Assembly (NCBI GenBank): GCA_964408285.1
Contig: CAYOYV010000001.1
Coordinates: 96,001-160,000, forward strand
Source of the DNA: an uncultured Nitrososphaerota archaeon
GTDB lineage: Archaea; Thermoproteota; EX4484-205; JAAOZO01
Direction: 5' to 3'
DNA: 64,000 bases
In this document: positions 1 through 64,000 of the stretch, piece by piece
Layout of the letters: every line of letters begins with the position of its first letter
How positions within the stretch are numbered: the first letter of the stretch is position 1
The notes under the pieces: model-generated
Told to the model about the DNA's origin: nothing
Databases searched by the model: none
Seen by the model: only the letters and a program-made list of their open reading frames with translations
Translations under genes and position numbers: made by a program

Positions 1-538
1 AGATTGCGTAGGCTTTCCAGGCGATCTTGCCCCGAGCGGATGGAAGTTTGATGCTTCGAGGGTTGGTGGAGGCGTCGTAATAGACTCTGGTATCCATTAT
101 GTTGACACAATGAGATGGCTTGTTGGCGAGGTCTCAAGCGTTACTGCGTTCTTGAACAGACTGATCAGGAAGGAAATATCAGGTGAAGACACAGGATGCT
201 TGCTCTTCAAGCATGCCGGAGGAGCCATAAGCGTCCTCACACTGACGTGGGCAGCAAGAAGGCCAATGGACGAGCACCTGTTCAAGCTGTATGGCTCTAT
301 GGGCACAATCGTCAACGCAGAAGCTGGCGTGCTAGTTCTAGCAGGGGACAAACCCGATGAGATCTCGAAGATAGAGGTAGAACCTAGGGACAGCTTCAGT
401 GCAGAGATAGAACACATTGCGGATTGCATTGTCGAGGGAAGGCATCCTCTCGTGGATGGCCCAGAGGCCAGAAGGGATCTAGAGCTCGTACTTGCTGCTT
501 ATACGTCAGCGAAGACTGGAGAAACCGTAAACGTTTGA
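1..538 (+). CDS. Gfo/Idh/MocA family oxidoreductase, 5'-truncated by window edge
   Basis: Frame is open from base 2 and reads WKFDASRVGGGVVIDSGIHYVDTMRW; C-terminus DGPEARRDLELVLAAY is typical of the family. Confidence 0.85.
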   Translation, partial: DCVGFPGDLAPSGWKFDASRVGGGVVIDSGIHYVDTMRWLVGEVSSVTAFLNRLIRKEISGEDTGCLLFKHAGGAISVLTLTWAARRPMDEHLFKLYGSMGTIVNAEAGVLVLAGDKPDEISKIEVEPRDSFSAEIEHIADCIVEGRHPLVDGPEARRDLELVLAAYTSAKTGETVNV

Positions 539-706
539 AGCGCGGGGTGATTCAGGATTTCAGGGTAAAAGGAGTTTCTGGACCTTCCAGTTACATATGT
601 CCTAGCCGCATCCACAGTCAGGCCTAGGCCAGCTAACAATCCTACATTGACTTTGGTAGGAGCGGGAAGATCCTGCCGATCTCGCACTCAAATCTGGTCT
701 GGAGAC

Positions 707-1698
707 CTACAGAAACACTGCAGCCCTCGTACTTGAGGAAGCATATACTGCATAGGCCATCTCTACGGCCTGAGACCGTCGAATCCATCTCCCATTGGTC
801 TTCTCCTTTCATCGATGGCTTCGACAAACTCTTTCAGTTCCAGCTTCCAGGACTCATCTTGCACATTACTGTAATCACAAATGGCGATTTCCCCACTCCT
901 CGTCCCGTGAGTGGTCTTCTTACAGTTCCTGTTGTCGGTATAGGGATAACCTCTGTCTCCGTAAAGTTCAATTAGCATATATCCGAACCACTCAGTCCAT
1001 GAGGACTGCACAAAAGCGATTCTGCCATCAGCGGTCTTGAACAGACCGAATCCATTGTCCTCAACGTCTATTGGCCAATAAAGGGTCTCGGCATATCCCT
1101 CGTCCTCTCTTATCTCTCCCAGAAACCATCTAGCGAGGTCCAAGACATGAACACCATTGTCCAGAAATGTGCCGCCCCCGGCCCTCTCTCTGTTCCAGAA
1201 CCAAAAGCTCAGCATGCGTTCACCCCCTCCATGGCCGGTCCTTGCCCTCATGAACAATGCCTTGCCGATGGCTCCTGACTCGAAGAGCTCTCTTGTCTTC
1301 AGGACACTTCTCAAGTGCCTGTGATTGAATCCCGTCTTCAGAATCCTTCCAGTTATCCTTGAAGCCTCGACCATCTTTCGCGCTTCCTCCGGATTCCTAG
1401 CTAGAGGCTTCTCGCAGAGAAGGTGTTTCCCATTCTCCAGACAGCCCATCGAAATAGGTGCATGAAATTTGTTAGGGGTAGATACCACCACGCAATCCAG
1501 ATCTCTCCTGGAGGCGACTGATTCATAGTCAAGAGTGAATTCACACTCGAATTCAGCTGCCCTTCTCTTAGCCAGCTCTTCGACCACATCGCACACCACG
1601 ACAAGTTTGACACTAGGATTCGTCAAGGTCGTTTTCATCCCGACCGCACCGACGCCGCCACAGCCAATGACCCCGAATCTAAGCCCTTCTCCCATCAA
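707..1698 (-). pseudogene. Gfo/Idh/MocA oxidoreductase with frameshifted C-terminus
   Basis: GVIGCGGVG, CEKP and GGGTFLDNGVH motifs. The ORF stops at 763 (DGLRP*), but one added G at 769-770 restores DGLRAVEMAYAVYASSSTRAAVFL* ending at 707. Confidence 0.7.
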
Positions 1699-1787
1699 TC
1701 ACACCCTATCTATCGCGTGCAATGTCGGAACCTATCAGTCTATGCATACTCCTGGGAACATGCCTCATCTGTCAAGTGGATTTAGTC

Positions 1788-2816
1788 TTACTCGAGGGCC
1801 AGTCCACTAGGATAAACAGAACCAAGGAACTTGACATCATTGAACCATCTTCTCGCGGAGAAGGTTGCCTCCTCGAAGGAGACTGCGAGACTGAAAGATG
1901 CCCTACTGAATGATGCCATCTTGGAGAAGGTAGTCTCCCTGAATGATGATGAACCAGAGAATCGGGTTTCGCAGAATGAGATGGGATCGGAGAACGTTGC
2001 GCCTCTGAATGAGGTATTGCGAGCGAATCTCGCCCTGTTGAAGTATGTACCCCTAGAGAATGTCGCGTTCTCGAATGACGTGTCCCCCGAGAAAGTCGCT
2101 TGTCTGAAAGATGTGACTCCAGCAAATGTCGCTCGGCTGAACGAGGCGTCAAAGGCAAACATCGTGGTGTAGAATGACAAGTTGCCCATGAAAGTCGCCC
2201 TGTCGAACCATGAAAGGTCGCAGAATGTGGCTCTGTCAAAAGAGCCGCCATTAGAAAAAGTGGCAACATCGAAGGATGTTCCACCAGAGAATGTTGTGTC
2301 TTCAAAGCTTGCATGGCCAGAGAACACGAGTCTTCTGAACCATGCCCCTTCGCAGAAAGTTGCTCCATCGAATGACACATGACGGAGGAATCCCGCTCGG
2401 ATGAAATTCGCTGTTCCCTCGAAGACTGCGTATCCAAGATTGATTGTTTTCTTGAATTGGAATCCTTGCAGGGAGAATGACGGGCCGGGGAATATGAAGC
2501 CCCGCATGTTGATCTCGCCAACATCTGGATCTTCATTGGATCCGAACATCACGCGCATGACCTGTTCGCTGAATTCATTCGCTTCCAGTGGCCCCTTTCT
2601 CGGGAGATGGAAGATGCACCAACCATCTCTTCTCTCGTTGCGAGAGCAATCTGGGTATTTGCATTTCAAAGGATATCGCCTTTCCGCGTGAATTTCGGCT
2701 GGGCCACCTTCGGCATGGGACGATGCGCCGTGCCGTTTAACGTTTTCGGTTGAATTCTCTTCAGACCTTGCTGCACTTAAGTCCAGTCTAGGTGGTCCAG
2801 CGGCTAACTCCCGCAT
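1788..2816 (-). CDS. Pentapeptide-repeat (11-residue period) beta-solenoid protein with N-terminal Cys/His cluster
   Basis: At least 15 repeats of xSFxxATFxxx; N-terminal CKYPDC...WCIFH. Start uncertain (ATG 2816 or TTG 2669). Confidence 0.8.
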   Translation of the reverse strand: MRELAAGPPRLDLSAARSEENSTENVKRHGASSHAEGGPAEIHAERRYPLKCKYPDCSRNERRDGWCIFHLPRKGPLEANEFSEQVMRVMFGSNEDPDVGEINMRGFIFPGPSFSLQGFQFKKTINLGYAVFEGTANFIRAGFLRHVSFDGATFCEGAWFRRLVFSGHASFEDTTFSGGTSFDVATFSNGGSFDRATFCDLSWFDRATFMGNLSFYTTMFAFDASFSRATFAGVTSFRQATFSGDTSFENATFSRGTYFNRARFARNTSFRGATFSDPISFCETRFSGSSSFRETTFSKMASFSRASFSLAVSFEEATFSARRWFNDVKFLGSVYPSGLALE

Positions 2817-2843
2817 ATAAACTCCGCTCTCCAAGCCAAGAGC

Positions 2844-4289
2844 ATGGAAACCAGCGAAGGCGATTCCAGGAAGGCCTCTTGTGACGAACCTAGGACTCAG
2901 GAGAAACTGCGGGCTGATATGCAGCGTCCCGGATATCATTTCCTCCCTTTAGCCAACTGGATGAACGATCCTAACGGGACGATTTTCTGGAAGGGGAAGT
3001 ACCATGTGTTCTACCAGCACAATCCGGAGGGCCCATTCTGGGGGACGATGCACTGGGGCCATACTGTGAGCGAAGATCTCGTTCATTGGAAGAATCTGCC
3101 TTTGGCCCTGTCGCCTACATCGAGTGGCCCGGACAATGAAGGGTGCTGGAGCGGCTGCGCTGTCATAAACAAAGGCATTCCGACAATAGTCTACACAGGT
3201 GTCCGACCTGAGGTGCAATGTATTGCAACGAGCTCGGATGATATGGTGACTTGGCACAAATACAGTGGGAACCCTGTCCTCGGAGGACCTCCAGAGGGCT
3301 TGGAAGTCGACGGCTTTCGGGATCCCTGCGTTTGGAATGAGAATGACCGTTGGTGCATGATATTGGGTTCCGGCATGAGAGGGGTCAGAGGAGCTACCTT
3401 GCTCTACGAGTCAAGGGATCTAATCAACTGGAGATATATTCATCCTCTCTGCATTGGCGATGGAAACGTAACTGGCGATATGTGGGAATGCCCTGATTTC
3501 TTTCCATTAAATAAGAAGCACGTTCTTCTCGTGTCAACCCTCGGAAGAACACTGTATTTCATCGGCAGATATCATGACAACAATTTCACCACAGAGGCGC
3601 GGGGGACAACTGACATTGGGGACAGCTTCTATGCTGGTAGGACGTTGACCGATGGAATGGGTCGCCGAATCCTTTTCGGTTGGGTAAAAGAGGACAGAGA
3701 TCCCATTTCATGCAAGATCTCAGGCTGGGCAGGGCTGTTGTCTGTTCCCCGGATTCTATCGCTCTGCAATGGTAGCCGACTCCGCATAGAGCCGGCTACC
3801 GAACTGAAATCCCTCCGCGGAAGACACCAGAGATATGAGGACATCCGCCTGGCAGCTGGGTCATCCTTCCCGCTAGACGGTTTGGAAGGAGATGCCCTCG
3901 AAATCTCCGCTGAATTCTCTGCTGAGGACGCACAGCAATTTGGCCTGAAGCTGCGCTGCTCCCCAGATGATTCAGAGAAGACTTTCATTGCCTTTGACAA
4001 GGATACAAGATCCCTCCAACTTGACACGAGATTCTCTAGTCTCGATACGAATGTTGGCCACGGAATACATGGCGGAAGGATGGACCTGTTTGAAGGGAAC
4101 ACACTGACGATGCACATCTTCATTGATCGATCAGTGATCGAGGTCTTCGCAAATTCCATGACTTGCCTCACTGGCCGCATATATCCGTCAAGACCAGACA
4201 GTATCCATATGGGACTCTTCGCGCGCAATGGTAGATCTAGACTGATCTCCCTTGATGCATGGGAGATGAGAAAGGATGGGAGCTCTTGA
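2844..4289 (+). CDS. GH32 beta-fructofuranosidase / sucrose-6-phosphate hydrolase
   Basis: WMNDPNG, WSG, FRDP and WECP motifs; C-terminal IDRSVIEVF; TATAAA about 23 bp upstream. Confidence 0.95.
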   Translation: METSEGDSRKASCDEPRTQEKLRADMQRPGYHFLPLANWMNDPNGTIFWKGKYHVFYQHNPEGPFWGTMHWGHTVSEDLVHWKNLPLALSPTSSGPDNEGCWSGCAVINKGIPTIVYTGVRPEVQCIATSSDDMVTWHKYSGNPVLGGPPEGLEVDGFRDPCVWNENDRWCMILGSGMRGVRGATLLYESRDLINWRYIHPLCIGDGNVTGDMWECPDFFPLNKKHVLLVSTLGRTLYFIGRYHDNNFTTEARGTTDIGDSFYAGRTLTDGMGRRILFGWVKEDRDPISCKISGWAGLLSVPRILSLCNGSRLRIEPATELKSLRGRHQRYEDIRLAAGSSFPLDGLEGDALEISAEFSAEDAQQFGLKLRCSPDDSEKTFIAFDKDTRSLQLDTRFSSLDTNVGHGIHGGRMDLFEGNTLTMHIFIDRSVIEVFANSMTCLTGRIYPSRPDSIHMGLFARNGRSRLISLDAWEMRKDGSS

Positions 4290-4402
4290 TGGGATTCCTT
4301 CTCAGATTCGCTTAGGGTTGTGGAGTGCATGTCCAGAACTGCCGCAAGCAGTTCGTACAGATGGCATCATCCTAAATTCGGCTTGGGACCATCGGCGTCA
4401 TC

Positions 4403-5422
4403 TCATCGCGTTGCGTTGGATAATCTGACTGGCCTTTTTGAGGTCATGGATTTATTTGCCGCAACGGTAACCTCGAGAGTTCTCAAGCCGTCTTCATACT
4501 GGCACATTATATGGGAAGGATCGTTTTTCCTGACGGCTTCGATGAAAGAGTTGTCCTCGACTTCAAATATGTTCTCCTCGCCCTTGATTTCCACTGGGTC
4601 AACACCTTTCCTTAATAGCCGCAGTGAGTGCTCCCATCCAGTGAATAGGGCGGTTGTGCTATTGGCGAATATGTTCAGACTCACTGCGCCTCCTCCACCG
4701 TTAGCAGAGCAAGATGCCCAAAGAGAAGCAACGGCTCCATTCCTGAACTTCATGCTGACAACGCTGGCATCCTCGATGCTGTATCCTTGCGGGATCGCCT
4801 TGTTCAATCCTTTTGCCGGGAAGGCGTGAACCTGAGAGACTTCTCCGGATATGAATCTCACTAGATCGACAGTATGTGTGACCTGTTCTAAGAATTGCCC
4901 CCCGCTCTTCTCCTTTCTGATCCACCAATTCCAGATGCCTCCCTTTTCGCCTGAAGGCGTTCCGCCTATCCAGCCTCCTGTCATCAATATTGGCTGATCC
5001 TGCTCAATGAGATCCCGCACTAGTTGGACGCCCTTTCTATATCGGTTCATATAACCTACGCTAGTTAGAATCTTCTTCTTCTTGATTGCTCTGGCTATCC
5101 TCTCTGCCTGCTCAAGGTGAAGGTCTATCGGCTTCTCGACGAAGAACGGAATCCCTCTCTTCGCGGCCTCCATTTCTGAACCATGAGCGTAGGGCGGAAG
5201 GCAGAAGAACACGGCATCGATCTCAAGAGTTCCGAACATCTGCTCCGCGTTACCGAATGTCTTTGCCGTGACACTATATTTCTTTGAAATCTCGTCCGCT
5301 CGTGCAAGATTGACATCGCAGAATCCGGCAAGCTCAACCTGTTCGTTCTTGACAAGCCCTTTCAGATGCGCTTCGGCTATTCCTCCACATCCGACAAAAG
5401 CTACCCTCGTCTTGTCTGCCAT
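4403..5422 (-). CDS. Gfo/Idh/MocA family oxidoreductase
   Basis: AFVGCGGIA, VEKP and SGGQFLEQVTH motifs. Confidence 0.9.
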   Translation of the reverse strand: MADKTRVAFVGCGGIAEAHLKGLVKNEQVELAGFCDVNLARADEISKKYSVTAKTFGNAEQMFGTLEIDAVFFCLPPYAHGSEMEAAKRGIPFFVEKPIDLHLEQAERIARAIKKKKILTSVGYMNRYRKGVQLVRDLIEQDQPILMTGGWIGGTPSGEKGGIWNWWIRKEKSGGQFLEQVTHTVDLVRFISGEVSQVHAFPAKGLNKAIPQGYSIEDASVVSMKFRNGAVASLWASCSANGGGGAVSLNIFANSTTALFTGWEHSLRLLRKGVDPVEIKGEENIFEVEDNSFIEAVRKNDPSHIMCQYEDGLRTLEVTVAANKSMTSKRPVRLSNATR

Positions 5423-5466
5423 ACGAAACCGGTGTGCCAGCGCTCATTTAAGACTTCAATGACGCT

Positions 5467-6498
5467 CTAGTCGTAACTGATTCCGAGCTTGATTGTCCTT
5501 CCTGGTTCCTCGGAGATCATTCTGTATCCTTCGACGACTTGATCGAATTTGACAATCGGATCGAGCATTTCCTGTGCGCTCAGCTGCCTCCGTCTGAACA
5601 ACTGCAGCACAGTCTGATAGATTCTTTCCCTGTTCCACCTGGGGTGCTCCCTATATGGCTCGCTTTCAACCCTGGCACCTGAGACCAGAGTTTGCCGGTT
5701 GAAGTGCCATTCTTCAGCTAGATCTAATCCTCGCGGCTCCCCGTGATACCATGAGACGGGCACAACTGTGCCTCCGTATCTTGTTGCTCTTATGGCTTGA
5801 TGTAGTGCTTGATAGTCGCCACTTGTGTCAATCGCGATGTCGACTCCCTCCCCGTTGGCCAATCTCCTTGTTTCAATGCCTACATCGCATATTCTTGGGT
5901 CAAGAACGGCGTCTGCTCCATGCTTCTTACCCAGACTTCTCCTTTTCTCTATTGGCTCGAATCCGATTACCAACATGGAACCGGAGAGCTTCGCGAGCTG
6001 AACTGCCATGAGACCAATCGCGCCCAGCCCGAAGACCGCTACATTGTCCCCGATTCTTGCGTTGCCCTCTCTCACGGCCATCAACGCAACCGTAGCGGGA
6101 TCTATGCAGACCAGCTCCTCATCAGTCATCTCTGCCGGAGCAATCTCAACTCGATCCTCGCTGATCAGGTGCGTCTCCCTTGCAGGAAGATAGCCATAGA
6201 CGCGTTCTCCGATTTTGATCTTTGTAACCTTCTCGCCAACTGCAGCTACAACCCCCACTGTCATATTTCCTACATGCATCGGAAAAGGGTTCGTTTCTTT
6301 CTCGACGAAGAGCCTCGACTTGGCATCATATGCCTTCCTCTGGAATGGCGAAATGCCTCCATAGAATGCAAGGGCAGTGCCATGCTTCTCGGCCGTTAGC
6401 CGGCTCCTCAGGAGAATCTCATTCGCTCTCAACGGGCGATCTTCGTAATTCCTCATTTCAAGATGATTCGGTGAAGTAGCTACGACCTCTCTCGGCAT
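5467..6498 (-). CDS. MDR-superfamily (zinc-binding-type) sugar/alcohol dehydrogenase
   Basis: GroES-like N-domain and VFGLGAIG Rossmann motif; canonical catalytic and structural Zn cysteines absent. Confidence 0.8.
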   Translation of the reverse strand: MPREVVATSPNHLEMRNYEDRPLRANEILLRSRLTAEKHGTALAFYGGISPFQRKAYDAKSRLFVEKETNPFPMHVGNMTVGVVAAVGEKVTKIKIGERVYGYLPARETHLISEDRVEIAPAEMTDEELVCIDPATVALMAVREGNARIGDNVAVFGLGAIGLMAVQLAKLSGSMLVIGFEPIEKRRSLGKKHGADAVLDPRICDVGIETRRLANGEGVDIAIDTSGDYQALHQAIRATRYGGTVVPVSWYHGEPRGLDLAEEWHFNRQTLVSGARVESEPYREHPRWNRERIYQTVLQLFRRRQLSAQEMLDPIVKFDQVVEGYRMISEEPGRTIKLGISYD

Positions 6499-6573
6499 GA
6501 AGCAGCGACTGCGCTTCGGGGATTTAAGCCTCTCGATTGTCTGCCGTGACGCTCATGAGAAGTAGCTCCTCGG

Positions 6574-7374
6574 CTATCTTTTTGACTCATTCGAGATACT
6601 GGCACATCCTGAGATGAAATCAGAGAACCCTATCGTATCTCCATAGTGCGTCTCGACGAACCTCGTTGCCCACCTTGTGGCAATCTTGTCCTCGCCCCAA
6701 TCTGGCATTTCTATTCCGAGAGTTCCTTCTCGCATGAGTAGGACACGATATCCTAACTCTGACATTGGAGCCATTGCTCCTGGAGCATTCAGCAGGCACA
6801 TGTCGGCTGCAAAGCCTGAATAGATGATGTTCACGATTCCTCTCTTTCTTAGGACGTGGTCCAATTGCATTGTGGAATATATTACTGGCTCTCCCATCAT
6901 AGGTGCCAGGTCCTTCGGAAAATCGAGATTATTCAGCGGGGACATCGTGGCATAATCCTTCCCATGATTTCTCTCAAGGATGCTCTCCCGGTAGCCCACA
7001 ATTGCGGGCTTGACGGAATGTGAAATCGGGACAGCTGTCTCACCCTCGAGTATGACGAGATTCTGCGGATATTTCTTGGCAATGGACTCTGTTTGGACAT
7101 GACAAACAAGAATTCTTGCCCTGCGAGCTGCGTCCAAGGCCGGGCGAATGAAGTCCCTCTCTATGCGGTGAGCCTCTTCATGGGTCTGCTTGAATCCCAT
7201 GTCGACCCAATACTCATCTTTCAGGGGATTCTCTGGGCAACCGACATTCCAGCAATGCACCGATGCGAAGGCCGTTCCGTCGGCGTCAAGTTGGAGGGCC
7301 TCTTCCTCATACCCGGGTTTCGCCATCGGGATTGTTCGATAATATCGTCCATTCAGCCTAAGGATTCTTGGCAT
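6574..7374 (-). CDS. Isochorismatase-like cysteine hydrolase
   Basis: GIVNIIYSGFAADMCL catalytic-Cys motif; GYRVLLMREGT. Confidence 0.75.
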   Translation of the reverse strand: MPRILRLNGRYYRTIPMAKPGYEEEALQLDADGTAFASVHCWNVGCPENPLKDEYWVDMGFKQTHEEAHRIERDFIRPALDAARRARILVCHVQTESIAKKYPQNLVILEGETAVPISHSVKPAIVGYRESILERNHGKDYATMSPLNNLDFPKDLAPMMGEPVIYSTMQLDHVLRKRGIVNIIYSGFAADMCLLNAPGAMAPMSELGYRVLLMREGTLGIEMPDWGEDKIATRWATRFVETHYGDTIGFSDFISGCASISNESKR

Positions 7375-7503
7375 CTGATCTCGTTTTTCGATTCAAGCAC
7401 ATCAGCCATTTAAGCGTTGGGATCCGATTCACATGGAACTAATCGCTGTTCTATATATGCCCGACTAGCTAATCTTATAAGAACGGCATCGATACCGAAA
7501 CCC

Positions 7504-8796
7504 ATGGATTCACTTGCCATCGAAGGAGCAGAACCAATCCGTGGTCCAAAGAATCCCTTGCCGGATCCATGGCCTCGTGAAGTGGGACCCAATGCCCTTA
7601 CCTATCTAGAAGAATGGGTGAGAAGCGGCAATACAGCTGATCTGCTCGGGAGATTCGATGAAGCATTCGCTCGGCTTAACGGCGCGAGGTACGCCATTTC
7701 AGTGGCGAATTGCACAGTCGCTTGCCACACTGCGATCTCAGCCGTTGGGGTTGGCCCAGGAGATGAGGTCATAGTCAGTCCAATCTCTGACTATGGTACC
7801 CTTTATGGCATCATAGCCCAACGTGCTATCCCGGTCTTTTCGGATGTGAATCCTTTGAACGGGAATGTGACAGCCGAGGATGTGAAGAGGAGGATAACCT
7901 CGAAGACGCGGGCCCTTATTCTCACTCATTGGGCTGGCATAACCATTGATATGGACCCTATCATGGAGATCTCAAGCTCGTACAACCTTCCGGTGATCGA
8001 AGACTGCTGCCAAGCGCCTTTGGCGAAATATAGGAATAGCAATGCAGGCACGATCGGCTCCTTGGGCTGCTTCAGCTTCGACAATGAGAAACATATCTCG
8101 TGCGGGACCGGTGGCGCCCTGATCACAGATGAGGAGGTCTACGCAAAGAGGGCATCCAATTTCGCTGAAGCCCGTGGTTCCTTCGTCGAAGATCCTCTCT
8201 ACGGGAGACGTCACAAGATACTAGGCTGCAATTATCGATTCGATGGGCTGCGGGCAGCAGAATGCCTTGCTCAGATAGAGATTCTGCCAGTTCAGGTTGC
8301 AAGGAGAAGATACCTCGGAGCCAAGCTCAACAAGTTGCTTTCCGAAATTGAGGGCATTAGGCCCTGCCCGATTCCAGCCGATGGAGATGCCGTCTACTGG
8401 ATCTTCCCATTCATCGTTGAGACAGAGGCTCTATGTGTCGATTTGGACACGTTTGCAGCTGCGCTGAATGCAGAAGGATTAGCAGCAAGCTCAGGCAGAT
8501 ACTACCTGATTCCAGATAGCCACGATCTACTGAATGATCTAAGACACACTTACTCCATTGGAGACAGGCCTGGCGGGAATCGAGACACTTACTTTGATAG
8601 GGAATATTCAGCGGGCATGACGCCAAAGGCAAAGTGGTATGTAGACCATATGCTCAGGTGGACTTTCACGGAAAAGTACAGCGATAGCGATGTGGAAGAT
8701 ATAGCGACGATAATATCGAAAGTGGCGAATCGTTATAGGAGAAAGACTCTTCATATCAGCCGGCCAAATCGAGGACTAATGAACCCAGAAATGTAG
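7504..8796 (+). CDS. DegT/DnrJ/EryC1/StrS PLP-dependent sugar aminotransferase
   Basis: GPGDEVIV, VIEDCCQA, FSFDNEKHI (PLP lysine) and GCNYR; start chosen at MDSLAIEG. Confidence 0.9.
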   Translation: MDSLAIEGAEPIRGPKNPLPDPWPREVGPNALTYLEEWVRSGNTADLLGRFDEAFARLNGARYAISVANCTVACHTAISAVGVGPGDEVIVSPISDYGTLYGIIAQRAIPVFSDVNPLNGNVTAEDVKRRITSKTRALILTHWAGITIDMDPIMEISSSYNLPVIEDCCQAPLAKYRNSNAGTIGSLGCFSFDNEKHISCGTGGALITDEEVYAKRASNFAEARGSFVEDPLYGRRHKILGCNYRFDGLRAAECLAQIEILPVQVARRRYLGAKLNKLLSEIEGIRPCPIPADGDAVYWIFPFIVETEALCVDLDTFAAALNAEGLAASSGRYYLIPDSHDLLNDLRHTYSIGDRPGGNRDTYFDREYSAGMTPKAKWYVDHMLRWTFTEKYSDSDVEDIATIISKVANRYRRKTLHISRPNRGLMNPEM

Positions 8797-8797
8797 C

Positions 8798-9718
8798 TCA
8801 AGTCACAATGAACTTCAATGCATCCCTCAGCGTGCAGATCGCGACTTTTTCTGGCTTGCTGAATGCGGCCTCTAGCAATGCTGGAAGCATCGTATTGGCT
8901 CGATCATGAAGATAATGGCTGTAGGGATGCCAACACAAAGTCCATAGAAGGCGATTCTCGTATGCATGATCCAAACAGGCGAGGTTGACTTCAATCCATT
9001 TCTTGAGAGCATCAGGATGAGTCCAAGGACAACTCCAATCGTAAGGAACTGGACGATGACCCTTTTCCAACCTCCATGATCTATATGCGGCTGGGTCGAT
9101 CAGCTTATAGTCATCAAACCAGATCCTGTCCGTCCATCCCTGGAATGGAATCTCAACCAAGCCAGACGGATACACAAGAGGAAGATTCCGCGATGGTGTG
9201 CTCGAGAAGTAGCTCCAATCATTCCTGTGGATCAGTGAGGTATCGTATTCGCCGCTGACGAATCTATAGCTGTTCGCGAGTATCACGTTCTGATTCTCTA
9301 TGTCCAATGCACCATTGGGATATCCGCCCGGGCCCCTCAAGAGCTTTGACCCAATCCCAAGTCTTTCTCGGAAGAGCTCATTTGCCATCTTCAAGTCATG
9401 ATCAAGTTGAACCGAGGAGGTCTCTGCCAGATTGACGTGATTGTAGGTGTGACAATCGATGGCATGCCCTCTTGCCATGATCTCTCGTAGGTGTGAGACT
9501 ACCTCGTCGACTTCAAGACCATTCGCTATCTGAAAGAATTGGAGATGAACGCCATGCGCTTCCGCTGTGTCACACAGCATGTCCATGTAGTCCCTAAGAA
9601 AGGGCGGAGTCCTCCCATGGCATACACCATCCGGGGCATATCCTCCTGCTGTGTCGGTGTCATAGGTTATGGCGACAGCACATCTCACGTTGCTTGGCAG
9701 CTTCATCCTAGCCGGCAT
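8798..9718 (-). CDS. Polysaccharide deacetylase (CE4/NodB-like)
   Basis: ITYDTD, HAIDCHTYNH, LRGPGG and WHP motifs. Confidence 0.85.
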   Translation of the reverse strand: MPARMKLPSNVRCAVAITYDTDTAGGYAPDGVCHGRTPPFLRDYMDMLCDTAEAHGVHLQFFQIANGLEVDEVVSHLREIMARGHAIDCHTYNHVNLAETSSVQLDHDLKMANELFRERLGIGSKLLRGPGGYPNGALDIENQNVILANSYRFVSGEYDTSLIHRNDWSYFSSTPSRNLPLVYPSGLVEIPFQGWTDRIWFDDYKLIDPAAYRSWRLEKGHRPVPYDWSCPWTHPDALKKWIEVNLACLDHAYENRLLWTLCWHPYSHYLHDRANTMLPALLEAAFSKPEKVAICTLRDALKFIVT

Positions 9719-9902
9719 TGGAGCGACATGCTGAAACTGAGCACGATGATAACCCTTACTGTTTCACCGTTCGGGGTCTGTCTTCTCAATGATAGAGATA
9801 AGGGAGCGTGCGCGAGCTCCAGCTCAGATGAGTTGTCTGAGTGTATTTTGCCTGAAGAATCTTCTTAGAACATCGCGTGCGACGGAGGCCAATGACCAGA
9901 AA

Positions 9903-10421
9903 TCATGGCCCTTTGAGCAACTTCTCTTCGAACTCAACAAACTCCTTGTGCCTTTCTTCAATTGTATGAAGAGACTTCTGTATCCTCTGATGTTCCTTCT
10001 CCAGCTCCTCCGGTATTGGCAACTGAGCCTTCGCATAATAATCATAGATTGCTTCATGGAGGGCATCAACGGCAAGTAGGGAGCAATGTAGCTTTATTTG
10101 GGGTAGTGGCTTCCCCAATTTCTGCACCAGATCATCTTTGGTAATCGCTGCGGCTTCCTCTATCGTCCTGCCCTTGACCATGGTCGTCAGCATACTACTG
10201 TTGCTTATCGCCACAATGCAGCCAAATGTCTCGAACTTGATGTCCTTGATGACCTTCAGCCCTTTCTTGCTCAGACCGACATTGAGATACAACTTCATGA
10301 GATCGCCACATAGCAGATTGCCAGCCTTCCCAATGCCATTTGCTTTTCTTATTCTGCCTACATTCCTTGGATTTCTAAAATGATTGACTATCTCCTTGGA
10401 GTACATAGAAGGGGGTTGCAT
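9903..10421 (-). CDS. iscU: Fe-S cluster scaffold IscU/NifU-N
   Basis: HFRNPRNVG, CGD, FGC and KLHCS motifs; directly downstream of iscS. Confidence 0.93.
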   Translation of the reverse strand: MQPPSMYSKEIVNHFRNPRNVGRIRKANGIGKAGNLLCGDLMKLYLNVGLSKKGLKVIKDIKFETFGCIVAISNSSMLTTMVKGRTIEEAAAITKDDLVQKLGKPLPQIKLHCSLLAVDALHEAIYDYYAKAQLPIPEELEKEHQRIQKSLHTIEERHKEFVEFEEKLLKGP

Positions 10422-10422
10422 C

Positions 10423-11592
10423 TTACCATCCCTCCTTGAACGGGGAAATGGACCTCAGCTTCCCTACTGCCTCAGGGAGCACCTTGAGCGCGAATTGCAC
10501 TTCTTCCATGGTTGACCATCTGCCCAGGCTAAGTCTCAGACTTCCGTGAGCTTGCTCATGCTTGAGTCCGATTGCCACGAGCACATGACTCGGTTCCAAA
10601 GACTCGGAAGAACATGCAGAACCTGTCGAAGCGGCCAGACCTCGCATGTCCAATTGTGCGACTAGGCTTTCTCCTTCGATGAAGGCAAACCAAAAATTCA
10701 CGTTGTTGGGCAGTCTGAGCTTCGAATGTCCATTAAGATGAGCTTCCTTGATGTCGCTGATACCTCGTATGAGTCTGTCCCTAAGCCTAGTCAATCTTTC
10801 TGCCTCTGCATTCATTTCCCTTTTGGCTATCTCAACTGCGGCCGCGAAACCGACTATTCCAGGGATGTTGACTGTTGAGGATCTCAATCCGAACTCGTGC
10901 CCTCCACCGTGCAACAGAGGCTCGATCTTGACGCCTTCCGAAATAAACAAGGCACCAACACCCTTGGGACCGTACATCTTATGAGCGCTAGCGGTGAGAA
11001 GGCCCACATTCATTCTCTCAACGTCAATGGGTATTTTACCATAGGTCTGAACGGCGTCCGTGTGGAAAAGGACATCTCTCTCGCCGCAGATCTTCCCGAT
11101 TTCCTGTATCGGTTCTATTGTCCCAATCTCATTGTTCGCATGCATGATCGAAACCAGAATAGTATCCTTCCTCATTGCCTCATCCAGATCAGCTGGGCTT
11201 ACCATTCCACACTTGTCAACTGGCAGATATGTGACATCGAAGCTCTGTTCCTGCAGCCAGTGCACTGAATTGAGTACGCAATGGTGTTCTATGGACGAGA
11301 CAATAATATGCTTTCCCCTGTTTCTTCTCGCAAGTGCTATTCCTTTGATTGCCTGGTTATTGGCCTCAGTTGCGCTCCCCGTGAATATGACCCTGCCAGA
11401 TCTCGCCTTCATCAGGTCCGCAAGTGTGAGTCTTGATTCCTCTAGGATCTTCCTGCTCTCTTGGCCCCATGAATGCAAGCTCATAGTATTTCCAAACTTC
11501 TTCGAAAAATAGGGCATCATTTCCCTGAGCACCCTTGGATCAACTGGAGTTGTTGCGGCGTAATCCATGTAGATTTTCCTCATGGGGAGCAC
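10423..11592 (-). CDS. iscS: Cysteine desulfurase, group I
   Basis: YMDYAATTP, HTDAVQ, SAHKMYGPKG and GSACSS motifs. Confidence 0.95.
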   Translation of the reverse strand: MLPMRKIYMDYAATTPVDPRVLREMMPYFSKKFGNTMSLHSWGQESRKILEESRLTLADLMKARSGRVIFTGSATEANNQAIKGIALARRNRGKHIIVSSIEHHCVLNSVHWLQEQSFDVTYLPVDKCGMVSPADLDEAMRKDTILVSIMHANNEIGTIEPIQEIGKICGERDVLFHTDAVQTYGKIPIDVERMNVGLLTASAHKMYGPKGVGALFISEGVKIEPLLHGGGHEFGLRSSTVNIPGIVGFAAAVEIAKREMNAEAERLTRLRDRLIRGISDIKEAHLNGHSKLRLPNNVNFWFAFIEGESLVAQLDMRGLAASTGSACSSESLEPSHVLVAIGLKHEQAHGSLRLSLGRWSTMEEVQFALKVLPEAVGKLRSISPFKEGW

Positions 11593-11783
11593 CTCAGAGT
11601 CCAGGGAGTCTTTTCGATTTCGCTTTGGTCAACTGGTTTCTCAGGCCAGGACATATCAGGCAGAAACGACATCAGATCATTCAACTTACGGGCCGTTCAA
11701 CATATAACGCGGTTATATTTACGTTTTTCTCCCTCTGGAACTGAGGAAGTTGGCCCAAGACCGTTTCGATTCGTCTTTCATAC

Positions 11784-12764
11784 TCAGATGGGAGGCGGGA
11801 TCCTTCTTCTCTCCTCGGGTTTCTTCCGGATCCACTTCGCGAATTCCTTGCTGACAGGCATTTCGGAATAGAGGTCCCTTCTCCTCGCCTCCAGGAGAAT
11901 CGGCCCAAGGCCTTCATATTTGGCAGCGGAAAAGAGCTCATTTCCGGTTGTAAGTGCCACAGTGAATGCCCCCTCGATCTCGTCTCTCCACTTCTCGCTC
12001 CTCATGAGGTGGTGATCTATAACAGTTGTGTTGACGACAGCGACTACTTCCGTGATGCTCTGCACTGCTCGGTCCAATCTCTCCTTGCTCAGTGAAGAGG
12101 GAACCAGATAGCTAGGGGGCCCCCCTACGAAAAGCAAATCGGGCTTCTCGTTTACTATAAGATCAGTCGTGTCCTTCACCATGGGGCCTTGGACATCGGG
12201 GGCAAAGACGAATTTCTCATCTGAGTACGTTATAGACGGAATAAGGACAAAGCCCAAGTGCCCTTGTTCTTCACCGTGCGGCACTGGTCTCGAGAAAGCG
12301 ACCCGCGTGTCGCCGAACTGGAAAGTGGTGGAATCGGCTGCCTTGACTTCCTTTGCTTTTCCGTCTAGAAATCTCCAGAAATACCAAGCCCTCAGCTGCT
12401 GAGCGTAGTTTATGTTTTCCTTCGGATTTTTCGCCAGTATCGTCTTGTCTAGATATATCTCCTTCGCGACTTCCTTGCTGCTCCATGTCCATGTGAAATC
12501 GCTATTGAAGCCAGGAGAAAAGTGGTCAAAGTGGTAGTGAGTGGTCACTATGACATCGGCCCTATGACAATGCTGTCTCAATCTCTCCCTGGCCTGGGAC
12601 AAGGCTTTGTATTCAGAAGGATGCGGCAAGAGACTGAATCTCGGACCCAATGCAGCACCTGCATCAAGAACGATCTTGATGTCTGGGGTCTCAACATATG
12701 TGGCCATGCTTCTGACCCCAAATGACTCTGCTGCCAAGATCCTTACCCTTATCTTCCGGAGCAT
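11784..12764 (-). CDS. UPF0282-type MBL-fold metallohydrolase
   Basis: AAESFGVRSMAT, THYHFDH, PDVQGP and IDHHLMR motifs. Confidence 0.85.
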   Translation of the reverse strand: MLRKIRVRILAAESFGVRSMATYVETPDIKIVLDAGAALGPRFSLLPHPSEYKALSQARERLRQHCHRADVIVTTHYHFDHFSPGFNSDFTWTWSSKEVAKEIYLDKTILAKNPKENINYAQQLRAWYFWRFLDGKAKEVKAADSTTFQFGDTRVAFSRPVPHGEEQGHLGFVLIPSITYSDEKFVFAPDVQGPMVKDTTDLIVNEKPDLLFVGGPPSYLVPSSLSKERLDRAVQSITEVVAVVNTTVIDHHLMRSEKWRDEIEGAFTVALTTGNELFSAAKYEGLGPILLEARRRDLYSEMPVSKEFAKWIRKKPEERRRIPPPI

Positions 12765-12905
12765 GAAGTCGAGGAACGACCTACCATGATTAAGGTTATT
12801 AATCTATTCGACCAAAAATCGACGGGGGCGATGATTTGTCTGGCCTTTGAGCAGCATATGCTCGGGATCTTGAGTTATGAGCTCCCCATCTAATGTGAGA
12901 AGGAA

Positions 12906-13829
12906 ATGAGCATGACTTCCGATGCGGTGGTTAAGGTAGTGGATCTCCAGATGTCAAGGGCCAGGGAGCTTCTGATACAGGGACTCTCCTTCGAGGTGTT
13001 GATAGGCGAGATATTCGGGATGGCTAGCCACCAGAGAGCACTGGTCAAGGCCATCATCCTAGCGCTGACAGGCTTCATAGCCCCACAGAAAGGCACTATA
13101 AGGTTTGCTGGATTATCCTCCCCTCAGACGGGAAGAAAGGAAGGAAGGATATCTTGGTACCTTTCGGACATGTCATTTCCACCAAAGATGACGGTCCAGG
13201 AGATTCTCTTCTTCTCCGGGTCCATGAGGGGAATGAATTCAAAGGCCAGCAAGGAGAAGGCCGAAGAGCTAACCGGTCTTTTTGGCCTGACGAACATGCT
13301 GAATCAGAGATGGGATTCAATCGGATCCTCGGCGAGACAGAGGGTATCGATTGTGACCTCACTGATGACCGACGCTTCCTACATTGTGATGGACTACATT
13401 CCACCCATAGAAGGTGAATTCGAGTCACTCGTGAGAAATTATCTGGTTGCCTCAACAGGTATCGGGAAGACAATCATCATATGCACCGATAGCCCAGAGG
13501 GATTCTGCGACAGGGTACTAGTAGTGCATGGTCCCAGCACATTCGAGATCGGCCCGCCGGACAGCCTGAAGGTTAGAGCTTTGGGATATGGGACTACTGA
13601 GATAGTTGTCCGCGGGCTCCAACTCCAAGCGGTTGAAGCAGCTCTTATGAGGGCCGATTGCAGTTGGCATTACGTTGGCGAAGACAGACTGGCGATATTG
13701 GCTCCTGGATCTCCAACTGAGACGAATTACGTGATGGCAGAGATATTCCGCAATGGCGGCAGCATCGAAGAGATAAAATCTCACTCGCCAAGTTTCAAAG
13801 ATATCCTAACGGCGAAGAAGGAGGATTGA
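12906..13829 (+). CDS. Degenerate ABC-transporter ATP-binding-like protein
   Basis: ABC scaffold recognisable (GLSFEV..GEIFG, G.I.F.G, MTVQEIL, RQRV.I) but Walker A, signature, Walker B and H-loop all substituted. Confidence 0.7.
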   Translation: MSMTSDAVVKVVDLQMSRARELLIQGLSFEVLIGEIFGMASHQRALVKAIILALTGFIAPQKGTIRFAGLSSPQTGRKEGRISWYLSDMSFPPKMTVQEILFFSGSMRGMNSKASKEKAEELTGLFGLTNMLNQRWDSIGSSARQRVSIVTSLMTDASYIVMDYIPPIEGEFESLVRNYLVASTGIGKTIIICTDSPEGFCDRVLVVHGPSTFEIGPPDSLKVRALGYGTTEIVVRGLQLQAVEAALMRADCSWHYVGEDRLAILAPGSPTETNYVMAEIFRNGGSIEEIKSHSPSFKDILTAKKED

Positions 13830-13832
13830 CAG

Positions 13833-14606
13833 ATGAGCGATTTTGGAAGCCTGCTTTCGATTCTGTCCAAAAGCACGCTAAGGAATGCAGCTTATCTGCT
13901 GTTCAACGGGGCATTGATTGCACTGATCCTTTTTGGAGCCTATATCATGAGAGAGTCTCTCATCGCCGATGAGCCGCAGGGAGCTGAACCTTCGTGGGCA
14001 GGCTATCTGATAGCAGTGTCGAGAATGATGCTCATGCCTTCCTTGCTGGCAGCTTTAGCAATAATCGATTCAGTTTTCCTGAGTGAATCGCTCTTGAGAA
14101 GGAACTCGAATGTTGCCCTACTCCACTTCAGCACTCTGGAGCTTTCGTTGTCGTATTCAGTCTTCTGCCTCTTGATATGGGCAGCAAGGACGGCTCTACT
14201 TCTAGGAATAGGATATTCAATGGGTTCCGCAGACCAGGGAGCCGCTAGTTCGACGTTCGAATTGGTGGGTTTGATCTCTGTGTTGCTTTTGAATTGCGGG
14301 ATCGGGCTACCATTAGTTTCTATTCTGATTCCTCTTATGGGGGGAAGGCGTCTGGAGATCGCTGTTATAATACTCTTGTTGACATCCATTCCCATGTTCG
14401 TGCAGGAGGGACTCAAGGGTATTGCTATACGCATCCCGATACGAGAGGTGATCAAGCATATTGCTCCACTAGCTATTCTTCTGCTTCTTTCGTTCCTAGC
14501 CTCTATCGTCGTCCTCTCAATCTGGATCAGCCTCAGGAAATCGAGCGCTCTGCAAGGTTTTCTGACTACGGAGAAGGACATTGTGGGGAATCAGTCAAAG
14601 GCATGA
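13833..14606 (+). CDS. Polytopic membrane protein (ABC-2 permease-like)
   Basis: About six hydrophobic segments; 3 bp after the ABC-like gene. Confidence 0.6.
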   Translation: MSDFGSLLSILSKSTLRNAAYLLFNGALIALILFGAYIMRESLIADEPQGAEPSWAGYLIAVSRMMLMPSLLAALAIIDSVFLSESLLRRNSNVALLHFSTLELSLSYSVFCLLIWAARTALLLGIGYSMGSADQGAASSTFELVGLISVLLLNCGIGLPLVSILIPLMGGRRLEIAVIILLLTSIPMFVQEGLKGIAIRIPIREVIKHIAPLAILLLLSFLASIVVLSIWISLRKSSALQGFLTTEKDIVGNQSKA

Positions 14607-15592
14607 AAATTGTCAGAAGCCATGATGGCATAATCGCAGAGATGGGAAGGAGGACAATAGGCCTGGATTACCTAGGGCGCCGTCATCTAACGCAATACTT
14701 CGTTTCGCACGCACATTCCGATCACATATCACGAAGTCTGACAAACAAGGATGTCATCTGCTCATCCCCAACATCGATTTTCGCAAGCATGAGGGGGATT
14801 CAAATGAACCAAGTCGGTTCTTCCGAATTAAAGCTGATTCCAAATGGCCATATGCTTGGTTCCTCGGGCCTTCTAGTCGGGGATCAGCTTCTCTATTCCG
14901 GGGATTTCAATGACAGAGATAGGCCCTTCTCTCTACGCTTCAAGCCTCCCAAGGCGAAGGTGCTTCTCATGGAAGCCACGTATGGCAGACCCTTCTTCAG
15001 GTTTCCTAAGGAACACGATGTGGTCGCTGAGGCAAGAGATAAGATATACGATCTTCTCAATAGGGGAAAGAACGTCATTGTCCTTGGTTATGCGCTTGGG
15101 AAGTCCCAACATCTTCAACTCTTTCTTGACAAATGGTTCACCGGATACAAGACATATATATGGCCAATGATATCGAGATACAACGATATATATCGTCTGT
15201 TCGGTGCGAGGATCTCCGAGAAGACGGAGGCCTCTTCTGCGAGCATTCCGACCATGATGGAGAAGGGTGGATGGCTCCTGTACATGCCGTCATACGCTTC
15301 TCGAATAGCTGTTTATGACGAATTGAGAAAAAAAGGGGCATATTCGATCTCATTCACAGGTTGGGCGGCATATCATGGCTACGCCGAATCAGTGAACGTT
15401 GACTTGGCATTGCCCCTTAGCGATCATGCGGACTTCGAGGGTCTTGTAAGGATAGTCGAAGAAGTCAATCCTGAGCTTGTGCTCGTGACCCACGGATTCA
15501 CGAAGGATTTCACGTCCACACTTCGCAAGATAGGTGTTTCCTCAGGATCAGGGACATTACGAATGCACAAGCTTTCCAGGTATCTAGCCTGA
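14603..15592 (+). CDS. MBL/beta-CASP-type exonuclease (DNA-repair associated family)
   Basis: SHAHSDH, GHMLGS, YSGD, EATYG, YALGKSQ, LSDHADF and THG motifs; ATGA overlap with the upstream gene. Confidence 0.85.
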   Translation: MKIVRSHDGIIAEMGRRTIGLDYLGRRHLTQYFVSHAHSDHISRSLTNKDVICSSPTSIFASMRGIQMNQVGSSELKLIPNGHMLGSSGLLVGDQLLYSGDFNDRDRPFSLRFKPPKAKVLLMEATYGRPFFRFPKEHDVVAEARDKIYDLLNRGKNVIVLGYALGKSQHLQLFLDKWFTGYKTYIWPMISRYNDIYRLFGARISEKTEASSASIPTMMEKGGWLLYMPSYASRIAVYDELRKKGAYSISFTGWAAYHGYAESVNVDLALPLSDHADFEGLVRIVEEVNPELVLVTHGFTKDFTSTLRKIGVSSGSGTLRMHKLSRYLA

Positions 15593-16939
15593 TCTTGATT
15601 CTTCGACAAGACTTTCAACGAATCTCATTATTCTGCCAAGACCGCGTTGCGATTCACTCTCCGCCCTTATGACAAGTGCTGGCTCTGTATTGGATGCCCT
15701 TATGGAAAACCACCCGTCCTCCAAAGAGGCCTTTACTCCGTCAAGCGTCTGCACCTCAGTGCCTTGGTTCTTCAGCTTGGCTTCGATCTTCCTGATCATG
15801 TCGAACTTCAGTTCGTCCGGCGCGGGTACCCTTATTTCAGGGGAGAGGCAAGTCTCCCTGAATTCCTTCATGAGCTCTTCTAGCGACTTCCTCTCAACAG
15901 TTAAGAGGTCGAGCATCCTGACGGCGCAATATATGCCGTCGTCGAATCCGTAGTATCTATCTTTGAAGTATATATGGCCCGATATCTCTCCACCGAGCGG
16001 ATAGTCACCATCTGCCATTTCATTGGCTATGTATGAATGTCCCACCTTCGTGAATTTAACTCTCCCGCCGTGAGATACAATGAACTCCTGGACTGCCTTA
16101 GAGATCCTTACGTCAGCTAGTATTGTGGCGCCTTTGTTCTCCCTCAATATGGGCAGACAGAAAAGCCCTATTATGAAATCAGCTGGGATCCATCTCCCGT
16201 TTTTGGCAACAAGACCAAAACGGTCAGCATCCACATCTAGCGCGATTCCGATGTCTGCCCCGTGCTGAATGACCTCTCCCTTCAGATCGGCCAAGGTCTC
16301 CTCCATAACGGGATTGACCATTCCGTTTGGATAAGCGCCGTTCGGTGTCTCGTGGATTATCTCAGCATTGAGGCCGAATCTCTCGACCATTCTCCGGAGG
16401 ATAGGGCCTGCAGTTCCGTTTCCGGTCTCGAAGACGACTCTGATGTCCTTGGACATTTTCATATCCCTGGTGATGTGCTGAAGATATTCTTCCCCGATGT
16501 CTTGCTCCTGCATTCTACCGATCGTTGCTGCCGGTCTTTCCGAAGAAAATTCAGTTACCCTTCTTTCTATGTCTGATATTCCGGTCTCCCTAGTAAGAGG
16601 CCTCGCCCCCTCACTCACAAGCTTCAGACCGTTGTATTGAGGAGGATTGTGAGATGCAGTAATCATTATTCCTCCAGGTGCCCTGTTACGGGCCACACCG
16701 AAATAGAGCAGAGGGGTCGGCACCATTCCGAGATTCACAGCTTCAATTCCTGCCGAGATGATGCCGGCAGAGGAACTGAGCAGAAGAGGCAGACTGTTTG
16801 GCCTATTGTCCATTCCCAAGAAGACAGGGCCCCGTCCCATTTTGTATTTCGAGAAGACGAAGGAGATCTTGTAGGCATCGATTGGATCCAGCGTCTGCCC
16901 ATATATCCCTCGTATATCGTACGCCCTGAAGATTGACAT
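15584..16939 (-). CDS. Phosphomannomutase/phosphoglucomutase
   Basis: FRAYDIRG, TASHNP, DVDADR, GEISGH and RASNTEP motifs. Confidence 0.95.
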   Translation of the reverse strand: MSIFRAYDIRGIYGQTLDPIDAYKISFVFSKYKMGRGPVFLGMDNRPNSLPLLLSSSAGIISAGIEAVNLGMVPTPLLYFGVARNRAPGGIMITASHNPPQYNGLKLVSEGARPLTRETGISDIERRVTEFSSERPAATIGRMQEQDIGEEYLQHITRDMKMSKDIRVVFETGNGTAGPILRRMVERFGLNAEIIHETPNGAYPNGMVNPVMEETLADLKGEVIQHGADIGIALDVDADRFGLVAKNGRWIPADFIIGLFCLPILRENKGATILADVRISKAVQEFIVSHGGRVKFTKVGHSYIANEMADGDYPLGGEISGHIYFKDRYYGFDDGIYCAVRMLDLLTVERKSLEELMKEFRETCLSPEIRVPAPDELKFDMIRKIEAKLKNQGTEVQTLDGVKASLEDGWFSIRASNTEPALVIRAESESQRGLGRIMRFVESLVEESRSG

Positions 16940-16962
16940 CAGGGAAAAGCCTCTGCGGTTCT

Positions 16963-17925
16963 CTAAAAAGGTTTCAATGGAATCAGGCCTGCTTCATTCG
17001 CCAATGCCGCGACGCCTCTTGGCAGATCTCCACTTAGCACGCGCATTTCCGTGACGATCCAGTCTATTGCCTTGTGGGGAGTAACATCAAATGAAGGATT
17101 CAGAACCTTCAGTCCAGTCTCGATGACGCGCGAATCTGATACGACCTCGTCTGCCCCCCTGAACTCTATCGGTATCTCCTTACCGCTGCCTGCCTTTGGG
17201 GCGATTTTGTATGTTTCAGCGGCAACTAAGAACCTCTTACTGAATTGTCTTGCAACGATGGCTGTCTGAAATGTTCCTATCTTGTTCGCTACGTCTCCAT
17301 TTAGAGCTATTGCATCCGCTCCAACAACGACCATGTCGACCTGATCCATGTAGTAGGCGCTTGCCGAATCTACTATGAGCCTGACGTCGCCCCCAAAGCC
17401 TGAGAGCTGTCTAGCCGTTATGAGGCCCTGATACAGAGGTCTTGTCTCCTTGACGTAGATTGTGGAGATGGCACCTGTCTCCACGGCCTTCTTGAGCAGG
17501 GAGATCACAACTGTGCTATGACAATGTGTCATCACAGATGTCCCTCTGGGAATAAGCTTCACCCCAATGTCGGCGACCATGGTTTTGGCTCGGTCCATTC
17601 TGTCAAGGAATTCACCGATCGCTCTTTCAACGACATTTCTCATCCGCTCCTTTTCTTCACCTTTCTCCCTGCTTTGAACAAGCGCATTGTCAACGAATGA
17701 GATGGCATTTGGCAATGCCACTGCGGTTGGACGAGTGTTCAAAAGCGTTTCTTCCGCACTTCTGATCTCTGCGAAGAAATCCTCGCTAGATCTAGATTGG
17801 ACACAGATCTCGTCAAGGGAATCGGCAAGAGCTCTTAGAGCAGAACTCGCTATCGGACCTGCTCCCCTGATCCTCATCTCCTCTATGTCCTTGGCGACCT
17901 TCAATATCCCATAAGGAACAGTCAT
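16963..17925 (-). CDS. Ribose-1,5-bisphosphate isomerase (eIF-2B family)
   Basis: MRIRGA, TRPTAVAL, THCHS, ETRP, GAD, NKIGT and NPSFDVTP motifs. Confidence 0.85.
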   Translation of the reverse strand: MTVPYGILKVAKDIEEMRIRGAGPIASSALRALADSLDEICVQSRSSEDFFAEIRSAEETLLNTRPTAVALPNAISFVDNALVQSREKGEEKERMRNVVERAIGEFLDRMDRAKTMVADIGVKLIPRGTSVMTHCHSTVVISLLKKAVETGAISTIYVKETRPLYQGLITARQLSGFGGDVRLIVDSASAYYMDQVDMVVVGADAIALNGDVANKIGTFQTAIVARQFSKRFLVAAETYKIAPKAGSGKEIPIEFRGADEVVSDSRVIETGLKVLNPSFDVTPHKAIDWIVTEMRVLSGDLPRGVAALANEAGLIPLKPF

Positions 17926-18048
17926 GTAGTTCTCAGCTTCTTCCTCTCAATATCGATCCGATTCTATTAAAGTTTGGCAAAAGCTGTTAGAGGTGAAACC
18001 AAGCCGCTTATGCTGTCGATTTGCTTGAATCCTCGTTGACAATTCACG

Positions 18049-19215
18049 TCACCTACCGGAAGCTAACTGCTCGTAGATGTGCAGAGTGGCTTTGGCAATT
18101 GAACGCCACGAATACCTGACAGCAACATCTTCAAGAGCATTCTGCACCAAAGTCCTTCGCAACTGGTCCTCCACAAGAATCCTCTTTAGGCTAGAGGCCA
18201 ATTCCAATGAATCATTTGGTCTTACTTTCAGTCCATTCACTTCATGTCGTACTATTTCAGACAGTCCACCGACATCTGAGACCACAACTGGTGTACCGCT
18301 CACCATGCCCTCTAGCGTCACTATTCCAAAAGGTTCGAATAGCGAAGGCACGGACAGAACGTCTGCAATCTTGAAGGCCTTATGAAGCTCTTCATCAGTC
18401 ACGTATCCCCTGAAATACACCTTGTCGTATATGCCAAGGTCCCATGCCAGTTTCTTCATTTCATCAGCCGCGTATCCATCTCCGATAACCATCAATTTCA
18501 CCCTGGTGCCATCCTTCAATAGATTCGGAATTGCCCCGATCAATACCCCAAGTCCTTTCTCATGCACCAACCTACCGACAAATAGGATTATTCTTTCGTT
18601 GTCATCTGCGAAGGCCCTCCTGAATTCGATCGGCGCACTTCTCACTGGATTCTCGACAACACCGTTTGGTATTGTGGCTATCTTCTGGTCCGGTGTGTTG
18701 AAAAGCCAACGGACATGATCACGCATGTAGTTACTGCAAACAACTATCTTCGATGCCTCGTAGCTTCCCCATCCTTCACACTCATGTATTGTTCTGCTGA
18801 AATCGCTCGGGAGGCCGTTTCTTCTGCCATACTCAGTCGAATGTATTGAATAGACAAGAGGACTGCCGGAAAGGGATTTCATGCAAAAAGCACACGGAAG
18901 GATCATCCATTCATGGGCATGGATTACATCGAAATGCTCTCTTCCTGTCAGACGCGAACCGTATTCAAGTAGGCTGTGGTTCATGCTCATGGCCCACGAC
19001 AGGAAATCAGGAGAAGGGAAGTCATAGACATCCACTCTATGAATGACAAGGCCCTTTCTCAATGTCTGTCTTTCGGGCTTGCCAGGAAAAGAGCACGAAA
19101 GTACGTGAACTTCAACGCCAAGAGCAGCAAGCTCATCTGAGAGGTGTTGAACGTGCGTGGCCAAGCCACCGACCTTCTTGGGGGGATACTCCCAGCTAAT
19201 CATCAGAACCTTCAT
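18049..19215 (-). CDS. GT4 glycosyltransferase (glycogen/glucan synthase-like)
   Basis: WEYPP..VGGL, HAHEW, TIHSTE-like, GRLVHEKG and EPFGIVTLE motifs. Confidence 0.9.
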   Translation of the reverse strand: MKVLMISWEYPPKKVGGLATHVQHLSDELAALGVEVHVLSCSFPGKPERQTLRKGLVIHRVDVYDFPSPDFLSWAMSMNHSLLEYGSRLTGREHFDVIHAHEWMILPCAFCMKSLSGSPLVYSIHSTEYGRRNGLPSDFSRTIHECEGWGSYEASKIVVCSNYMRDHVRWLFNTPDQKIATIPNGVVENPVRSAPIEFRRAFADDNERIILFVGRLVHEKGLGVLIGAIPNLLKDGTRVKLMVIGDGYAADEMKKLAWDLGIYDKVYFRGYVTDEELHKAFKIADVLSVPSLFEPFGIVTLEGMVSGTPVVVSDVGGLSEIVRHEVNGLKVRPNDSLELASSLKRILVEDQLRRTLVQNALEDVAVRYSWRSIAKATLHIYEQLASGR

Positions 19216-19828
19216 CTTGTGTCCCCCTCACGAGCGATAAGGCCACCAGAGGCCAGTAATCAGCATCAAGATCAACCGCCAATGTTTTGGAGGGATCCAA
19301 TCGGTACTTCTCAATGAGATAATCGTAGGTTTCTTTGGATCCAGTTACAGTCAAGTCACTTTTTCGGAGGAATGTCTTCTCGAAATTCTCGATGGTAATG
19401 CTCAACGGATCTTTTCCCCAAGAAGTCCTGAACGGTTCCAGAGTCTGCATCACGCTAACCAGCGGGAGGTGGTGCACGGTCTTCAAGCTTATTGCAGAAA
19501 GAAGCGTCGACCATTCGAAAGAAAAGATCACGTCCACCAGCTCATTTGATACAATGAATTCTCCCTCTTTCACGAACTGAGTGCTGACAAATGTCTCGGT
19601 TGTCAGAATGGAGTAAAAGGTCCTGATTGGATTCCTAACCCTTGCGATCCGCAGGCCGTTTTCTACAAATGTCCCGACCAACATTTCATCATGTACCACA
19701 ACGCTAGTGAGCATCCCGAGGTCTCTGAGGATCCTCGCTAATCTATTTGCCCTTGACGCAGTTTTGCCTACAGCCTTAGGAGGGAACTCTGGAGTGACGA
19801 TGAGCGCTCCCCTAGGCATCTGCCTCAC
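19196..19828 (-). CDS. Stand-alone GT4 N-terminal-domain protein
   Basis: PEFPPKAVG...FSFEW...MQTLE parallels the N-domain of the neighbouring GT4; no nucleotide-sugar domain. Confidence 0.7.
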   Translation of the reverse strand: MRQMPRGALIVTPEFPPKAVGKTASRANRLARILRDLGMLTSVVVHDEMLVGTFVENGLRIARVRNPIRTFYSILTTETFVSTQFVKEGEFIVSNELVDVIFSFEWSTLLSAISLKTVHHLPLVSVMQTLEPFRTSWGKDPLSITIENFEKTFLRKSDLTVTGSKETYDYLIEKYRLDPSKTLAVDLDADYWPLVALSLVRGTQDEGSDD

Positions 19829-20074
19829 CTATGTGTAGATCGAACACGCTGCGATTATGCCCAAGCCCGTTACGTGATATCTCTGCCGCTCATCTATCCT
19901 CAAGGCGACTACGTATTCTCTTTGCTCCAGCTTTCTCAGTATGTCATAGATATCTCGAACGTCCATGTTGAGCATTTTGGCGATTTCGTCATCGGTCAAA
20001 GCCTTCTCCTCGCTGACTACGCCCAGGTCGTGAAGTCGGGACAGAACGTGAAACTCCTTCGAAACCTTTTCCAT
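19829..20074 (-). CDS. Small winged-helix protein
   Basis: LTDDEIAKMLNMDVRDIYDILRKLEQREYV...YHVTGLG. Confidence 0.7.
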   Translation of the reverse strand: MEKVSKEFHVLSRLHDLGVVSEEKALTDDEIAKMLNMDVRDIYDILRKLEQREYVVALRIDERQRYHVTGLGIIAACSIYT

Positions 20075-20079
20075 GACTT

Positions 20080-21087
20080 CTAACTTACTTTGTCAATGTG
20101 CTCCTTATATAATTTAGCGGTCTCCTCTGGGGAGCTTGTTATTATGTATGCTCCGAAACCCAGCTCGTATCCTGCATGGATGTTCGATCTGGGCACGAAT
20201 TCGATGTGCCAACAAAATACCTCATTGTCCCTAGGAGGCAGATGGAAGTAGAAATTGTAGGGGACCTCTCCTAGGAATTGCTTCATTGCCGCGATCGTGA
20301 GCCTTAGGACTTTGCCAATATCAGATAAGCTGTCCTCCCACTCCGCTCCTGAGATGAGCGGAGCGATCCAGAATTCATATGGTGAAATGGGGGCATATGG
20401 CGTGAATACGGCAAGATGTTGATCAGAGAGTATCAGTCTATTACCGATACGGCTTTCTTCGATCACTCTTGACATCGCCTCTTCTCCGCTTTCACTTCTG
20501 GTTTTTTCAAATAGCCGGACTTCGCGAACAATGCTAGGTGGGATCTTCTCTGTTGCTATTACCTGAGTATGCGGATGCGGGATTGACGCACCGGCCTCTC
20601 TGCCTTGATTCTTGAAAATGCTAACGTATCTGATCCTATGATCTCGTTCCAAGTTCTCCTTAAGAATACGCAAGGCCATCAGATAGGCATTAGTCTCCAT
20701 ATCAGAGAAGGAGTCAATGTCCTCATTGTGATCGGGAGTGTCAACAGAGATCATGTGATATCCATATGCATTGATTGCTTGTCCAACGCCATCTTCCCTT
20801 GATTCTGTTGGGCTGAATGCAGGAAACATGTTCGGGAAAATCCTGACCTGCCAATCCCTGGAATCTCCTGCCGTTTCTCCGTAGAGAGTTTCGAAGTCGC
20901 CATTGCTAGCCAATCGCAAGACTATCCGAGCTGACGGCGTCATTTGCTCATTTCCACGGCAAAACGGACAAGGCCTTGTCTCTGCTTGAGGGGTTTCAGC
21001 ATACAGGACCGGACGGGAGGCCCTCCCTTTAGCAATGACACATGTCCTTTCTGAGAACCAATCGAATCTAATCTCTGGGTTGCCCAA
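20080..21087 (-). CDS. galT: GalT-family hexose-1-phosphate nucleotidyltransferase
   Basis: RASRP, CPFCRGNE, NMFPA and GASIPHPHTQ (HxHxQ) motifs. Confidence 0.88.
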   Translation of the reverse strand: MGNPEIRFDWFSERTCVIAKGRASRPVLYAETPQAETRPCPFCRGNEQMTPSARIVLRLASNGDFETLYGETAGDSRDWQVRIFPNMFPAFSPTESREDGVGQAINAYGYHMISVDTPDHNEDIDSFSDMETNAYLMALRILKENLERDHRIRYVSIFKNQGREAGASIPHPHTQVIATEKIPPSIVREVRLFEKTRSESGEEAMSRVIEESRIGNRLILSDQHLAVFTPYAPISPYEFWIAPLISGAEWEDSLSDIGKVLRLTIAAMKQFLGEVPYNFYFHLPPRDNEVFCWHIEFVPRSNIHAGYELGFGAYIITSSPEETAKLYKEHIDKVS

Positions 21088-21151
21088 TGGCCTTCCAATC
21101 GTTCCAGTTCGTATTAAGTCTAACCATGGATCAGTAGCCTAAACGTTTTAT

Positions 21152-21742
21152 ATGCTTCTTGCCAGCCATCTCGAAGGGATGGCTCGGGATTTGCAGGAAG
21201 GCGAACTGAAGGCCCTTAATTCCATCAAAGCATCCCCAGGCATTGATATAGAAATGCTTCGCTCTTCTCTCGGTGTCACGAAGGGTTCACTATCGAAATA
21301 CATCTCAGTATTGGTAAGAAATGGGTTAGCACAATATACCGACAACATAAAGAGAAATATGGAGATAACCCGAAGAGGGAGATTCTACCTAGAGAAGGGA
21401 GATCCTCGCATAGCCTTCGGGTATCCGCAGGGATCCGCCGTTCCTGACTATGTTGCGTTCAGATTTGCATTGGGAGAGGGCATTCTGACGGGGGAGGTAG
21501 CCCACTCATATCAGGAATTCCTAGGCTTGGCAGGACGCATTGATTCGAGGTCCCTTGTGTTCCACCTCTATCGAGGTGATTTCGACGCGTGGTTCGAAGA
21601 GGTCTTCAGGGACAAGAGGATTGGCGGTAGAATCGCCAGACTGAAGATGATCCAGCAATCTCCCGACAAGATCAGGAGCAAGTTAGTGAGCATCCTTACC
21701 GAAAGGATAGGAGAGATATCAAAGCAGAAGGAAGAGCGATGA
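21152..21742 (+). CDS. Winged-helix protein fused to a DUF5752-like domain
   Basis: N-terminal wHTH (LGVTKGSLSKYISVL...ITRRG); C-terminal AFRF...TGEVAHS..EF...SLVFHLYRGDFDAW. Confidence 0.7.
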   Translation: MLLASHLEGMARDLQEGELKALNSIKASPGIDIEMLRSSLGVTKGSLSKYISVLVRNGLAQYTDNIKRNMEITRRGRFYLEKGDPRIAFGYPQGSAVPDYVAFRFALGEGILTGEVAHSYQEFLGLAGRIDSRSLVFHLYRGDFDAWFEEVFRDKRIGGRIARLKMIQQSPDKIRSKLVSILTERIGEISKQKEER

Positions 21743-22632
21743 AGGACATAGGCTGGCTCGAAGTAAGGCTAAAGATCCCCGATGATTGGGAGCTCACTGC
21801 CGAATCAGGGGGGCTCAACGACGCGTACATGAGATTCAATTCAATAGAGAAGATCAAGATGGAGGTAAGATGGGAGCGTGTCAAGAAGAAAGGAGAGGCC
21901 TTGCCGTATACGGCGATCGAGAATTTCCTCAAGAGCGTAGTGAAATCCTCCAAGGAGAAGGCGGCTACGAAGGTAACAGAGAAGGGCAATGCAAAGGTTG
22001 CGGGCCATAGGGCGGCATACTATATTTGGAGCATGAAGGATGCTCGGTATGTCACAATGTCCTGGCTGTGTCAAGATGAGGGCAAGCTAATGCTTTTACA
22101 ATATGGCTTGGAAGAAGCGGAAGCCAAGGAGGAACTGTTCGAGGAAATCCTGAAGAATATCAGCTGTCACACAGACCTAGATTCCTACGAGTATGAGGTG
22201 CTCGGAGTTTCTTTCAAGGCGCCGAAAGGGTATCATCTGACGAAAAGGAAAATCATGCTGGGAAAGGTCTATCTCTTCTTCACGAAGGAAGGTTCGCAGC
22301 TTTATGTCTGCTGGTCTGGTCTGGCAAAAGAGCAGCTAAGAAACTACAAGGGCCTAGGCAACTTCTTCCTTTCGATGGAGGCTGGGGATGTAAGGACAAT
22401 GGGAAAGGGAATGTCCGAGCTTCTCAAAAAAGTGAAGACTAATGACATGTCAATCGAATTGGAATCTGTGTCGAAGGGGATGATACCCGTCATATCTAAG
22501 GAGAAGGTGAATTTCCTGAGAGTCTACCTTGATGAGAGCTCGAATAGGATATTCACGGTGGCTTTCTCCGTTCTAAGAAATGACGAGCAGATGGCGAGGA
22601 GCTTCGCAGAAAGCATTAAAGCCAAGTTGTAA
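21739..22632 (+). CDS. Hypothetical protein (PsbP/DcrB-like two-domain)
   Basis: Long ORF with ATGA overlap; repeated motif LKIPDDWEL / FKAPKGYHL. Confidence 0.55.
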   Translation: MKDIGWLEVRLKIPDDWELTAESGGLNDAYMRFNSIEKIKMEVRWERVKKKGEALPYTAIENFLKSVVKSSKEKAATKVTEKGNAKVAGHRAAYYIWSMKDARYVTMSWLCQDEGKLMLLQYGLEEAEAKEELFEEILKNISCHTDLDSYEYEVLGVSFKAPKGYHLTKRKIMLGKVYLFFTKEGSQLYVCWSGLAKEQLRNYKGLGNFFLSMEAGDVRTMGKGMSELLKKVKTNDMSIELESVSKGMIPVISKEKVNFLRVYLDESSNRIFTVAFSVLRNDEQMARSFAESIKAKL

Positions 22633-22650
22633 CAATCATAGGCTGGTGCA

Positions 22651-23190
22651 ATGTGGCCCTTCAAGAAAAAGAAGAAGGTGATATCACGGGATCGTTTCCT
22701 GCAATCGATACCCCTCAGGAATCCTGGATTGAGTTGGGAAGAGGAAAATGATGGGACGATAACACTAAAGATACCAAGGTCAAAAAAGGGCTTCCTGCGG
22801 ATATTATCTTGGCCTTCAGATCTGCCTGGCTACAAACAGGTGAAGCTCGATGAAATCGGAAGCAAGGTCTGGAAAAGGATCGATGGCAAGACTGACATGA
22901 AGGATTTCATGGAGTGGATGAACCAAGAGTTCAAAATGAATCCTCGGGAGGCGGAATTGTCCCTGGCCCTCTTTATGGAGAAATTGTCAGACAAGGCATT
23001 CATCCTTCTGCTAGTTCCCCCTCCGAAACCAGGCACCCAGGAAGCAAAAGAGGAGGCCTCCGAACTGAAGAAGCGGTTGAAGGAAATGGACAAGGACTTC
23101 AAGGATCAGAAACTGAACGAAGAGCAATACAATTCAATCAAGAAAGAGATACAGAAACGACTCGAGGCCATGGGCGAGTCAGAAGTGTAG
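22651..23190 (+). CDS. PqqD-family (RRE) protein with C-terminal coiled-coil/SHOCT-like tail
   Basis: LDEIGSKVWKRIDGKT...EAELSLALFMEKLSDKAFI matches the PqqD fold pattern. Confidence 0.8.
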   Translation: MWPFKKKKKVISRDRFLQSIPLRNPGLSWEEENDGTITLKIPRSKKGFLRILSWPSDLPGYKQVKLDEIGSKVWKRIDGKTDMKDFMEWMNQEFKMNPREAELSLALFMEKLSDKAFILLLVPPPKPGTQEAKEEASELKKRLKEMDKDFKDQKLNEEQYNSIKKEIQKRLEAMGESEV

Positions 23191-23194
23191 GGTC

Positions 23195-24016
23195 CTAACT
23201 GGAGGCTCCCTGAAGCACTATTCCTTTGCCCCTCTCTATTCCGAAAGTGTACTCCTTTGGTTCCGTTGAAGTCCATCTCATTTTCCTTATGACCAAGGTT
23301 CGCTGGATCCTGTTCTCTTGTTTGGCTAACCCAAGGATTATGACGCCAGATGCAAGAAACTCCTCGACTCCAAATCTGCTCATGACGTTTTCTCCTGTGG
23401 GTATCTCGGACGTGATAACACTAGTGGCACCAACTCTATCCTCAAGCGTGAATATCAGGCTCCTTATGTATTCTCTTGTCCAAGTCACTTCGGTGGTCGT
23501 CATTGTCACAAGCGGCGCGACTGGATCTATGACCAACCTCTTTGCCCCTATCATCTTCGAGATCCTTGAGAGCTCAGCTACGATGCTGTTGACCAGTACG
23601 TCCATCTCCTTTCCCCACATCTTCGCGGTGAAGTATTGCTTGACGGGAAGTATCACTAATTTTCTCTCGTTTATGTATTGCTGAAGATCCCAACCAAATC
23701 TCCTTACATCAGAGATAAGGACCTCAGGCCTTTCATCTATGGTAACGTAGATACCTGGCTCCGAGTTCCTAGCTCCGTAAGTCAGGTATTGGAGAGAGAA
23801 AATCGTTTTCCCAGTGCCGGTCTCTCCCGCGACGAGGTACGTCTTGCCTTTTTCGAATCCGCCCTCGGTCAGCTTATCTATGTCAGGATTGCCCGTTGAG
23901 ACTCTCCTGAAGGCATTGAAACTTCTAGCCGGAGTGCCGCATTTCGGGCAAAACCTGTAATTTAGTGCAAGCAACTCGCCGCATATCTCGCACCTCGTAG
24001 TTCGCGGAATACTCAA
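23195..24016 (-). CDS. KaiC-like RecA-superfamily ATPase with N-terminal zinc ribbon
   Basis: CEICG...FCPKCG; STGNPDID..GG, GETGTGKT, RLVIDP and IRKMR motifs. Confidence 0.9.
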   Translation of the reverse strand: MSIPRTTRCEICGELLALNYRFCPKCGTPARSFNAFRRVSTGNPDIDKLTEGGFEKGKTYLVAGETGTGKTIFSLQYLTYGARNSEPGIYVTIDERPEVLISDVRRFGWDLQQYINERKLVILPVKQYFTAKMWGKEMDVLVNSIVAELSRISKMIGAKRLVIDPVAPLVTMTTTEVTWTREYIRSLIFTLEDRVGATSVITSEIPTGENVMSRFGVEEFLASGVIILGLAKQENRIQRTLVIRKMRWTSTEPKEYTFGIERGKGIVLQGASS

Positions 24017-24181
24017 TATGTTCTAAACAAATAGAAAAAGCATCCTTATATTCTTAATTATGATCTGCCGGAAAACTCCCAATCGCCCTCAGATCGTTTG
24101 GACTCTCAACTATGGGGTTCCTATACCGTTCTGGATTTGCCTCAGCCATTTTGGATTAGGGCCGATGAAGGACTGGAACGC

Positions 24182-24784
24182 TTAGATCCCTGCCACGACC
24201 ATCCAGTCGCGAAGGCCTTCATGGACAAGACTCACCGCAAAAGCCGCAGTCACAAGATTCAATATTCTGGAGACAGTCGCGCTAGTTGCCTCACCCAGCT
24301 TCGTCATTATATAATCCTGACTGACGAGTATGAGATATGAGACTATCGAATTGGCCAAGATAACGATCAGGGCCGGAAGAGGGCCTCCCAGTCTTTCGGT
24401 GATAAGTATGGTTACCGAGATGCTTCCCGGGCCTGCCAGTAGGGGAGTGGCGAGGGGGAAGACTGCCAGCTCCCCTTGCCCATACGAGCTTTGGCTTTCT
24501 CCAGAGAGAAAATACCTGAGAGACAGCAGGAATAGGACAACTCCAGAAGTGACCTTGAAGTCTCCCATGCTTATGTTGAAGTAATTGAGGATAGATGTAC
24601 CAAAAATCGAGAACGCTATCAGAATCCCGGAGGCAAGAACCACAGATCTTCTAGTGATGTCCTTCCTTAGATTCCTGTCCATGTTCTTCAGCAGCGAATA
24701 GAATACTGGCACGTTCCCCATGGCATCGAGCACGACAAACAGCGTAAGGAAAGCTCTGATCCACTCTGAATCGACCATGATCAA
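24182..24784 (-). CDS. MarC family membrane protein
   Basis: LFVVLDAMGNVP and VFPLATPLLAGPG motifs. Confidence 0.92.
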   Translation of the reverse strand: MIMVDSEWIRAFLTLFVVLDAMGNVPVFYSLLKNMDRNLRKDITRRSVVLASGILIAFSIFGTSILNYFNISMGDFKVTSGVVLFLLSLRYFLSGESQSSYGQGELAVFPLATPLLAGPGSISVTILITERLGGPLPALIVILANSIVSYLILVSQDYIMTKLGEATSATVSRILNLVTAAFAVSLVHEGLRDWMVVAGI

Positions 24785-24789
24785 GCTTT

Positions 24790-25113
24790 TCAGGTGGAGC
24801 TTTTGAATCTAACTAGGGGTATTCGATACATCGCACCGCATTTTAGGCACCCGACCATTATTCTGCTTGGCTTTCCATGTCTCAACCTAATCCTCGCGGA
24901 TCTACCGGGGATCAACATCCGTTTGCACGCGTGGCAATAGAAGTATCTCTTGAAAATCGGGTATCCTCTTAGGTTATGCTTCTTCCATATTCTCATCGCA
25001 GCCTCAAGTGTCTTTTCACTCCATTCGATATCTACACTCGCCCATTGGAGAGCGAATTGCACCATAGCCCTGACTTGCTCCATAGCTCGTTCCTTCCTGC
25101 TTTGCTCTCTCAA
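24790..25113 (-). CDS. rnp4: RNase P protein Rpp21 (component 4)
   Basis: KRYFYCHACKRMLIPG...CLKCG..YRIP. Confidence 0.85.
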   Translation of the reverse strand: MREQSRKERAMEQVRAMVQFALQWASVDIEWSEKTLEAAMRIWKKHNLRGYPIFKRYFYCHACKRMLIPGRSARIRLRHGKPSRIMVGCLKCGAMYRIPLVRFKSST

Positions 25114-25236
25114 GGATGGTCATTCGAAGAGGGCGGCGTCGGTGTATGCGGCCTCCGCTGACCTCTCGGACATGTGCGGGATTTAACGTTAAGGCCTTGT
25201 GGACTCCTAGCGGAAGGGCCATCCCGACTCAGGAGC

Positions 25237-26010
25237 TTAACGTGGGCGGTTTCCTCTCGGATTTTCTTCTTCCTCTATCACCGGTTTCCCATTCTGCAGC
25301 TCAAGCTTGCCATGTGGGGTGAAGAATTCGGCATTGTATTTCCGGACGAATTCGATGACCTCTTTGGTTTCCTTCTCATTTCTCTTCTGGTCCCCGTAGT
25401 TTGGAGGCCAGTACGGGAGGAATGTCCTCGATTTCGATTCCCTCTTCATGCTCGTCCTATCGTAAAGTCTCTTCCTTTCCTTGCTCTCAAGCCATCGAAG
25501 GAACCCCATGCTTGCTTCTGAAACTGCCCTTGCCCTTTTCTCGAGCTGCCTGATGGCCTCATCTTCGTTCATCTCCACGATGGAAAACTTGGAACTGAAA
25601 TGCATCCGCGAGTAGTCCACTTCTATCAAATTGGGGTCGTTAAGACACTTCAGGCTACTTTCCTCTGCGGATTTTTCTCCCATCTCAAAGTCCTTCATAA
25701 CCCCCGAGGCCAGTCTTGTTAGCATCCTCCTCGCCCCCAAGTTGTCCTTCCTCATAGTCAGGTTGCAGTCCTCCTGGTACATATGAATGTGGTAATGGAG
25801 ATCCGCTACTTTGGACATGCTGCCTGCGGGGGTGTCATTTCTTACTTCAAGAATTCCGTTCGGACTAAGAACAACATCTGGATCACCTTCTCTCAATCCT
25901 TCAGAAAGGCACAGATATACGCCTGGCGCTCTCTCTTCTGTCTCGTATGGATGGCTTGTGACGGTCTCCAACGTTCGTTTCACTTTGTCTCTAAGGTTCT
26001 GGGAGTACAT
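25237..26010 (-). CDS. Hypothetical protein, candidate immunity/partner of the upstream nuclease
   Basis: Start abuts the upstream stop with 0 bp gap; no family recognised. Confidence 0.55.
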   Translation of the reverse strand: MYSQNLRDKVKRTLETVTSHPYETEERAPGVYLCLSEGLREGDPDVVLSPNGILEVRNDTPAGSMSKVADLHYHIHMYQEDCNLTMRKDNLGARRMLTRLASGVMKDFEMGEKSAEESSLKCLNDPNLIEVDYSRMHFSSKFSIVEMNEDEAIRQLEKRARAVSEASMGFLRWLESKERKRLYDRTSMKRESKSRTFLPYWPPNYGDQKRNEKETKEVIEFVRKYNAEFFTPHGKLELQNGKPVIEEEENPRGNRPR

Positions 26011-27273
26011 TCATTTTTCTCCTCCATGTTGTGATAATTCTATACCCTTCGATACAAGCTTGAACTGTCCAGACTCTCTGTCAATGTAAATGGATATTAT
26101 CAATCCTTTCTTAACGGCAGGGTCTCCTTTCGCTCTATATCTCCAATGGGGATCATTCCACGTGGCTATATGGGCCAACAACTGTTGTTTTGTCCTGTTG
26201 CTCTCCGGGTCTTGGCGCATATCCAGTTCAGACACTGTTGTTAACTTGACCTCACATCCAATGAACTCGTGATTAGAATATCCAGAAACGTCGAAGATGT
26301 CGAACCTCTTATCGCCCTGCCCAGGGATATTGTTTGAAGTCGTCGCGATACGTAAGGCTTTGAAATCACTTTTCCTGAGGACTTCCTCAGCTATCTTGCA
26401 TCCTGCCTTTCCTTTTTCGAAGCTGCTGAATCCCCTTGCTTCCTTGAATAGATCAGTTGAGACATAACCCTCACAAGAGTCCAGATTCCCTTTGGTTATT
26501 CTGACATTTTCGACGTATTCCAAAGCAATAGCGCGTTTGCGTTCGTGCGTACCTTTCTTGTATGTCAAAACAAGCTCTTTCAAGGGGTCATTGTAGTGAA
26601 TGGCGAGTATCTCACGTGCCTGTTCTGCGATTATTTCAGATTTCGCTATACCGTAGCCCTCGTACTCAATCTTCAGAACATGCTCATTCCCGAGGTAGTC
26701 TTTGATTAGTAGTTTGGCGTAGGCTACGGTTGCACCGCCCGGTTCCCAACCGAATTCAGTTATCTTGGCCTGAATCTCGCGGGAATCCACAACGATGCGA
26801 ATCCCACCCTCGGCTATTTTGAGCTTGAATGGCAGACCCGCCTTGTCGGCTGCTTCGAGGAATCCAATTGCATTGATCTTTCTCACACTCGCTTCGACTT
26901 TTTCTCCAGGTCCCCCAATCCATTCGGGAACTGAGTGCTTATGTCTCTCTTTGTCCGGGCCATACTCTCTGTATACCCTCTTACTATCAGCTCCTATTTC
27001 AAAGATACATTTCTTCTGGCCCAGGTATTTTTGCAAACTCTCCTTTGGAATCTCCGCGTACAGGTATCCATCGGAACCACGATATGCGATAATCCCTACT
27101 CTGATGCCGTAGGGATAATCGATCAATCTGTTGAGTTCCTCCCGGAGTTCTTCTGGACTAGCCCCTGCCAGGTTCAATTCACGAGCTGTCTTGTCAAATA
27201 TTCGAGCCAGTTCTTCGCGTCTTCTTTCCGCTCTTCTCTTTATGTTCAGAAGTTCGCCAAGTTGCCCCATCAA
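26011..27273 (-). CDS. Protein with C-terminal PD-(D/E)xK nuclease-like domain
   Basis: KGKAGCKIAEEVL...RFDIF...IGCEVKLTT. Confidence 0.6.
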   Translation of the reverse strand: MMGQLGELLNIKRRAERRREELARIFDKTARELNLAGASPEELREELNRLIDYPYGIRVGIIAYRGSDGYLYAEIPKESLQKYLGQKKCIFEIGADSKRVYREYGPDKERHKHSVPEWIGGPGEKVEASVRKINAIGFLEAADKAGLPFKLKIAEGGIRIVVDSREIQAKITEFGWEPGGATVAYAKLLIKDYLGNEHVLKIEYEGYGIAKSEIIAEQAREILAIHYNDPLKELVLTYKKGTHERKRAIALEYVENVRITKGNLDSCEGYVSTDLFKEARGFSSFEKGKAGCKIAEEVLRKSDFKALRIATTSNNIPGQGDKRFDIFDVSGYSNHEFIGCEVKLTTVSELDMRQDPESNRTKQQLLAHIATWNDPHWRYRAKGDPAVKKGLIISIYIDRESGQFKLVSKGIELSQHGGEK

Positions 27274-27302
27274 TCGTCGATACTCCTAAAGCCTTGATCG
27301 AG

Positions 27303-27410
27303 TGCGGCGTCCGGGAGTTTCGGGCAACAGACTGTCTTTCGGACCCGGGACTACTAGCTTTCGTCTTAGATTGGAAGGCTAGTGTCATAACCAGACTAGA
27401 CCAACGCCGC
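27303..27410 (-). tRNA. tRNA-Gly(TCC) with two introns (37/38, 12 nt at 27360-27371; T-loop 59/60, 21 nt at 27317-27337)
   Basis: Acceptor GCGGCGT/ACGCCGC-A, D arm GTCT/TGAC, anticodon stem CTAGC/GCTAG with loop CT-TCC-A|A, T stem CCGGG/CCCGG; 75 nt after splicing. Confidence 0.88.
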
Positions 27411-27535
27411 ACGCTTCTACGTCGCTTCTGGCATTACATATGTCTTATGTTTCACCGTCTCTCGTTACCTTGTGGAATCCCGTTCTGGAGACATCCACAT
27501 GAAGAAATCCCACTTCTCTTCCACCGGGCGAGATC

Positions 27536-28201
27536 TCAGATCTTCAGGCCTGAGACGAAGAAATTCGCTCCTGACACGAAGATATCTCTCCAGATGAGGC
27601 CGCCAGAATCAAGCAGATACTGCCATTGTCCTAATTCACAGCGGTAGTAGAGCCTTTCGATTGTCTCTTCCCGCTTCCTCCAAGTCACCCAGATCATATC
27701 TCCTCTTTTTCTCGAAACCCTCGATCTCATGATCGCCACCGGAGCCCAAATGGAAGCGGTTATTTTCCCCAGGTTCTTTGAGCTTCTAATGATTTCAGAT
27801 ATTGCCTTGGCGTGATCCAAGCTGGAGAGGTGATGCAACGCAGCCATGCAAACGGACAGATCGAAGGCGCCTTCCCTGAAGGGCAGACTCGCTATGTCCG
27901 CCGCAACCAGATGTATCTTGTGCCTGATGTTTTGTGATTTGGCTTTGGTTCCGGCAAGTTCCAGCATTCTAAGGCTGAGGTCCAGACATACTAGCTCCTT
28001 GCTTATCTCATCGAGGATGGGTAGATTGGTTCCTGGTCCGGATCCGTAGTCGCATGAAATCGCATATGACCCAGCCGTCAATATCCTCTCCAATTCCGGG
28101 AAGGATTTCGACCTAAGTCTAGCGTAGTCACAGGAAAGGACATCATAGGCCTCCATAACGCTGATCCTGTCTGCCAACCGCCCTGATTCAGCTGACGGCA
28201 T
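27536..28201 (-). CDS. Class I SAM methyltransferase, Trm9/ALKBH8-like
   Basis: DYGSGPG, LDLS..ML, AALHHL, SIWA, IWVTW and RLYY motifs; start trimmed to avoid overlap with radA. Confidence 0.7.
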   Translation of the reverse strand: MPSAESGRLADRISVMEAYDVLSCDYARLRSKSFPELERILTAGSYAISCDYGSGPGTNLPILDEISKELVCLDLSLRMLELAGTKAKSQNIRHKIHLVAADIASLPFREGAFDLSVCMAALHHLSSLDHAKAISEIIRSSKNLGKITASIWAPVAIMRSRVSRKRGDMIWVTWRKREETIERLYYRCELGQWQYLLDSGGLIWRDIFVSGANFFVSGLKI

Positions 28202-28244
28202 CCGCTTATAATTTATATCCAAGCTGAATCCCTCATCCCCATAC

Positions 28245-29234
28245 ATGCCAGCCAAGAAAGGAGAGGAATCAGAGAAATCGAGATTCGAAAGCCTAGAAGA
28301 GATTCCAGGAGTCGGCCCGGCCACGGTAGCAAAGCTGAAGGAGATTGGATATTCCACAGTAGAATCCCTTGCCACAGCCTCTGTAATCGAGCTGGTGAAG
28401 GCAGGAATCTCGGATAAGGTTGCAGCGAGAATCATTTCTCAGGCGAGGCAAGGCATTCAGATAGACTTCACGACTGCTCTAGAAGTCCTCGAGAAAAGGA
28501 AGGAGATCAAGAGAATAACAACTGGTAGCAAGGCACTGGACGAGTTATTAGGAGGTGGGGTTGAGACGATGGCGATAACAGAATTCTTCGGAGAATACGG
28601 CACGGGTAAGTCCCAGATCTGTCACCAACTGTGCGTGAACGCTCAGCTCCCGCCCGAGAAGGGGGGACTTGATGGAAGCGTTCTCTACATCGATACGGAG
28701 AACACCTTCAGACCGGAAAGGATAATAACAATGGCATCGAATGTGGGGCTAAATCCAGAGCAAACTCTGAAGAGGATAATAGTGGCAGATGCATACAATT
28801 CTGATCATCAGATTCTTGTCCTGGAGAAGTCCGATGAGATCATAAAGAGGAATGATGTCAAGCTTGTCATAATCGATTCCTTGACAAGCCACTTCAGGAG
28901 CGAGTATCTTGGAAGGGAATCGCTTGTGACGAGGCAACAGAAGCTCAATGCTCACCTGCACAGACTGGAAAGGTTAGTGGTCGCATTCAATCTGGTAGCT
29001 GTGGTTTCAAACCAGGTGATGGCGAAACCAGACGAGTTCTTCGGACTAGGAGCATACCCAATCGGTGGCCACGTTCTGGGCCATAGGAGTCACAACAGAA
29101 TTTTCGTCAGAAAAGCGGCTGGAGGAAAAGGAAATAGAGTGGCCAGACTAGTGGTGAGCGTGGATAGGCCTGAAGGCGAAGCAATGTTCAGGATCGACGA
29201 AAAGGGAATATCTGATGCCGAGGAAGTAGAGTAA
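28245..29234 (+). CDS. radA: DNA repair recombinase RadA
   Basis: HhH LEEIPGVGP, GEYGTGKSQ, YIDTENTFRPER and IIDSLTSHFRSEY motifs. Confidence 0.97.
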   Translation: MPAKKGEESEKSRFESLEEIPGVGPATVAKLKEIGYSTVESLATASVIELVKAGISDKVAARIISQARQGIQIDFTTALEVLEKRKEIKRITTGSKALDELLGGGVETMAITEFFGEYGTGKSQICHQLCVNAQLPPEKGGLDGSVLYIDTENTFRPERIITMASNVGLNPEQTLKRIIVADAYNSDHQILVLEKSDEIIKRNDVKLVIIDSLTSHFRSEYLGRESLVTRQQKLNAHLHRLERLVVAFNLVAVVSNQVMAKPDEFFGLGAYPIGGHVLGHRSHNRIFVRKAAGGKGNRVARLVVSVDRPEGEAMFRIDEKGISDAEEVE

Positions 29235-29247
29235 GGATATCAGCGAG

Positions 29248-30537
29248 CTAAGGAATCAATCTAGCTTTGTCCCTTGGATAGAGCACAACTTCCCTTATGT
29301 TCTGCAGGCCAGTTAGCGCCATCATGAACCTGTCGAAGCCTAATCCCCACCCAGCATGCGGCGGCATTCCGATCTCAAAGAATTTTAGGTGTTCCCTGAA
29401 GCCATCAGGATCTAGTCCGCATTCAATGATTCTCGACCTTAGTCTGCTCAGGTTCTCCTCGCGACTACCTCCGGAGCAAACTTCAAGTGTGTCACACATG
29501 AAATCGAATGAATCAGTAAGATCGCTTGCCTCCTTGACCTTTATGTAGAACGGTTTTGCCTTCTTCGGCCAATCTGTGATGAAATATAGTCCGCTGAGTC
29601 CTTCTATCTGTTTGAGATGTTCTGATGAGAGATCCTCTCCATATCTAGCGTGCATACCCCGGGCCACTATCCTGTCGAAGATCTCGTCATATCGATATCT
29701 CGGAAAAGGCAAACTGAGATTCCTCCACCCTTTTCCAACTGCTTTGTTGGTAGGTTCGTTGGCCAGAATGCTTTGGACAACACTCATCACCATCTTTTCG
29801 AGAAGATCCATCATGTCATTGTGATCGGCGAAAGCTGCTTCCAGATCCATGGAGACAAACTCGTTCAAATGCCTAGTCGTGTCAAAAGGTTCCGCCCTGA
29901 AGAATGTGGCTATTTCGAACACCCTTTCAAGGCCAATCGTCAATTGCTCTTTGTACAACTGCGGGCTCTGGGCCAGGAATGCCTTAGTATCAAAGTAGTC
30001 AAGCGAGAAGAGATTAGCGCCCCCCTCGGTCGCTTGGGCAATCAATTTAGGGGAGACGACTTCCACAAAGCCATTTCCAACTAGGAATTCTCTGATGTGT
30101 CTCAGCACATCTGAATAGAGTCTGAAGATTCTTCTGGTCTGAGGCCGCATGAGGTCAAGGGGTCTGAAGTCGAGCCTTACATCCAGCCCCGCCTCTATTT
30201 CACCCGTGACATCCAATGGCAATGGATGCCTTGCTTTGGTCAAAACTACCACTTCCGTTGGCGAGATCTCCAGACCACTCCTTGCTATGGAGCTCTTCCT
30301 GACCCTCCCCGATACCATGAAAACATCGTTTTGCCTCAGGGAGGAAAGGGTCTCGCCGAGTTCTTGCGATCCCTCGTCACTCTTCCAGGTAACTTGGACC
30401 TCGCCCGTCGAGTCAGCCAGAACAACGAATTTTATATGACCAAGGTCCCTGCTCTCTCTGACCCACCCGGCAATCTTGACCTCTTGCCCTTCTCCTGCTG
30501 ACGCCAAGTCCGAGGCTGCGTGTGACTTGTACTTCAT
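29248..30537 (-). CDS. aspS: Aspartyl-tRNA synthetase (archaeal type)
   Basis: LAQSPQLYK, FRAE..RHLNE and GMPPHAGWGLGFDR motifs. Confidence 0.95.
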   Translation of the reverse strand: MKYKSHAASDLASAGEGQEVKIAGWVRESRDLGHIKFVVLADSTGEVQVTWKSDEGSQELGETLSSLRQNDVFMVSGRVRKSSIARSGLEISPTEVVVLTKARHPLPLDVTGEIEAGLDVRLDFRPLDLMRPQTRRIFRLYSDVLRHIREFLVGNGFVEVVSPKLIAQATEGGANLFSLDYFDTKAFLAQSPQLYKEQLTIGLERVFEIATFFRAEPFDTTRHLNEFVSMDLEAAFADHNDMMDLLEKMVMSVVQSILANEPTNKAVGKGWRNLSLPFPRYRYDEIFDRIVARGMHARYGEDLSSEHLKQIEGLSGLYFITDWPKKAKPFYIKVKEASDLTDSFDFMCDTLEVCSGGSREENLSRLRSRIIECGLDPDGFREHLKFFEIGMPPHAGWGLGFDRFMMALTGLQNIREVVLYPRDKARLIP

Positions 30538-30545
30538 TCTCTTAG

Positions 30546-31040
30546 CTAGTCGCTCTGAAAGGATATATTAATCGTCCTCCCATACGCTAGACTGAGAACT
30601 TCAGAAGGCCCCTCTGGGTCTTGGCCAATCCGACCTGAAACCTTGATTGTGGTGACACTTGTCCCATCTGGCAACCACGATTGCCTTATCGATGCGATCT
30701 TGGCCGGATAGAAGAGCCTCTGTGTTAGACTCTGAAGCTGCTCTCCTTCCTCAAAGAAGAACGATTGCCTGGCGAGGGCATTTGTCAGCGCTTCTTGGAT
30801 GTCTTTCATATGTGGGGATATCCTCTGAACCGACCCTCTTGAGAGCTTGATCAACGTGACCTGTTTCCCTTCATATGATTTGAGAAATCTGGTCTCCTTC
30901 GATTCTGGGACCCAGTGAAGAAGTATCTTGCTTATCGCAAGATCGGTCTCAGACATTTCTCCATTGGATATCATCCGCCTGCACTGCTGGCATAGCACCC
31001 CTGTCCTAAGGCAGAAATCATGGAAGGGAGTCTTCATCAT
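30546..31040 (-). CDS. Archaeal NusA-like protein (zinc-ribbon/KH type)
   Basis: MKTPFHDFCLRTGVLCQQC N-terminus; LFYPAKI...WLPDG; adjacent to aspS. Confidence 0.65.
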   Translation of the reverse strand: MMKTPFHDFCLRTGVLCQQCRRMISNGEMSETDLAISKILLHWVPESKETRFLKSYEGKQVTLIKLSRGSVQRISPHMKDIQEALTNALARQSFFFEEGEQLQSLTQRLFYPAKIASIRQSWLPDGTSVTTIKVSGRIGQDPEGPSEVLSLAYGRTINISFQSD

Positions 31041-31343
31041 CTCGGCGACTCAATCCCCGTTAATATCCCTTGTCGGTAGCAGAACTCGTCCGCGTGCGAC
31101 GTGATACCCAAACCTCCCTATCATCTCGCGCTCAGGATCAACCCACTCTGAGGTCCTATCGGAGCATTATATGAGACCACTCCATATTCCGCAGCTTTTG
31201 ACTTCTTTGGAGAAGGTTAAGGGAGAATGCTGATGTGAATCACTATCCGGCACTAGATGCTCAACCTCCAAAGCGAGGGGATATGTCTCGACAGGCCCAC
31301 TTCAACGATAGGTTTTTAAGTCAATCAGAGCGATTTCTCCAAA

Positions 31344-31514
31344 ATGCCAATAGCAGATCCAATTCTGATCCAATTGGCTCAGTCAAGGAGGCTGTTCTTC
31401 AAAATATGCAGGAAGTGTGGAGCCAAGAACAGCATAAGCGCAGAGAAATGCAGAAGGTGCCACAGCTACAATCTCAGGGCAAAGAAGAGAATGCTGAAGG
31501 CCAAGAAGAAGTAG
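31344..31514 (+). CDS. rpl40e: 50S ribosomal protein L40e (56 aa, absent from ORF track)
   Basis: MPIADP...KICRKCGAKN..SAEKCRRCHSYNLRAKK; TTTTTAA box about 25 bp upstream. Confidence 0.95.
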   Translation: MPIADPILIQLAQSRRLFFKICRKCGAKNSISAEKCRRCHSYNLRAKKRMLKAKKK

Positions 31515-31725
31515 AATCAGCGCTCGACTGGTCATGATGGATCGCTATTGTTTCTGTTTTGAACACCAGTTGATCATGACAGGGCAGGCAGAACACAAAG
31601 CGGCTTGCGGGAAATACCCATTGACCTGTGAGCAAAAACCTTTAACGGCCGCGTTCATCCAACAACCCTGAGAGATTCGAGGTATTGGAAATAGTGGGAA
31701 GGGACCGCGCTCTGATCTCTCTTTA

Positions 31726-31797
31726 GGGCCGGTGGTCTAGTGGTATGACGCCGCCCTCACACGGCGGAATTCGTCGGTTCGAATCCGGCCCGGCCCA
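31726..31797 (+). tRNA. tRNA-Val(CAC), no intron
   Basis: Acceptor GGGCCGG/CCGGCCC-A; CCGCC CT-CAC-AC GGCGG; T loop TTCGAAT. Confidence 0.97.
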
Positions 31798-32001
31798 CTG
31801 AATCCACTGATCCACCTGTCAGCACGCGTTCGCTAGGCCGGGGGCAAATTCGGCTGATCCCGCTTGCTTAGTGTTGCCACTCAATTGCCCTGTGAAAGTC
31901 GTCTTCGTGAACCAATCCCCTCTGACTGGCCAAGGATTAGTCTATGGATATATTTGCAGCCGCTCTTTTGCCATACTGGAGCGAAGTCGGCCATCTTCAG
32001 G

Positions 32002-32842
32002 ATGGAGCTTCTCAGAGCTCATTTGGAGTCGCTGAGACCTCCGCATTCTCTGCTGATGGGAGCGGTGGCAGTTGCTGGCATGATCCTTTCCCAGAATACG
32101 ACAGCATCCCCCGTTCAATTGATGCTAACATTCGCCTCCGCCTTCCTCTTCCCCGCTTCATCGTTCAGTGTGAACGATCTCTTTGACATAGAGTTAGACA
32201 AGGTGAACAAGCCAGGTAGGCCGCTACCTTGAGGGATAATCGATGCCAATTCGGCGCTCAGATTCGGTGCATTCCTGGCGATTCTTGTAGTTGTATGCTC
32301 TATCCTTCTCGATCTAGGGGCTGCGATTGTAGCGACAGCTACGCTGGCTGTCTCGATAACCTATAGCATGCGTTACAAGATGGAGGGCCTGTTTGGGAAT
32401 GTCATCATTGCCTGCTTGATATCCATAGGGCTTTTGTATGGCCCACTTGCCGTAAGGTCCCTGAATTCCACCGTAATCGTTCTATCTGCCCTTGCCTTTT
32501 TCTCGAATCTTGGCAGGGAGATAACCCAGTCGATAGCTGATGCGGAAGGGGACAGAATCAGAGGTGTGAAAAGCGTTCCCTTGGTGCACTGCCCGAGAAT
32601 CGCTGCTTCACTTTCATCGGTCCGCTATGTTCTTGTGGCATTCCCTGGCCGCATTTCTTTCAGCGCGCGCTAATCTTGATGCAGTCTGGGCCTTGCCAAT
32701 AATAGCCCTGGAGGGTGGTTTCCTCGTATCGGCCCATCAATTGTTGAGGGATCCAAAGGCAAGCACTGCAAGGGAAGTGAAGGATCGCATGAATGCACTG
32801 ATGCCGGCGCTCGTTTTCATAGTGGCGATTGCCGCCATCTGA
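32002..32842 (+). pseudogene. UbiA-family prenyltransferase (DGGGP synthase-like) pseudogene
   Basis: NDLFDIELDKVNKPGRPLP*G with in-frame TGA at 32230-32232; REI...DAEGD motif; frameshift near 32641-32647. Confidence 0.85.
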
Positions 32843-32942
32843 GAAGTAATTGCGTAAACATTGCTAGATTCCATCAGTCTCTTGGGGCGACAAAGACTTA
32901 AAAAACATGGGGTTGGACCTGCCCCTTGGCTGGTGTAAGTGC

Positions 32943-33137
32943 ATGCCAAAGCAGGTGAGTTCTAAGGAGAAATTCCTCGAGGTTTCAAAAAGGGGCAAGG
33001 AGCTCAGACTGAAGAAGATCGGTGATTCGGTGAAGCTGAAGATCAGGACACCGAAGCATCTCTATGTTATGGTGCTGCCCGAAAAGCAAGGGGAGGATCT
33101 GGCCAAACAGACCGGCCTGACTATTGTCAGGCTTTAG
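32943..33137 (+). CDS. rpl38e: 50S ribosomal protein L38e
   Basis: MPKQV...FLE...VKLKIRTPKHLY. Confidence 0.85.
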   Translation: MPKQVSSKEKFLEVSKRGKELRLKKIGDSVKLKIRTPKHLYVMVLPEKQGEDLAKQTGLTIVRL

Positions 33138-34416
33138 GTCCTGTAGAATATTCGATCCCGACCTTGGGCTTGATCACATGAGGGATGCCAATCTGTTCCA
33201 TTTCCTTGGACAGGAATTCTACATTTTGCCTGGTTCCATGAACTATGAAAGCATATTCTGGACTGATGGTCTTCGCAAACTTCACATAATCTTCCCTCCC
33301 GTTATGGGAAGAGAAGTCGAATTGCTTTATCCTCGCCCTGACTTTGACCAACTTGCCACCTAGCGGCAGAACCTTCTCCTTCAGGAGCATGGCTCCCGGA
33401 GTGCCTTCAACTTGGTAGCTAACGAGAAAGATGGCATCTTTTGGCCTCTTCGCTATCTCCTCAGAATAGAGAACAGAGGGCCCGCCCTTGAGCATTCCTG
33501 CTGGAGTGACTATGACTCCTGGTTGACCGAGTGCAGCTTGCCTATCGTTTCCTGACTGCATGATCGTGACGCTATTGACGGCCTTGGCAAACAGGTCTGG
33601 CTCATTCAGAGCGGGGAGATTGCTCATGAAAATGTCATTCACCGTCCTAGCCATTCCGTCAAGCATAACGGGATAGCGAAACCCATGAGCTTCCAACACA
33701 GCTATGATCTCTTGCGATCTTCCAACTCCGAAGGCTGGGACAAGGACTCTACCTCCTTCTTCGACAATCTGTTCCACCTCCTCTACAAACTGCTTCTCGA
33801 TTGTGTCTCTGCTCGGATGGTCAATTGAAGCGTATGTGCTCTCGGTAATGAGGACATCTATCTGATCGCGAAAATCTACGTCCGCAGGGGGAACTGTCCT
33901 TGTCGCATTCACATTCATGTCTCCGGTATAAAGCGTTCTAATACCATCTGCCTCAATCAAGACCTGTGAGGCCCCAATGACATGACCTGCATTGAACAAC
34001 TCAACGGAGATTCCTCCCGAGCCCACGCCGATCCGCTCTCTGTTCTGCACCGCGGAGGCTAAATCAAGGAGTCTTCTGACCTCTATCGTATCAAATGGGA
34101 GATACGTCTTCGCGATTTTCAGCATATCAAGAAGGAGAATTCTCGACAGAGTTCTCGTCATTGAAGTCATTATCGCCTTTGGATTGCCGCCTATGAAGAA
34201 CAACGGCGCAGAGCCAACATGATCGAGATGGCAATGGCTTATCGCAATGGCTGTGACATTGCTTGGTTGGACGTAGGCAGGAAACCTGACTGTATGATCC
34301 AGAGAGACACCGCTGTCTAGGAGAATGCCCTCGCCTCCAATGGATTCTAGGAATATTGAAGATCTTCCGACTTCTTCAACCCCACCAAGGAACCTTAGTT
34401 TTGGCAATTTCAACAC
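33127..34416 (-). CDS. beta-CASP ribonuclease (aCPSF2-like)
   Basis: LGGVEEVGRS, SHCHLDH, AGHVIG, YTGD, ESTYA, GRSQE and FSSH motifs. Confidence 0.9.
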   Translation of the reverse strand: MLKLPKLRFLGGVEEVGRSSIFLESIGGEGILLDSGVSLDHTVRFPAYVQPSNVTAIAISHCHLDHVGSAPLFFIGGNPKAIMTSMTRTLSRILLLDMLKIAKTYLPFDTIEVRRLLDLASAVQNRERIGVGSGGISVELFNAGHVIGASQVLIEADGIRTLYTGDMNVNATRTVPPADVDFRDQIDVLITESTYASIDHPSRDTIEKQFVEEVEQIVEEGGRVLVPAFGVGRSQEIIAVLEAHGFRYPVMLDGMARTVNDIFMSNLPALNEPDLFAKAVNSVTIMQSGNDRQAALGQPGVIVTPAGMLKGGPSVLYSEEIAKRPKDAIFLVSYQVEGTPGAMLLKEKVLPLGGKLVKVRARIKQFDFSSHNGREDYVKFAKTISPEYAFIVHGTRQNVEFLSKEMEQIGIPHVIKPKVGIEYSTGPKA

Positions 34417-35939
34417 TCTATTTTCAGAATCTTGAGCTTTCTAGAGGTCTTTTTTGACACCTCTATAAATGTTTTCAATTTCCTCGATCCCTTGCGTCCC
34501 ACTGCGACAACCTCCTTCACTCTGCTCAGTAAGGGTATGGCCAACCTTACACCAAGCCCATTCAGGTCCAGATTCTCCGATCCTCCCCAAACTACCTTAT
34601 CAAAAGGAGAGCTGTTCCTCAGAAAGAATGGGACTAGACCCAATACATCGTGGAGTACAAAGAGTGACTCCCATTCTCGAAATCCGCTCCCCTGTCCCTC
34701 TGCTATCGCTTTCGTCACAACGGCTTTGTCAAGGCTACGACCGCCCTCGGGGACTATGACAATCACTTTCTTCGCACGCCAACTCCTCTTCTGGATCTTT
34801 TCAGACATGATCGCTATCTCAGGCCTTGAAAGGCTTTTCTGATCATAAGCAAACAGACCTCTTGCCTTGGCTACTCGGCTATCCGGGAAAATCGCTCTTG
34901 ATCTGCTCGATAGTGCCAAGAATGCGCAATAGAGACCCGGATGGGCTCTTGCCCGCTGTTCCAACAACTCCCAGAGTTCTCCCCTTCTGATGTGCTCCTT
35001 GATGTTCTTCATTTCAGTATAGATCGAGTGCAGATTGTGACCCGCCAGAAGTCTGATCCTCTGAGAATCGCCGATCTCCCTCAATTCCTTTGGAGTATAT
35101 TTCGAACAGATTTGACATGAACAAGGCAGGTATTCAAGAGTGGCCAGATCGAGTGTGCCCTCAGCTGTCATGTATCTGCCATCATAGGCGTAGAGGGCGT
35201 AAGAGGCTGAGTCAAACATATCATACCCAATGGCCACCAACATTCCAAGCAGCATGGGGTGGCCAGCTCCAAAGAAATGGAACGGCTTCGATCTGGAAGC
35301 CCTTTCCTTAGCGGCAATTCCCATCTCTATTAGCCTGTGATATTCATAATTCTCCATGAGTTCTACAGGAGATCCAAGAGCGAGGATGTCGAATCCCATC
35401 TTTGAGATCCTCGTGGAGCATGAGCGCACGAGATCTTGGTGCAGGCCGCCTTGCACTGGCCCGACCCACAGTATGTCCTCCCTCGTTCTCGCGGCCAATG
35501 ATCGCTCGCAGTTTCTGATGGTCTTTCTCACGGTCTGAAGGGCCCTGGCTCTGCTTGCTTTCGCTCCAGTCGGATGATCCAAGACAGTGGCGATGTCAAC
35601 GTTCAATGCCTCCTGAACGGCAACGATTTCCTCAGGCCCAGCGGATACTGTGCCATATCTCAGAACTTGATACCCGCCGGAATCCGTTTGAACAATCCCC
35701 TTGTACTCCAATATCCTATGTATGTCTCTGTCTCCGTCATCAAGAAGATGTTTTCCTATCAGATATGCATTCGTCATTATGGCTCGAGATTCGAATTCCT
35801 TCTCCAATTCTCGAGGAGGGATAACTGGCCTGTTGATGCTGATCACTGGGAGAAAAGCGGGGGTCTCAAGCTGCCCGCTCTTAGTAGATATCCTGCCGAT
35901 TCTGGCATTCATATCAGTCTTTCTGATTTCAAAAGACAA
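34410..35939 (-). CDS. tgtA: Archaeosine tRNA-guanine(15) transglycosylase
   Basis: TDSGGYQ, VQGG, FGAGHP, MFDSASY and CSCQIC motifs; no recognisable PUA domain. Confidence 0.93.
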   Translation of the reverse strand: MSFEIRKTDMNARIGRISTKSGQLETPAFLPVISINRPVIPPRELEKEFESRAIMTNAYLIGKHLLDDGDRDIHRILEYKGIVQTDSGGYQVLRYGTVSAGPEEIVAVQEALNVDIATVLDHPTGAKASRARALQTVRKTIRNCERSLAARTREDILWVGPVQGGLHQDLVRSCSTRISKMGFDILALGSPVELMENYEYHRLIEMGIAAKERASRSKPFHFFGAGHPMLLGMLVAIGYDMFDSASYALYAYDGRYMTAEGTLDLATLEYLPCSCQICSKYTPKELREIGDSQRIRLLAGHNLHSIYTEMKNIKEHIRRGELWELLEQRARAHPGLYCAFLALSSRSRAIFPDSRVAKARGLFAYDQKSLSRPEIAIMSEKIQKRSWRAKKVIVIVPEGGRSLDKAVVTKAIAEGQGSGFREWESLFVLHDVLGLVPFFLRNSSPFDKVVWGGSENLDLNGLGVRLAIPLLSRVKEVVAVGRKGSRKLKTFIEVSKKTSRKLKILKIEC

Positions 35940-35983
35940 ATCTCGACGCCTTTATTAATCTCGATGCCAAAGGCAAGATAAAG

Positions 35984-36640
35984 TTGTCGAGGAGCACGGA
36001 TGAGGTACTCAGTGTGAATACCGCTCCCCGGGAGCCATGGGCAGCTCTCTCAGGACTTCCAGGGCTGGGAGCGGTCGGGGCAGGTGCTGCGTCTCTATTT
36101 CTGGAGCGATCCAATTCGAAACCGCAGATACTGAAATACCTCTTTGCCCGTTCCTCCTACATGAATTTGATTGTCTCTGAGAATCAGGTTGCGTCCCCGG
36201 GTGGATTTACCCTTTTCTATTCAGAGATCGGGCAAAAGAATGTTCCCGTAATTGTTTTGGTCGGAGCTTTCCAGCCCGTGTCACCGTTGTACCAATTCGA
36301 CTTCGCGAAGCTGTTCCTCTCGGCAGCAAAGGAGATGGGTTCGATGTATACCTTCACGTTGGGGGGATATCATTCATCGGAAGCTGGAGCCGAGAGGAAA
36401 ATCTTTGTTCTACCAAATGACTTCCAGACCTACAAGGCCTCGCTTGCTCTTAATTTCATCCTAGCTTCTGGGCAGATCAGTGGGGCAGCTGGGGTGATAT
36501 CAGGAATGTCCAAATATTATGGCTTCAGAGGAGGATGTCTCCTCGCGGAGACAACGGGTGACATTCCCGACAAGTCCGCCTCCCTTGTGCTCTATGAGAA
36601 GACCCTTCTGCTTCTCGACAGCCTCTATCCAGGCAGCTAG
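35984..36640 (+). CDS. PAC2-family proteasome assembly chaperone
   Basis: GLPGLGAVG, FTLGG, GQISGAAG and CLLAET motifs. Confidence 0.85.
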   Translation: MSRSTDEVLSVNTAPREPWAALSGLPGLGAVGAGAASLFLERSNSKPQILKYLFARSSYMNLIVSENQVASPGGFTLFYSEIGQKNVPVIVLVGAFQPVSPLYQFDFAKLFLSAAKEMGSMYTFTLGGYHSSEAGAERKIFVLPNDFQTYKASLALNFILASGQISGAAGVISGMSKYYGFRGGCLLAETTGDIPDKSASLVLYEKTLLLLDSLYPGS

Positions 36641-37059
36641 GGCGGCGTTTCAGATTCCTTCATGAAGTCATCATAGACCTTTCTAACGCGATCAGCGACT
36701 ATCCCTGTCCCCTCCATCACGCCGGTCTCATCAACTCTAACCTTGTCGAGAACGATTATCACTCCTGCTTCCTCGTTATAGCTGACGACCTTTCCGAATA
36801 TATGCTCCAACCTGTCAGCCAGCTTCCTCAGGTCCATGAAAGACTTCGGAATGAATATTGCCTTGACGGAGTTGCCGCTGAGAACTATCTGGAAGTACCT
36901 TTTCTCTCCTTCCTTCTGAACATCACTCATGATTAGCGATAGAGAAACGGGATCGAAGGCGGTCAAGGTCCCCGAAAAGCGGCTAGAGTCGGTTGTTTCC
37001 ACTATCACTGGCTTACCGACCATTTTCTTCAGCTGTGCCTCTAACGTCGCCCTAAGCAT
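36637..37059 (-). CDS. Lsm/SmAP3 RNA-binding protein (Sm fold plus C-terminal domain)
   Basis: Sm1/Sm2 motifs then C-terminal V.YNEEAGVIIVLDKVRV.E.GV.EG.G. Confidence 0.85.
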   Translation of the reverse strand: MLRATLEAQLKKMVGKPVIVETTDSSRFSGTLTAFDPVSLSLIMSDVQKEGEKRYFQIVLSGNSVKAIFIPKSFMDLRKLADRLEHIFGKVVSYNEEAGVIIVLDKVRVDETGVMEGTGIVADRVRKVYDDFMKESETPP

Positions 37060-37124
37060 CTTGCCTGGGAAATGCGCGGTCGATTATTATTGATTTCGCC
37101 CCACGAGACTGCTTATCGCTAGAA

Positions 37125-38162
37125 GTGAGCATTCTCCACATCCGACGGACTCCCCGAGTCAATTTCATGCGCCTGAGTTATCTGGAAGCGCCTCCTCAAA
37201 AGCTCATGGAAAGACACCCTGAATCACCAGATGGAACAGCCTGTCCGGAATGCGGCGGAAAGATAATATGGACCGAGAACGAAGCCGCATGTAGAGGGTG
37301 CGGCTTGGTGATAGAGCCGTCCTTGTTGGATCGATCGGGAGGACAGAATCAGGCCGACTCCTTCGAGACAGACGGGCCATCAGGGCTTCAAGACATCAGA
37401 ATGGGCTCCCACTTGTTCTCCAATCATTCAAGTCCTAGAGGCCTTAGGAGACTCTCGTCTGTGAATCTATGGTCAAGAGGCGCCAGATATTGCCGGCTGA
37501 GCAGATTCTCACGATTAGCGTACATGCTTGGAGATAAGCTCGGAGTCTCCGATCTTACGTGCGAAGCAGCTCTTCTCCTCTTGGAGAGCGCTGCCCGAAA
37601 AGCAGAAGGAAAAAGGGCCAATGTCCTAGCACTGTTAGGCGCTGCATTCATAATAGCATCTCGCAAGCTCGAGGCAGGAAAAGTGGTTTGCGCAAGCGAT
37701 ATTCGGCGAAGTCTGGATTCCTTGGGATTCTCTATGAGGCCGGGGCATATCCTAGACAGTCTGAGCTCGTACAAGGACATCGGCCTATATGTGGCGTCGA
37801 CTCCCCCGATCGACTGTGTGGACGAGATCTTCTCGAGAATCGACTGGACATCACCAACGCATGGGCTCCCCCCCAGGGAAAGATATGAATTCCTAGAGGA
37901 ATTGAAAAGGAACGCAAGGAACCTGCTCTCATTGATCGACCTTCGGGAGATTGGGAGCAACCCTCGTGCTCTTGCCTCCTGCGCAATATACGTATCCTGG
38001 AGGATAGCAGCAAGATCAAGGCAACTTAGCAAGCGCGATATCTCACATGCCTTCATGGCAAGGATCTCTGGACTGGCAGAATATACTATCAGGGAGAATT
38101 ATGAACGCCACTTTCGGCAGCTTCTTGTGGCCGCTGAAATACGACCAAGAATCGATGAGTAG
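37125..38162 (+). CDS. Divergent TFB (TFIIB) paralog
   Basis: CPECGG...CRGCGLV zinc ribbon; cyclin-fold NPRALASCAIY and HTH ARISGLAEYTIRENY. Start uncertain. Confidence 0.8.
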   Translation: MSILHIRRTPRVNFMRLSYLEAPPQKLMERHPESPDGTACPECGGKIIWTENEAACRGCGLVIEPSLLDRSGGQNQADSFETDGPSGLQDIRMGSHLFSNHSSPRGLRRLSSVNLWSRGARYCRLSRFSRLAYMLGDKLGVSDLTCEAALLLLESAARKAEGKRANVLALLGAAFIIASRKLEAGKVVCASDIRRSLDSLGFSMRPGHILDSLSSYKDIGLYVASTPPIDCVDEIFSRIDWTSPTHGLPPRERYEFLEELKRNARNLLSLIDLREIGSNPRALASCAIYVSWRIAARSRQLSKRDISHAFMARISGLAEYTIRENYERHFRQLLVAAEIRPRIDE

Positions 38163-38565
38163 CTTGGACGATCACGTCCCCTTGCATTGCCATGGTAGAG
38201 ATATGAAGTTTGACATAGTATGCCGTCGCATTCTCAAGCGCATACTCTGACAATTCCCACTTGCACATCAAACCGCGAGGACTATTCAGACCGGAAGCCA
38301 ACCTGTCAAGTCCTGTCTGAAGGGCGCGATCGATGACTTCCTCAGGAATGCCAGAATCGGAAAGGTAGGACTGATTCAATGCGGCCAAGGCTCCTGCTGA
38401 CTCTTGAAGGATTCTGTGTACATCCTCTTTCAGCAGGACGACATGGAGCCTGTTGTGCAGAGTCAGAGAGGCAGATTCCCTCAGTCGCGCCAGATCGACG
38501 ATTATCGGGAATGAAGTCAGAAGAATGACTAAGCTGACTCCCAAGAGAGGAGATGATAGTTTCAT
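38089..38565 (-). CDS. Minor pilin-like protein
   Basis: Single N-terminal hydrophobic helix; last gene of the overlapping operon behind the prepilin peptidase. Confidence 0.5.
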   Translation of the reverse strand: MKLSSPLLGVSLVILLTSFPIIVDLARLRESASLTLHNRLHVVLLKEDVHRILQESAGALAALNQSYLSDSGIPEEVIDRALQTGLDRLASGLNSPRGLMCKWELSEYALENATAYYVKLHISTMAMQGDVIVQATHRFLVVFQRPQEAAESGVHNSP

Positions 38566-38909
38566 TCGTCGAACGCCATGATGTAGCTTATGCCTTCTTC
38601 CCGGATCAAGATTGAAATCCTGGAATATAGCGTCTCGCCTGTTCTAACGTTGTCCACCAAACCGTAAGTGACAAGAATGAAATTCTGCTTCAGTCCTCTG
38701 TTCAGCCTGGGGAATCTATCAGGAGCTAGTTCCAGACCAAAGATCCTTGTGCGTCGGCTACCAAGAGACTCTGCGATGAGTCTCTCGAGATCTTCGATCG
38801 AACTCCCATTGTACGTTTTCAGCATCGGTTTTGCAAAGGTCGACAGGAGGACAAGACAGCCGATCCACACGCCCAGATTGGCCAGAATGCTGTCCACCTC
38901 GCTATTCAT
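38562..38909 (-). CDS. Minor pilin-like protein
   Basis: N-terminal transmembrane helix; ATGA coupling to the next gene. Confidence 0.5.
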   Translation of the reverse strand: MNSEVDSILANLGVWIGCLVLLSTFAKPMLKTYNGSSIEDLERLIAESLGSRRTRIFGLELAPDRFPRLNRGLKQNFILVTYGLVDNVRTGETLYSRISILIREEGISYIMAFDE

Positions 38910-38913
38910 GGGA

Positions 38914-39060
38914 TCAGATCCCCTCCAGCACCTTTATCAGCAATTCCATCTCTGAAAGATCGTGGATCATTATTTCGCCGAGCAATCTTATTCCCATGAT
39001 GAAAAGGCACAAACCGATGACCGCAATGCCGAATTCCATGAAAGCCCCTAGTTTTGTCAT
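38914..39060 (-). CDS. 48-aa pilin-like protein (absent from ORF track)
   Basis: MTKLG|AFMEFGIAVIGLCLFIMG, class III signal-like; TGATG overlap with the upstream gene. Confidence 0.6.
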   Translation of the reverse strand: MTKLGAFMEFGIAVIGLCLFIMGIRLLGEIMIHDLSEMELLIKVLEGI

Positions 39061-39407
39061 CAATGCTTCTCCCATCTAATGGCAATTGCACCCGAGGGAT
39101 TACTAGTGATTTCAGCCTCAGGAGGAAGAACTACCGAAGTCCTGCGCCCATCTATTCCCAAGAGGCATATCTCCCTTGACCTCGTTACTGCTATTCTGAA
39201 CAGGCTCGTATTCGTCATGCTCAGAGAAATGGTGATTTGCTCGCCTTCTTCCAGTTTCGGCGCTCTCGTCGCATCCGTGAGAAGTCTCGCAGCGTCATCG
39301 TAGGTCCTTCCATAGACGCCGACTAGGAAGTTGAGATAGGGGATGAGAATCGACAGGGATATCAACAACCAAGCAGCTGTTTCACCAAGGTATTCTAGAT
39401 GTTCCAA
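39060..39407 (-). CDS. Minor pilin-like protein
   Basis: N-terminal transmembrane helix followed by a beta-rich domain. Confidence 0.5.
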   Translation of the reverse strand: MEHLEYLGETAAWLLISLSILIPYLNFLVGVYGRTYDDAARLLTDATRAPKLEEGEQITISLSMTNTSLFRIAVTRSREICLLGIDGRRTSVVLPPEAEITSNPSGAIAIRWEKH

Positions 39408-39604
39408 GTGGGAAACCCCTCGGGAAAAAAGCCCTCATAGAACGCACAGAAATGCAATGCCCTCACCTCACCGAATGTCTTCCCATATGCCTCTAGTATA
39501 GCTCTCAGTAGTGGGATCACGTCGTTGATGAAGACCAACAACGCACCTATTGAGAGGAAGATTGAAAGCGCGAAAATCAATGTCTTTTCAATTAACAAGC
39601 TCAT
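39395..39604 (-). CDS. Small pilin-like protein
   Basis: MSLLIEKTLIFALSIFLSIG aligns with the mature major pilin SQLIEEGLLIVLAL. Confidence 0.55.
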   Translation of the reverse strand: MSLLIEKTLIFALSIFLSIGALLVFINDVIPLLRAILEAYGKTFGEVRALHFCAFYEGFFPEGFPTWNI

Positions 39605-39606
39605 TG

Positions 39607-40179
39607 CTAGATCAGTATCTGTCTGAATGCCAGCCCTATAAGCGCCCCTAATTGGAGATAAGGGATCAAAGGCGCTGAGACGATCTTCCGTTCAGGCTTG
39701 CCGCAAAAGAGAGACAAAGACCATAGGAAGGGCAAGAACGACGCCGCCAAGCAGACAACGCTCCTTCTGGAGATGGCTCGATCGAGGCCTTCTTTCCGAA
39801 GCAATATGGAGAAGGAGTTGATCATCATTACTTCAGCGATTGTGAGAGACAATGGTTCGCAAACGGAAACAATCACTGAGATGCCGCTAATCTCTATCGG
39901 CTTTGGGAAAACGAGCACAGTGCCAACTACATACAAGACATCCGCAAGCCCTGTCATCCCAAGAAGAATCATTCCTGACATCAGAAGGATTGGAATCAGG
40001 TTATTTGTAACCAATTCCAGAATATTCACCGGCTCATATGAAGCTAGCAAGAGGAATTGAATTAGGCACATGACAGAATAACCGACAATGAGAAGGATTG
40101 AGACTTCCTTGTGTAGAAGGTCCTCGATTGCGATAAGAAGAGAAATCGCTAGGAGCACGCAGTGCATCAGAGAAAGCAT
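39607..40179 (-). CDS. Prepilin peptidase (A24/PibD-like)
   Basis: Polytopic; AIEDLLHKEV (Asp 1), MTGLADV (Asp 2) and PLIPYL motifs. Confidence 0.75.
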   Translation of the reverse strand: MLSLMHCVLLAISLLIAIEDLLHKEVSILLIVGYSVMCLIQFLLLASYEPVNILELVTNNLIPILLMSGMILLGMTGLADVLYVVGTVLVFPKPIEISGISVIVSVCEPLSLTIAEVMMINSFSILLRKEGLDRAISRRSVVCLAASFLPFLWSLSLFCGKPERKIVSAPLIPYLQLGALIGLAFRQILI

Positions 40180-40233
40180 CAGTCATGTCATTCAATTGGT
40201 GCTCATAAGGGCCAATCATCCTTGTTTTCTGGT

Positions 40234-40389
40234 TTGTCCGAAAAGGATCCACTTCTCGAAGCAATAGTCGATGAACTCAGGAGGCTTAGATCAGAGATGA
40301 GCAAGATCAGATCGAAAATGGATGACATTCAGGAGAGGATTTTGGAACTAGAAAGGAAGTGCACAATCACGGAAATGGCGGACGGATAG
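40234..40389 (+). CDS. Small coiled-coil protein
   Basis: LLEAIVDELRRLRSEMSKIRSKMDDIQERILELE heptads; TTG start assumed; 6 bp before the ATPase. Confidence 0.55.
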   Translation: MSEKDPLLEAIVDELRRLRSEMSKIRSKMDDIQERILELERKCTITEMADG

Positions 40390-40395
40390 AAGACC

Positions 40396-42228
40396 ATGGC
40401 CACAGCAGCAGTATCCTATCGTCCCGAGATCGGACTTCTCCATATCCAGGCATCTGAGATCGGAGATGATATTGAGCAGCCCAAGAGGTTGGCTTGCTTC
40501 TACCTCAGATTCGCGGGTAGGACCGAGAGATTGAAGGTGGAAACGCCTAGAGGAATTGAAGAAATCACGTCAGAGAAGACAATCAGGGGGCTAATGGAAA
40601 GATCGAAAGCTATCTCAAGGACAATCAGAGCGGCGTCCTTTGACAAGCAGTTTTCGAAGTCAGTAGAGCTCGCTGAACTCAGCGTATATCCCGCGATAGG
40701 CCTTGCGTATTCTCCTTCCCAAAGAATCCACAAGCCACGGCGGGTCACATACGCCTTCTATTCCGAGGATGAGGCTACAAGACTGAATGTTGGGGAAAAG
40801 AGCACCAACTTGACCAAACACCCGCCTATGTCTCATCTAAGGATCTCAATTGACGAGGATAGACATCTCTATTCCGTCCAATACCTAGCCGAGGCCTACA
40901 ATAGGCTGATTTTAGATGTCTCTTTCTTCATGAGGGGGCTGATCTGCAAAGAGTTTCTCGACAGAGGCAGGTTCTCGGAATTTGTCATATTCCGTCAATC
41001 CATAGGAAAGTCATACCTCAGGAATGTGTCCGGAGGACTAACTGAGGATCTGGAGTCTTCGATTATTCATCATTCTTCGTTTAGATCGATTGGACTCTCA
41101 AAGCTCTATCCACTTCTCGTTGACGAAAAGGTCCAAGAAATATACCTCGATCGCGTGGGAAAGAGAATATACGTGGATCACTCTCTTTCCGGCAGACTGC
41201 TGACGAACATCCGTCCCCGAAGACAGGACATTGAAGCTTTGGTGACAAATCTCCGGCGGAATTCAGGGAGGGAGCTTGACGCTCGTGTTCCGTCAATAAA
41301 GGGTGACCTCCAAACAGATCTCTTCATCTCCAGAGTGGCAATAGACTGCTATCCCTTGGTTGATTCCGAATACGCTTTTGACATCAGGAAATTGAGACCC
41401 CGCCCCTTCTCCTTGTTGGAACTAACTAGACAGGGCTCAATAGACGACGTACTAGCTGCAATCCTAATATCAGCTATTGTCTCTAAGATGAATATTTCAA
41501 TAGTGGGTGAGCCAGGAAGCGGAAAAACGACGCTTCTCTGTGCCCTAGACCTTGTGACTCCTCCTTGGTGGAGAAAAATATACATCGAGGATGCTGTCGA
41601 ATTGAGGTCCTACAGTGAGTCCAATTCAGCCCATTGTCTGAGGATAATAGTGGATCCGTTCGAAAGCTCAGAATCTTCTAGGAGGAAATCAGATGAGATA
41701 ATCAAGGTTCTCCATCGGAATCCTTCGTATGTTGTTCTAGGAGAGGTACAATTCAAGGATCACTTCAAAGCTCTGTTCCAAGCGATGGCAGCTGGAATAA
41801 AGCTCATCCACACTGCTCACGCTCCTTCAGGCAGGGGCTTCATCCAAAGAGTCGTCAACGTGTATGGAATTCCTTCAGAGCTCGTGTCGAACCTGGATGT
41901 GCTGGTTGAGATGGAGAAACTCGAATCTTTCCGAGACGTCAGAAGAGTCGTTTCAGGCGCATATTTCCTGACGGGCAATGACCCAAGTGGTAAGGAACAG
42001 GGGCAACAGAGCTCGCTGAGAGAGATTGGCAGATGTCCCCGCATTGAGGATGGCCATCGGATTCTTGAGGAACTCGAGACAAAGAACAGAAAGCACAGCG
42101 GATCAGTCGTCGCCTTGTTTGACCAAGTCTTGGATTCAATACATACAGCTCAGGAAAACGGATCGGAGATCCTAAGATTTCCTCTCCAACATCCCCGGAG
42201 GAACGACGGCTCAGGATCGACAGGGTGA
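40396..42228 (+). CDS. Type II/IV secretion (TadA/VirB11/FlaI family) assembly ATPase
   Basis: GEPGSGKTT, IEDAVEL, VLGEVQ and HTAHA motifs. Confidence 0.9.
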   Translation: MATAAVSYRPEIGLLHIQASEIGDDIEQPKRLACFYLRFAGRTERLKVETPRGIEEITSEKTIRGLMERSKAISRTIRAASFDKQFSKSVELAELSVYPAIGLAYSPSQRIHKPRRVTYAFYSEDEATRLNVGEKSTNLTKHPPMSHLRISIDEDRHLYSVQYLAEAYNRLILDVSFFMRGLICKEFLDRGRFSEFVIFRQSIGKSYLRNVSGGLTEDLESSIIHHSSFRSIGLSKLYPLLVDEKVQEIYLDRVGKRIYVDHSLSGRLLTNIRPRRQDIEALVTNLRRNSGRELDARVPSIKGDLQTDLFISRVAIDCYPLVDSEYAFDIRKLRPRPFSLLELTRQGSIDDVLAAILISAIVSKMNISIVGEPGSGKTTLLCALDLVTPPWWRKIYIEDAVELRSYSESNSAHCLRIIVDPFESSESSRRKSDEIIKVLHRNPSYVVLGEVQFKDHFKALFQAMAAGIKLIHTAHAPSGRGFIQRVVNVYGIPSELVSNLDVLVEMEKLESFRDVRRVVSGAYFLTGNDPSGKEQGQQSSLREIGRCPRIEDGHRILEELETKNRKHSGSVVALFDQVLDSIHTAQENGSEILRFPLQHPRRNDGSGSTG

Positions 42229-42238
42229 GCGCCAACAG

Positions 42239-42790
42239 ATGGATGGTTTGACGAAATCCCGAAACCGTGTAGCCTCACTCGCGAGAATCACCCGAAGGCG
42301 CTTCCTGCCCATGTCAAAGCGCAGTAGACCGGATTCCTATCTGTTTTTCCTATTCTTCTCCCTCAGGAAAGCCGGTCTGTCGTTTCCGGAGGTGTGGCAT
42401 CGGTTGGCAGAAATCGAGAACGAGCCCGCTCTGATTACCTCGATGGTCAACAGGCTGACCCAAAGGAATCGTTACAGAGGATCAAGTCTATCTGGCAAGC
42501 TACACCGTTGGGAAGGCTTGCTTAACATGAGAGATGGGGTCAGATCCAGACTTGTCTTGCTTGAGACAAGTATCAGAAATCGATTCAGAATAGGAGCTGC
42601 TAACATGCAGATGAAGCTCATAGTGCTGACATTCTTTCTTTTCGTTGTGCCTTTTTCAGCCTTAGTGTCATGGTCATACCTTCTCGGGGCTAGAACGGAT
42701 TTGCTGGTTCTTTTCGTCCTCATGTATCCTCCCTTCCTAAGTATAATTTCGGAATGGGCCACGAAGACCGATGAGGAACTGGTCTGCTGA
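42239..42790 (+). CDS. TadB/TadC-like membrane platform protein
   Basis: SLRKAGLSFPEVW plus two C-terminal TM helices; directly follows the ATPase. Confidence 0.55.
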   Translation: MDGLTKSRNRVASLARITRRRFLPMSKRSRPDSYLFFLFFSLRKAGLSFPEVWHRLAEIENEPALITSMVNRLTQRNRYRGSSLSGKLHRWEGLLNMRDGVRSRLVLLETSIRNRFRIGAANMQMKLIVLTFFLFVVPFSALVSWSYLLGARTDLLVLFVLMYPPFLSIISEWATKTDEELVC

Positions 42791-43574
42791 ATTGGGTGGT
42801 ATGCTTTGGCCAATATCTTGCGTGTTAGCATCAATCGTCATATCGACAGCGCCAATGGATGACGAGTTCAGGATAGCTCTGGCTTCAATGCTCTCCTTGT
42901 TGCTCGCCTTTGCGGCCTCACTTCACAGCGTCCAAAGAAAAAGGGAGATTCGCCAGAAAGAGCAGCTTCTCGATTTCTATTCAGGTCTTTCCGAGAATTT
43001 CTCAGCAGGATTGGGACAGGAAGCATCGTTCCTTATGCAGGCCAACTCGAGCGAGTTGCTCAGCAGACAAGGAAGATCTTGGATCATTCTTGAGTTGGCC
43101 GGGGGAATGAAACTCGAAAGGCTCCTTGAGAAAACGGCTGAAAAGGGGAGGGGGCTTGAGAGACAATTGCCTGAAGTCTTCGGACATCTGCTTCTGAGCG
43201 GCATGGCAAGGACAAGTGTGGCATCAGAGATCCTGAACCTCTGGACAGAGAATCTAGCCATATCGACAGAAACTGACCGCTTGTTGTCGGAGACCTCATC
43301 TAGGGCCCAATTCCTTTACTTTCTGAATTCGTTTGCTTTCGGCTTTCTCGCTTCCTCATTCAGTCTGATCCGAAAGATGGCCAATCCCTTTGATGCCTTG
43401 ACTCGCGTTTCGTCGAATCCGTTGGTTCCACTGGCCATTTTCGCGTTTCAGTCGACTATCTACCTGCTTGTGTGCAAGAGGTTCAGCTTCACAAGACAGC
43501 TGGAAAAATACGCGATATCCGCATTGATCTTCTGGGGGACCTTCTTGTGCTTCCAAGGCGTTCTGGATTATTGA
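42771..43574 (+). CDS. TadC-like membrane platform protein
   Basis: TM - LLDFYSGLSENFSAGLG..ASF - ..AGGMKLERLL - TM pattern of T2SS-F domains. Confidence 0.65.
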   Translation: MRNWSAELGGMLWPISCVLASIVISTAPMDDEFRIALASMLSLLLAFAASLHSVQRKREIRQKEQLLDFYSGLSENFSAGLGQEASFLMQANSSELLSRQGRSWIILELAGGMKLERLLEKTAEKGRGLERQLPEVFGHLLLSGMARTSVASEILNLWTENLAISTETDRLLSETSSRAQFLYFLNSFAFGFLASSFSLIRKMANPFDALTRVSSNPLVPLAIFAFQSTIYLLVCKRFSFTRQLEKYAISALIFWGTFLCFQGVLDY

Positions 43575-43585
43575 TTCATTGGGGA

Positions 43586-43592
43586 TTATATA
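43586..43592 (+). promoter_or_regulatory. Putative TATA box of the major pilin gene
   Basis: TTATATA 22 bp before the ATG, inside an imperfect GGGG..TATA..TATA.CCCC inverted repeat. Confidence 0.5.
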
Positions 43593-43613
43593 CGCTATAG
43601 CCCCTATCCGGCG

Positions 43614-43814
43614 ATGACTCAGAAAAAGAAAGCAAGGATAAAGGCTTCACAGCTGATAGAGGAGGGTCTGCTGATAGTGTTGGCTCTTGTGATGGTCGGC
43701 GCAGTATTCGGCGTCTCCAAGTCCTTGGTAACGGGCATAAGCGGCTTTTTCGATAATATAATAAAGGGAATAGGGGACATCGCATATAGTCTCTTCGGTT
43801 GGGTAATTCCATAG
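43614..43814 (+). CDS. Major pilin, Flp-sized, class III signal peptide
   Basis: MTQKKKARIKA|SQLIEEGLLIVLALVMVGAVFG: basic leader, Glu at +5, hydrophobic helix. Confidence 0.8.
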   Translation: MTQKKKARIKASQLIEEGLLIVLALVMVGAVFGVSKSLVTGISGFFDNIIKGIGDIAYSLFGWVIP

Positions 43815-43831
43815 CCTCTCCTTGATCTCAG

Positions 43832-45700
43832 ATGAACGAGAAGTCCGAGCGGGCCATATTCGTCAGCCTTGCAGCAATGTCATTGATCCTTTTCGGATTG
43901 AAACTTCTTTCTCGTGACCTTGTTTCGAATCAGCTGTCTTATCTGCTATTGACAGTGGCCAGCTGCTCTTGCATCTTCGCTTTGACATATTTCATCGGAA
44001 GGTCAGTTCGCGAGATATCAGTATCGTCATTTCTGGATGGCAGCCGTAGTGGCGACGTTGCGATATTGAAAGGAAAAAAGGATACCATACTCATCAAGGG
44101 GTTTGAGGTCATAGAGGGCCCTGACCCAGATCCAAAGTACTCGCAGTCGGAGAGCAGATCTCCACAGGCCCAAACGCCCCTTGAAGCATTGGTCAGGGTA
44201 GGAGTACAAGCAAGAATCATTACATCTGTTTCTACACCATCCAATATAATTTCCTCCTCGGCTGGCAATGATATCGAACGACAAGGGTTGATTAGAACTG
44301 TCGTCCTTGTCTTCGAGAAATGCGAATCCTCTGAGTCCGCAGAAGCTAGGAATATTCTCGATAGGCAGTGTGAGGTGGCGAAGTCTGCAATGCTGACGTC
44401 AACTAGGAATTGCCGAGTCAATCAACTGATTGGAGAAGCCCTGCTTGATTATCTCGAGGGGCTCTATCTTTACGATCATCGGAACCAGGGCGTTCGTCAA
44501 GCTGCGACTTTTCTCAGAAGCGTCTCCTTGGCTCATTTCCAGGATGGCAGGTTTATTGACATAGTCGGAGGCTCCTTCATTCCGCCTCCCCAGAACACCG
44601 AGAGAATCCATTTGGGCAACACTCTTTATGCAGGGGTCATGGGTCCAGATTGCACTATCCCACTATCCTCCTTATCTAGGCATGTGACAATATTCGGCTG
44701 TACTGGGGCAGGAAAATCGAATACGGCCAAGGCTTTGCTCATGACTCTTGTGAATAGGGACATACCCGTACTTGTTCTGGACTTCCACAATGAATACCTA
44801 GGCCTCATGGCTGCCATCGGCGGCCTAGCGATACGATTCGGGGGCGAATGCCATATTGATCTGCTGAACCCAGTCGATGCTGGCAATTTCATAGATCATG
44901 TCACAGTCGTTGCCGATGTCTTCGATCACGCCTATCACTTCACGGCCTCTCAGCAATTCGTCTTCAGAGAAGCACTGATGAGAACCTTCGCCTCCTGCAC
45001 ACTCGGCGGGAACCGCCCCACACTTGAGGATGTTGTGAATGAGATTGAGCGATATGAAACCAAGACCTTCTACGAACATGAGACGAAATTCGCCTTGCTG
45101 AGGAGGCTCAAACCATTGATCGAGGGAGAGGGCAGGAAGGCATTCGTCAATGGCAGACCGATGAACGTTCACGAACTGTCCAAGAGGCCTTGCGCACTCG
45201 CATTCGGAGACCTGAAGAATACCGGTCTAAGGAAACTGGCAGCAACAATGATCTTGGCCCTCCTCTACGAACTGAGACTATCCGAGGGGGCAAGTCCCAT
45301 CAGACATGCAACCATAATAGAGGAATCTCAGAATGTTCTGCCCTATAGGCTCAGAACAGAGGAAGCGACGATCATCGAGAGAATGTTCTTTGAGATGAGA
45401 AAGTATGGAGAATGCCTAGTTTTGCTGGCCCAATTCCCAACACAAATATTCCCGGACGTGACAAAATCTGCTGGGACAAAGTTGGTTCACAGACTGACGG
45501 AGGCTGGAGAGGCGGAGCTAATCATGGATGTGATGGGACTGGGGAGAAATCTGTATTCTCAGCTTAAGTACTTGCCGGAGGGACGGGCCATTGCCCTCAT
45601 TGAAGGTCTTAGCTACCCGATCACTATTCAGATCCCTCTTGCAGAGTCATATTCGCCACCTTCACGGCTTCAGCCAGTTCATTCGATTGATACAGCCTAG
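43832..45700 (+). CDS. Membrane-anchored HerA/VirB4-like (DUF87; CedB-like) ATPase
   Basis: Two N-terminal TM helices; HVTIFGCTGAGKS, LDFHNEY, IIEESQN, EMRKYG and AQFP motifs. Confidence 0.85.
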   Translation: MNEKSERAIFVSLAAMSLILFGLKLLSRDLVSNQLSYLLLTVASCSCIFALTYFIGRSVREISVSSFLDGSRSGDVAILKGKKDTILIKGFEVIEGPDPDPKYSQSESRSPQAQTPLEALVRVGVQARIITSVSTPSNIISSSAGNDIERQGLIRTVVLVFEKCESSESAEARNILDRQCEVAKSAMLTSTRNCRVNQLIGEALLDYLEGLYLYDHRNQGVRQAATFLRSVSLAHFQDGRFIDIVGGSFIPPPQNTERIHLGNTLYAGVMGPDCTIPLSSLSRHVTIFGCTGAGKSNTAKALLMTLVNRDIPVLVLDFHNEYLGLMAAIGGLAIRFGGECHIDLLNPVDAGNFIDHVTVVADVFDHAYHFTASQQFVFREALMRTFASCTLGGNRPTLEDVVNEIERYETKTFYEHETKFALLRRLKPLIEGEGRKAFVNGRPMNVHELSKRPCALAFGDLKNTGLRKLAATMILALLYELRLSEGASPIRHATIIEESQNVLPYRLRTEEATIIERMFFEMRKYGECLVLLAQFPTQIFPDVTKSAGTKLVHRLTEAGEAELIMDVMGLGRNLYSQLKYLPEGRAIALIEGLSYPITIQIPLAESYSPPSRLQPVHSIDTA

Positions 45701-45836
45701 AACTGGATTTCTGCTTGGGTGCAATCCTGGCTCCACAATAGGGACATTGCCTCCGCTTTGTCCCGACCTTCATGCCGGTGTAGCGTCCACAATCGGAGCA
45801 TCTAACTAGAAGATACAGAGTCCTTGCCAAGTTCAA
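45624..45836 (-). CDS. DUF1922-like zinc-ribbon protein
   Basis: YLLVRCSDCGRY...QCPYCG; follows the adenylate kinase gene. Confidence 0.7.
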   Translation of the reverse strand: MNLARTLYLLVRCSDCGRYTGMKVGTKRRQCPYCGARIAPKQKSSSRLYQSNELAEAVKVANMTLQEGSE

Positions 45837-46401
45837 GAAACCTCCTGATCTCTTCTTCCTTCATCTTGAGAGTCCAATCTATGGAAGGTCTGCTGCCCAC
45901 GAATCCGGTCTCGATGAAGCGTCGGAGAGCTCTGCTGAGCTGGCAGATGGTCTTACCAGTTGAGTCTATTTCGAATACATGCGTCCTGTCCTTGAGCTCG
46001 GATGAGATCAGCCCTATGAACTCAGCAATCGAATTGTCCTTTGCTTTCTTGGCTCCGTAGCGCCTCTGCAATCTCCGATATAGCTGCGAGGGCTCCAATC
46101 TCATCAGGAAGATGCCAGCCTTCGACTCCTTAGGTACAACATGGTGCGAGAAAGAACCATCTAACAGAACAACACGGTCTCCCCTTTCACGGACGAGTTT
46201 CGCTATAGCTTTCTTGAGCCTTCCCATGTCCGCAACGTATGCCTCTCTGCCCCTGTCGTAGCTCCGATAGATGTGTTGTTTCCTGACAAGCTCACCTATT
46301 TCGATATATCCATAGCCGGATTCCCTTGTTGCGTGTCGGCATAAGGTTGTCTTGCCAACCCCCGGGGTGCCCGTTACTGCAATTACCCTTGCTCTCGTCA
46401 A
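45802..46401 (-). CDS. Atypical adenylate kinase (AK6/Fap7 family)
   Basis: VTGTPGVGKTT, RLQRRY..KAKDN..AE and IDW motifs. Confidence 0.88.
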   Translation of the reverse strand: MTRARVIAVTGTPGVGKTTLCRHATRESGYGYIEIGELVRKQHIYRSYDRGREAYVADMGRLKKAIAKLVRERGDRVVLLDGSFSHHVVPKESKAGIFLMRLEPSQLYRRLQRRYGAKKAKDNSIAEFIGLISSELKDRTHVFEIDSTGKTICQLSRALRRFIETGFVGSRPSIDWTLKMKEEEIRRFLELGKDSVSSS

Positions 46402-46612
46402 TGCCTAAGTTAATGTGGGATCAGGTTATAATAACCTAATCTGAGTCGGTTGGCTGGAACCACCAGATATTGGGACGAAGGCTTTTGATTCAAGAAAATG
46501 CAGGGAATGCCACACGCGGACTCCCAGAAACGGATCGAAAAGGAGAAGCCCAAATATGAGTGATCTGAGATCTCCGCAATCTTAATCAATTGCTGAGAGA
46601 ACGGACAGAGAG

Positions 46613-46714
46613 GCTCCGGTGGTGTAGTCCGGTCAAGTTGGCCGATAGCATGCGAGCCTCTCGGTAATCTGAGGGGGAGAGCTCGCAACCCGGGTTCAAA
46701 TCCCGGCCGGAGCA
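46613..46714 (+). tRNA. tRNA-Glu(CTC) with two introns (D-loop, 11 nt at 46636-46646; 37/38, 16 nt at 46664-46679)
   Basis: Acceptor GCTCCGG/CCGGAGC-A; CGAGC CT-CTC-G|A GCTCG; T loop TTCAAAT; BHB helices CGGT:GCCG and CTCT:GGGG. Confidence 0.93.
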
Positions 46715-46739
46715 CCTCGAATACTCGATGAGGGGAAAT

Positions 46740-48368
46740 TCACTCCTGTTGCTTTTTCTCTGGCATCTTCATCGAGAGCAACATGTCATCGATCCTAAGG
46801 AGTATTGATGCCAACTCCGTCGACGAATTCAGTATCGTCCTCACCGTTCTAAGTGGCTCCCATATTCCTCTCTTCTTTGCATCGGCTATCTCGCCCTTGA
46901 CCGAATCTATGCCGACATAAGTGCCCTTCTTGTTTGAGTGGGCGGCTCTGAGGTCGCCCAGAGCCTTTGTTACCTTCATCCCTGAATTGTCAGCTATGGC
47001 CTGAACGACATCCGTTAGGGAATCGGAGAAGGCCTCAATGACCATCGCCATCTCCCCCTTCTTATTGGTAGAATATCTTTTGGTTCGGATTGCCAGTTCA
47101 GCGAAATCGGATGCTCCGGTCGGAACGACCTTAGGCTCTGTGAATAGCATTTGGATCCCTGCTAGTGCCTTCTTGATGGCTCTCTCGTTCTCCTTCATGA
47201 GTTCCTTGTTGACTCCCCTAAGAAGGATGGACACCGATCTTGACTTGAGACCGCCTTCGATCATGACGGCCTTTTCGTTTTCTAGCTTCCTCTCCTCCAC
47301 TACAGAGGCGCTTCCAAGGATTGCAGGCGTAACGTCCAGATAGTAGCTCACGATTTTGCCTCCTGTGGCTCTCGCCAATTTCTCTATGTCCGATCTCTTG
47401 ACATTCTTGATGGCCAGAATCCCTGCCTTGGCCAAAGAAGAGCTCGAGGTATCGTCGATACCCTTCTGGCATATCAGCACATTCGCCCCGCTGTCCAAAA
47501 CCTTCTTGATCTTGTCTGTCACAGACTTCCTTTCTTCGGCCTTTAGCTTCATATAGGACTGCGGATCCGTGAATTCCAGTTCAGACGATATCTCTGTTTT
47601 CTTAACTTCCAATGGGAAGTCTATTATTGCGATCCTTGCTCCAAGTATCCTGTCTGGCATGTTGGGGTGAACTATCTCCTTCTCGATTATCAGTCCCTTG
47701 ACCAGTGACGATGAAGAAACATCTCCCCCGGCCTTACTGATTATTGCCACATTATCTGAGTCAAGCTTCATCTGCCCGTCAATCTGCTCAGAGACGCTGT
47801 CGACTGCCTCCATGATTAGATCGGTGAACTTGTCTGACGCCTGTAAGTCGCTTCTGCTAAGCGTAGGAAGTAGTATGGTCCTCACCACGTTCCTTACCCC
47901 TTCCTTACTCGATGGAGGAGCATTCATGGCCATTCTCCCCAGAATTGCAGTACAGAACTTGAGCGCGTCGGCGTATCCTTGGGCTACTATTGCAGGGTGA
48001 ATGCCCTTCTCATACAGATCTGCACCATGCCTAACTAGCCTTGAGGTCAGGAAGATAGCCCTAGATGAGCCATCACCTTCATTCTTATCTAATGTCTTTG
48101 CCGCTTCTACATATAGCTTCCCGACTGGGTGCTCTATGTTGGCCTCAGAGAGAATCGTGATGCCACTCTTGCTGTAAGTCACATCCCCGAAGCTCCCGAC
48201 GAGCATCTTGTTCAATCCTCGGGGACCAATGGATGTCCTGACGACCTCGCCGACTATGGAGCTAACAGACAGAATGTTGGACAGTGCGTCTTCCCCACTC
48301 GTCCTAGCCACGTTCTCTTTCATTATGTACACAGGTTGACCCCGAATTTGAGCCGGAATGGCTTCCAA
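46740..48368 (-). CDS. Thermosome (group II chaperonin) subunit, divergent
   Basis: IGPRGLNKML, EHP, HPNMP, CQKGID and ILRID motifs; ATPase motifs altered. Confidence 0.9.
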   Translation of the reverse strand: MEAIPAQIRGQPVYIMKENVARTSGEDALSNILSVSSIVGEVVRTSIGPRGLNKMLVGSFGDVTYSKSGITILSEANIEHPVGKLYVEAAKTLDKNEGDGSSRAIFLTSRLVRHGADLYEKGIHPAIVAQGYADALKFCTAILGRMAMNAPPSSKEGVRNVVRTILLPTLSRSDLQASDKFTDLIMEAVDSVSEQIDGQMKLDSDNVAIISKAGGDVSSSSLVKGLIIEKEIVHPNMPDRILGARIAIIDFPLEVKKTEISSELEFTDPQSYMKLKAEERKSVTDKIKKVLDSGANVLICQKGIDDTSSSSLAKAGILAIKNVKRSDIEKLARATGGKIVSYYLDVTPAILGSASVVEERKLENEKAVMIEGGLKSRSVSILLRGVNKELMKENERAIKKALAGIQMLFTEPKVVPTGASDFAELAIRTKRYSTNKKGEMAMVIEAFSDSLTDVVQAIADNSGMKVTKALGDLRAAHSNKKGTYVGIDSVKGEIADAKKRGIWEPLRTVRTILNSSTELASILLRIDDMLLSMKMPEKKQQE

Positions 48369-48466
48369 ACAGAATCACCAAGAAGCTGACGCGGAATGCC
48401 TGATAAAAAGGTTTTTGTCTTAATCCTTAAATAACTGTGGCAGTTCTCGACCGAGGAACGGATCGA

Positions 48467-48757
48467 TTGGGGAGAATCTACGACGCACGCATCAAGAAGT
48501 TGGGCGATGAAATACTGAACAAGTACCAAAATCAGTTAACAACCGAATTCCACGAGAACAAGAGGATTATTTCAGGGAAAATGAATACACGTTCCAAATT
48601 CATTATCAACAAAGTCACAGGATATGTGACATCCAAGGTCCACAAAATGCGAAGTGTGACTGAAGAACCCGGCACTGAATCAACTGGGACAGCAGAAGGG
48701 GAAGAGCTGAAACAAGAGGAGGCGACCACTGAGACGAATGAACCTGCTGATAACTGA
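48467..48757 (+). CDS. rps17e: 30S ribosomal protein S17e with acidic tail
   Basis: GRI...IKKL...F.ENK...SK...NKVTGYVT; TTG start assumed. Confidence 0.88.
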   Translation: MGRIYDARIKKLGDEILNKYQNQLTTEFHENKRIISGKMNTRSKFIINKVTGYVTSKVHKMRSVTEEPGTESTGTAEGEELKQEEATTETNEPADN

Positions 48758-49106
48758 GGAATCATATGGGTGGGCCCGGAGAAAGGTAACCGAAGCAAAG
48801 ATGGCTCTTTCAAGTTATCTAGCCGAGTCAGGAAATGATGGTAACGCCATTCTGGTTAGCTCACTTGAGGACATCAAACAAGCGCTACTCTACATTGACT
48901 GCGGGGATTCAGGTATCGGATTGGAAGCTATTCAAGGAAGAGGTTCAGCATATTACAAACTGATAGAATATATCGACGGGGCAATAGCGGCTACCAACCT
49001 GCTTGATGATAGGTCGGCATTTCTGTACAACTTCGCTTTCAATCTAGTGACCATGGCAGAGCAACTGCTTGGGCAAGTAGAGCAAATATGGGGATTCAAT
49101 CGCTAG
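48738..49106 (+). CDS. Hypothetical helical protein
   Basis: Overlaps the rps17e end; no family recognised. Confidence 0.55.
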   Translation: MNLLITEESYGWARRKVTEAKMALSSYLAESGNDGNAILVSSLEDIKQALLYIDCGDSGIGLEAIQGRGSAYYKLIEYIDGAIAATNLLDDRSAFLYNFAFNLVTMAEQLLGQVEQIWGFNR

Positions 49107-49714
49107 CTGTGGATTGAATGGATGTTTTTCCTTCTCCTACCAAGAGACCTCAAGACCCTATCTACTATGTATGGCTCCATCCCTATCTGAATGAATTTCT
49201 CCCTGATCTCTCGCGAACTCTTGCCTCTCCACTTGTTTAGCAACAACAGACTTGTCTCTCTTCCCTCGTAAGGGAATATGACCCACTTGCGAGTCCTTCT
49301 CACCCAGAAGTCCGGCCTGACCTCGCTCCAAGGCTTATAGAAGACGGTGGCGATTCTGAATGATTTCACATTCTCGCTTGCCAGATAGTCCCTGAGTCTC
49401 CTCAAGCTTTTCCCCGTATCCGCTACGTCATCGACGACTAGTACTTCTCTGCCGGCAACTGGTTCAGAGGGAGGCTGTGTTATTGTGGGATTCTGCGCTG
49501 TCTTAGCTATTCCCACATAAAATTCGATTTTCACTGTCGCGATATTTGGGTTGTCAAGCTCATCGGACAAGACTCTTAAGGGAACAAGGCCGCCTCTGTT
49601 TATGCCAAGCAACAGATCGAATTTCCTCCCAGAATTCTTCACTCTGTCTGCGAGCTCCAGACACAGTCTATAGAAGGGCCCCCACCCAACAACTTCAAAG
49701 TCCCTTACGGTCAT
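49103..49714 (-). CDS. Purine phosphoribosyltransferase (type I PRT)
   Basis: INRGGL, VLVVDDVADTGKSL and WVIFPYE motifs. Confidence 0.9.
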   Translation of the reverse strand: MTVRDFEVVGWGPFYRLCLELADRVKNSGRKFDLLLGINRGGLVPLRVLSDELDNPNIATVKIEFYVGIAKTAQNPTITQPPSEPVAGREVLVVDDVADTGKSLRRLRDYLASENVKSFRIATVFYKPWSEVRPDFWVRRTRKWVIFPYEGRETSLLLLNKWRGKSSREIREKFIQIGMEPYIVDRVLRSLGRRRKNIHSIHS

Positions 49715-49775
49715 GAGCTTTGGCCTGACGACCTGAAGAAGCGATATAAATCATATCCATCAGCATCACGCGTAC

Positions 49776-50306
49776 TTGCTTGTGAGGAAAATAGGAAAGG
49801 GGTATGCCGGGGTCTCAGTTCTCCGCGGATTTCGAGAAGAATGGATCGATCTAATGATGCAAACGAGATCACGGTTTGCCAATGCCTACATTCAAGCGAT
49901 CACAATAGATCGCATCCTTGATGAGAACCACGTTTTCCTTTGCCTCTACAATGTCGTGAGCGCACATGAACACGGCTATGGGAAAATGAAGCGGATAGAC
50001 GCCGAGTTGCTATTGAACATTTCTGGTCTTAACCGATTCGAGGATGCCTTGGCGGAAACCAAACCAAGAGAGGGGAATCCGGCATTCATAGTCTCATATG
50101 CAGACGACCAGACGGCTGCTGTTGGGATTCTGAATTCATTCCTGAGTTCGGCTAGCTCTTGCCAGGAGTGTCCGAGAACGGATTGGGAAAAGCCAGGAAG
50201 CCTTGCAAAATCCAGCGGAATCAAACGAAAGGGAGGGCTCTCCAAGAAAGAGGCGCTAGACGTTCTCGCTGAGTCCTCTGCGATGTTCTATGTTCGGTAC
50301 AGATAG
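49776..50306 (+). CDS. cgi121: KEOPS subunit Cgi121-like
   Basis: IQAI....I....HV...AELLLNISG..RFEDAL pattern. Confidence 0.65.
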   Translation: MLVRKIGKGYAGVSVLRGFREEWIDLMMQTRSRFANAYIQAITIDRILDENHVFLCLYNVVSAHEHGYGKMKRIDAELLLNISGLNRFEDALAETKPREGNPAFIVSYADDQTAAVGILNSFLSSASSCQECPRTDWEKPGSLAKSSGIKRKGGLSKKEALDVLAESSAMFYVRYR

Positions 50307-50795
50307 TGGCAATGCTGGGTCCATAAGGAAATAGTCTCCGAAGAAGAAAAATCCCACTAGAATATTCGGGTTATCCAGGTCCACATTGATGCGAATTCCT
50401 TCTAGGATCTTTGAGATCACGTCCTTTTCGAAATGGCCCGTAAGTCCTATACCTTGGATCGAGATGGCAATCTTTGCATCATCTGCGAGGACATTGAGGT
50501 CGGATCTCAGCTTCTCTATCATTTCCGGCAGCTCGTCGCTCTTTGCGATCATAGAGTAAGCCTTGGCTTTTTTCAGGTATCTGAAGGAATTCTTTCTGGC
50601 CATCATCTCGTCGATGAATCGCCGAACGTCAATACACATAGGGGAATGCAGGGTCAGCAACGCTCTTCCCTCTCCTATGATTCCGAACAGCTCGGCCTTG
50701 ACTGACCTTTCCGAGCAAGCTGCGAACACCTCAAGGAATGCGTCGATTTCGTAATCTCTGTTCGAGGAAACAAGCAGATAATAGTAGGCCGGCAA
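50256..50795 (-). CDS. THUMP-domain protein (Tan1-like)
   Basis: LLVSSNRDYE N-terminus; VDLDNP near the C-terminus. Confidence 0.65.
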   Translation of the reverse strand: MPAYYYLLVSSNRDYEIDAFLEVFAACSERSVKAELFGIIGEGRALLTLHSPMCIDVRRFIDEMMARKNSFRYLKKAKAYSMIAKSDELPEMIEKLRSDLNVLADDAKIAISIQGIGLTGHFEKDVISKILEGIRINVDLDNPNILVGFFFFGDYFLMDPALPLSVPNIEHRRGLSENV

Positions 50796-50863
50796 CTAGC
50801 TATCATAGCCAGCGCCGTCTAAAAGCTTTTTATCTCTAGAGAGCTCTCGGCCACCGAGGAAGG

Positions 50864-51589
50864 TTGAGTACTATAGTAGTCAATGTACTTGATCTGTATA
50901 AGGATTATTTCCTAAGGGGAGGTGTCGTGCACGCACTCAGGGGCATCAATCTCAGCGTATCCAAGGGGGAATACATTTCGATAATGGGCCCAAGCGGATC
51001 TGGAAAGACAACCCTGTTCAATATGATTGGTGGGCTGGACAAGCCCACCAAAGGAGCAATCAGAATAGATGAGGATGATCTTTCCCTGATGGATAGCAGT
51101 CATCTCGCATATGTTAGGAGCAGGAAGATAGGATACATATTTCAGACATTCAACCTGATACCTGTTCTCTCCGCACTCGGAAATGTGACCCTTCCTATGG
51201 TGTTCACAGGTCTTAGCAAAGAGGAGAGGGAGAAAAGAGGAGCGGAACTTCTGAAGATGGTCGGTTTGGCAGACAGAATGGGCCATAGGCCTAGTGAACT
51301 GAGCGGAGGCCAACAGCAAAGGACCGCCATCGCTAGATCCTTGGCAAATGATCCCTCAATTATCTTGGCAGATGAGCCCACAGGTAATCTTGATCTTTCA
51401 ACTGGGTTGCAGATTGTCCAGCTCCTATATAGGTTGAAGGTAGAAAGGAACACGACCGTCATCTGTGCGACCCACGATCTGAAAATGGTGGACGTAAGTG
51501 ATAGACTCGCCTGGATCAGGGACGGGGAGATAGAAAGGATAGAGGAAAGGTCATCCGTAACTTTGACGGCCGAAGAGCTGACTACATAG
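50864..51589 (+). CDS. ABC ATPase, LolD/FtsE/MacB type, no adjacent permease
   Basis: GPSGSGKT, FQTFNL, LSGGQQQR, LADEPTGNLD and ATH motifs. Confidence 0.93.
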   Translation: MSTIVVNVLDLYKDYFLRGGVVHALRGINLSVSKGEYISIMGPSGSGKTTLFNMIGGLDKPTKGAIRIDEDDLSLMDSSHLAYVRSRKIGYIFQTFNLIPVLSALGNVTLPMVFTGLSKEEREKRGAELLKMVGLADRMGHRPSELSGGQQQRTAIARSLANDPSIILADEPTGNLDLSTGLQIVQLLYRLKVERNTTVICATHDLKMVDVSDRLAWIRDGEIERIEERSSVTLTAEELTT

Positions 51590-51634
51590 CTACTTCAGAT
51601 TCCGAGACCGCTTTAGAGGACAGACTACAGTCTG

Positions 51635-53413
51635 GTGGGCGGCTTGAACAGGATTGCAGTAATCGACCGGGACTCATGCAGGGCAAAGGATTGCGGACAT
51701 CCTTGCAGAAAGAGCTGTCCGGTTGTCAGAACTGGCAATGAAGCGATTTACTTCCTCGATGACAATCAACCACCTGTAATAGACGAAAGGGTGTGCATAG
51801 GTTGTGGGATATGCGTGAAGAGGTGCCCCTTTGAGGCAATAGAAGTTGTCAATCTTCCAGAGGAATTGCAGATAGATGCATTTCATCGATACGCGGCCAA
51901 CGCATTCGAGCTATTCAGATTCCCCGAGATAAGACCGAACGAGATAACAGCGATAATAGGAGAGAACGCCACAGGAAAATCGACGATATTGAGGATACTC
52001 GCAGGTCAGATAAGGCCGAATTTGGGGAATCCCGATTCGAGCCCTGAAAAAGAGGACATACTAGATAGGCTGAGGGGTACGACAACATCCTCACTTCTGG
52101 GGAGGATCCTTGAGGGAAAGGAGAAAATCGTGTACAAGCCCCAATATGTTGATGAGATCCCGAATGTTGTCATGGGATCGGTATCAAACATCCTGCTCAG
52201 ATTCGGCAGCGAGGACCAAGTCGCAGATGTAATACGGTCTTTGGATCTCGGTGGAATAAGAGATCGGCAGGTAAAAATGCTGAGTGGAGGAGAACTGCAG
52301 AGATTCGCCATTGCGGCTGCATTGATGAGGGACGGAGATACGTTCATTATAGATGAGCCATCAAGCTATCTCGACGTAGCCCAAAGGATATCAGTGGCTA
52401 GAGTCCTTCGAGAACTGAAGGACAAAGGCAAGACGGTGGTCGTGGTCGAACACGATCTGGGTCTGCTCGACTATCTTTCAGACTACGTCTGCGTTCTGTA
52501 TGGGGAACCAGGTGTTTTCGGGATTGTCTCGAAACTGATGGCTTCGCGGATCGGGGTGAACTCGTACCTTGAGGGACGCCTGAAGGCAGACAACGTAAGG
52601 ATAAGGAGTCAACCGATAACCTTCTCAGTAAGGCCACCACCATCTGACAAAGAAGCGACTGAATCTCTCAGATGGCAGAATTCCAAGGTCTCGCTGGATG
52701 GATTCGAGCTTCGGATAGATGCTGGCAGTGTGTCCAGAGCCCAGGTCGTCGGAGTGGTGGGTTCGAATGGCATAGGCAAAAGCACATTCATAAGGAAGAT
52801 AATCACTGATTACTTCGGAGAGGACAATTCTGGCGTAAGCTACAAGCCCCAATATCTATCGGGCAAATTCAGCGGCTTGGTCTCCTCTGTTATCCATCAA
52901 GCTATCGGTGGGCCGGATATTCCCTCATGGATAGAAACTGAGCTGATCAGGCCATTGAGGCTTCACAAGATAATGGAGCGGGATGTGGAGACGTTAAGCG
53001 GGGGCGAGCTGCAGTCACTGGCTGTGGCCTCATGTCTCTCAAGAGATTCGCAATTTCTCTTCTTGGACGAACCTTGTTCGTATCTTGACATAGAACAGAG
53101 GATGTCGGCTCAAAGGGCAATAAGAAGAATCACAGAGGCAAGGGCGACCACAACATTTGTGGTTGAACACGACATCCTCTTCGTTGATTTCGTTTCCGAC
53201 AGACTCATCGTAGTAGATGGCGAGCCCGGGAAGAAGGGGCATGTACATCAGCCATCGAGCATGAGAAAGGGTATGAACCAAGTTCTCTCCGGACTTTCGA
53301 TAACCTTCAGGAGGGATGTTGACACAGTCAGGCCGAGGATAAACAAGCTTGGTTCGAGAGCTGACATCGAACAGAAGGCAGCCGGAGAGTACTACTACTC
53401 AGATAGCAGTTGA
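51635..53413 (+). CDS. rli: Ribosome recycling ATPase ABCE1/RLI1
   Basis: N-terminal Fe-S motif CIGCGICVKRCPF; two ABC domains (LSGGELQ twice); RPRINK..S. Confidence 0.95.
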   Translation: MGGLNRIAVIDRDSCRAKDCGHPCRKSCPVVRTGNEAIYFLDDNQPPVIDERVCIGCGICVKRCPFEAIEVVNLPEELQIDAFHRYAANAFELFRFPEIRPNEITAIIGENATGKSTILRILAGQIRPNLGNPDSSPEKEDILDRLRGTTTSSLLGRILEGKEKIVYKPQYVDEIPNVVMGSVSNILLRFGSEDQVADVIRSLDLGGIRDRQVKMLSGGELQRFAIAAALMRDGDTFIIDEPSSYLDVAQRISVARVLRELKDKGKTVVVVEHDLGLLDYLSDYVCVLYGEPGVFGIVSKLMASRIGVNSYLEGRLKADNVRIRSQPITFSVRPPPSDKEATESLRWQNSKVSLDGFELRIDAGSVSRAQVVGVVGSNGIGKSTFIRKIITDYFGEDNSGVSYKPQYLSGKFSGLVSSVIHQAIGGPDIPSWIETELIRPLRLHKIMERDVETLSGGELQSLAVASCLSRDSQFLFLDEPCSYLDIEQRMSAQRAIRRITEARATTTFVVEHDILFVDFVSDRLIVVDGEPGKKGHVHQPSSMRKGMNQVLSGLSITFRRDVDTVRPRINKLGSRADIEQKAAGEYYYSDSS

Positions 53414-53507
53414 TTCGACATATTGTGCCCTCCTCCACGACAATATCGGAATGCAGCCTACGCCGTTCAGAAAAATATTTGAACTCAGAATCCCAACGGA
53501 ATGCCGT

Positions 53508-54188
53508 ATGAAGACGCCGGTTATTGTCATCAATTTCAAGGCCTATTCCGAATCCTTGGGCATGCATGCGATCAGGTTGGCCAGAATGGCCGAGGACATA
53601 TCAAAGGAGACCGGGGTAAACTTCTGCGTTGCACCTCAATGGGTCGATCTCCGATCTGTGGCGAGCCAAGTGCAGATCCCAGTATTTGCGCAAGCAGTCG
53701 ATTCAGCCGTATCGGGATCGTTCACGGGATCAAACACAATTGAGGCGGCAAAGGATGCACTCGCCGATGGCATGCTGGTCAATCACTCCGAGAGAAGGAT
53801 CACCCTTTCTCTTATGAGCGAGATCGTATCGGCGGCGAAGACGTCAGGTCTCGTCTCCATCGTGTGCGCTGACACACCGGAGGCAACGGCTGCTGCGTGT
53901 GCGCTGAATCCGGATTTTGTGGCGATAGAGCCTCCCGAGCTGATAGGGACGGGGATACCAGTCTCAAAGGCAAAGCCGGAAGTAGTTACCAAAGCCATTG
54001 AGAAGGTGAAGTCATTGAACTCCCTGTCGAAGGTCATATGCGGAGCTGGGATCTCAACTGAAGAGGATGTCGCTGCGGCACTCAGGCTTGGAACCGTTGG
54101 TGTTCTTTTGGCAAGCGGTGTGGTGAGGGCAAAGGATCCTCAATCGGTTATGCTAAGAATGGCAATCGCTACCGGTGCCAAGGAGTAG
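53508..54188 (+). CDS. tpiA: Triosephosphate isomerase (archaeal type)
   Basis: INFKAY, NHSE, EPPELIG, CGAGI and LLASG motifs. Confidence 0.95.
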   Translation: MKTPVIVINFKAYSESLGMHAIRLARMAEDISKETGVNFCVAPQWVDLRSVASQVQIPVFAQAVDSAVSGSFTGSNTIEAAKDALADGMLVNHSERRITLSLMSEIVSAAKTSGLVSIVCADTPEATAAACALNPDFVAIEPPELIGTGIPVSKAKPEVVTKAIEKVKSLNSLSKVICGAGISTEEDVAAALRLGTVGVLLASGVVRAKDPQSVMLRMAIATGAKE

Positions 54189-54227
54189 CCTCCTCAAGCT
54201 CCCATGCTGAATTGGTCTAGAAAATCA

Positions 54228-54267
54228 CGGGCCCGAGGGGATTTGAACGCCTGATCTTGGGCTTCGG
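54228..54267 (-). other. Orphan tRNA 3' half (probably Arg)
   Basis: CCG AA GCCCA AGATC AGGCG TTCAAAT CCCCT CGGGCCC G; no matching 5' half nearby; one T-stem mismatch. Confidence 0.7.
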
Positions 54268-54533
54268 TTACTTAGTGCGCACACACAGCTGACCATTGTG
54301 AACGATGTCACAAATGTATCCCAAATCATAACAGAAGCCTGATTCTCATTCTGTTCAACGGCTAGTTCGCCAGGAAAAGAGACCCTCGGGATCGAATCAT
54401 TGCTATCATTGGCTTTGCCAGATCGACTTGCCCTCAAAATGCGTGCCATAGATTGACGACTTGAACTACATGGCGAGAAAGCATTTATAATTGATGTGGT
54501 CGACGCTCTTTTCAGAAATTCTCTCAATAACGT

Positions 54534-54624
54534 GGGCCCGTGGTCTAGCAGGAGAAGACGCCGGCCTCCGGACAATCGCGAAGATAGCCGGACAGCCTGG
54601 GTTCGAATCCCAGCGGGCTCGCCA
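54534..54624 (+). tRNA. tRNA-Arg(CCG) with 14-nt 37/38 intron (54572-54585), followed by CCA
   Basis: Acceptor GGGCCCG/CGGGCTC-G; CCGGC CT-CCG-G|A GCCGG; CTGGG TTCGAAT CCCAG. Confidence 0.93.
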
Positions 54625-55028
54625 TGTTCTACGATGCTGGTTGCATGGATTTCAGGGCGAAGTTTGAAGTAAGAGACATGGCTGATGATGAGTTACTGAG
54701 GGCGATCGAGAAAAGGTTCAGAGCGTACAGCGCGATAAGTCGCAAGCTTCTGGATTGGTGGGGCCCAAGATTCGTAAATTCCCTTGAGAGACAGGCGTTC
54801 ATCGATAAAGGCGTTCGTGTACCCGAGCTGATTGGTCGCTAACGAAGAAAAGGCCTCTTGGTCCTACATTGGCCTCCGACCAGTCGGAAACCGGAGTACG
54901 ATGCAAAGACAACGGCAGATGTCAGGGAGTATTTGGAAAACAACTGGGCTGAAGTCTTTGCTCCGGAAGGAAGACTGAAACTAGCGAACCGAGAAATAGT
55001 TCTGGTGAAGCCAAAGAGGAAGACATGA
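54624..55028 (+). pseudogene. Unknown gene interrupted by an in-frame TAA
   Basis: PELIGR*RRKGLLVLHW...KPKRKT* continues in the same frame past 54840-54842. Confidence 0.45.
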
Positions 55029-55109
55029 ATAGCGTTCAACTTCAATAGGCGCGGTTCTTTCCGCTGAACTCGCCGATAGCCCACATCTCGGTGATCTACA
55101 AACGCATTA

Positions 55110-57026
55110 TCACATTCGCTCAAGTGGAGGCACCCCAAGAAGCTCTAGTACTGTCCCAAAGACCCAAGAGAATCCCTCAACCAGGGCAAGACGGCATGAT
55201 CTGAGCTCCTCAGTCTCCGCAGTGAGGACTGGACATCTCTCATAGAATATGTTGAATCTGTCTGCTAACGCCCTCGCATAGTGGGCAAGAACCTTAGGCT
55301 GCAGATCTCTTGCTGCAGCATCTACAAAGTAGGAGAGTTTCGAGAGCTGTGCTATAAGATCCCACTCTGGTTCAGACCATTGCAGATCCGTTTTCGTCTG
55401 TGTCCTTCGGAACGGCCGTGCCTTCTCCAATATTCCGTGGGCTCTTGCATAAGTGTATTGAAGACGCGACCCTGTGTCTCCTTCCAGATTCAGGGATTCC
55501 TCAACATCGAACACAACAAGGCTTTTCAGGTCCAGTTTCACCAGAGCGTACCTCAGGGATCCGATTGCGATCTCGTTGGCGATAGTCTCAAGCCATTCCT
55601 CCCTCGCATCAGGATTCCTTTTCTTGCTTTCGTCGCGCGCCCTTCTGCTCAATTCGTCTAGGATATCTTCAGCATTCACAACCAGGCCTTTTCTTCCAGA
55701 CATGTGGACGACCTTTCTTTGGAGGAATGCTTTCTCCCCGGTCAGCGAGGTGGCTGTCCTGCCTGATATGGCGACCACTTCATACAGATAAGGTAGATAC
55801 TTGCGTGCAGACTCCTCGCTGAGGAATCCAAGGGCGGCTCTCACGACCCTCTGAGGGTAGTCTTGCCTTGCGTCTACGATCGTAATGGCAAGTTCAGCCA
55901 TGGAATACTGCCTTTCCGATTTCCCTCCCCTCGAGCTATCTGTAGTCCAGAGAGTCTTGCCATTGGGCTGATCAATGAAGGTCCTGTACTTGAAATCCGT
56001 TCCCGGTCTGCCAACCTTCCACCAGGCATACGCGATATCCTTTCCCGGATACGTCGCCGTCGAATCAGAACGCATGATTACTTCATCCGGTTGCTCTAGG
56101 TGGGCGAATTCATCAATATCTGAGAGTCTCAACAGAAGTGCTCCGGCATTTCTTGGCTCCACTCCGATGTACGCCCTTCCTTTCTGCCTCAGCATCCCTA
56201 TGACTTGGTCAAGGAGCCCTGATCTCACAACATCGCTTTCCCAATTCAGCAAATCGAAAAAAGCGCCGAGTCTCCAGCAGGTTCGTAATTGATTGACCAT
56301 CACCTTTTCAGAGAAATCCCGGGCAAACGCTGAGACTTCGTTTCCTCCTCTTTCGATCTCGCTTATGATCTTGCTTCTCTTCTTCTTTAGATCTTCGTCA
56401 AGCTCTATCTTCGAGTGGATATGCGAGTAGACTCTTCCGGCGTAGTAATCGAATCTCTCTCCGCTTGATTCCAATGGATATCCGAGATGCAGGTGGGCGA
56501 CCAGATTGTCAGCGACTTGAGCGCCGCTGTCATCAATGTAATTAAGAACAATGGTTTCGTTCCCCACGAATCTGAGGATCCTCTGCAGGCAATCTCCAAG
56601 AATGGTATTCCTGATCGTGCCGATGTGGAGAGGCTTGTTCGGGTTTGAATTCGTGTGTTCAATGAGTATTCTCCTCGAAACTTCCATAGGTGGCTTTCCA
56701 TAGTTGCTCTTCCTTGTGTTTATCTCCTGAAGAACAAGTTCCGACCATTTTGCCTGGTCAAGCCTGAAATTGATGTATCCATCCTTCGCCTCAATCGATT
56801 TGAAGATGCCTTCTTCTGGCCTTTCGATGTTCGCCACGATGCGCTCCGCTAGCGTATCTGCATCTTCCCCAAGCATGTTTGCCATCTCATGAGCGATGGG
56901 TGAAGAAATGTCGCCGTACATTGGATCGGAGGACTCCCTAACGATTGGCTCGGCCCGCAACTGGCATTTGCTAAGGGAGTTCTGGAGTTGCTCTCTTGCA
57001 GATCTTGCGGCTTCTATAAAAGACAA
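55110..57026 (-). CDS. argS: Arginyl-tRNA synthetase
   Basis: EHTNSNPNKPLHIGT.RN, MSGRKG and LQYTYAR motifs. Confidence 0.96.
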   Translation of the reverse strand: MSFIEAARSAREQLQNSLSKCQLRAEPIVRESSDPMYGDISSPIAHEMANMLGEDADTLAERIVANIERPEEGIFKSIEAKDGYINFRLDQAKWSELVLQEINTRKSNYGKPPMEVSRRILIEHTNSNPNKPLHIGTIRNTILGDCLQRILRFVGNETIVLNYIDDSGAQVADNLVAHLHLGYPLESSGERFDYYAGRVYSHIHSKIELDEDLKKKRSKIISEIERGGNEVSAFARDFSEKVMVNQLRTCWRLGAFFDLLNWESDVVRSGLLDQVIGMLRQKGRAYIGVEPRNAGALLLRLSDIDEFAHLEQPDEVIMRSDSTATYPGKDIAYAWWKVGRPGTDFKYRTFIDQPNGKTLWTTDSSRGGKSERQYSMAELAITIVDARQDYPQRVVRAALGFLSEESARKYLPYLYEVVAISGRTATSLTGEKAFLQRKVVHMSGRKGLVVNAEDILDELSRRARDESKKRNPDAREEWLETIANEIAIGSLRYALVKLDLKSLVVFDVEESLNLEGDTGSRLQYTYARAHGILEKARPFRRTQTKTDLQWSEPEWDLIAQLSKLSYFVDAAARDLQPKVLAHYARALADRFNIFYERCPVLTAETEELRSCRLALVEGFSWVFGTVLELLGVPPLERM

Positions 57027-57189
57027 ATCCCCGATTGGGGTTACTGAAGAGGGGATTAAAGATTATGGCTATTTGCGAGCTAGGGAGTTCGCGATTGAGG
57101 GGGATTCCTCGATAAGGAATCAGGACCTCCTTGGGCCCAGGCAAGCCGGTCTTAGGGGGTGGCCTCTCAATTCCGAACTGTTTCTCTGA

Positions 57190-60012
57190 CTACACTCTCC
57201 GTCTTCTGCCGGCGATGAATTTGCCTATCTCTAGCAAGCCGAATACTATAGCGGTGGATAGCATCGCATATGCCCAATCAATGGGCTCAGGTGAAGTGAC
57301 TCCGAATATTCCCTGGATCCCCGGGGTGTAGAGGACAAGCATTTGAAGGCCGAATGACGCAAGTATCGCGTACCATAGGAACCTGTTCTTGAACAGTCCT
57401 ACGTTGATGACTGGATATTGCAGCGATCTAGCCGAAATCGCGTTTGCCAATTCCATTAAGATCATCGCTGTAAGCAATTGCGTTCGTGCTTCGGTCAGTT
57501 GGGCTTTTCCTAGCCATGGCTGATACATGAAATAGCCAGAGAGCAAAAGAGCACTCATGATGAGGGGGACAATGGTCAAATAAAGCTTGACATCAGTTGT
57601 CCACACGCTTTCATTAGGGTCTCTAGGCTTCTTCTCCATCAGATCAGGATCCCCAGGGTCTACCCCTAGGGCCAACGCAGGCAAACCATCCGTGGTTAGG
57701 TTGACCCATAGAAGCTGTATTGCCGTGAGAGCTACAACTGAATCTGCCTCAATCTGATGTGTACCTGCCAAATACGGAACACCTAGCATCGCGACGAACA
57801 TCACGATGATTTCCGTGACGTTGCAGCGCAGTAGATAGGTCAGATATTTCTTGATGTTGCCGTATATTTCTCGGCCTTCCTTGACGGCCTTTACGATTGA
57901 AGCGAAGTTGTCATCGGTTAGAACCATGTCTGATGCTTCTTTGGCGACTTCTGTTCCTGTCACTCCCATAGCAACGCCTATGTCGGCTAGCTTGAGGGCT
58001 GGTGCGTCATTGACTCCATCACCTGTCATGGCAGCAACATGCCCTTTGGCTTTCCAAGCCTCAACGATTCTGACCTTGTGGTTCGGCGAAACCCTGGCGT
58101 AGATCGCGATCTTCTCAACCCTTTCGCCCAATTCTTCGTCGCTCATCTTGTCCAGTTCGGTTCCTGTAAGTACCATGCCTTCCGTTTCATTATCGCCTAG
58201 CAGGTTGAGTTCCCTAGCCACTGCGGCGGCCGTGAGTCTATGGTCGCCTGTGACCATCACAACCTTTATTCCGGCTTTCCTGCAGAGGTAAATGGCTTCC
58301 TTGACTTCTTCGCGTGGGGGATCGATCATTCCCACCATGCCCACGAAAATCATGTCTTTCTCGACTTCTTCGTCGAATGCTGCCATGGATTCCGGCAGTT
58401 CCCTAAACGCGAAACCCAAGTTCCTCAGCGCTTGCAGTGCCATTGCTTCGTTCACTCTCAGCAATTCCATTCTGTCTTCTTCGACCATTTCTCGGATCTC
58501 GCCATTTGAATAGAGCTTTGTGCATCTGTTGAGGACTATTTCAGGAGCGCCCTTCATGAAGGCTATTTTCTTTCTGCCTGAAACTAGATGAATCGTCGTC
58601 ATGCATTTCCTTTCCGATGAGAATGGTATCTCGCCTATTCTTGGCGCGTCCGCCTCTAATTCCTCCTTCCATAGTCCTGCCTTGGCTGCAGCAACGATTA
58701 GGGCTCCTTCAGTCGGATCGCCCTTGACTATCCATCGTTCGGTTTCGGTTTCCTTTTCGAGTTTTGCATCAGTGCACAAGGCAGCGACTCTCAGAAGTGT
58801 TCGAGGAGATCCATCCTTCTCGTCGATTTTCTTGCCTCCCAAGAAGAAATCTCCTTCAGGTTCGTAACCGACTCCTGAAATCCTGATTATTTGGCGATTG
58901 AAGTAGACTCTTTGAACGGTCATCTCACCTTTAGTCATTGTGCCTGTCTTGTCGGAGCATATGACGCTCGTGCACCCTAGGGTCTCAACAGCTGGGAGTC
59001 TCCTGACAATTGTGTTCACCTTGGCCATACGGTACATGCCAACGGAAAGCGCCCCTGTCACAATGGCAGGCAGGGCCTCTGGAACAGCTGCAACTGCCAA
59101 GCTTATTCCCCACATAACCATGCTGAGAATATTGCGCCCTTCGATGATCCCAATTACGGCCACAACTAGACAGACACCAATTGACAGCATGCCGATCCAT
59201 TTGCCAACAGATTCCATTCTCTTCTCGAGGGGGGTCTGTTCTTCTTCTGTGACCTGAACCATCCGAGCTATCTTGCCGAACTCGGTGTTCATTCCCGTAG
59301 AAATCGCGATCGCTTTTCCACGTCCGTAAACAACAACAGTTCCAGTGAAAAGCATGTTTTGCCTATCACTTAGGGCCGTTTCTTCTGGCACTGCAACTAT
59401 GTTCTTGCTAACTGGGGCGGATTCACCCGTCAAGGAAGCTTCATCTGTCTTCAGGTTGAATGCTTCGATGAGTCGGGCGTCAGCCGCAACTTTGTCGCCA
59501 GTGTATAGTAGCATGACATCGCCCGGGACGATCTCCCTTGTCTGAATCTTGACTTCTTTTCCGTCACGCAGAACCATCGCAGAGGGAGAGGTCATTTTTC
59601 TCAGGGCATCGATGGCTTTCTCGGATCGGTACTCCTCGACGAAACCCAGAACAGCACAAGCCAAGACTATGGCAAAGATTACAATTGCGCCATAGATCTC
59701 TTCTGTTGTTCCCTGATAGATAGCGCTGCCTATGGAAAGAAACATCGCAATCAATAGTATTATGATGAGTATGTTGGAGAATTGCTCAAGAAATATCCTT
59801 ACTGGTGATATCCCCTTTTCCTTCTGCAATTCGTTGGGTCCATATTGCTGAAGGCGCTTCAGAACCTCGCTCTGGGTTAGGCCAGCTTTCGTAGCATCCA
59901 GAGCCTCAAGGGTTGCTTGGATTTCCATTGCATGCCAAGCCCTTGCTGCAGTGCTCTCGCGATTCTCATTCGCCTTTTGTTCATCTCTCTCGGCAGATCG
60001 CGTCGTAGCCAT
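57190..60012 (-). CDS. P-type ATPase, type IIA (Ca2+-like)
   Basis: TGES, PEALP, DKTGT, KGAPE, TGD, GDGVND and LWVNL.TDG.PA motifs. Confidence 0.95.
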   Translation of the reverse strand: MATTRSAERDEQKANENRESTAARAWHAMEIQATLEALDATKAGLTQSEVLKRLQQYGPNELQKEKGISPVRIFLEQFSNILIIILLIAMFLSIGSAIYQGTTEEIYGAIVIFAIVLACAVLGFVEEYRSEKAIDALRKMTSPSAMVLRDGKEVKIQTREIVPGDVMLLYTGDKVAADARLIEAFNLKTDEASLTGESAPVSKNIVAVPEETALSDRQNMLFTGTVVVYGRGKAIAISTGMNTEFGKIARMVQVTEEEQTPLEKRMESVGKWIGMLSIGVCLVVAVIGIIEGRNILSMVMWGISLAVAAVPEALPAIVTGALSVGMYRMAKVNTIVRRLPAVETLGCTSVICSDKTGTMTKGEMTVQRVYFNRQIIRISGVGYEPEGDFFLGGKKIDEKDGSPRTLLRVAALCTDAKLEKETETERWIVKGDPTEGALIVAAAKAGLWKEELEADAPRIGEIPFSSERKCMTTIHLVSGRKKIAFMKGAPEIVLNRCTKLYSNGEIREMVEEDRMELLRVNEAMALQALRNLGFAFRELPESMAAFDEEVEKDMIFVGMVGMIDPPREEVKEAIYLCRKAGIKVVMVTGDHRLTAAAVARELNLLGDNETEGMVLTGTELDKMSDEELGERVEKIAIYARVSPNHKVRIVEAWKAKGHVAAMTGDGVNDAPALKLADIGVAMGVTGTEVAKEASDMVLTDDNFASIVKAVKEGREIYGNIKKYLTYLLRCNVTEIIVMFVAMLGVPYLAGTHQIEADSVVALTAIQLLWVNLTTDGLPALALGVDPGDPDLMEKKPRDPNESVWTTDVKLYLTIVPLIMSALLLSGYFMYQPWLGKAQLTEARTQLLTAMILMELANAISARSLQYPVINVGLFKNRFLWYAILASFGLQMLVLYTPGIQGIFGVTSPEPIDWAYAMLSTAIVFGLLEIGKFIAGRRRRV

Positions 60013-60271
60013 CAGACGTCAGCTCTGGGGGCGGCCTGACTGGGGCAGGCCCTCCCGCCACATCCTTGTGACGTGCACAATTCTCACAGGCCTCAGTTTA
60101 TTGCAGGATTCCAAGGTATGGCGCGCAGTCTGTCAATCGTTGCGGTATAAGAATATCGGTGCCCAAAGCACATGAGGGTTGTTATTGAGTGCGAAGTGGG
60201 CCTTGCCTGCACCATAGGCGATTTCTGTGAAACCTATGGGCTCTTCGGCCTCGGTTAGTGGGAGCCGCAAA

Positions 60272-60577
60272 TCAGAATAGGCAATCCGCTATGGCTCTTT
60301 TTGCGTCATCTGAACTGATCGTCTTCCTCTTCTCTCTCTCACAATACTCCAATGCCCTTCTTGCGATTCGTCTCCCTTCTTTAAGCAAAGCATCGTGCAA
60401 AACAATGAGAGCTTCCCCTGAAATCCTCTCAACATTCCTGGATTCCTTCATCTCTAGTTCGAATATCCTTCTCATTGCTTGGCCGGGAAAGACCTTGATT
60501 GAGGGCTCCAATCTCTTTATCTCGGCCTTCTTTTCAACACTCTCTTCTGGCGTGATTCCTCGCGATTTCTCTTCCAT
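60272..60577 (-). CDS. Histone-fold protein with N-terminal extension
   Basis: FP..AMRRI, RISGEA, long alpha2 helix and KRKTISSDD. Confidence 0.85.
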   Translation of the reverse strand: MEEKSRGITPEESVEKKAEIKRLEPSIKVFPGQAMRRIFELEMKESRNVERISGEALIVLHDALLKEGRRIARRALEYCEREKRKTISSDDAKRAIADCLF

Positions 60578-60606
60578 TGCCTACGCAAACATCGCCCAAG
60601 AATTCC

Positions 60607-61149
60607 TTAAAGCTTTTCCCATCCCGATCCCCCACCCATTTTTTCCTTCATTCCCCACTTCCCAACAAGATACCCATAGTTCGGGAAGGCTTTTTTCAGA
60701 TATGGGGTATATCTGGCTATCTCTCTCGGACTCATGTACTGGAATTGGTATTCTCCCTCGTATGGCGCAATATCTCCAGCTCTCGTTAGGAACTCAATAT
60801 GCATGAACGGCTCACCTTTGCCTATTGCTATTGGCTTACGGTCGTTGTTGAGATTCACTACCTCCAGGGCAAGTCTTCCCAAGAACCCGCTATGTACCTT
60901 CGCAGCATTGAGGAAGGACAGCCCTGCCCTGCCGAATCTGCTCTTTGCTGTCAGGTGGGCAACTAGAGTTGGCGGCAGGAAGACAATCTCACGAGAAATC
61001 AGGTTTCTATGTTCCATGTAGTTCAGTTCAGTCCTTTTGCCAACCGTCAAGATGTATGAATCGCCATCAAGCAGATCCATGTCAAACGGGTGGATCATAT
61101 GATATGTCTTCTGAAAGGCCAATATCTGGCTCTTCCCAAGTACACTCAT
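60607..61149 (-). CDS. dCTP deaminase/dUTPase-family protein
   Basis: AKSRFGRAGL, VHSGFLGRLALEV and PYEGEYQ.Q motifs. Confidence 0.75.
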   Translation of the reverse strand: MSVLGKSQILAFQKTYHMIHPFDMDLLDGDSYILTVGKRTELNYMEHRNLISREIVFLPPTLVAHLTAKSRFGRAGLSFLNAAKVHSGFLGRLALEVVNLNNDRKPIAIGKGEPFMHIEFLTRAGDIAPYEGEYQFQYMSPREIARYTPYLKKAFPNYGYLVGKWGMKEKMGGGSGWEKL

Positions 61150-61417
61150 GTCACGGCATTGTGCAGTGCTGCATTTTTAACCTAATCGCATGACTGCACC
61201 AAAGACACTCCCGAGCTCAACCACCTCGCGGGCTTATCGAGACTGTCCGGGTTCCTGGTAACGGAGATGCTATCTCACCCAATTCCTTTCCTTCCTGGAT
61301 AGGCAGAGGTTGGGCTTTCGCGGGCTCTTAGCCCAGTAAGGGCTTTTCAGTTTCTCGATTCGGGTTTGCCAAGAAACATAAATAGCGTGAAGGTTGTGAT
61401 GTCCCAGGCAACCGCTT

Positions 61418-62527
61418 TTGCAGGACAGGATTGTCATGTTGGCGGATCTGGATTACTTCTATGCCCAATGCGAAGAAGTCAGAAATCCCGCCCTTAGAAA
61501 AAAGCCCGTTGTCATATGCGTGTATTCTGGGCGAACCGAGGACAGTGGAGTGGTCAGCACCGCGAACTACATTGCTAGAAGCTATGGAGTTGGACCTGGC
61601 ATTCCAATCTATGCCGCAAAAAGGAAGCTTAAGGAAAAGGATGCCGTCTTTCTTCCCGTTGATCACATCTTCTATTCACTCGTATCTGAGAGGGTCATGA
61701 CAATATTGAAGGGCCACACTGATCTCTTCGAGCAGGTCGGCATCGATGAGGCCTACCTGGAGGTAAGTAACAAAGTGATGGGGGAACTGGACCATGCTGT
61801 CGAGTTGGCCAAGATGATAAAGACGGAGATCCGAAGTCGCGAAGGCCTCACCTGCTCAATTGGGATCGGTCCGAACAAGCTCATCGCGAAAATGGCAGCT
61901 GACTTCACGAAGCCAGATGGTCTAACACTAGTAGGTCTTGGGCAAGTCCAGCAGTTCCTTTTTCCTCTCGAAATCAGTAGGCTCATTGGCGTTGGCAAGA
62001 GAACCTCAGAGAAGATGCAGACTTTGGGGATATCCACTATTGGCGATCTGGCTAGGTATGATCTGGGCCAGCTCATGAACGTGTTTGGAAGGCGGCTCGG
62101 AAGGTACTTCCACGATGCCTCAAACGGAATAGACTATAGACCGGTCAAGGCGAAGGAGCAGTTACAGTCGATATCCAGAATTTCGACCCTAAAAGAGGAC
62201 ACGCGTGACTTAGAGACCATCGAAGAGAAGATAGAAGGATTGTGTGACCAAATCGGAGATATGGTTCTTCGAGAGGATCTGCTGTTTAGGTCGATCGGTA
62301 TAACATTTGTTGCGAATGACCTGAGCATCCACAGCAGATCAAGGACCCTTCAGGCGCCAACAAATCAATTGAGAGTTCTAAAAAAGATCGCGAGGGATCT
62401 TATCAGGAGATTCCTCAATGAATCAGAGATCATACCGAGAAGGGTCGGAGTGAGAGTGGCTAATCTGAAAAGGAGGCACGGGATCCAAGTGAGGTTGATG
62501 GATCCGGAAAGCAACAGAGCAGGCTAA
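61418..62527 (+). CDS. dinB: Y-family DNA polymerase IV (DinB/Dpo4)
   Basis: DLDYFYAQ, ANYIAR, IDEAYL and KPDG motifs. Confidence 0.95.
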   Translation: MQDRIVMLADLDYFYAQCEEVRNPALRKKPVVICVYSGRTEDSGVVSTANYIARSYGVGPGIPIYAAKRKLKEKDAVFLPVDHIFYSLVSERVMTILKGHTDLFEQVGIDEAYLEVSNKVMGELDHAVELAKMIKTEIRSREGLTCSIGIGPNKLIAKMAADFTKPDGLTLVGLGQVQQFLFPLEISRLIGVGKRTSEKMQTLGISTIGDLARYDLGQLMNVFGRRLGRYFHDASNGIDYRPVKAKEQLQSISRISTLKEDTRDLETIEEKIEGLCDQIGDMVLREDLLFRSIGITFVANDLSIHSRSRTLQAPTNQLRVLKKIARDLIRRFLNESEIIPRRVGVRVANLKRRHGIQVRLMDPESNRAG

Positions 62528-62533
62528 AAGCGG

Positions 62534-62680
62534 ATGGGAAGGCGCCATTGCCTGAATGAGCGTTGCCGCAATTCGACTCCGTCGGTTTATTGCGAATCCT
62601 GCAATGACCGGATAGTCAATGAGATCAGTGCCGATGCTGTGTCTAGAGCTGTTGGGGAGGACGGGCCCGATGGGATTTGA
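62534..62680 (+). CDS. 48-aa putative zinc-finger microprotein (absent from ORF track)
   Basis: MGRRHCLNERCRNSTPSVYCESCND (Cx4C-x8-CxxC); 6 bp after the dinB stop. Confidence 0.4.
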   Translation: MGRRHCLNERCRNSTPSVYCESCNDRIVNEISADAVSRAVGEDGPDGI

Positions 62681-62737
62681 ACCCATGCTCTCCGGCTCCG
62701 CAGGCCGACGCCTTGATCCGTACTTGGCCACGGGCCC
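62662..62737 (-). tRNA. tRNA-Arg(GCG), no intron
   Basis: Acceptor GGGCCCG/CGGGCCC-G; TCGGC CT-GCG-GA GCCGG; ATGGG TTCAAAT CCCAT. Confidence 0.96.
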
Positions 62738-62925
62738 ATCAGACGCCTTATTCGGTAAGTGGTGTTAGTGCCAGTATTAATACTCTCAACTATTCGAGGC
62801 TTCGGGAGGATTCCAAACAATCGCTCAAAGCGAATCGTTCAATTGGTCGTGGGCGCGCGGGTCATGGACCCACGGCTGCTAGATGCCTGATGGTTGAAAT
62901 ATCATCCGATGCCATTCGTTCCATT

Positions 62926-63294
62926 TCAAAGCAGGTCCTTCCCTTCCTCGACAAGAGAATACCCGCTTTTTTCGACTTGACCAAGGTAGTACCCTAAAAG
63001 GGTGCCATCTCGTTTCGATGCTTTTCTCTTGTGGTGAGGAATCACTCTGATGTTACCTCTTCCGAAATTGACAATGACTAGTACCTGGAATCCTGTGATC
63101 TTGTCCGGGATATCTTCCTTGAAATACATGGAACTAGCCTTGCAGCTCTTGACCTGAACTAGACGCACGACTCCATCCTTCATGCAAACAAGGTCGACCG
63201 GGCCCAAGCTGCCGCCTGACCGAACCACGACCCATCCATGCTTTCTGAACATATCTCTTACGAGATACTCCGATCTGGTTCCTCTCCTTTTCAA
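62926..63294 (-). CDS. hjc: Holliday junction resolvase Hjc-like
   Basis: RGTRSEYLVRD...GW.VVRSGGS.GPVDLV...VQVKS; TTG start assumed. Confidence 0.8.
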   Translation of the reverse strand: MKRRGTRSEYLVRDMFRKHGWVVVRSGGSLGPVDLVCMKDGVVRLVQVKSCKASSMYFKEDIPDKITGFQVLVIVNFGRGNIRVIPHHKRKASKRDGTLLGYYLGQVEKSGYSLVEEGKDLL

Positions 63295-63334
63295 TTGGTG
63301 TCGGACGACCAATGCCCGGGATCTCCTCGGATCA

Positions 63335-64000
63335 TCACCCTCTTGAATCTGCTTTGAATGAGATCGGCCTATCGACGAAACGAAATGCTTGCTCTTTTTT
63401 CCGATTGGGCATAGCTGAGAGCGAACGAATGGCAAACTCAATGGAAAATGGATCAGGACTGTGCGTCGCAATGTAAGCTCTAGGGGGAGGCAATCTGCGG
63501 ATATCGTAGGGACTGTTTATCGCGATCACCATCGTGTTGGGGAGATTCTTTATCAGCTTACCCAAGAATTCTGCCTGCAATTGCTTCTTGTGCAGATCAA
63601 TCGAAAAGGCTACGAAAGCATCGAAATCGATGGATCTAGAAAGCAGAGCACTCTCCCTGAAATTGGGATCTAATTGCTCGAATATCCGCTTGTCTATCCC
63701 GGCAAAATGCTTCGATATAGCCTCCTTGATCATTTGCGAATAGGCCGAAACGTCGCTTGGGATCACGAAGCAGATTCTGCTGTTCGCTCTTAGAGCGAGG
63801 GCTCCTTGATTCCACACTGTCGACACCGATCTCTCAACTATCCTTTGGATTTCCTTATAGTGGGACTGACAACCTATCACGGATGTCGTAGGCTTTCTGA
63901 AATTCCCTAACTTCGTGTCCTTCAGGTGCAATATCCTTCTCACGCTGCTCTTCAATCGCCTGAGAAATGAGCTGTCCTTCCTTGCCCTCCTCACAATGGC
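63335..64000 (-). CDS. GH3 (beta-N-acetylhexosaminidase-like) C-terminal part, 5'-truncated by window edge
   Basis: SVRRILHLK, ERSVSTVWN and NSPYDI...YIAT motifs. Confidence 0.7.
   Translation of the reverse strand, partial: AIVRRARKDSSFLRRLKSSVRRILHLKDTKLGNFRKPTTSVIGCQSHYKEIQRIVERSVSTVWNQGALALRANSRICFVIPSDVSAYSQMIKEAISKHFAGIDKRIFEQLDPNFRESALLSRSIDFDAFVAFSIDLHKKQLQAEFLGKLIKNLPNTMVIAINSPYDIRRLPPPRAYIATHSPDPFSIEFAIRSLSAMPNRKKEQAFRFVDRPISFKADSRG

Follow-up and report, generated by a model that had tools for sequence, protein, structure and literature searches.

The tRNA-Gly(UCC) gene on the minus strand of the window, the 64,000-nt stretch of an uncultured Nitrososphaerota archaeon that was analyzed here, has C instead of U at position 55; the same replacement is found in three other tRNA genes of this genome, and a fifth gene has G at this position. 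Based on comparisons of the gene sequences, we propose that C55 is genuine, derived and tolerated, and that it would stay in functional tRNAs. The probability that we assign to this proposal is about one half.

The gene (27303..27410, minus strand) sits in a 262-nt gap between minus-strand open reading frames at 26011..27273 and 27536..28435 and encodes a pre-tRNA of 108 nt without CCA. As read from the sequence, exon 1 (27372..27410), which aligns with the Gly(UCC) genes of relatives, covers tRNA positions 1-37 and includes the 5' strand of the acceptor stem, a D arm with G18G19 and the anticodon TCC. Intron 1 (27360..27371) is 12 nt long and is placed at 37/38, while cuts at 36/37 or 38/39 would give the identical product. 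Exon 2 (27338..27359; positions 38-59) comprises the 3' strand of the anticodon stem, the variable loop, the 5' strand of the T stem and T54, C55, C56, G57, A58 and A59, where C55, which is U in nearly all tRNAs, is at 27342. Intron 2 (27317..27337) is 21 nt long and is placed at 59/60, a register that fits 13 tRNAs of this genome, and exon 3 (27303..27316; positions 60-73) comprises T60, the 3' strands of the T and acceptor stems and A73. The acceptor stem (GCGGCGT/ACGCCGC, followed by A73) is of the glycine type, with the pairs G1-C72, C2-G71 and G3-C70. The anticodon stem (CTAGC/GCTAG) encloses 19 nt, i.e., a 7-nt loop plus the 12-nt intron, and TCC is the sole anticodon choice that gives a sensible 7-nt loop, while the T stem (CCGGG/CCCGG) encloses 28 nt that consist of TCCGAA, the 21-nt intron and T. 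Apart from U55, the elbow is canonical, with G18G19, T54, C56, a purine at position 57, A58 and the pair G53-C61. The original prediction, which had placed a C at position 55 of tRNA-Gly(TCC) at 27342 in a T loop reading TCCGAAT, is correct in all these details on the minus-strand reading. Alternative splice points in the T arm were also enumerated by hand for all prefix/suffix combinations; none yields U55. After both introns are removed in silico, ARAGORN calls a full-length 75-nt tRNA-Gly(tcc) with the correct cloverleaf, anticodon and discriminator, while the unspliced gene is reported neither by ARAGORN, with or without its intron mode, nor by Rfam at gathering and E-value thresholds. Two more intron-containing tRNA genes are found in the window, Glu(CUC) at 46613-46716, which ARAGORN mislabels as Gly(gcc), and Arg(CCG) at 54534-54621, and both have a normal T55.

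The stretch is contained in sediment metagenomes, no RNA run that contains it was found, and the assembly consists of 1.82 Mb in 46 contigs with a completeness of 93.7%. Logan contigs of three sequencing runs cover 27342 without any difference: run X1, which is possibly the source sample, at a depth of 22, and runs X2 and X3 of other studies. The same contigs differ from the window at 27604 and 27725. This check used assembled contigs rather than raw reads, so that rare variants would be lost, and run X4 does not cover 27272-27364 and hence the C55 site.

A total of 42 tRNA genes were recognized in the genome, including 37 with T55 (one of them tentative), four with C55 and one with G55, so that 5 of the 42 depart from U at this position. 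This census, which combined home-made T-arm and acceptor scans with recognition by eye, required G53, C56, A58, C61 and an uninterrupted 7-bp acceptor stem and is incomplete; four T-arm-like matches (C4:-75849, C7:+43549, C11:+8208 and C2:+25170) were dropped, as they were not tRNA-like on inspection. In addition to Gly(UCC), C55 is found in Glu(UUC) (C14:25383, plus strand) and Lys(UUU) (C8:53944, plus strand), each with an intron at 59/60 whose G pairs with C55 in a helix of four Watson-Crick pairs, and in Asn(GUU) (C14:20619, minus strand), which has a plain 7-nt loop and no T-loop intron. The fifth deviant, Gly(CCC) (C1:44770-44892, plus strand), contains three introns and has G55 together with C18. 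In-silico spliced forms of all five are called by ARAGORN as full-length tRNAs with the expected anticodons, and no paralogue of any of them was found by blastn-short against the assembly. Asn has a single anticodon, so its C55 gene must serve translation. With four such genes in one genome, C55 appears to be a lineage trait rather than an error. Lys(UUU) (C8:53944-54103) apparently contains four introns, in the D stem, at 30/31, before the T stem and at 59/60, in a 160-nt precursor. Lys(CUU) (C4:+36647) has 66 nt between its T-stem strands, which are tentatively read as two introns (55/56 and 59/60) that leave TTCGAAT and thus T55.

In related genomes, up to 25 of which were covered, T55 is found at all 61 tRNA loci read, which comprise 22 Gly loci with various anticodons, 19 Glu (UUC and CUC), one Gly-CCC, six Asn and 13 Lys (UUU and CUU); seven loci of one fetched set of 30 fell below the blastn-short threshold and were left out. 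The nearest well-covered relative, G002, which belongs to the same family and gives the best Glu match, has T55 in all 34 T arms that could be parsed, with two further loci giving no T-arm parse. T55 is also found in 17 of 17 Gly(UCC) genes from other metagenomes, all from other archaea and none from the same genus, and a scan of metagenomes with the specific T-arm pattern of this genome gave no matches. Because all the relatives read have T55, the comparison with orthologous tRNAs that had been suggested as a check indicates that C55 is derived. It is confined, so far as seen, to a genus-level lineage, of which no other genome was among those searched. This lineage has undergone at least four T55-to-C55 changes (Gly-UCC, Glu-UUC, Lys-UUU and Asn-GUU) and one T55-to-G55 change (Gly-CCC).

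In the bulge-helix-bulge (BHB) register of the 59/60 intron of Gly(UCC), exon positions 54-57 (TCCG) face the intron strand CGAA (27319..27322, read from 27322 to 27319). As had been predicted, T54-A, C56-G and G57-C are paired, while C55 is mismatched with the A at 27320 (pairing pattern -x--), so that three of the four centre pairs are formed. The whole-molecule minimum free energy (MFE) fold of the pre-tRNA does not give a cloverleaf, and the arms were therefore evaluated separately. The T-arm segment with C55 folds at -9.4 kcal/mol with two of the four centre pairs kept, and the same segment with U55 introduced in silico folds at -12.3 kcal/mol with all four. The centre helix of intron 1 (CTTC/GACG) has three pairs and one TxC mismatch at position 33, and it is energetically poor, as its strict BHB energy is +2.7 kcal/mol vs. 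an MFE of -5.5 kcal/mol. Both motifs are in the right register, each with three of four centre pairs. One-mismatch centre helices are found in 3 of the 13 introns at 59/60 of this genome, which argues that such a mismatch is not the mark of a dead gene. At the site of intron 1, the Gly(UCC) genes of relatives have introns of 14-17 nt, and introns of 12 nt are found at the same anticodon-loop site in Gly(CCC) of both this genome and G002. In the latter two genes a C34xA mismatch is kept in the anticodon-intron helix. Furthermore, the Gly-CCC genes of two relatives, one of them G002, have the anticodon loop CCCCCAA, with C33 where U is nearly universal, while Gly(CCC) of this genome has T33 and its intron partner is switched too, from G to A.

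The splice helices of Glu and Lys differ from those of G002 on both the exon and the intron side. In Glu, whose intron is at the same site in both genomes, T55-A of G002 corresponds to C55-G of this genome; in Lys, T55.G and G57-C of G002 correspond to C55-G and A57-T. These compensatory exon/intron changes show that the splice helices are under selection in their genome-encoded form. The Gly(UCC) intron strand CGAA is identical to that of three tRNAs of this genome with TTCG T loops, and the simplest history of Gly(UCC) is that of a T55-A pair whose exon base changed recently.

Non-canonical tRNA introns, including those at site 59/60, are known in archaea, and two types of EndA subunits are expected for a splicing endonuclease of broad substrate range, as stated in passages of PMC4090602. 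Two EndA-family genes (PF01974), with open frames of 194 and 217 aa, are found in this genome, and their products are predicted to form an (alpha-beta)2 splicing endonuclease. The gene cbf5 (TruB family; contig C6, L082:1312-2328, outside the window) is also split: its catalytic GTLD/P motif is interrupted by an insert of 15 nt that contains an in-frame TGA. Omitting this insert restores GTLDPGVTGVL, and its flanks form a BHB motif (centre CCCT/GGGG, outer GGGA/TCCT). The insert presumably resembles the BHB intron of crenarchaeal cbf5 mRNA.

Based on these results, we propose that tRNA-Gly(UCC) may be encoded by a single-copy working gene of an intron-rich tRNA set, whose transcription a TATA-like promoter would drive. 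The introns (12 nt at 37/38 and 21 nt at 59/60) would be excised at relaxed BHB motifs by a two-subunit splicing endonuclease of broad specificity, and the exons would be ligated. The mature tRNAs would keep C55, and these species would then have no pseudouridine 55. The CxA mismatch in the splice helix of Gly(UCC) may remain from a recent change in the exon to which the intron has not yet adapted, while the introns of Glu and Lys already have a G paired with C55. The contact with G18 in the elbow would persist in a modified form, possibly as a reverse Watson-Crick pair G18:C55. G18 and position 55 are on locally parallel strands, and a reverse Watson-Crick G:C pair is seen at G15:C48; by analogy, such a pair could replace G18:Psi55. 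An elbow rewired in this way, with a reverse Watson-Crick 18:55 pair (G:C, or C:G in Gly-CCC) in place of G18:Psi55, would be about as unusual as editing of C55. The C18 and G55 of Gly(CCC), whose orthologue in G002 has G18 and T55, are what a direct 18:55 pair predicts, which is one case and not proof. No A/T-rich box is found within 60 nt upstream of Gly(CCC), GGG may be readable by Gly(UCC), and Gly(CCC) may be decaying or dispensable; the 18:55 covariation thus rests on one such gene. Functional C55 also runs counter to general experience, given that no single mutation of G18-U55 was tolerated in yeast SUP4oc according to passages of PMC4117946 and that Psi55 is described as universally conserved in passages of PMC7912444, and this leaves room for editing.

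C55 might be deaminated post-transcriptionally to U55 by an enzyme that is not yet recognizable and then pseudouridylated, so that the mature tRNAs are canonical, which we regard as possible but doubtful. Four of the five deviations are to C, the sole base that a deaminase could convert to U, and the reported intolerance of U55 to single mutation in the yeast screen (passages of PMC4117946) also points in this direction. Editing before splicing would pair all three C55 splice helices, through U-A in Gly and U.G in Glu and Lys, and U55 makes the T-arm BHB of Gly(UCC) more stable by about 2.9 kcal/mol. The centre helices of two other pre-tRNAs contain mismatches, at 54 and 57, that are beyond repair by editing. 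An edited U55 could be a substrate of Pus10, which is intact (371 bits), and of Cbf5, which is intact once the 15-nt BHB insert is left out. The cytidine deaminase or deaminase-THUMP fusion for which a search had been recommended was not found in the 93.7%-complete assembly: there is no PF00383 match, the zinc motif [HC][AVS]E...PC..C does not occur in any open frame of at least 80 aa, and THUMP domains are found in ThiI, Pus10 and a 196-aa THUMP-only protein, none of which is fused to a deaminase. The absence of this domain is not decisive, however, because archaea have a T-loop deaminase acting on m1A57 that has yet to be assigned to a family (passages of PMC7912444). The C55-G pairs of Glu and Lys, which replace the T-A or T.G of G002, are what would be expected from selection on an unedited C in the pre-tRNA, although by our own estimate chance would give such pairing about once in four times with three cases. 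Moreover, G55 of Gly(CCC) is not repairable by deamination. The absence of a T-loop intron in Asn implies that editing, if any, would not be coupled to introns; the intron-coupled editing that the original prediction had put forward is thus unsupported, given also the C55-G pairs of Glu and Lys and the lack of any deaminase domain or motif among the proteins searched. Editing of C55 to U55 in at least four tRNAs of this archaeon, via a deaminase family not yet linked to RNA editing, is rather unlikely; if true, archaeal C-to-U tRNA editing at an invariant structural position would be known from a second, independent case.

A less probable explanation than editing is that the Gly(UCC) gene is decaying, with a functional T55 copy in the 6% of the genome that is not assembled. 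Both splice helices of the gene contain a mismatch, and the metagenome-assembled genome (MAG), with 46 contigs and 93.7% completeness, could lack a second Gly(UCC) copy. An A/T-rich box is found at the same distance upstream of most tRNA genes of this genome, and the TATA-like box of Gly(UCC) (ATATGTAAT, -31..-23, 27433..27441, minus strand), a predicted promoter, is weaker than most. However, a DNA search of the assembly gave a single match and blastn-short gave no paralogue; the intact second copy that had been considered was not found. All four stems are intact, and the anticodon stem differs from that of relatives by a compensatory change from C-G to T-A. In 828 long open frames, GGA is used more than any other Gly codon (27.6 per 1000). 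Three populations with differences at nearby sites have the same gene sequence, although these strains are so similar that this carries little weight. Three further single-copy tRNAs also have C55, one of them the only possible tRNA for Asn, and four hidden spares are improbable. Broken stems, a lost promoter and an intact second copy, by which tRNA pseudogenes are recognized, were not found for Gly(UCC) in this assembly. Because it is the only such gene found, with intact stems, a compensatory change and a TATA-like box, and because GGA is the most used Gly codon, decay of Gly(UCC) is unlikely. Of the recent T-to-C change in a decaying tRNA that had been suggested, the change itself is supported by T55 in all the relatives read, while the decay is not. 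The 36 nt upstream of Gly(UCC) (27411-27446) resemble the region upstream of the tRNA at C17:+9467, with the shared elements ATAT..TAATGCCA..AAGAAGCG..AAGCGT, which suggests that the two genes may have a promoter region that is common to them or was copied between them.

It is very improbable that C55 marks tRNAs set aside for a non-decoding task. The non-proteinogenic tRNA-Gly(UCC) species of staphylococci reportedly have altered T loops, and the tRNA described here is likewise a Gly(UCC) species whose T loop is altered, but canonical genes for Gly(UCC), Glu(UUC), Lys(UUU) or Asn(GUU) that could decode in their place were not found in the assembly, and GGA is the most used Gly codon. A sequencing or assembly error at 27342, which the original prediction had also allowed for, is excluded and genomic C55 is genuine, as this reading has nothing in its favour beyond the rarity of C55, while the contigs of X1, X2 and X3 agree on C and the same T-to-C state is found in four tRNA genes on three large contigs.

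U55/pseudouridine 55 is one of the best-conserved nucleotides in biology and anchors the elbow where the D loop meets the T loop. If C55 is retained, a free-living archaeon would have replaced U55 in four single-copy, otherwise canonical tRNAs, while the relatives read keep U. The two questions for which this archaeon offers a natural system are whether Psi55 is truly indispensable, and whether G18:C55 serves as its stand-in or a T-loop deaminase of a new kind is at work. The change from T-A to C-G is also a clear example of exon/intron co-evolution within a splice helix. In addition, the failure of both ARAGORN and Rfam on Gly(UCC) is a warning that standard tRNA finders miss such genes. The full-text searches made gave no description of natural C55 in archaeal tRNAs that are otherwise canonical, although supplementary tRNA tables may hold cases.

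Among known systems, the multi-intron tRNA genes of Crenarchaeota/Thermoproteales are similar to those described here in that they have several short introns per gene, including those at 59/60, relaxed hBH/HBh' motifs and two EndA subunit genes, according to passages of PMC4090602. They differ in that their descriptions concern the position of introns, and the searches gave no mention of a departure from U at exon base 55, whereas in this genome that base departs from U in 5 of 42 genes. In Methanopyrus kandleri, CDAT8, a cytidine deaminase fused to a THUMP domain, reportedly edits C8 to U8, and its tRNA genes are said to share with those found here a genomic C at a near-universal U in several tRNAs of one archaeal lineage. 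Unlike in M. kandleri, position 55 rather than position 8 is affected here, in 4 of 42 genes rather than in most, one gene has G55, and no deaminase domain, fusion or motif was found in the genome. U55C mutants are said to have been used in studies of pseudouridine synthases. Such engineered U55 and G18 mutants are laboratory-made, and single G18-U55 mutants were inactive in SUP4oc (passages of PMC4117946), whereas the genes found here are natural and single-copy. Similarly, the C18-G55 swap of a KEOPS substrate study is the same change as that of Gly(CCC) but a laboratory mutant, as described in passages of PMC8887486. The tRNA-Pyl of Desulfitobacterium hafniense is a natural, active tRNA with a C55 that contacts a G of the D arm (G13-C55) according to passages of PMC7609411, but it has a compact core without G18G19 and the T-Psi-C motif, whereas the tRNAs found here are otherwise canonical. 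Compared with these systems, what is new is that position 55 has come to vary within an intron-rich set of archaeal tRNAs.

Follow-up and report, generated by a model that had tools for sequence, protein, structure and literature searches.

Bacterial Tad systems combine a platform split between TadB and TadC with a very short pilin bearing Glu at position +5 and a small A24 peptidase, TadV. In Gram-positive competence (ComG with ComEC/ComFA), a short type IV filament hands DNA over to an ATPase-driven membrane translocase, and the FtsK-like TraB of Streptomyces illustrates that one hexamer of FtsK/HerA type is enough to carry DNA through a membrane. In archaea, Sulfolobales possess a type IV pilus (Ups), a CedD-family ATPase and a truncated TFB paralog, TFB3, which controls ups, ced and cedD; one study reports its binding to the herA1 promoter (SiRe_1715, that is, cedD) (PMC6101594). 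CedD is a membrane ATPase of the HerA/FtsK superfamily that belongs to the Ced system of Sulfolobales, Desulfurococcales and Acidilobales (TedD in Thermoproteales); according to two studies, S. acidocaldarius and Sa. islandicus need it to import DNA (PMC11823120, PMC11868833), and one of them gives its build as TM domain, N-domain and ATPase (PMC11868833). Finally, subclade or subsystem 4D of Pyrobaculum and Thermoproteus (Makarova 2016, Sivabalasarma & Albers 2026) consists of a short ATPase (~356 aa), a truncated TFIIB (~160 aa) and one protein with 4-5 TM segments; it has no pilins, no peptidase and no gene of HerA type, and is taken to be a remnant.

The locus described here lies in a 64,000-nucleotide stretch (the window) from an uncultured Nitrososphaerota archaeon (GCA_964408285.1, CAYOYV010000001.1:96001-160000) and joins a pilus module, a HerA-superfamily membrane ATPase and a TFB paralog, the very combination that the initial annotation had proposed. 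Its best explanation, to which we assign a probability of roughly one half, is a DNA translocase of CedD type that works together with a type IV filament, under the control of a TFB of their own.

Gene content and operon structure

Positions 37125-45700 comprise two tightly packed divergent operons, and an ORF listing places every gene claimed in the initial annotation where it had been located:

36637..37059, minus strand: flank, LSm + Lsm_C protein (Pfam Lsm_C 5.2e-16, LSM 6.7e-7)
37125..38162, plus strand: TFB paralog, Zn ribbon and two cyclin repeats
38089..38565, minus strand: candidate minor pilin or accessory protein, 158 aa, one N-terminal hydrophobic helix
38562..38909, minus strand: candidate minor pilin, 115 aa, one N-terminal helix
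38914..39075, minus strand: pilin-like protein, 53 aa (by reading)
39060..39407, minus strand: small protein, 115 aa, N-terminus MEHLEYLGETAAWLL...
39395..39604, minus strand: pilin paralog, 69 aa (phmmer matches in relatives)
39607..40179, minus strand: A24-type (prepilin/preflagellin) aspartyl peptidase, polytopic, 190 aa (family alignment)
40180..40233, no strand: divergent spacer with central TATA-like box CTCATAAG at 40201-40208
40222..40389, plus strand: small coiled-coil protein, ~55 aa, alternative starts 40162/40222/40234
40396..42228, plus strand: type IV filament assembly ATPase, FlaI/TadA/VirB11 family, 610 aa (Pfam T2SSE 6.7e-17)
42239..42790, plus strand: putative platform half 1, T2SSF/TadB-like, 183 aa (Atlas features)
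42771..43574, plus strand: putative platform half 2, T2SSF/TadC-like, 267 aa (weak Pfam T2SSF, Atlas, AF2 model)
43614..43814, plus strand: Flp-like type IV pilin, 66 aa (family motif)
43832..45700, plus strand: predicted CedD-clade membrane ATPase, HerA/FtsK superfamily, 622 aa (NCBIfam CedD, tree)
45802..46401, minus strand: flank, AAA_18 (adenylate-kinase/Fap7-like) protein (Pfam AAA_18 2.9e-20)
46740-48368: flank, thermosome gene beyond the AAA_18 gene (Pfam Cpn60_TCP1 3.5e-130)

Adjacent genes are separated by -20 to +39 bp in the plus-strand operon and by -16 to +4 bp in the minus-strand one; the TFB ORF converges on the 158-aa gene with an overlap of 74 bp, as expected from the first reading. 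The GC content of the locus (0.47-0.52) is similar to that of the remainder of the window, and all 11 of the 11 sequencing runs containing the stretch are DNA. Nine of the 13 locus proteins have no Pfam match when searched singly; the peptidase, platform and pilin labels required family alignments.

The longest coiled-coil ORF has its GTG start at 40162, which would make it overlap with the gene of the peptidase; the core that is conserved in its family begins downstream of that position, and the TTG starts at 40222 or 40234 leave a divergent spacer of 42-54 bp, in agreement with the ~55 bp announced for it. The coiled-coil protein is kept in 14 relatives and has sub-threshold Pfam coiled-coil matches only. 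Across the 17 loci compared, a TATA-like element of the form CTCATAAG, CTTATAA(G/C) or TAT(A/T)TAAG occupies the same spacer position, and this box may act as a promoter.

The filament module

The secretion ATPase expected in the rightward operon is of FlaI/TadA type (NCBIfam FlaI 1.3e-24, TadA 1.6e-19) and carries an N-terminal domain of ~230 aa that has no family assignment. Together with the subclade-4D ATPases it forms one clade (SH-aLRT 100) from which FlaI-, UpsE- and AapE-like ATPases are separate; in a departure from the Sulfolobales system, it is no closer to UpsE-like than to FlaI- or AapE-like enzymes.

The two following membrane genes are present as claimed, and their identity as a split T2SSF-like (TadB/TadC-like) platform is suggested weakly or indirectly. 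Half 1 has no Pfam match and shares Atlas features with T2SSF clusters at 0.91 (21/30 matches), which is to be taken as a lead; in one relative (L040), both halves form a single fused ORF of 376 aa. Half 2 is matched by Pfam T2SSF, weakly, in four of 17 family members (best 8.9e-4), and its Atlas match is to T2SSF/FlaJ at 0.92-0.93 (TM 0.64). Residues 54-178 of its AF2 model (pLDDT 73) match SpoIIIAB (Z 9.4), the EpsF cytoplasmic domain (Z 9.2), the PilC N-domain (Z 8.5) and TcpE (Z 6.4), Z 8-9 falling within the chance range for helical bundles. A Foldseek search with half 2 found nothing, hhalign gave no match between the two halves, and the profiles of both matched no solved T2SSF.

The prepilin peptidase of the leftward operon holds up as a divergent A24 enzyme, carrying GLAD instead of GxGD: its catalytic Asp pair, D20 and D80, is invariant across the peptidase family (A2), and Pfam Peptidase_A24 is matched by five of nine members (best 9.5e-11), the window's own copy giving no such match when searched singly. 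The 66-aa pilin has a basic leader, a predicted class III-type cleavage site that follows KA, and a Glu at +5 (SQLIEEGLL...); the motif [KR]x0-2[GAC][SVIA][QP]L[IVL]EE recurs in 25/25 matches to its family, with E16, E17 and L20 invariant, and comparison with solved chains, CedA1 and TedC included, gave no significant match.

The five small single-helix proteins announced for the leftward operon are all there. The 69-aa paralog, whose family HMM also matches the 66-aa pilins, starts directly at MS-LLIEK and thus lacks a leader peptide. The 53-aa protein (N-terminus ...KLG/AFMEF..., then a hydrophobic helix) has no family match, nor do the two 115-aa proteins in Pfam and NCBIfam; the one at 39060..39407 retains its N-terminal motif in the family as ME.hEF...LAWLL. 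The 158-aa protein has no match in either library and no sequence match beyond the genus; in relatives, a similar-sized ORF with a similar N-terminus occupies the same position. For four of the five, no relatives were detected outside the family.

The module resembles bacterial Tad/Flp systems in its TadA-like ATPase, putative two-gene platform, very short pilin (Glu at +5) and small A24 peptidase of its own; it differs from them in having an archaeal-type ATPase and no secretin or TadZ/TadG-type genes, and in adding a HerA-type ATPase and a TFB.

The CedD-like ATPase and the TFB paralog

Seventeen base pairs past the pilin, and with the two N-terminal TM helices attributed to it in the initial annotation, lies a HerA-family ATPase (Pfam DUF87/HerA 1.7e-14) that had been likened to CedB. 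That identity was discarded: the CedB model, to which the CedB of the tree scores 822 bits, gave no match at E<=0.1, and the tree puts CedB outside the CedD clade. The best NCBIfam model is instead CedD (2.6e-40), at 138.6 bits against a curated cut-off of 600 that Sulfolobaceae CedD passes, which marks the protein as a distant CedD relative whose substrate may differ. In the HerA-superfamily tree, a quick search with SH-aLRT support only and no bacterial VirB4/VirD4 rows, it groups with Sulfolobaceae and Desulfurococcales-type CedD (SH-aLRT 96), CedB and HerA falling outside. A long-branch VirB4-like protein (G115) also falls inside this clade. Between the locus family and CedD, 22 alignment columns are invariant. 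The AF2 model (pLDDT 76) shows two helices (3-26 and 33-62), an N-domain of poor model quality and an ATPase domain at the C-terminus, the same build as CedD; Foldseek returns HerA at 1e-18 and the VirB4 ATPase domain at TM 0.73. By sequence, the 43832..45700 product is assigned to the CedD clade, differing from CedD in its score far under the equivalog cut-off and in being encoded at the end of an operon for a type IV filament. A genome-wide search of the host found no match to CedA, CedB or ComEC, in keeping with the absence of a CedA- or ComEC-like channel noted at the outset.

Conjugation typically employs ATPases of HerA/VirB4 and VirB11 type, and related genomes hold an additional, separate 750-aa paralog of the same ATPase clade; the locus might then be part of an integrated conjugative element. 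Its even GC content, its constant chromosomal slot across many families, the absence of integrase, relaxase and VirB6/VirB2-type genes among the ORFs of 34000-49000 and the lack of a CedA-model match in the host leave this a barely noticeable probability.

The TFB paralog matches Pfam Zn_Ribbon_TF under the cut-off (1.9e-5), and its family profile (A1) matches the archaeal TFB core (1D3U/1AIS, 2.8e-16) over both repeats. The GPEWR B-reader motif found in canonical TFBs, two of which are encoded elsewhere in the host genome, is missing from this paralog; its true start may be an internal ATG giving MERHPES.... In contrast to the truncated TFB3, the locus paralog has its full length, including both cyclin repeats. 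The TFB tree joins the locus forms with those of 4D (support 99); Sulfolobaceae TFB3 stands apart in the best tree, a joint grouping not being rejected (p-AU 0.45). In these trees, the pilus ATPase and the TFB both appear as sisters of the pilin-less 4D relic of Thermoproteales.

This kinship, along with the missing B-reader motif, could be read as a transcription-linked, non-pilus system, with RNA polymerase or chromatin as the target of a remnant secretion ATPase and a variant TFB, as one study proposes for 4D (PMC4858521). Unlike 4D, however, the locus encodes a conserved pilin bearing a class III-type cleavage motif, an A24 peptidase in which both catalytic Asp are kept and T2SSF-like membrane proteins, all of which point to membrane assembly, and such a role is highly improbable.

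Distribution, relics and working model

The order TFB-ATPase-pilin-HerA with the same flanks recurs in 18 of 20 stretches around homologs in related genomes (of the other two, L036 is a contig end and L035 lacks the ATPase), and the same gene order is found in four further families (L058, L059, L060, L062). Relatives keep both the HerA-like gene and the TFB beside the pilus genes, the opposite of what would have spoken against the initial annotation. The TFB is present in 33/33 loci holding the pilus ATPase, including the rearranged L131, L133 and L137, and is its most constant companion; the CedD-like gene is present in 25/33. Among 201 genomes of the phylum, 48 hold a pilus ATPase ortholog at E<=1e-30, 37 of them with a CedD-model match within ~4 kb on the same contig; G130 is one extra carrier by HMM. 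CedA occurs in 22/201 genomes, none of which (0/22) holds the pilus ATPase, and none of the 48 pilus-ATPase genomes holds CedA; kin genomes are not independent, and this complementarity may represent one or two events.

The slot lies between the LSm gene and the Fap7-like kinase and thermosome genes, with PAC2 also in the region; 4D has the same LSm (arCOG00999) and thermosome neighbours. In L051-L057 and L061, a CedD gene adjoins the LSm and/or AAA_18 genes that also flank the locus in the window, and Desulfurococcales-type genomes have CedD in this slot with no surrounding pilus genes. In L131, L132 and L134 (families f36, f27), the slot holds TFB, ATPase and pilin with no CedD-like gene; L133 and L137 have dispersed genes. 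The CedD-like gene is missing from the pilus module in at least three lineages, and L075-L077 show LSm-TFB-short ATPase with no CedD, the coordinates of L076 being those of the P. aerophilum subclade-4D genes in Table S4 (PMC4858521). The module can thus exist without CedD, and CedD without the module.

Such single occurrences (CedD in L051-L057, TFB with ATPase in L075-L077, the module without CedD in L131, L132 and L134), with flanks as strongly conserved as the locus, would also suit mere inherited synteny within a housekeeping region (PAC2, LSm, Fap7-like kinase, thermosome), without any function shared by the pilus, TFB and CedD-like genes. This is quite unlikely given the common orientation with 17-39 bp gaps or overlaps, the persistence of TFB beside the ATPase even in rearranged loci, the linkage of both trees to 4D and a distribution complementary to that of CedA.

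The loci without a CedD-like gene are equally what would be expected if this ATPase were an accessory part, namely a second motor (for retraction, pilin extraction or protein secretion) of an ordinary adhesion or aggregation pilus, with no DNA moved. PilT is absent from archaea according to one study (PMC4858521), which leaves retraction open to another ATPase; the CedD-like gene sits immediately behind the pilin, and ORFs and Pfam reveal no nuclease, ssDNA-binding or recombination gene in the locus. We nevertheless consider a second motor unlikely: relatives of known role in the clade act in DNA import, the nearest solved folds are the DNA translocase HerA and VirB4, and Desulfurococcales-type genomes retain the gene without pilus genes, implying that it needs no such filament.

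The ATPase/TFB pair does answer to an already described clade, 4D; that clade has neither pilins nor a HerA gene, whereas the locus has all predicted parts of a working filament and a CedD-like gene. The statement that pilus, Ced and TFB3 genes of Sulfolobales lie at separate loci, set against the single locus found here, also needs qualification, as a TFB3-type gene lies ~2 kb from cedD in G115 (beside a thermosome gene) and G122 (with LSm, all within 6 kb). The locus could be the complete form of a system that survives as relics in Crenarchaeota: TFIIB, ATPase and membrane protein in Thermoproteales (4D), cedD alone in Desulfurococcales-type genomes and tfb3 with cedD in Sulfolobaceae, the T4SS-like Ced apparatus (CedA/A1/A2/B) perhaps having replaced the pilus module there.

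On the preferred reading of a filament coupled to a DNA translocase, the locus would encode one vertically inherited chromosomal machine of three parts. The first would be a small Tad/Flp-kind filament with a FlaI/TadA-type ATPase, a split T2SSF platform, the 66-aa major pilin, the leaderless paralog, four other small single-helix proteins and a dedicated A24 peptidase; the second, a membrane-anchored hexameric CedD-clade ATPase co-transcribed last in the pilus operon; the third, the full-length TFB paralog without B-reader, which may turn on both operons from the shared TATA-centred spacer, possibly upon a trigger such as DNA damage. ATPase and platform would build a short pilus or pseudopilus touching a partner cell or DNA, and the CedD-like ATPase, with two TM helices per subunit and 12 per hexamer, would pull DNA across the membrane and may itself line the pore, as is thought for FtsK/SpoIIIE/TraB-type pumps. 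The competence pseudopilus and TraB serve as working analogies only; no ComEC match was found in the host, and the ATPase belongs to a different family. The conserved combination suggests that a system for DNA exchange by means of a pilus exists beyond the Sulfolobus group.

Gene layout and pilus module

The locus comprises 13 genes in three transcription units, flanked by an LSm gene on one side and by an AAA_18 kinase-like gene and a thermosome gene on the other:

36637-37059: LSm flank gene
Transcription unit 1, plus strand: the TFB-like gene
Transcription unit 2, minus strand: six genes
Transcription unit 3, plus strand: six genes, the last encoding a 622-aa HerA-superfamily ATPase (43832-45700)
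45802-46401: AAA_18 kinase-like flank gene
46740-48368: thermosome flank gene

Intergenic gaps within the units are very small or negative; the 17-bp spacing between the pilin and HerA-type ATPase genes and the overlap of the TFB gene with the last minus-strand gene (74 bp) had both been recognized in the initial annotation. Convergent overlaps, which could provide antisense or termination coupling, occur at each end of the locus: at the TFB end (38089-38162), where L022, L025, L027 and L034, the four relatives compared at this point, also have stop-to-stop frames overlapping by ~50-66 bp, and at the other, where the terminal ATPase gene overlaps a DUF1922 Zn-ribbon gene by 77 bp (45624-45700). 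A 101-aa ORF between the kinase-like and thermosome genes (46410-46715) has no Pfam match and may not be a gene. The host genome measures 1.82 Mb in 46 contigs and is 93.7% complete; the MAGs of its family-level relatives were deposited under the names Nitrososphaerota, Thaumarchaeota, Thermoproteota or Brockarchaeota, and the window stretch was found in sediment metagenomes (11 runs, none of them RNA).

Nine of the 13 locus proteins, queried singly, have no Pfam match, and labels were thus tested through family alignments from related loci. The 610-aa product of 40396-42228 is a T2SSE/FlaI/TadA-type ATPase (Pfam T2SSE, 61.6 bits; cut-off 24.9), hereafter the pilus ATPase; its residues 1 to ~230 (40396-41080) match no family, this N-terminal part being highly variable among relatives, whose total lengths run from 501 to 726 aa. 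An Ups ancestry was considered and set aside, as the protein is not specially near the UpsE-like ATPase. The family of a 190-aa membrane protein matches Peptidase_A24 in five of nine members (best 9.5e-11), with D20 and D80, the two catalytic Asp, invariant; the window's own peptidase reaches Peptidase_A24 via its family only, and the profile matched no solved chain, FlaK included. In one genus (g6, loci L027-L034), the A24 peptidase gene is absent from the locus and the pilin leader is kept, so that these genomes must encode a peptidase outside it.

The 66-aa protein (43614-43814) is, to judge from its motif, a Flp-like type IV pilin with a predicted cleavage site, since 25/25 family matches combine a basic leader with a G/A cut site and a Glu at +5 (SQLIEEGLL). 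A VirB2/CedA1-like reading was rejected, this conserved class III-type motif ruling it out; the 66-aa profile had no significant match among solved chains, including VirB2-like CedA1/TedC, a blank that proves nothing by itself. A 69-aa paralog of this major pilin (39395-39604) has no leader, starting with Met-Ser followed by a mature-type LLIEK helix, as it does in relatives, and might join the filament without peptidase cleavage. Four other small proteins carry one N-terminal helix each and have counterparts at equal positions in relatives, with no homologs detectable outside the family.

The two membrane proteins encoded at 42239-42790 and 42771-43574 are probably a split T2SSF platform. One half's family gives weak Pfam T2SSF matches in 4/17 members, a Pfam search of 18 positional homologs returned one sub-threshold T2SSF match, and Atlas features and the Atlas model point to T2SSF/FlaJ; in the AF2 platform model (pLDDT 73), the cytoplasmic domain resembles SpoIIIAB, EpsF, PilC and TcpE domains (VIA, Z 9.4-6.4). 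This identity is less certain because no match came from Foldseek, from hhalign of the two halves against each other, or from HMM searches of solved chains, solved T2SSF included. A second, conventional T4P locus lies elsewhere in the host (contig C9, L106:3053-9294), with a UpsA-like pilin, a FlaI-like ATPase (342 bits), a FlaK-like peptidase and a 702-aa UpsF/FlaJ-like platform.

A CedD-like terminal ATPase

The name CedD dates only from 2025. The protein is a membrane ATPase of the HerA/FtsK superfamily; as described in that year, S. acidocaldarius and Sa. islandicus cannot import DNA without it (PMC11823120, PMC11868833). The terminal ATPase of the operon had initially been annotated as CedB-like, an identity that has to be given up: the CedB model (NF041017) does not match it at E<=0.1; the genuine CedB of genome G115 scores 822.6 bits. 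Its best NCBIfam model is CedD (NF053655; 2.6e-40), at 138.6 bits and thus under the curated equivalog cut-off of 600 bits, which is passed by just 7/201 genomes, all of family f21; A. pernix-type CedD likewise scores low (201 bits). Phylogeny also groups the protein with CedD rather than CedB. In a 56-row HerA-superfamily tree, a quick search with bacterial VirB4/VirD4 rows left out, the pilus-linked ATPases group together (support 99) within a clade of 36 rows (SH-aLRT 96) that adds Desulfurococcales-type CedD and Sulfolobaceae CedD, the latter exceeding the model cut-off; verified CedB and HerA lie outside this clade, and one long-branch VirB4-like row lands within it. Across pilus-linked ATPases and CedD, 22 alignment columns are invariant; Walker A (GxxGxGKS) and the Walker B EE are invariant. 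The architecture also agrees with that of CedD, with an N-terminal transmembrane domain (helices 3-26 and 33-62 in the AF2 model), an N-domain and a C-terminal P-loop ATPase, whose modeled fold (pLDDT >90) resembles HerA and VirB4. By these sequence comparisons, the last ATPase of the operon is CedD-like. Its place in a pilus operon could also mean that it acts as the motor of the pilus alone; set against its relationship to a protein essential for DNA import, that alternative appears unlikely.

The pilus-linked CedD-like clade has a 750-aa paralog, which could be part of a mobile element, at other places in several related genomes (L071 in G001:C4, L073 in G024:C5, and G021, G020 and G011); it was not found in the host. 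The host encodes three more DUF87-type ATPases of 486-490 aa without clear family, with top NCBIfam matches of ~32-36 bits to CedD and none seen to the canonical HerA model:

Contig C2, L103:4059-5516
Contig C18, L104:3239-4708
Contig C22, L105:3001-4461

No CedA-like or ComEC-like channel had been noticed in the window, and this observation extends to the host genome as assembled, in which neither was matched (ComEC as the Pfam Competence domain at E<=0.01, with 11/14 control genomes matching), nor was CedB. With neither CedA nor CedB found in this 93.7%-complete genome, the CedA/CedA1/CedA2/CedB partnership of CedD is not seen in the host. Among 201 sampled genomes of the phylum, CedA (model NF041796, traced via an A. 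pernix-type ORF) is present in 22, none of which has the pilus ATPase, and 0/48 carriers of the pilus ATPase have CedA; because related genomes are non-independent samples, this complementarity may reflect few events. A CedD-model match lies within ~4 kb of the pilus ATPase in 37 of the 48 carriers, and in one more (G130). The ten exceptions comprise three loci whose slot contains TFB, ATPase and pilin genes and no CedD-like gene (L131, L132, L134), two that are rearranged or split (L133, L137), the 4D-type genome G126, G006 with a contig break, and G102, G157 and G163, whose loci were not inspected.

Conserved neighbourhood, the TFB paralog and subclade 4D

The proximity of the HerA-like gene and the TFB to pilus genes, noted at first in the window, proves to be conserved. 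Of 20 stretches around homologs, drawn from the window's own family and order and from four other families, 18 have the gene sequence PAC2, LSm, TFB, small genes, ATPase, platform, pilin, CedD-like, kinase, which is also found in four further families; the TFB paralog accompanies the pilus ATPase in all 33 loci examined. Two complete genomes, G032 and G039, have the locus in full. The 57%-complete MAG G004 has the whole locus twice, with the same flanks (L021 and L022, on contigs C17 and C12), a pair better explained by two strains in one bin than by duplication. CedD lies directly beside these LSm and/or kinase genes in eight crenarchaeal loci (L051-L057, L061); the window's terminal ATPase gene is thus the positional counterpart of CedD. 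GC content is uniform across the locus, and it is scarcely credible that genes so arranged constitute a mobile element. Mere synteny, in which pilus and CedD-like genes would share a neighbourhood and no function, is an improbable account of this recurrent order; on its side, the pilus module occurs without CedD and CedD without the pilus module, which weakens any obligatory coupling of the two.

The TFB family profile covers both cyclin repeats of the archaeal TFB core structures 1D3U/1AIS (2.8e-16), and the locus TFB keeps the Zn ribbon; it is missing the GPEWR B-reader motif present in 12/12 canonical TFBs compared. Two canonical TFBs are encoded elsewhere in the host genome. TFB3 of Sulfolobales is truncated, keeping the Zn ribbon and bearing a coiled coil instead of the C-terminal cyclin/HTH, whereas the locus TFB is full-length; by BLASTP, it matched the 195-aa TFB3-type protein of G115 in the Zn ribbon only. 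In the best TFB tree, Sulfolobaceae TFB3 falls on the canonical side, and a tree that unites it with the TFBs of the locus and of 4D is 0.58 lnL worse and is not rejected (p-AU 0.45). The divergent spacer of 42-54 bp contains a central TATA-like box, CTCATAAG, at 40201-40208, with a matching element kept in 17 loci compared; a single box halfway between two start codons would fit a bidirectional promoter and leaderless transcripts. In Sulfolobales, ups, ced and cedD are activated by TFB3, which is present at the cedD (herA1) promoter (PMC6101591, PMC6101594). The locus TFB offers a natural example of a TFB paralog tied to one operon pair (33/33 loci), useful for studies of promoter-specific TFBs.

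The possibility that the arrangement matches an already described T4P clade is borne out in part. Three Thermoproteales-type genomes have, after the LSm gene, a TFB paralog and then a short ATPase. In one of them, G084, these coordinates are those of the P. aerophilum subclade 4D genes arCOG05557, 05558 and 05559; Table S4 of PMC4858521, their source, also places a thermosome gene and arCOG00999 beside them, and 4D genes and the focal locus have the same neighbours. In the trees, support is 100 for a sister relation of the window's ATPase family with the 4D ATPases and 99 for that of its TFB family with the 4D TFIIB homologs, so that the ATPase/TFB pair belongs with 4D; the 4D build is not shared. 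Subclade 4D is without pilins or secreted proteins, has ATPases of 356-357 aa and a single-cyclin TFIIB, whereas the focal locus has pilins and a peptidase, an ATPase of 610 aa and a TFB with two cyclin repeats. A transcription-linked system unconnected with pili, for which the pilin-less 4D loci might be taken as a model, is very improbable for a locus with these components. The upstream 140-aa gene was tried as the RPB8 that, in P. aerophilum, separates the TFIIB homolog from the LSm gene (PMC4858521, Table S4), and ruled out, being an LSm plus Lsm_C protein. A FlaI-like gene of Cenarchaeum symbiosum and a nearby 'HerA helicase' gene in the same table are divergent and in another context, and were set apart as a different arrangement. 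In two Sulfolobaceae-type genomes, a TFB3-type gene of 166-195 aa lies within 2-3 kb of cedD, with a thermosome gene between the two in G115 and the LSm gene nearby in G122.

A proposed coupling of filament and DNA translocase

The composition, conservation and ancestry of the locus are well supported. Its function in DNA transport we infer from the relationship to CedD and the operon link: a short Flp-like filament or pseudopilus would be linked with a DNA translocase of the CedD type, and the locus's own TFB would switch the machine on. As a whole, we give this reading a probability of about 0.5. A wider history is tentative and, all its parts taken jointly, less than likely: CedD, and not the T4SS-like Ced apparatus, would be the oldest core of DNA exchange throughout Thermoproteota, the original system having been a Tad/Flp-like filament with a dedicated TFB paralog in one locus between LSm and thermosome genes. 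The filament would later have been replaced in Crenarchaeota by CedA/A1/A2/B, leaving as relics subclade 4D, the tfb3-cedD neighbourhood and lone cedD, puzzling one by one; mesophilic sediment archaea outside Crenarchaeota would exchange or take up DNA via the pilus-CedD machine, and the DNA pore would be formed by the 12 transmembrane helices of the CedD hexamer.

To our knowledge, archaeal DNA exchange is understood mechanistically only from the Ups and Ced systems of Sulfolobales and the Ted/Ced pili of hyperthermophiles. The CedD papers place its orthologs only in Ced- or Ted-bearing organisms (PMC11823120, PMC11868833), and the two archaeal T4P censuses (one being PMC4858521) present 4D as a pilin-less remnant, limited to Pyrobaculum/Thermoproteus or scattered, and in their main texts link no T4P locus with a HerA-type ATPase. 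No description of a pilus-CedD-TFB operon was found in the literature searched; the supplements of the 2026 census, outside that search, may list such loci. The evolutionary link would be of real interest to the field. If the operon moves DNA, CedD-based transfer would reach widespread, uncultured, non-crenarchaeal sediment Thermoproteota, and a CedD-type translocase would be able to pair with a type IV filament in place of a conjugation-like pilus; an origin would also be offered for the pilin-less 4D with its TFIIB homolog, for tfb3 beside cedD and for the missing pore.
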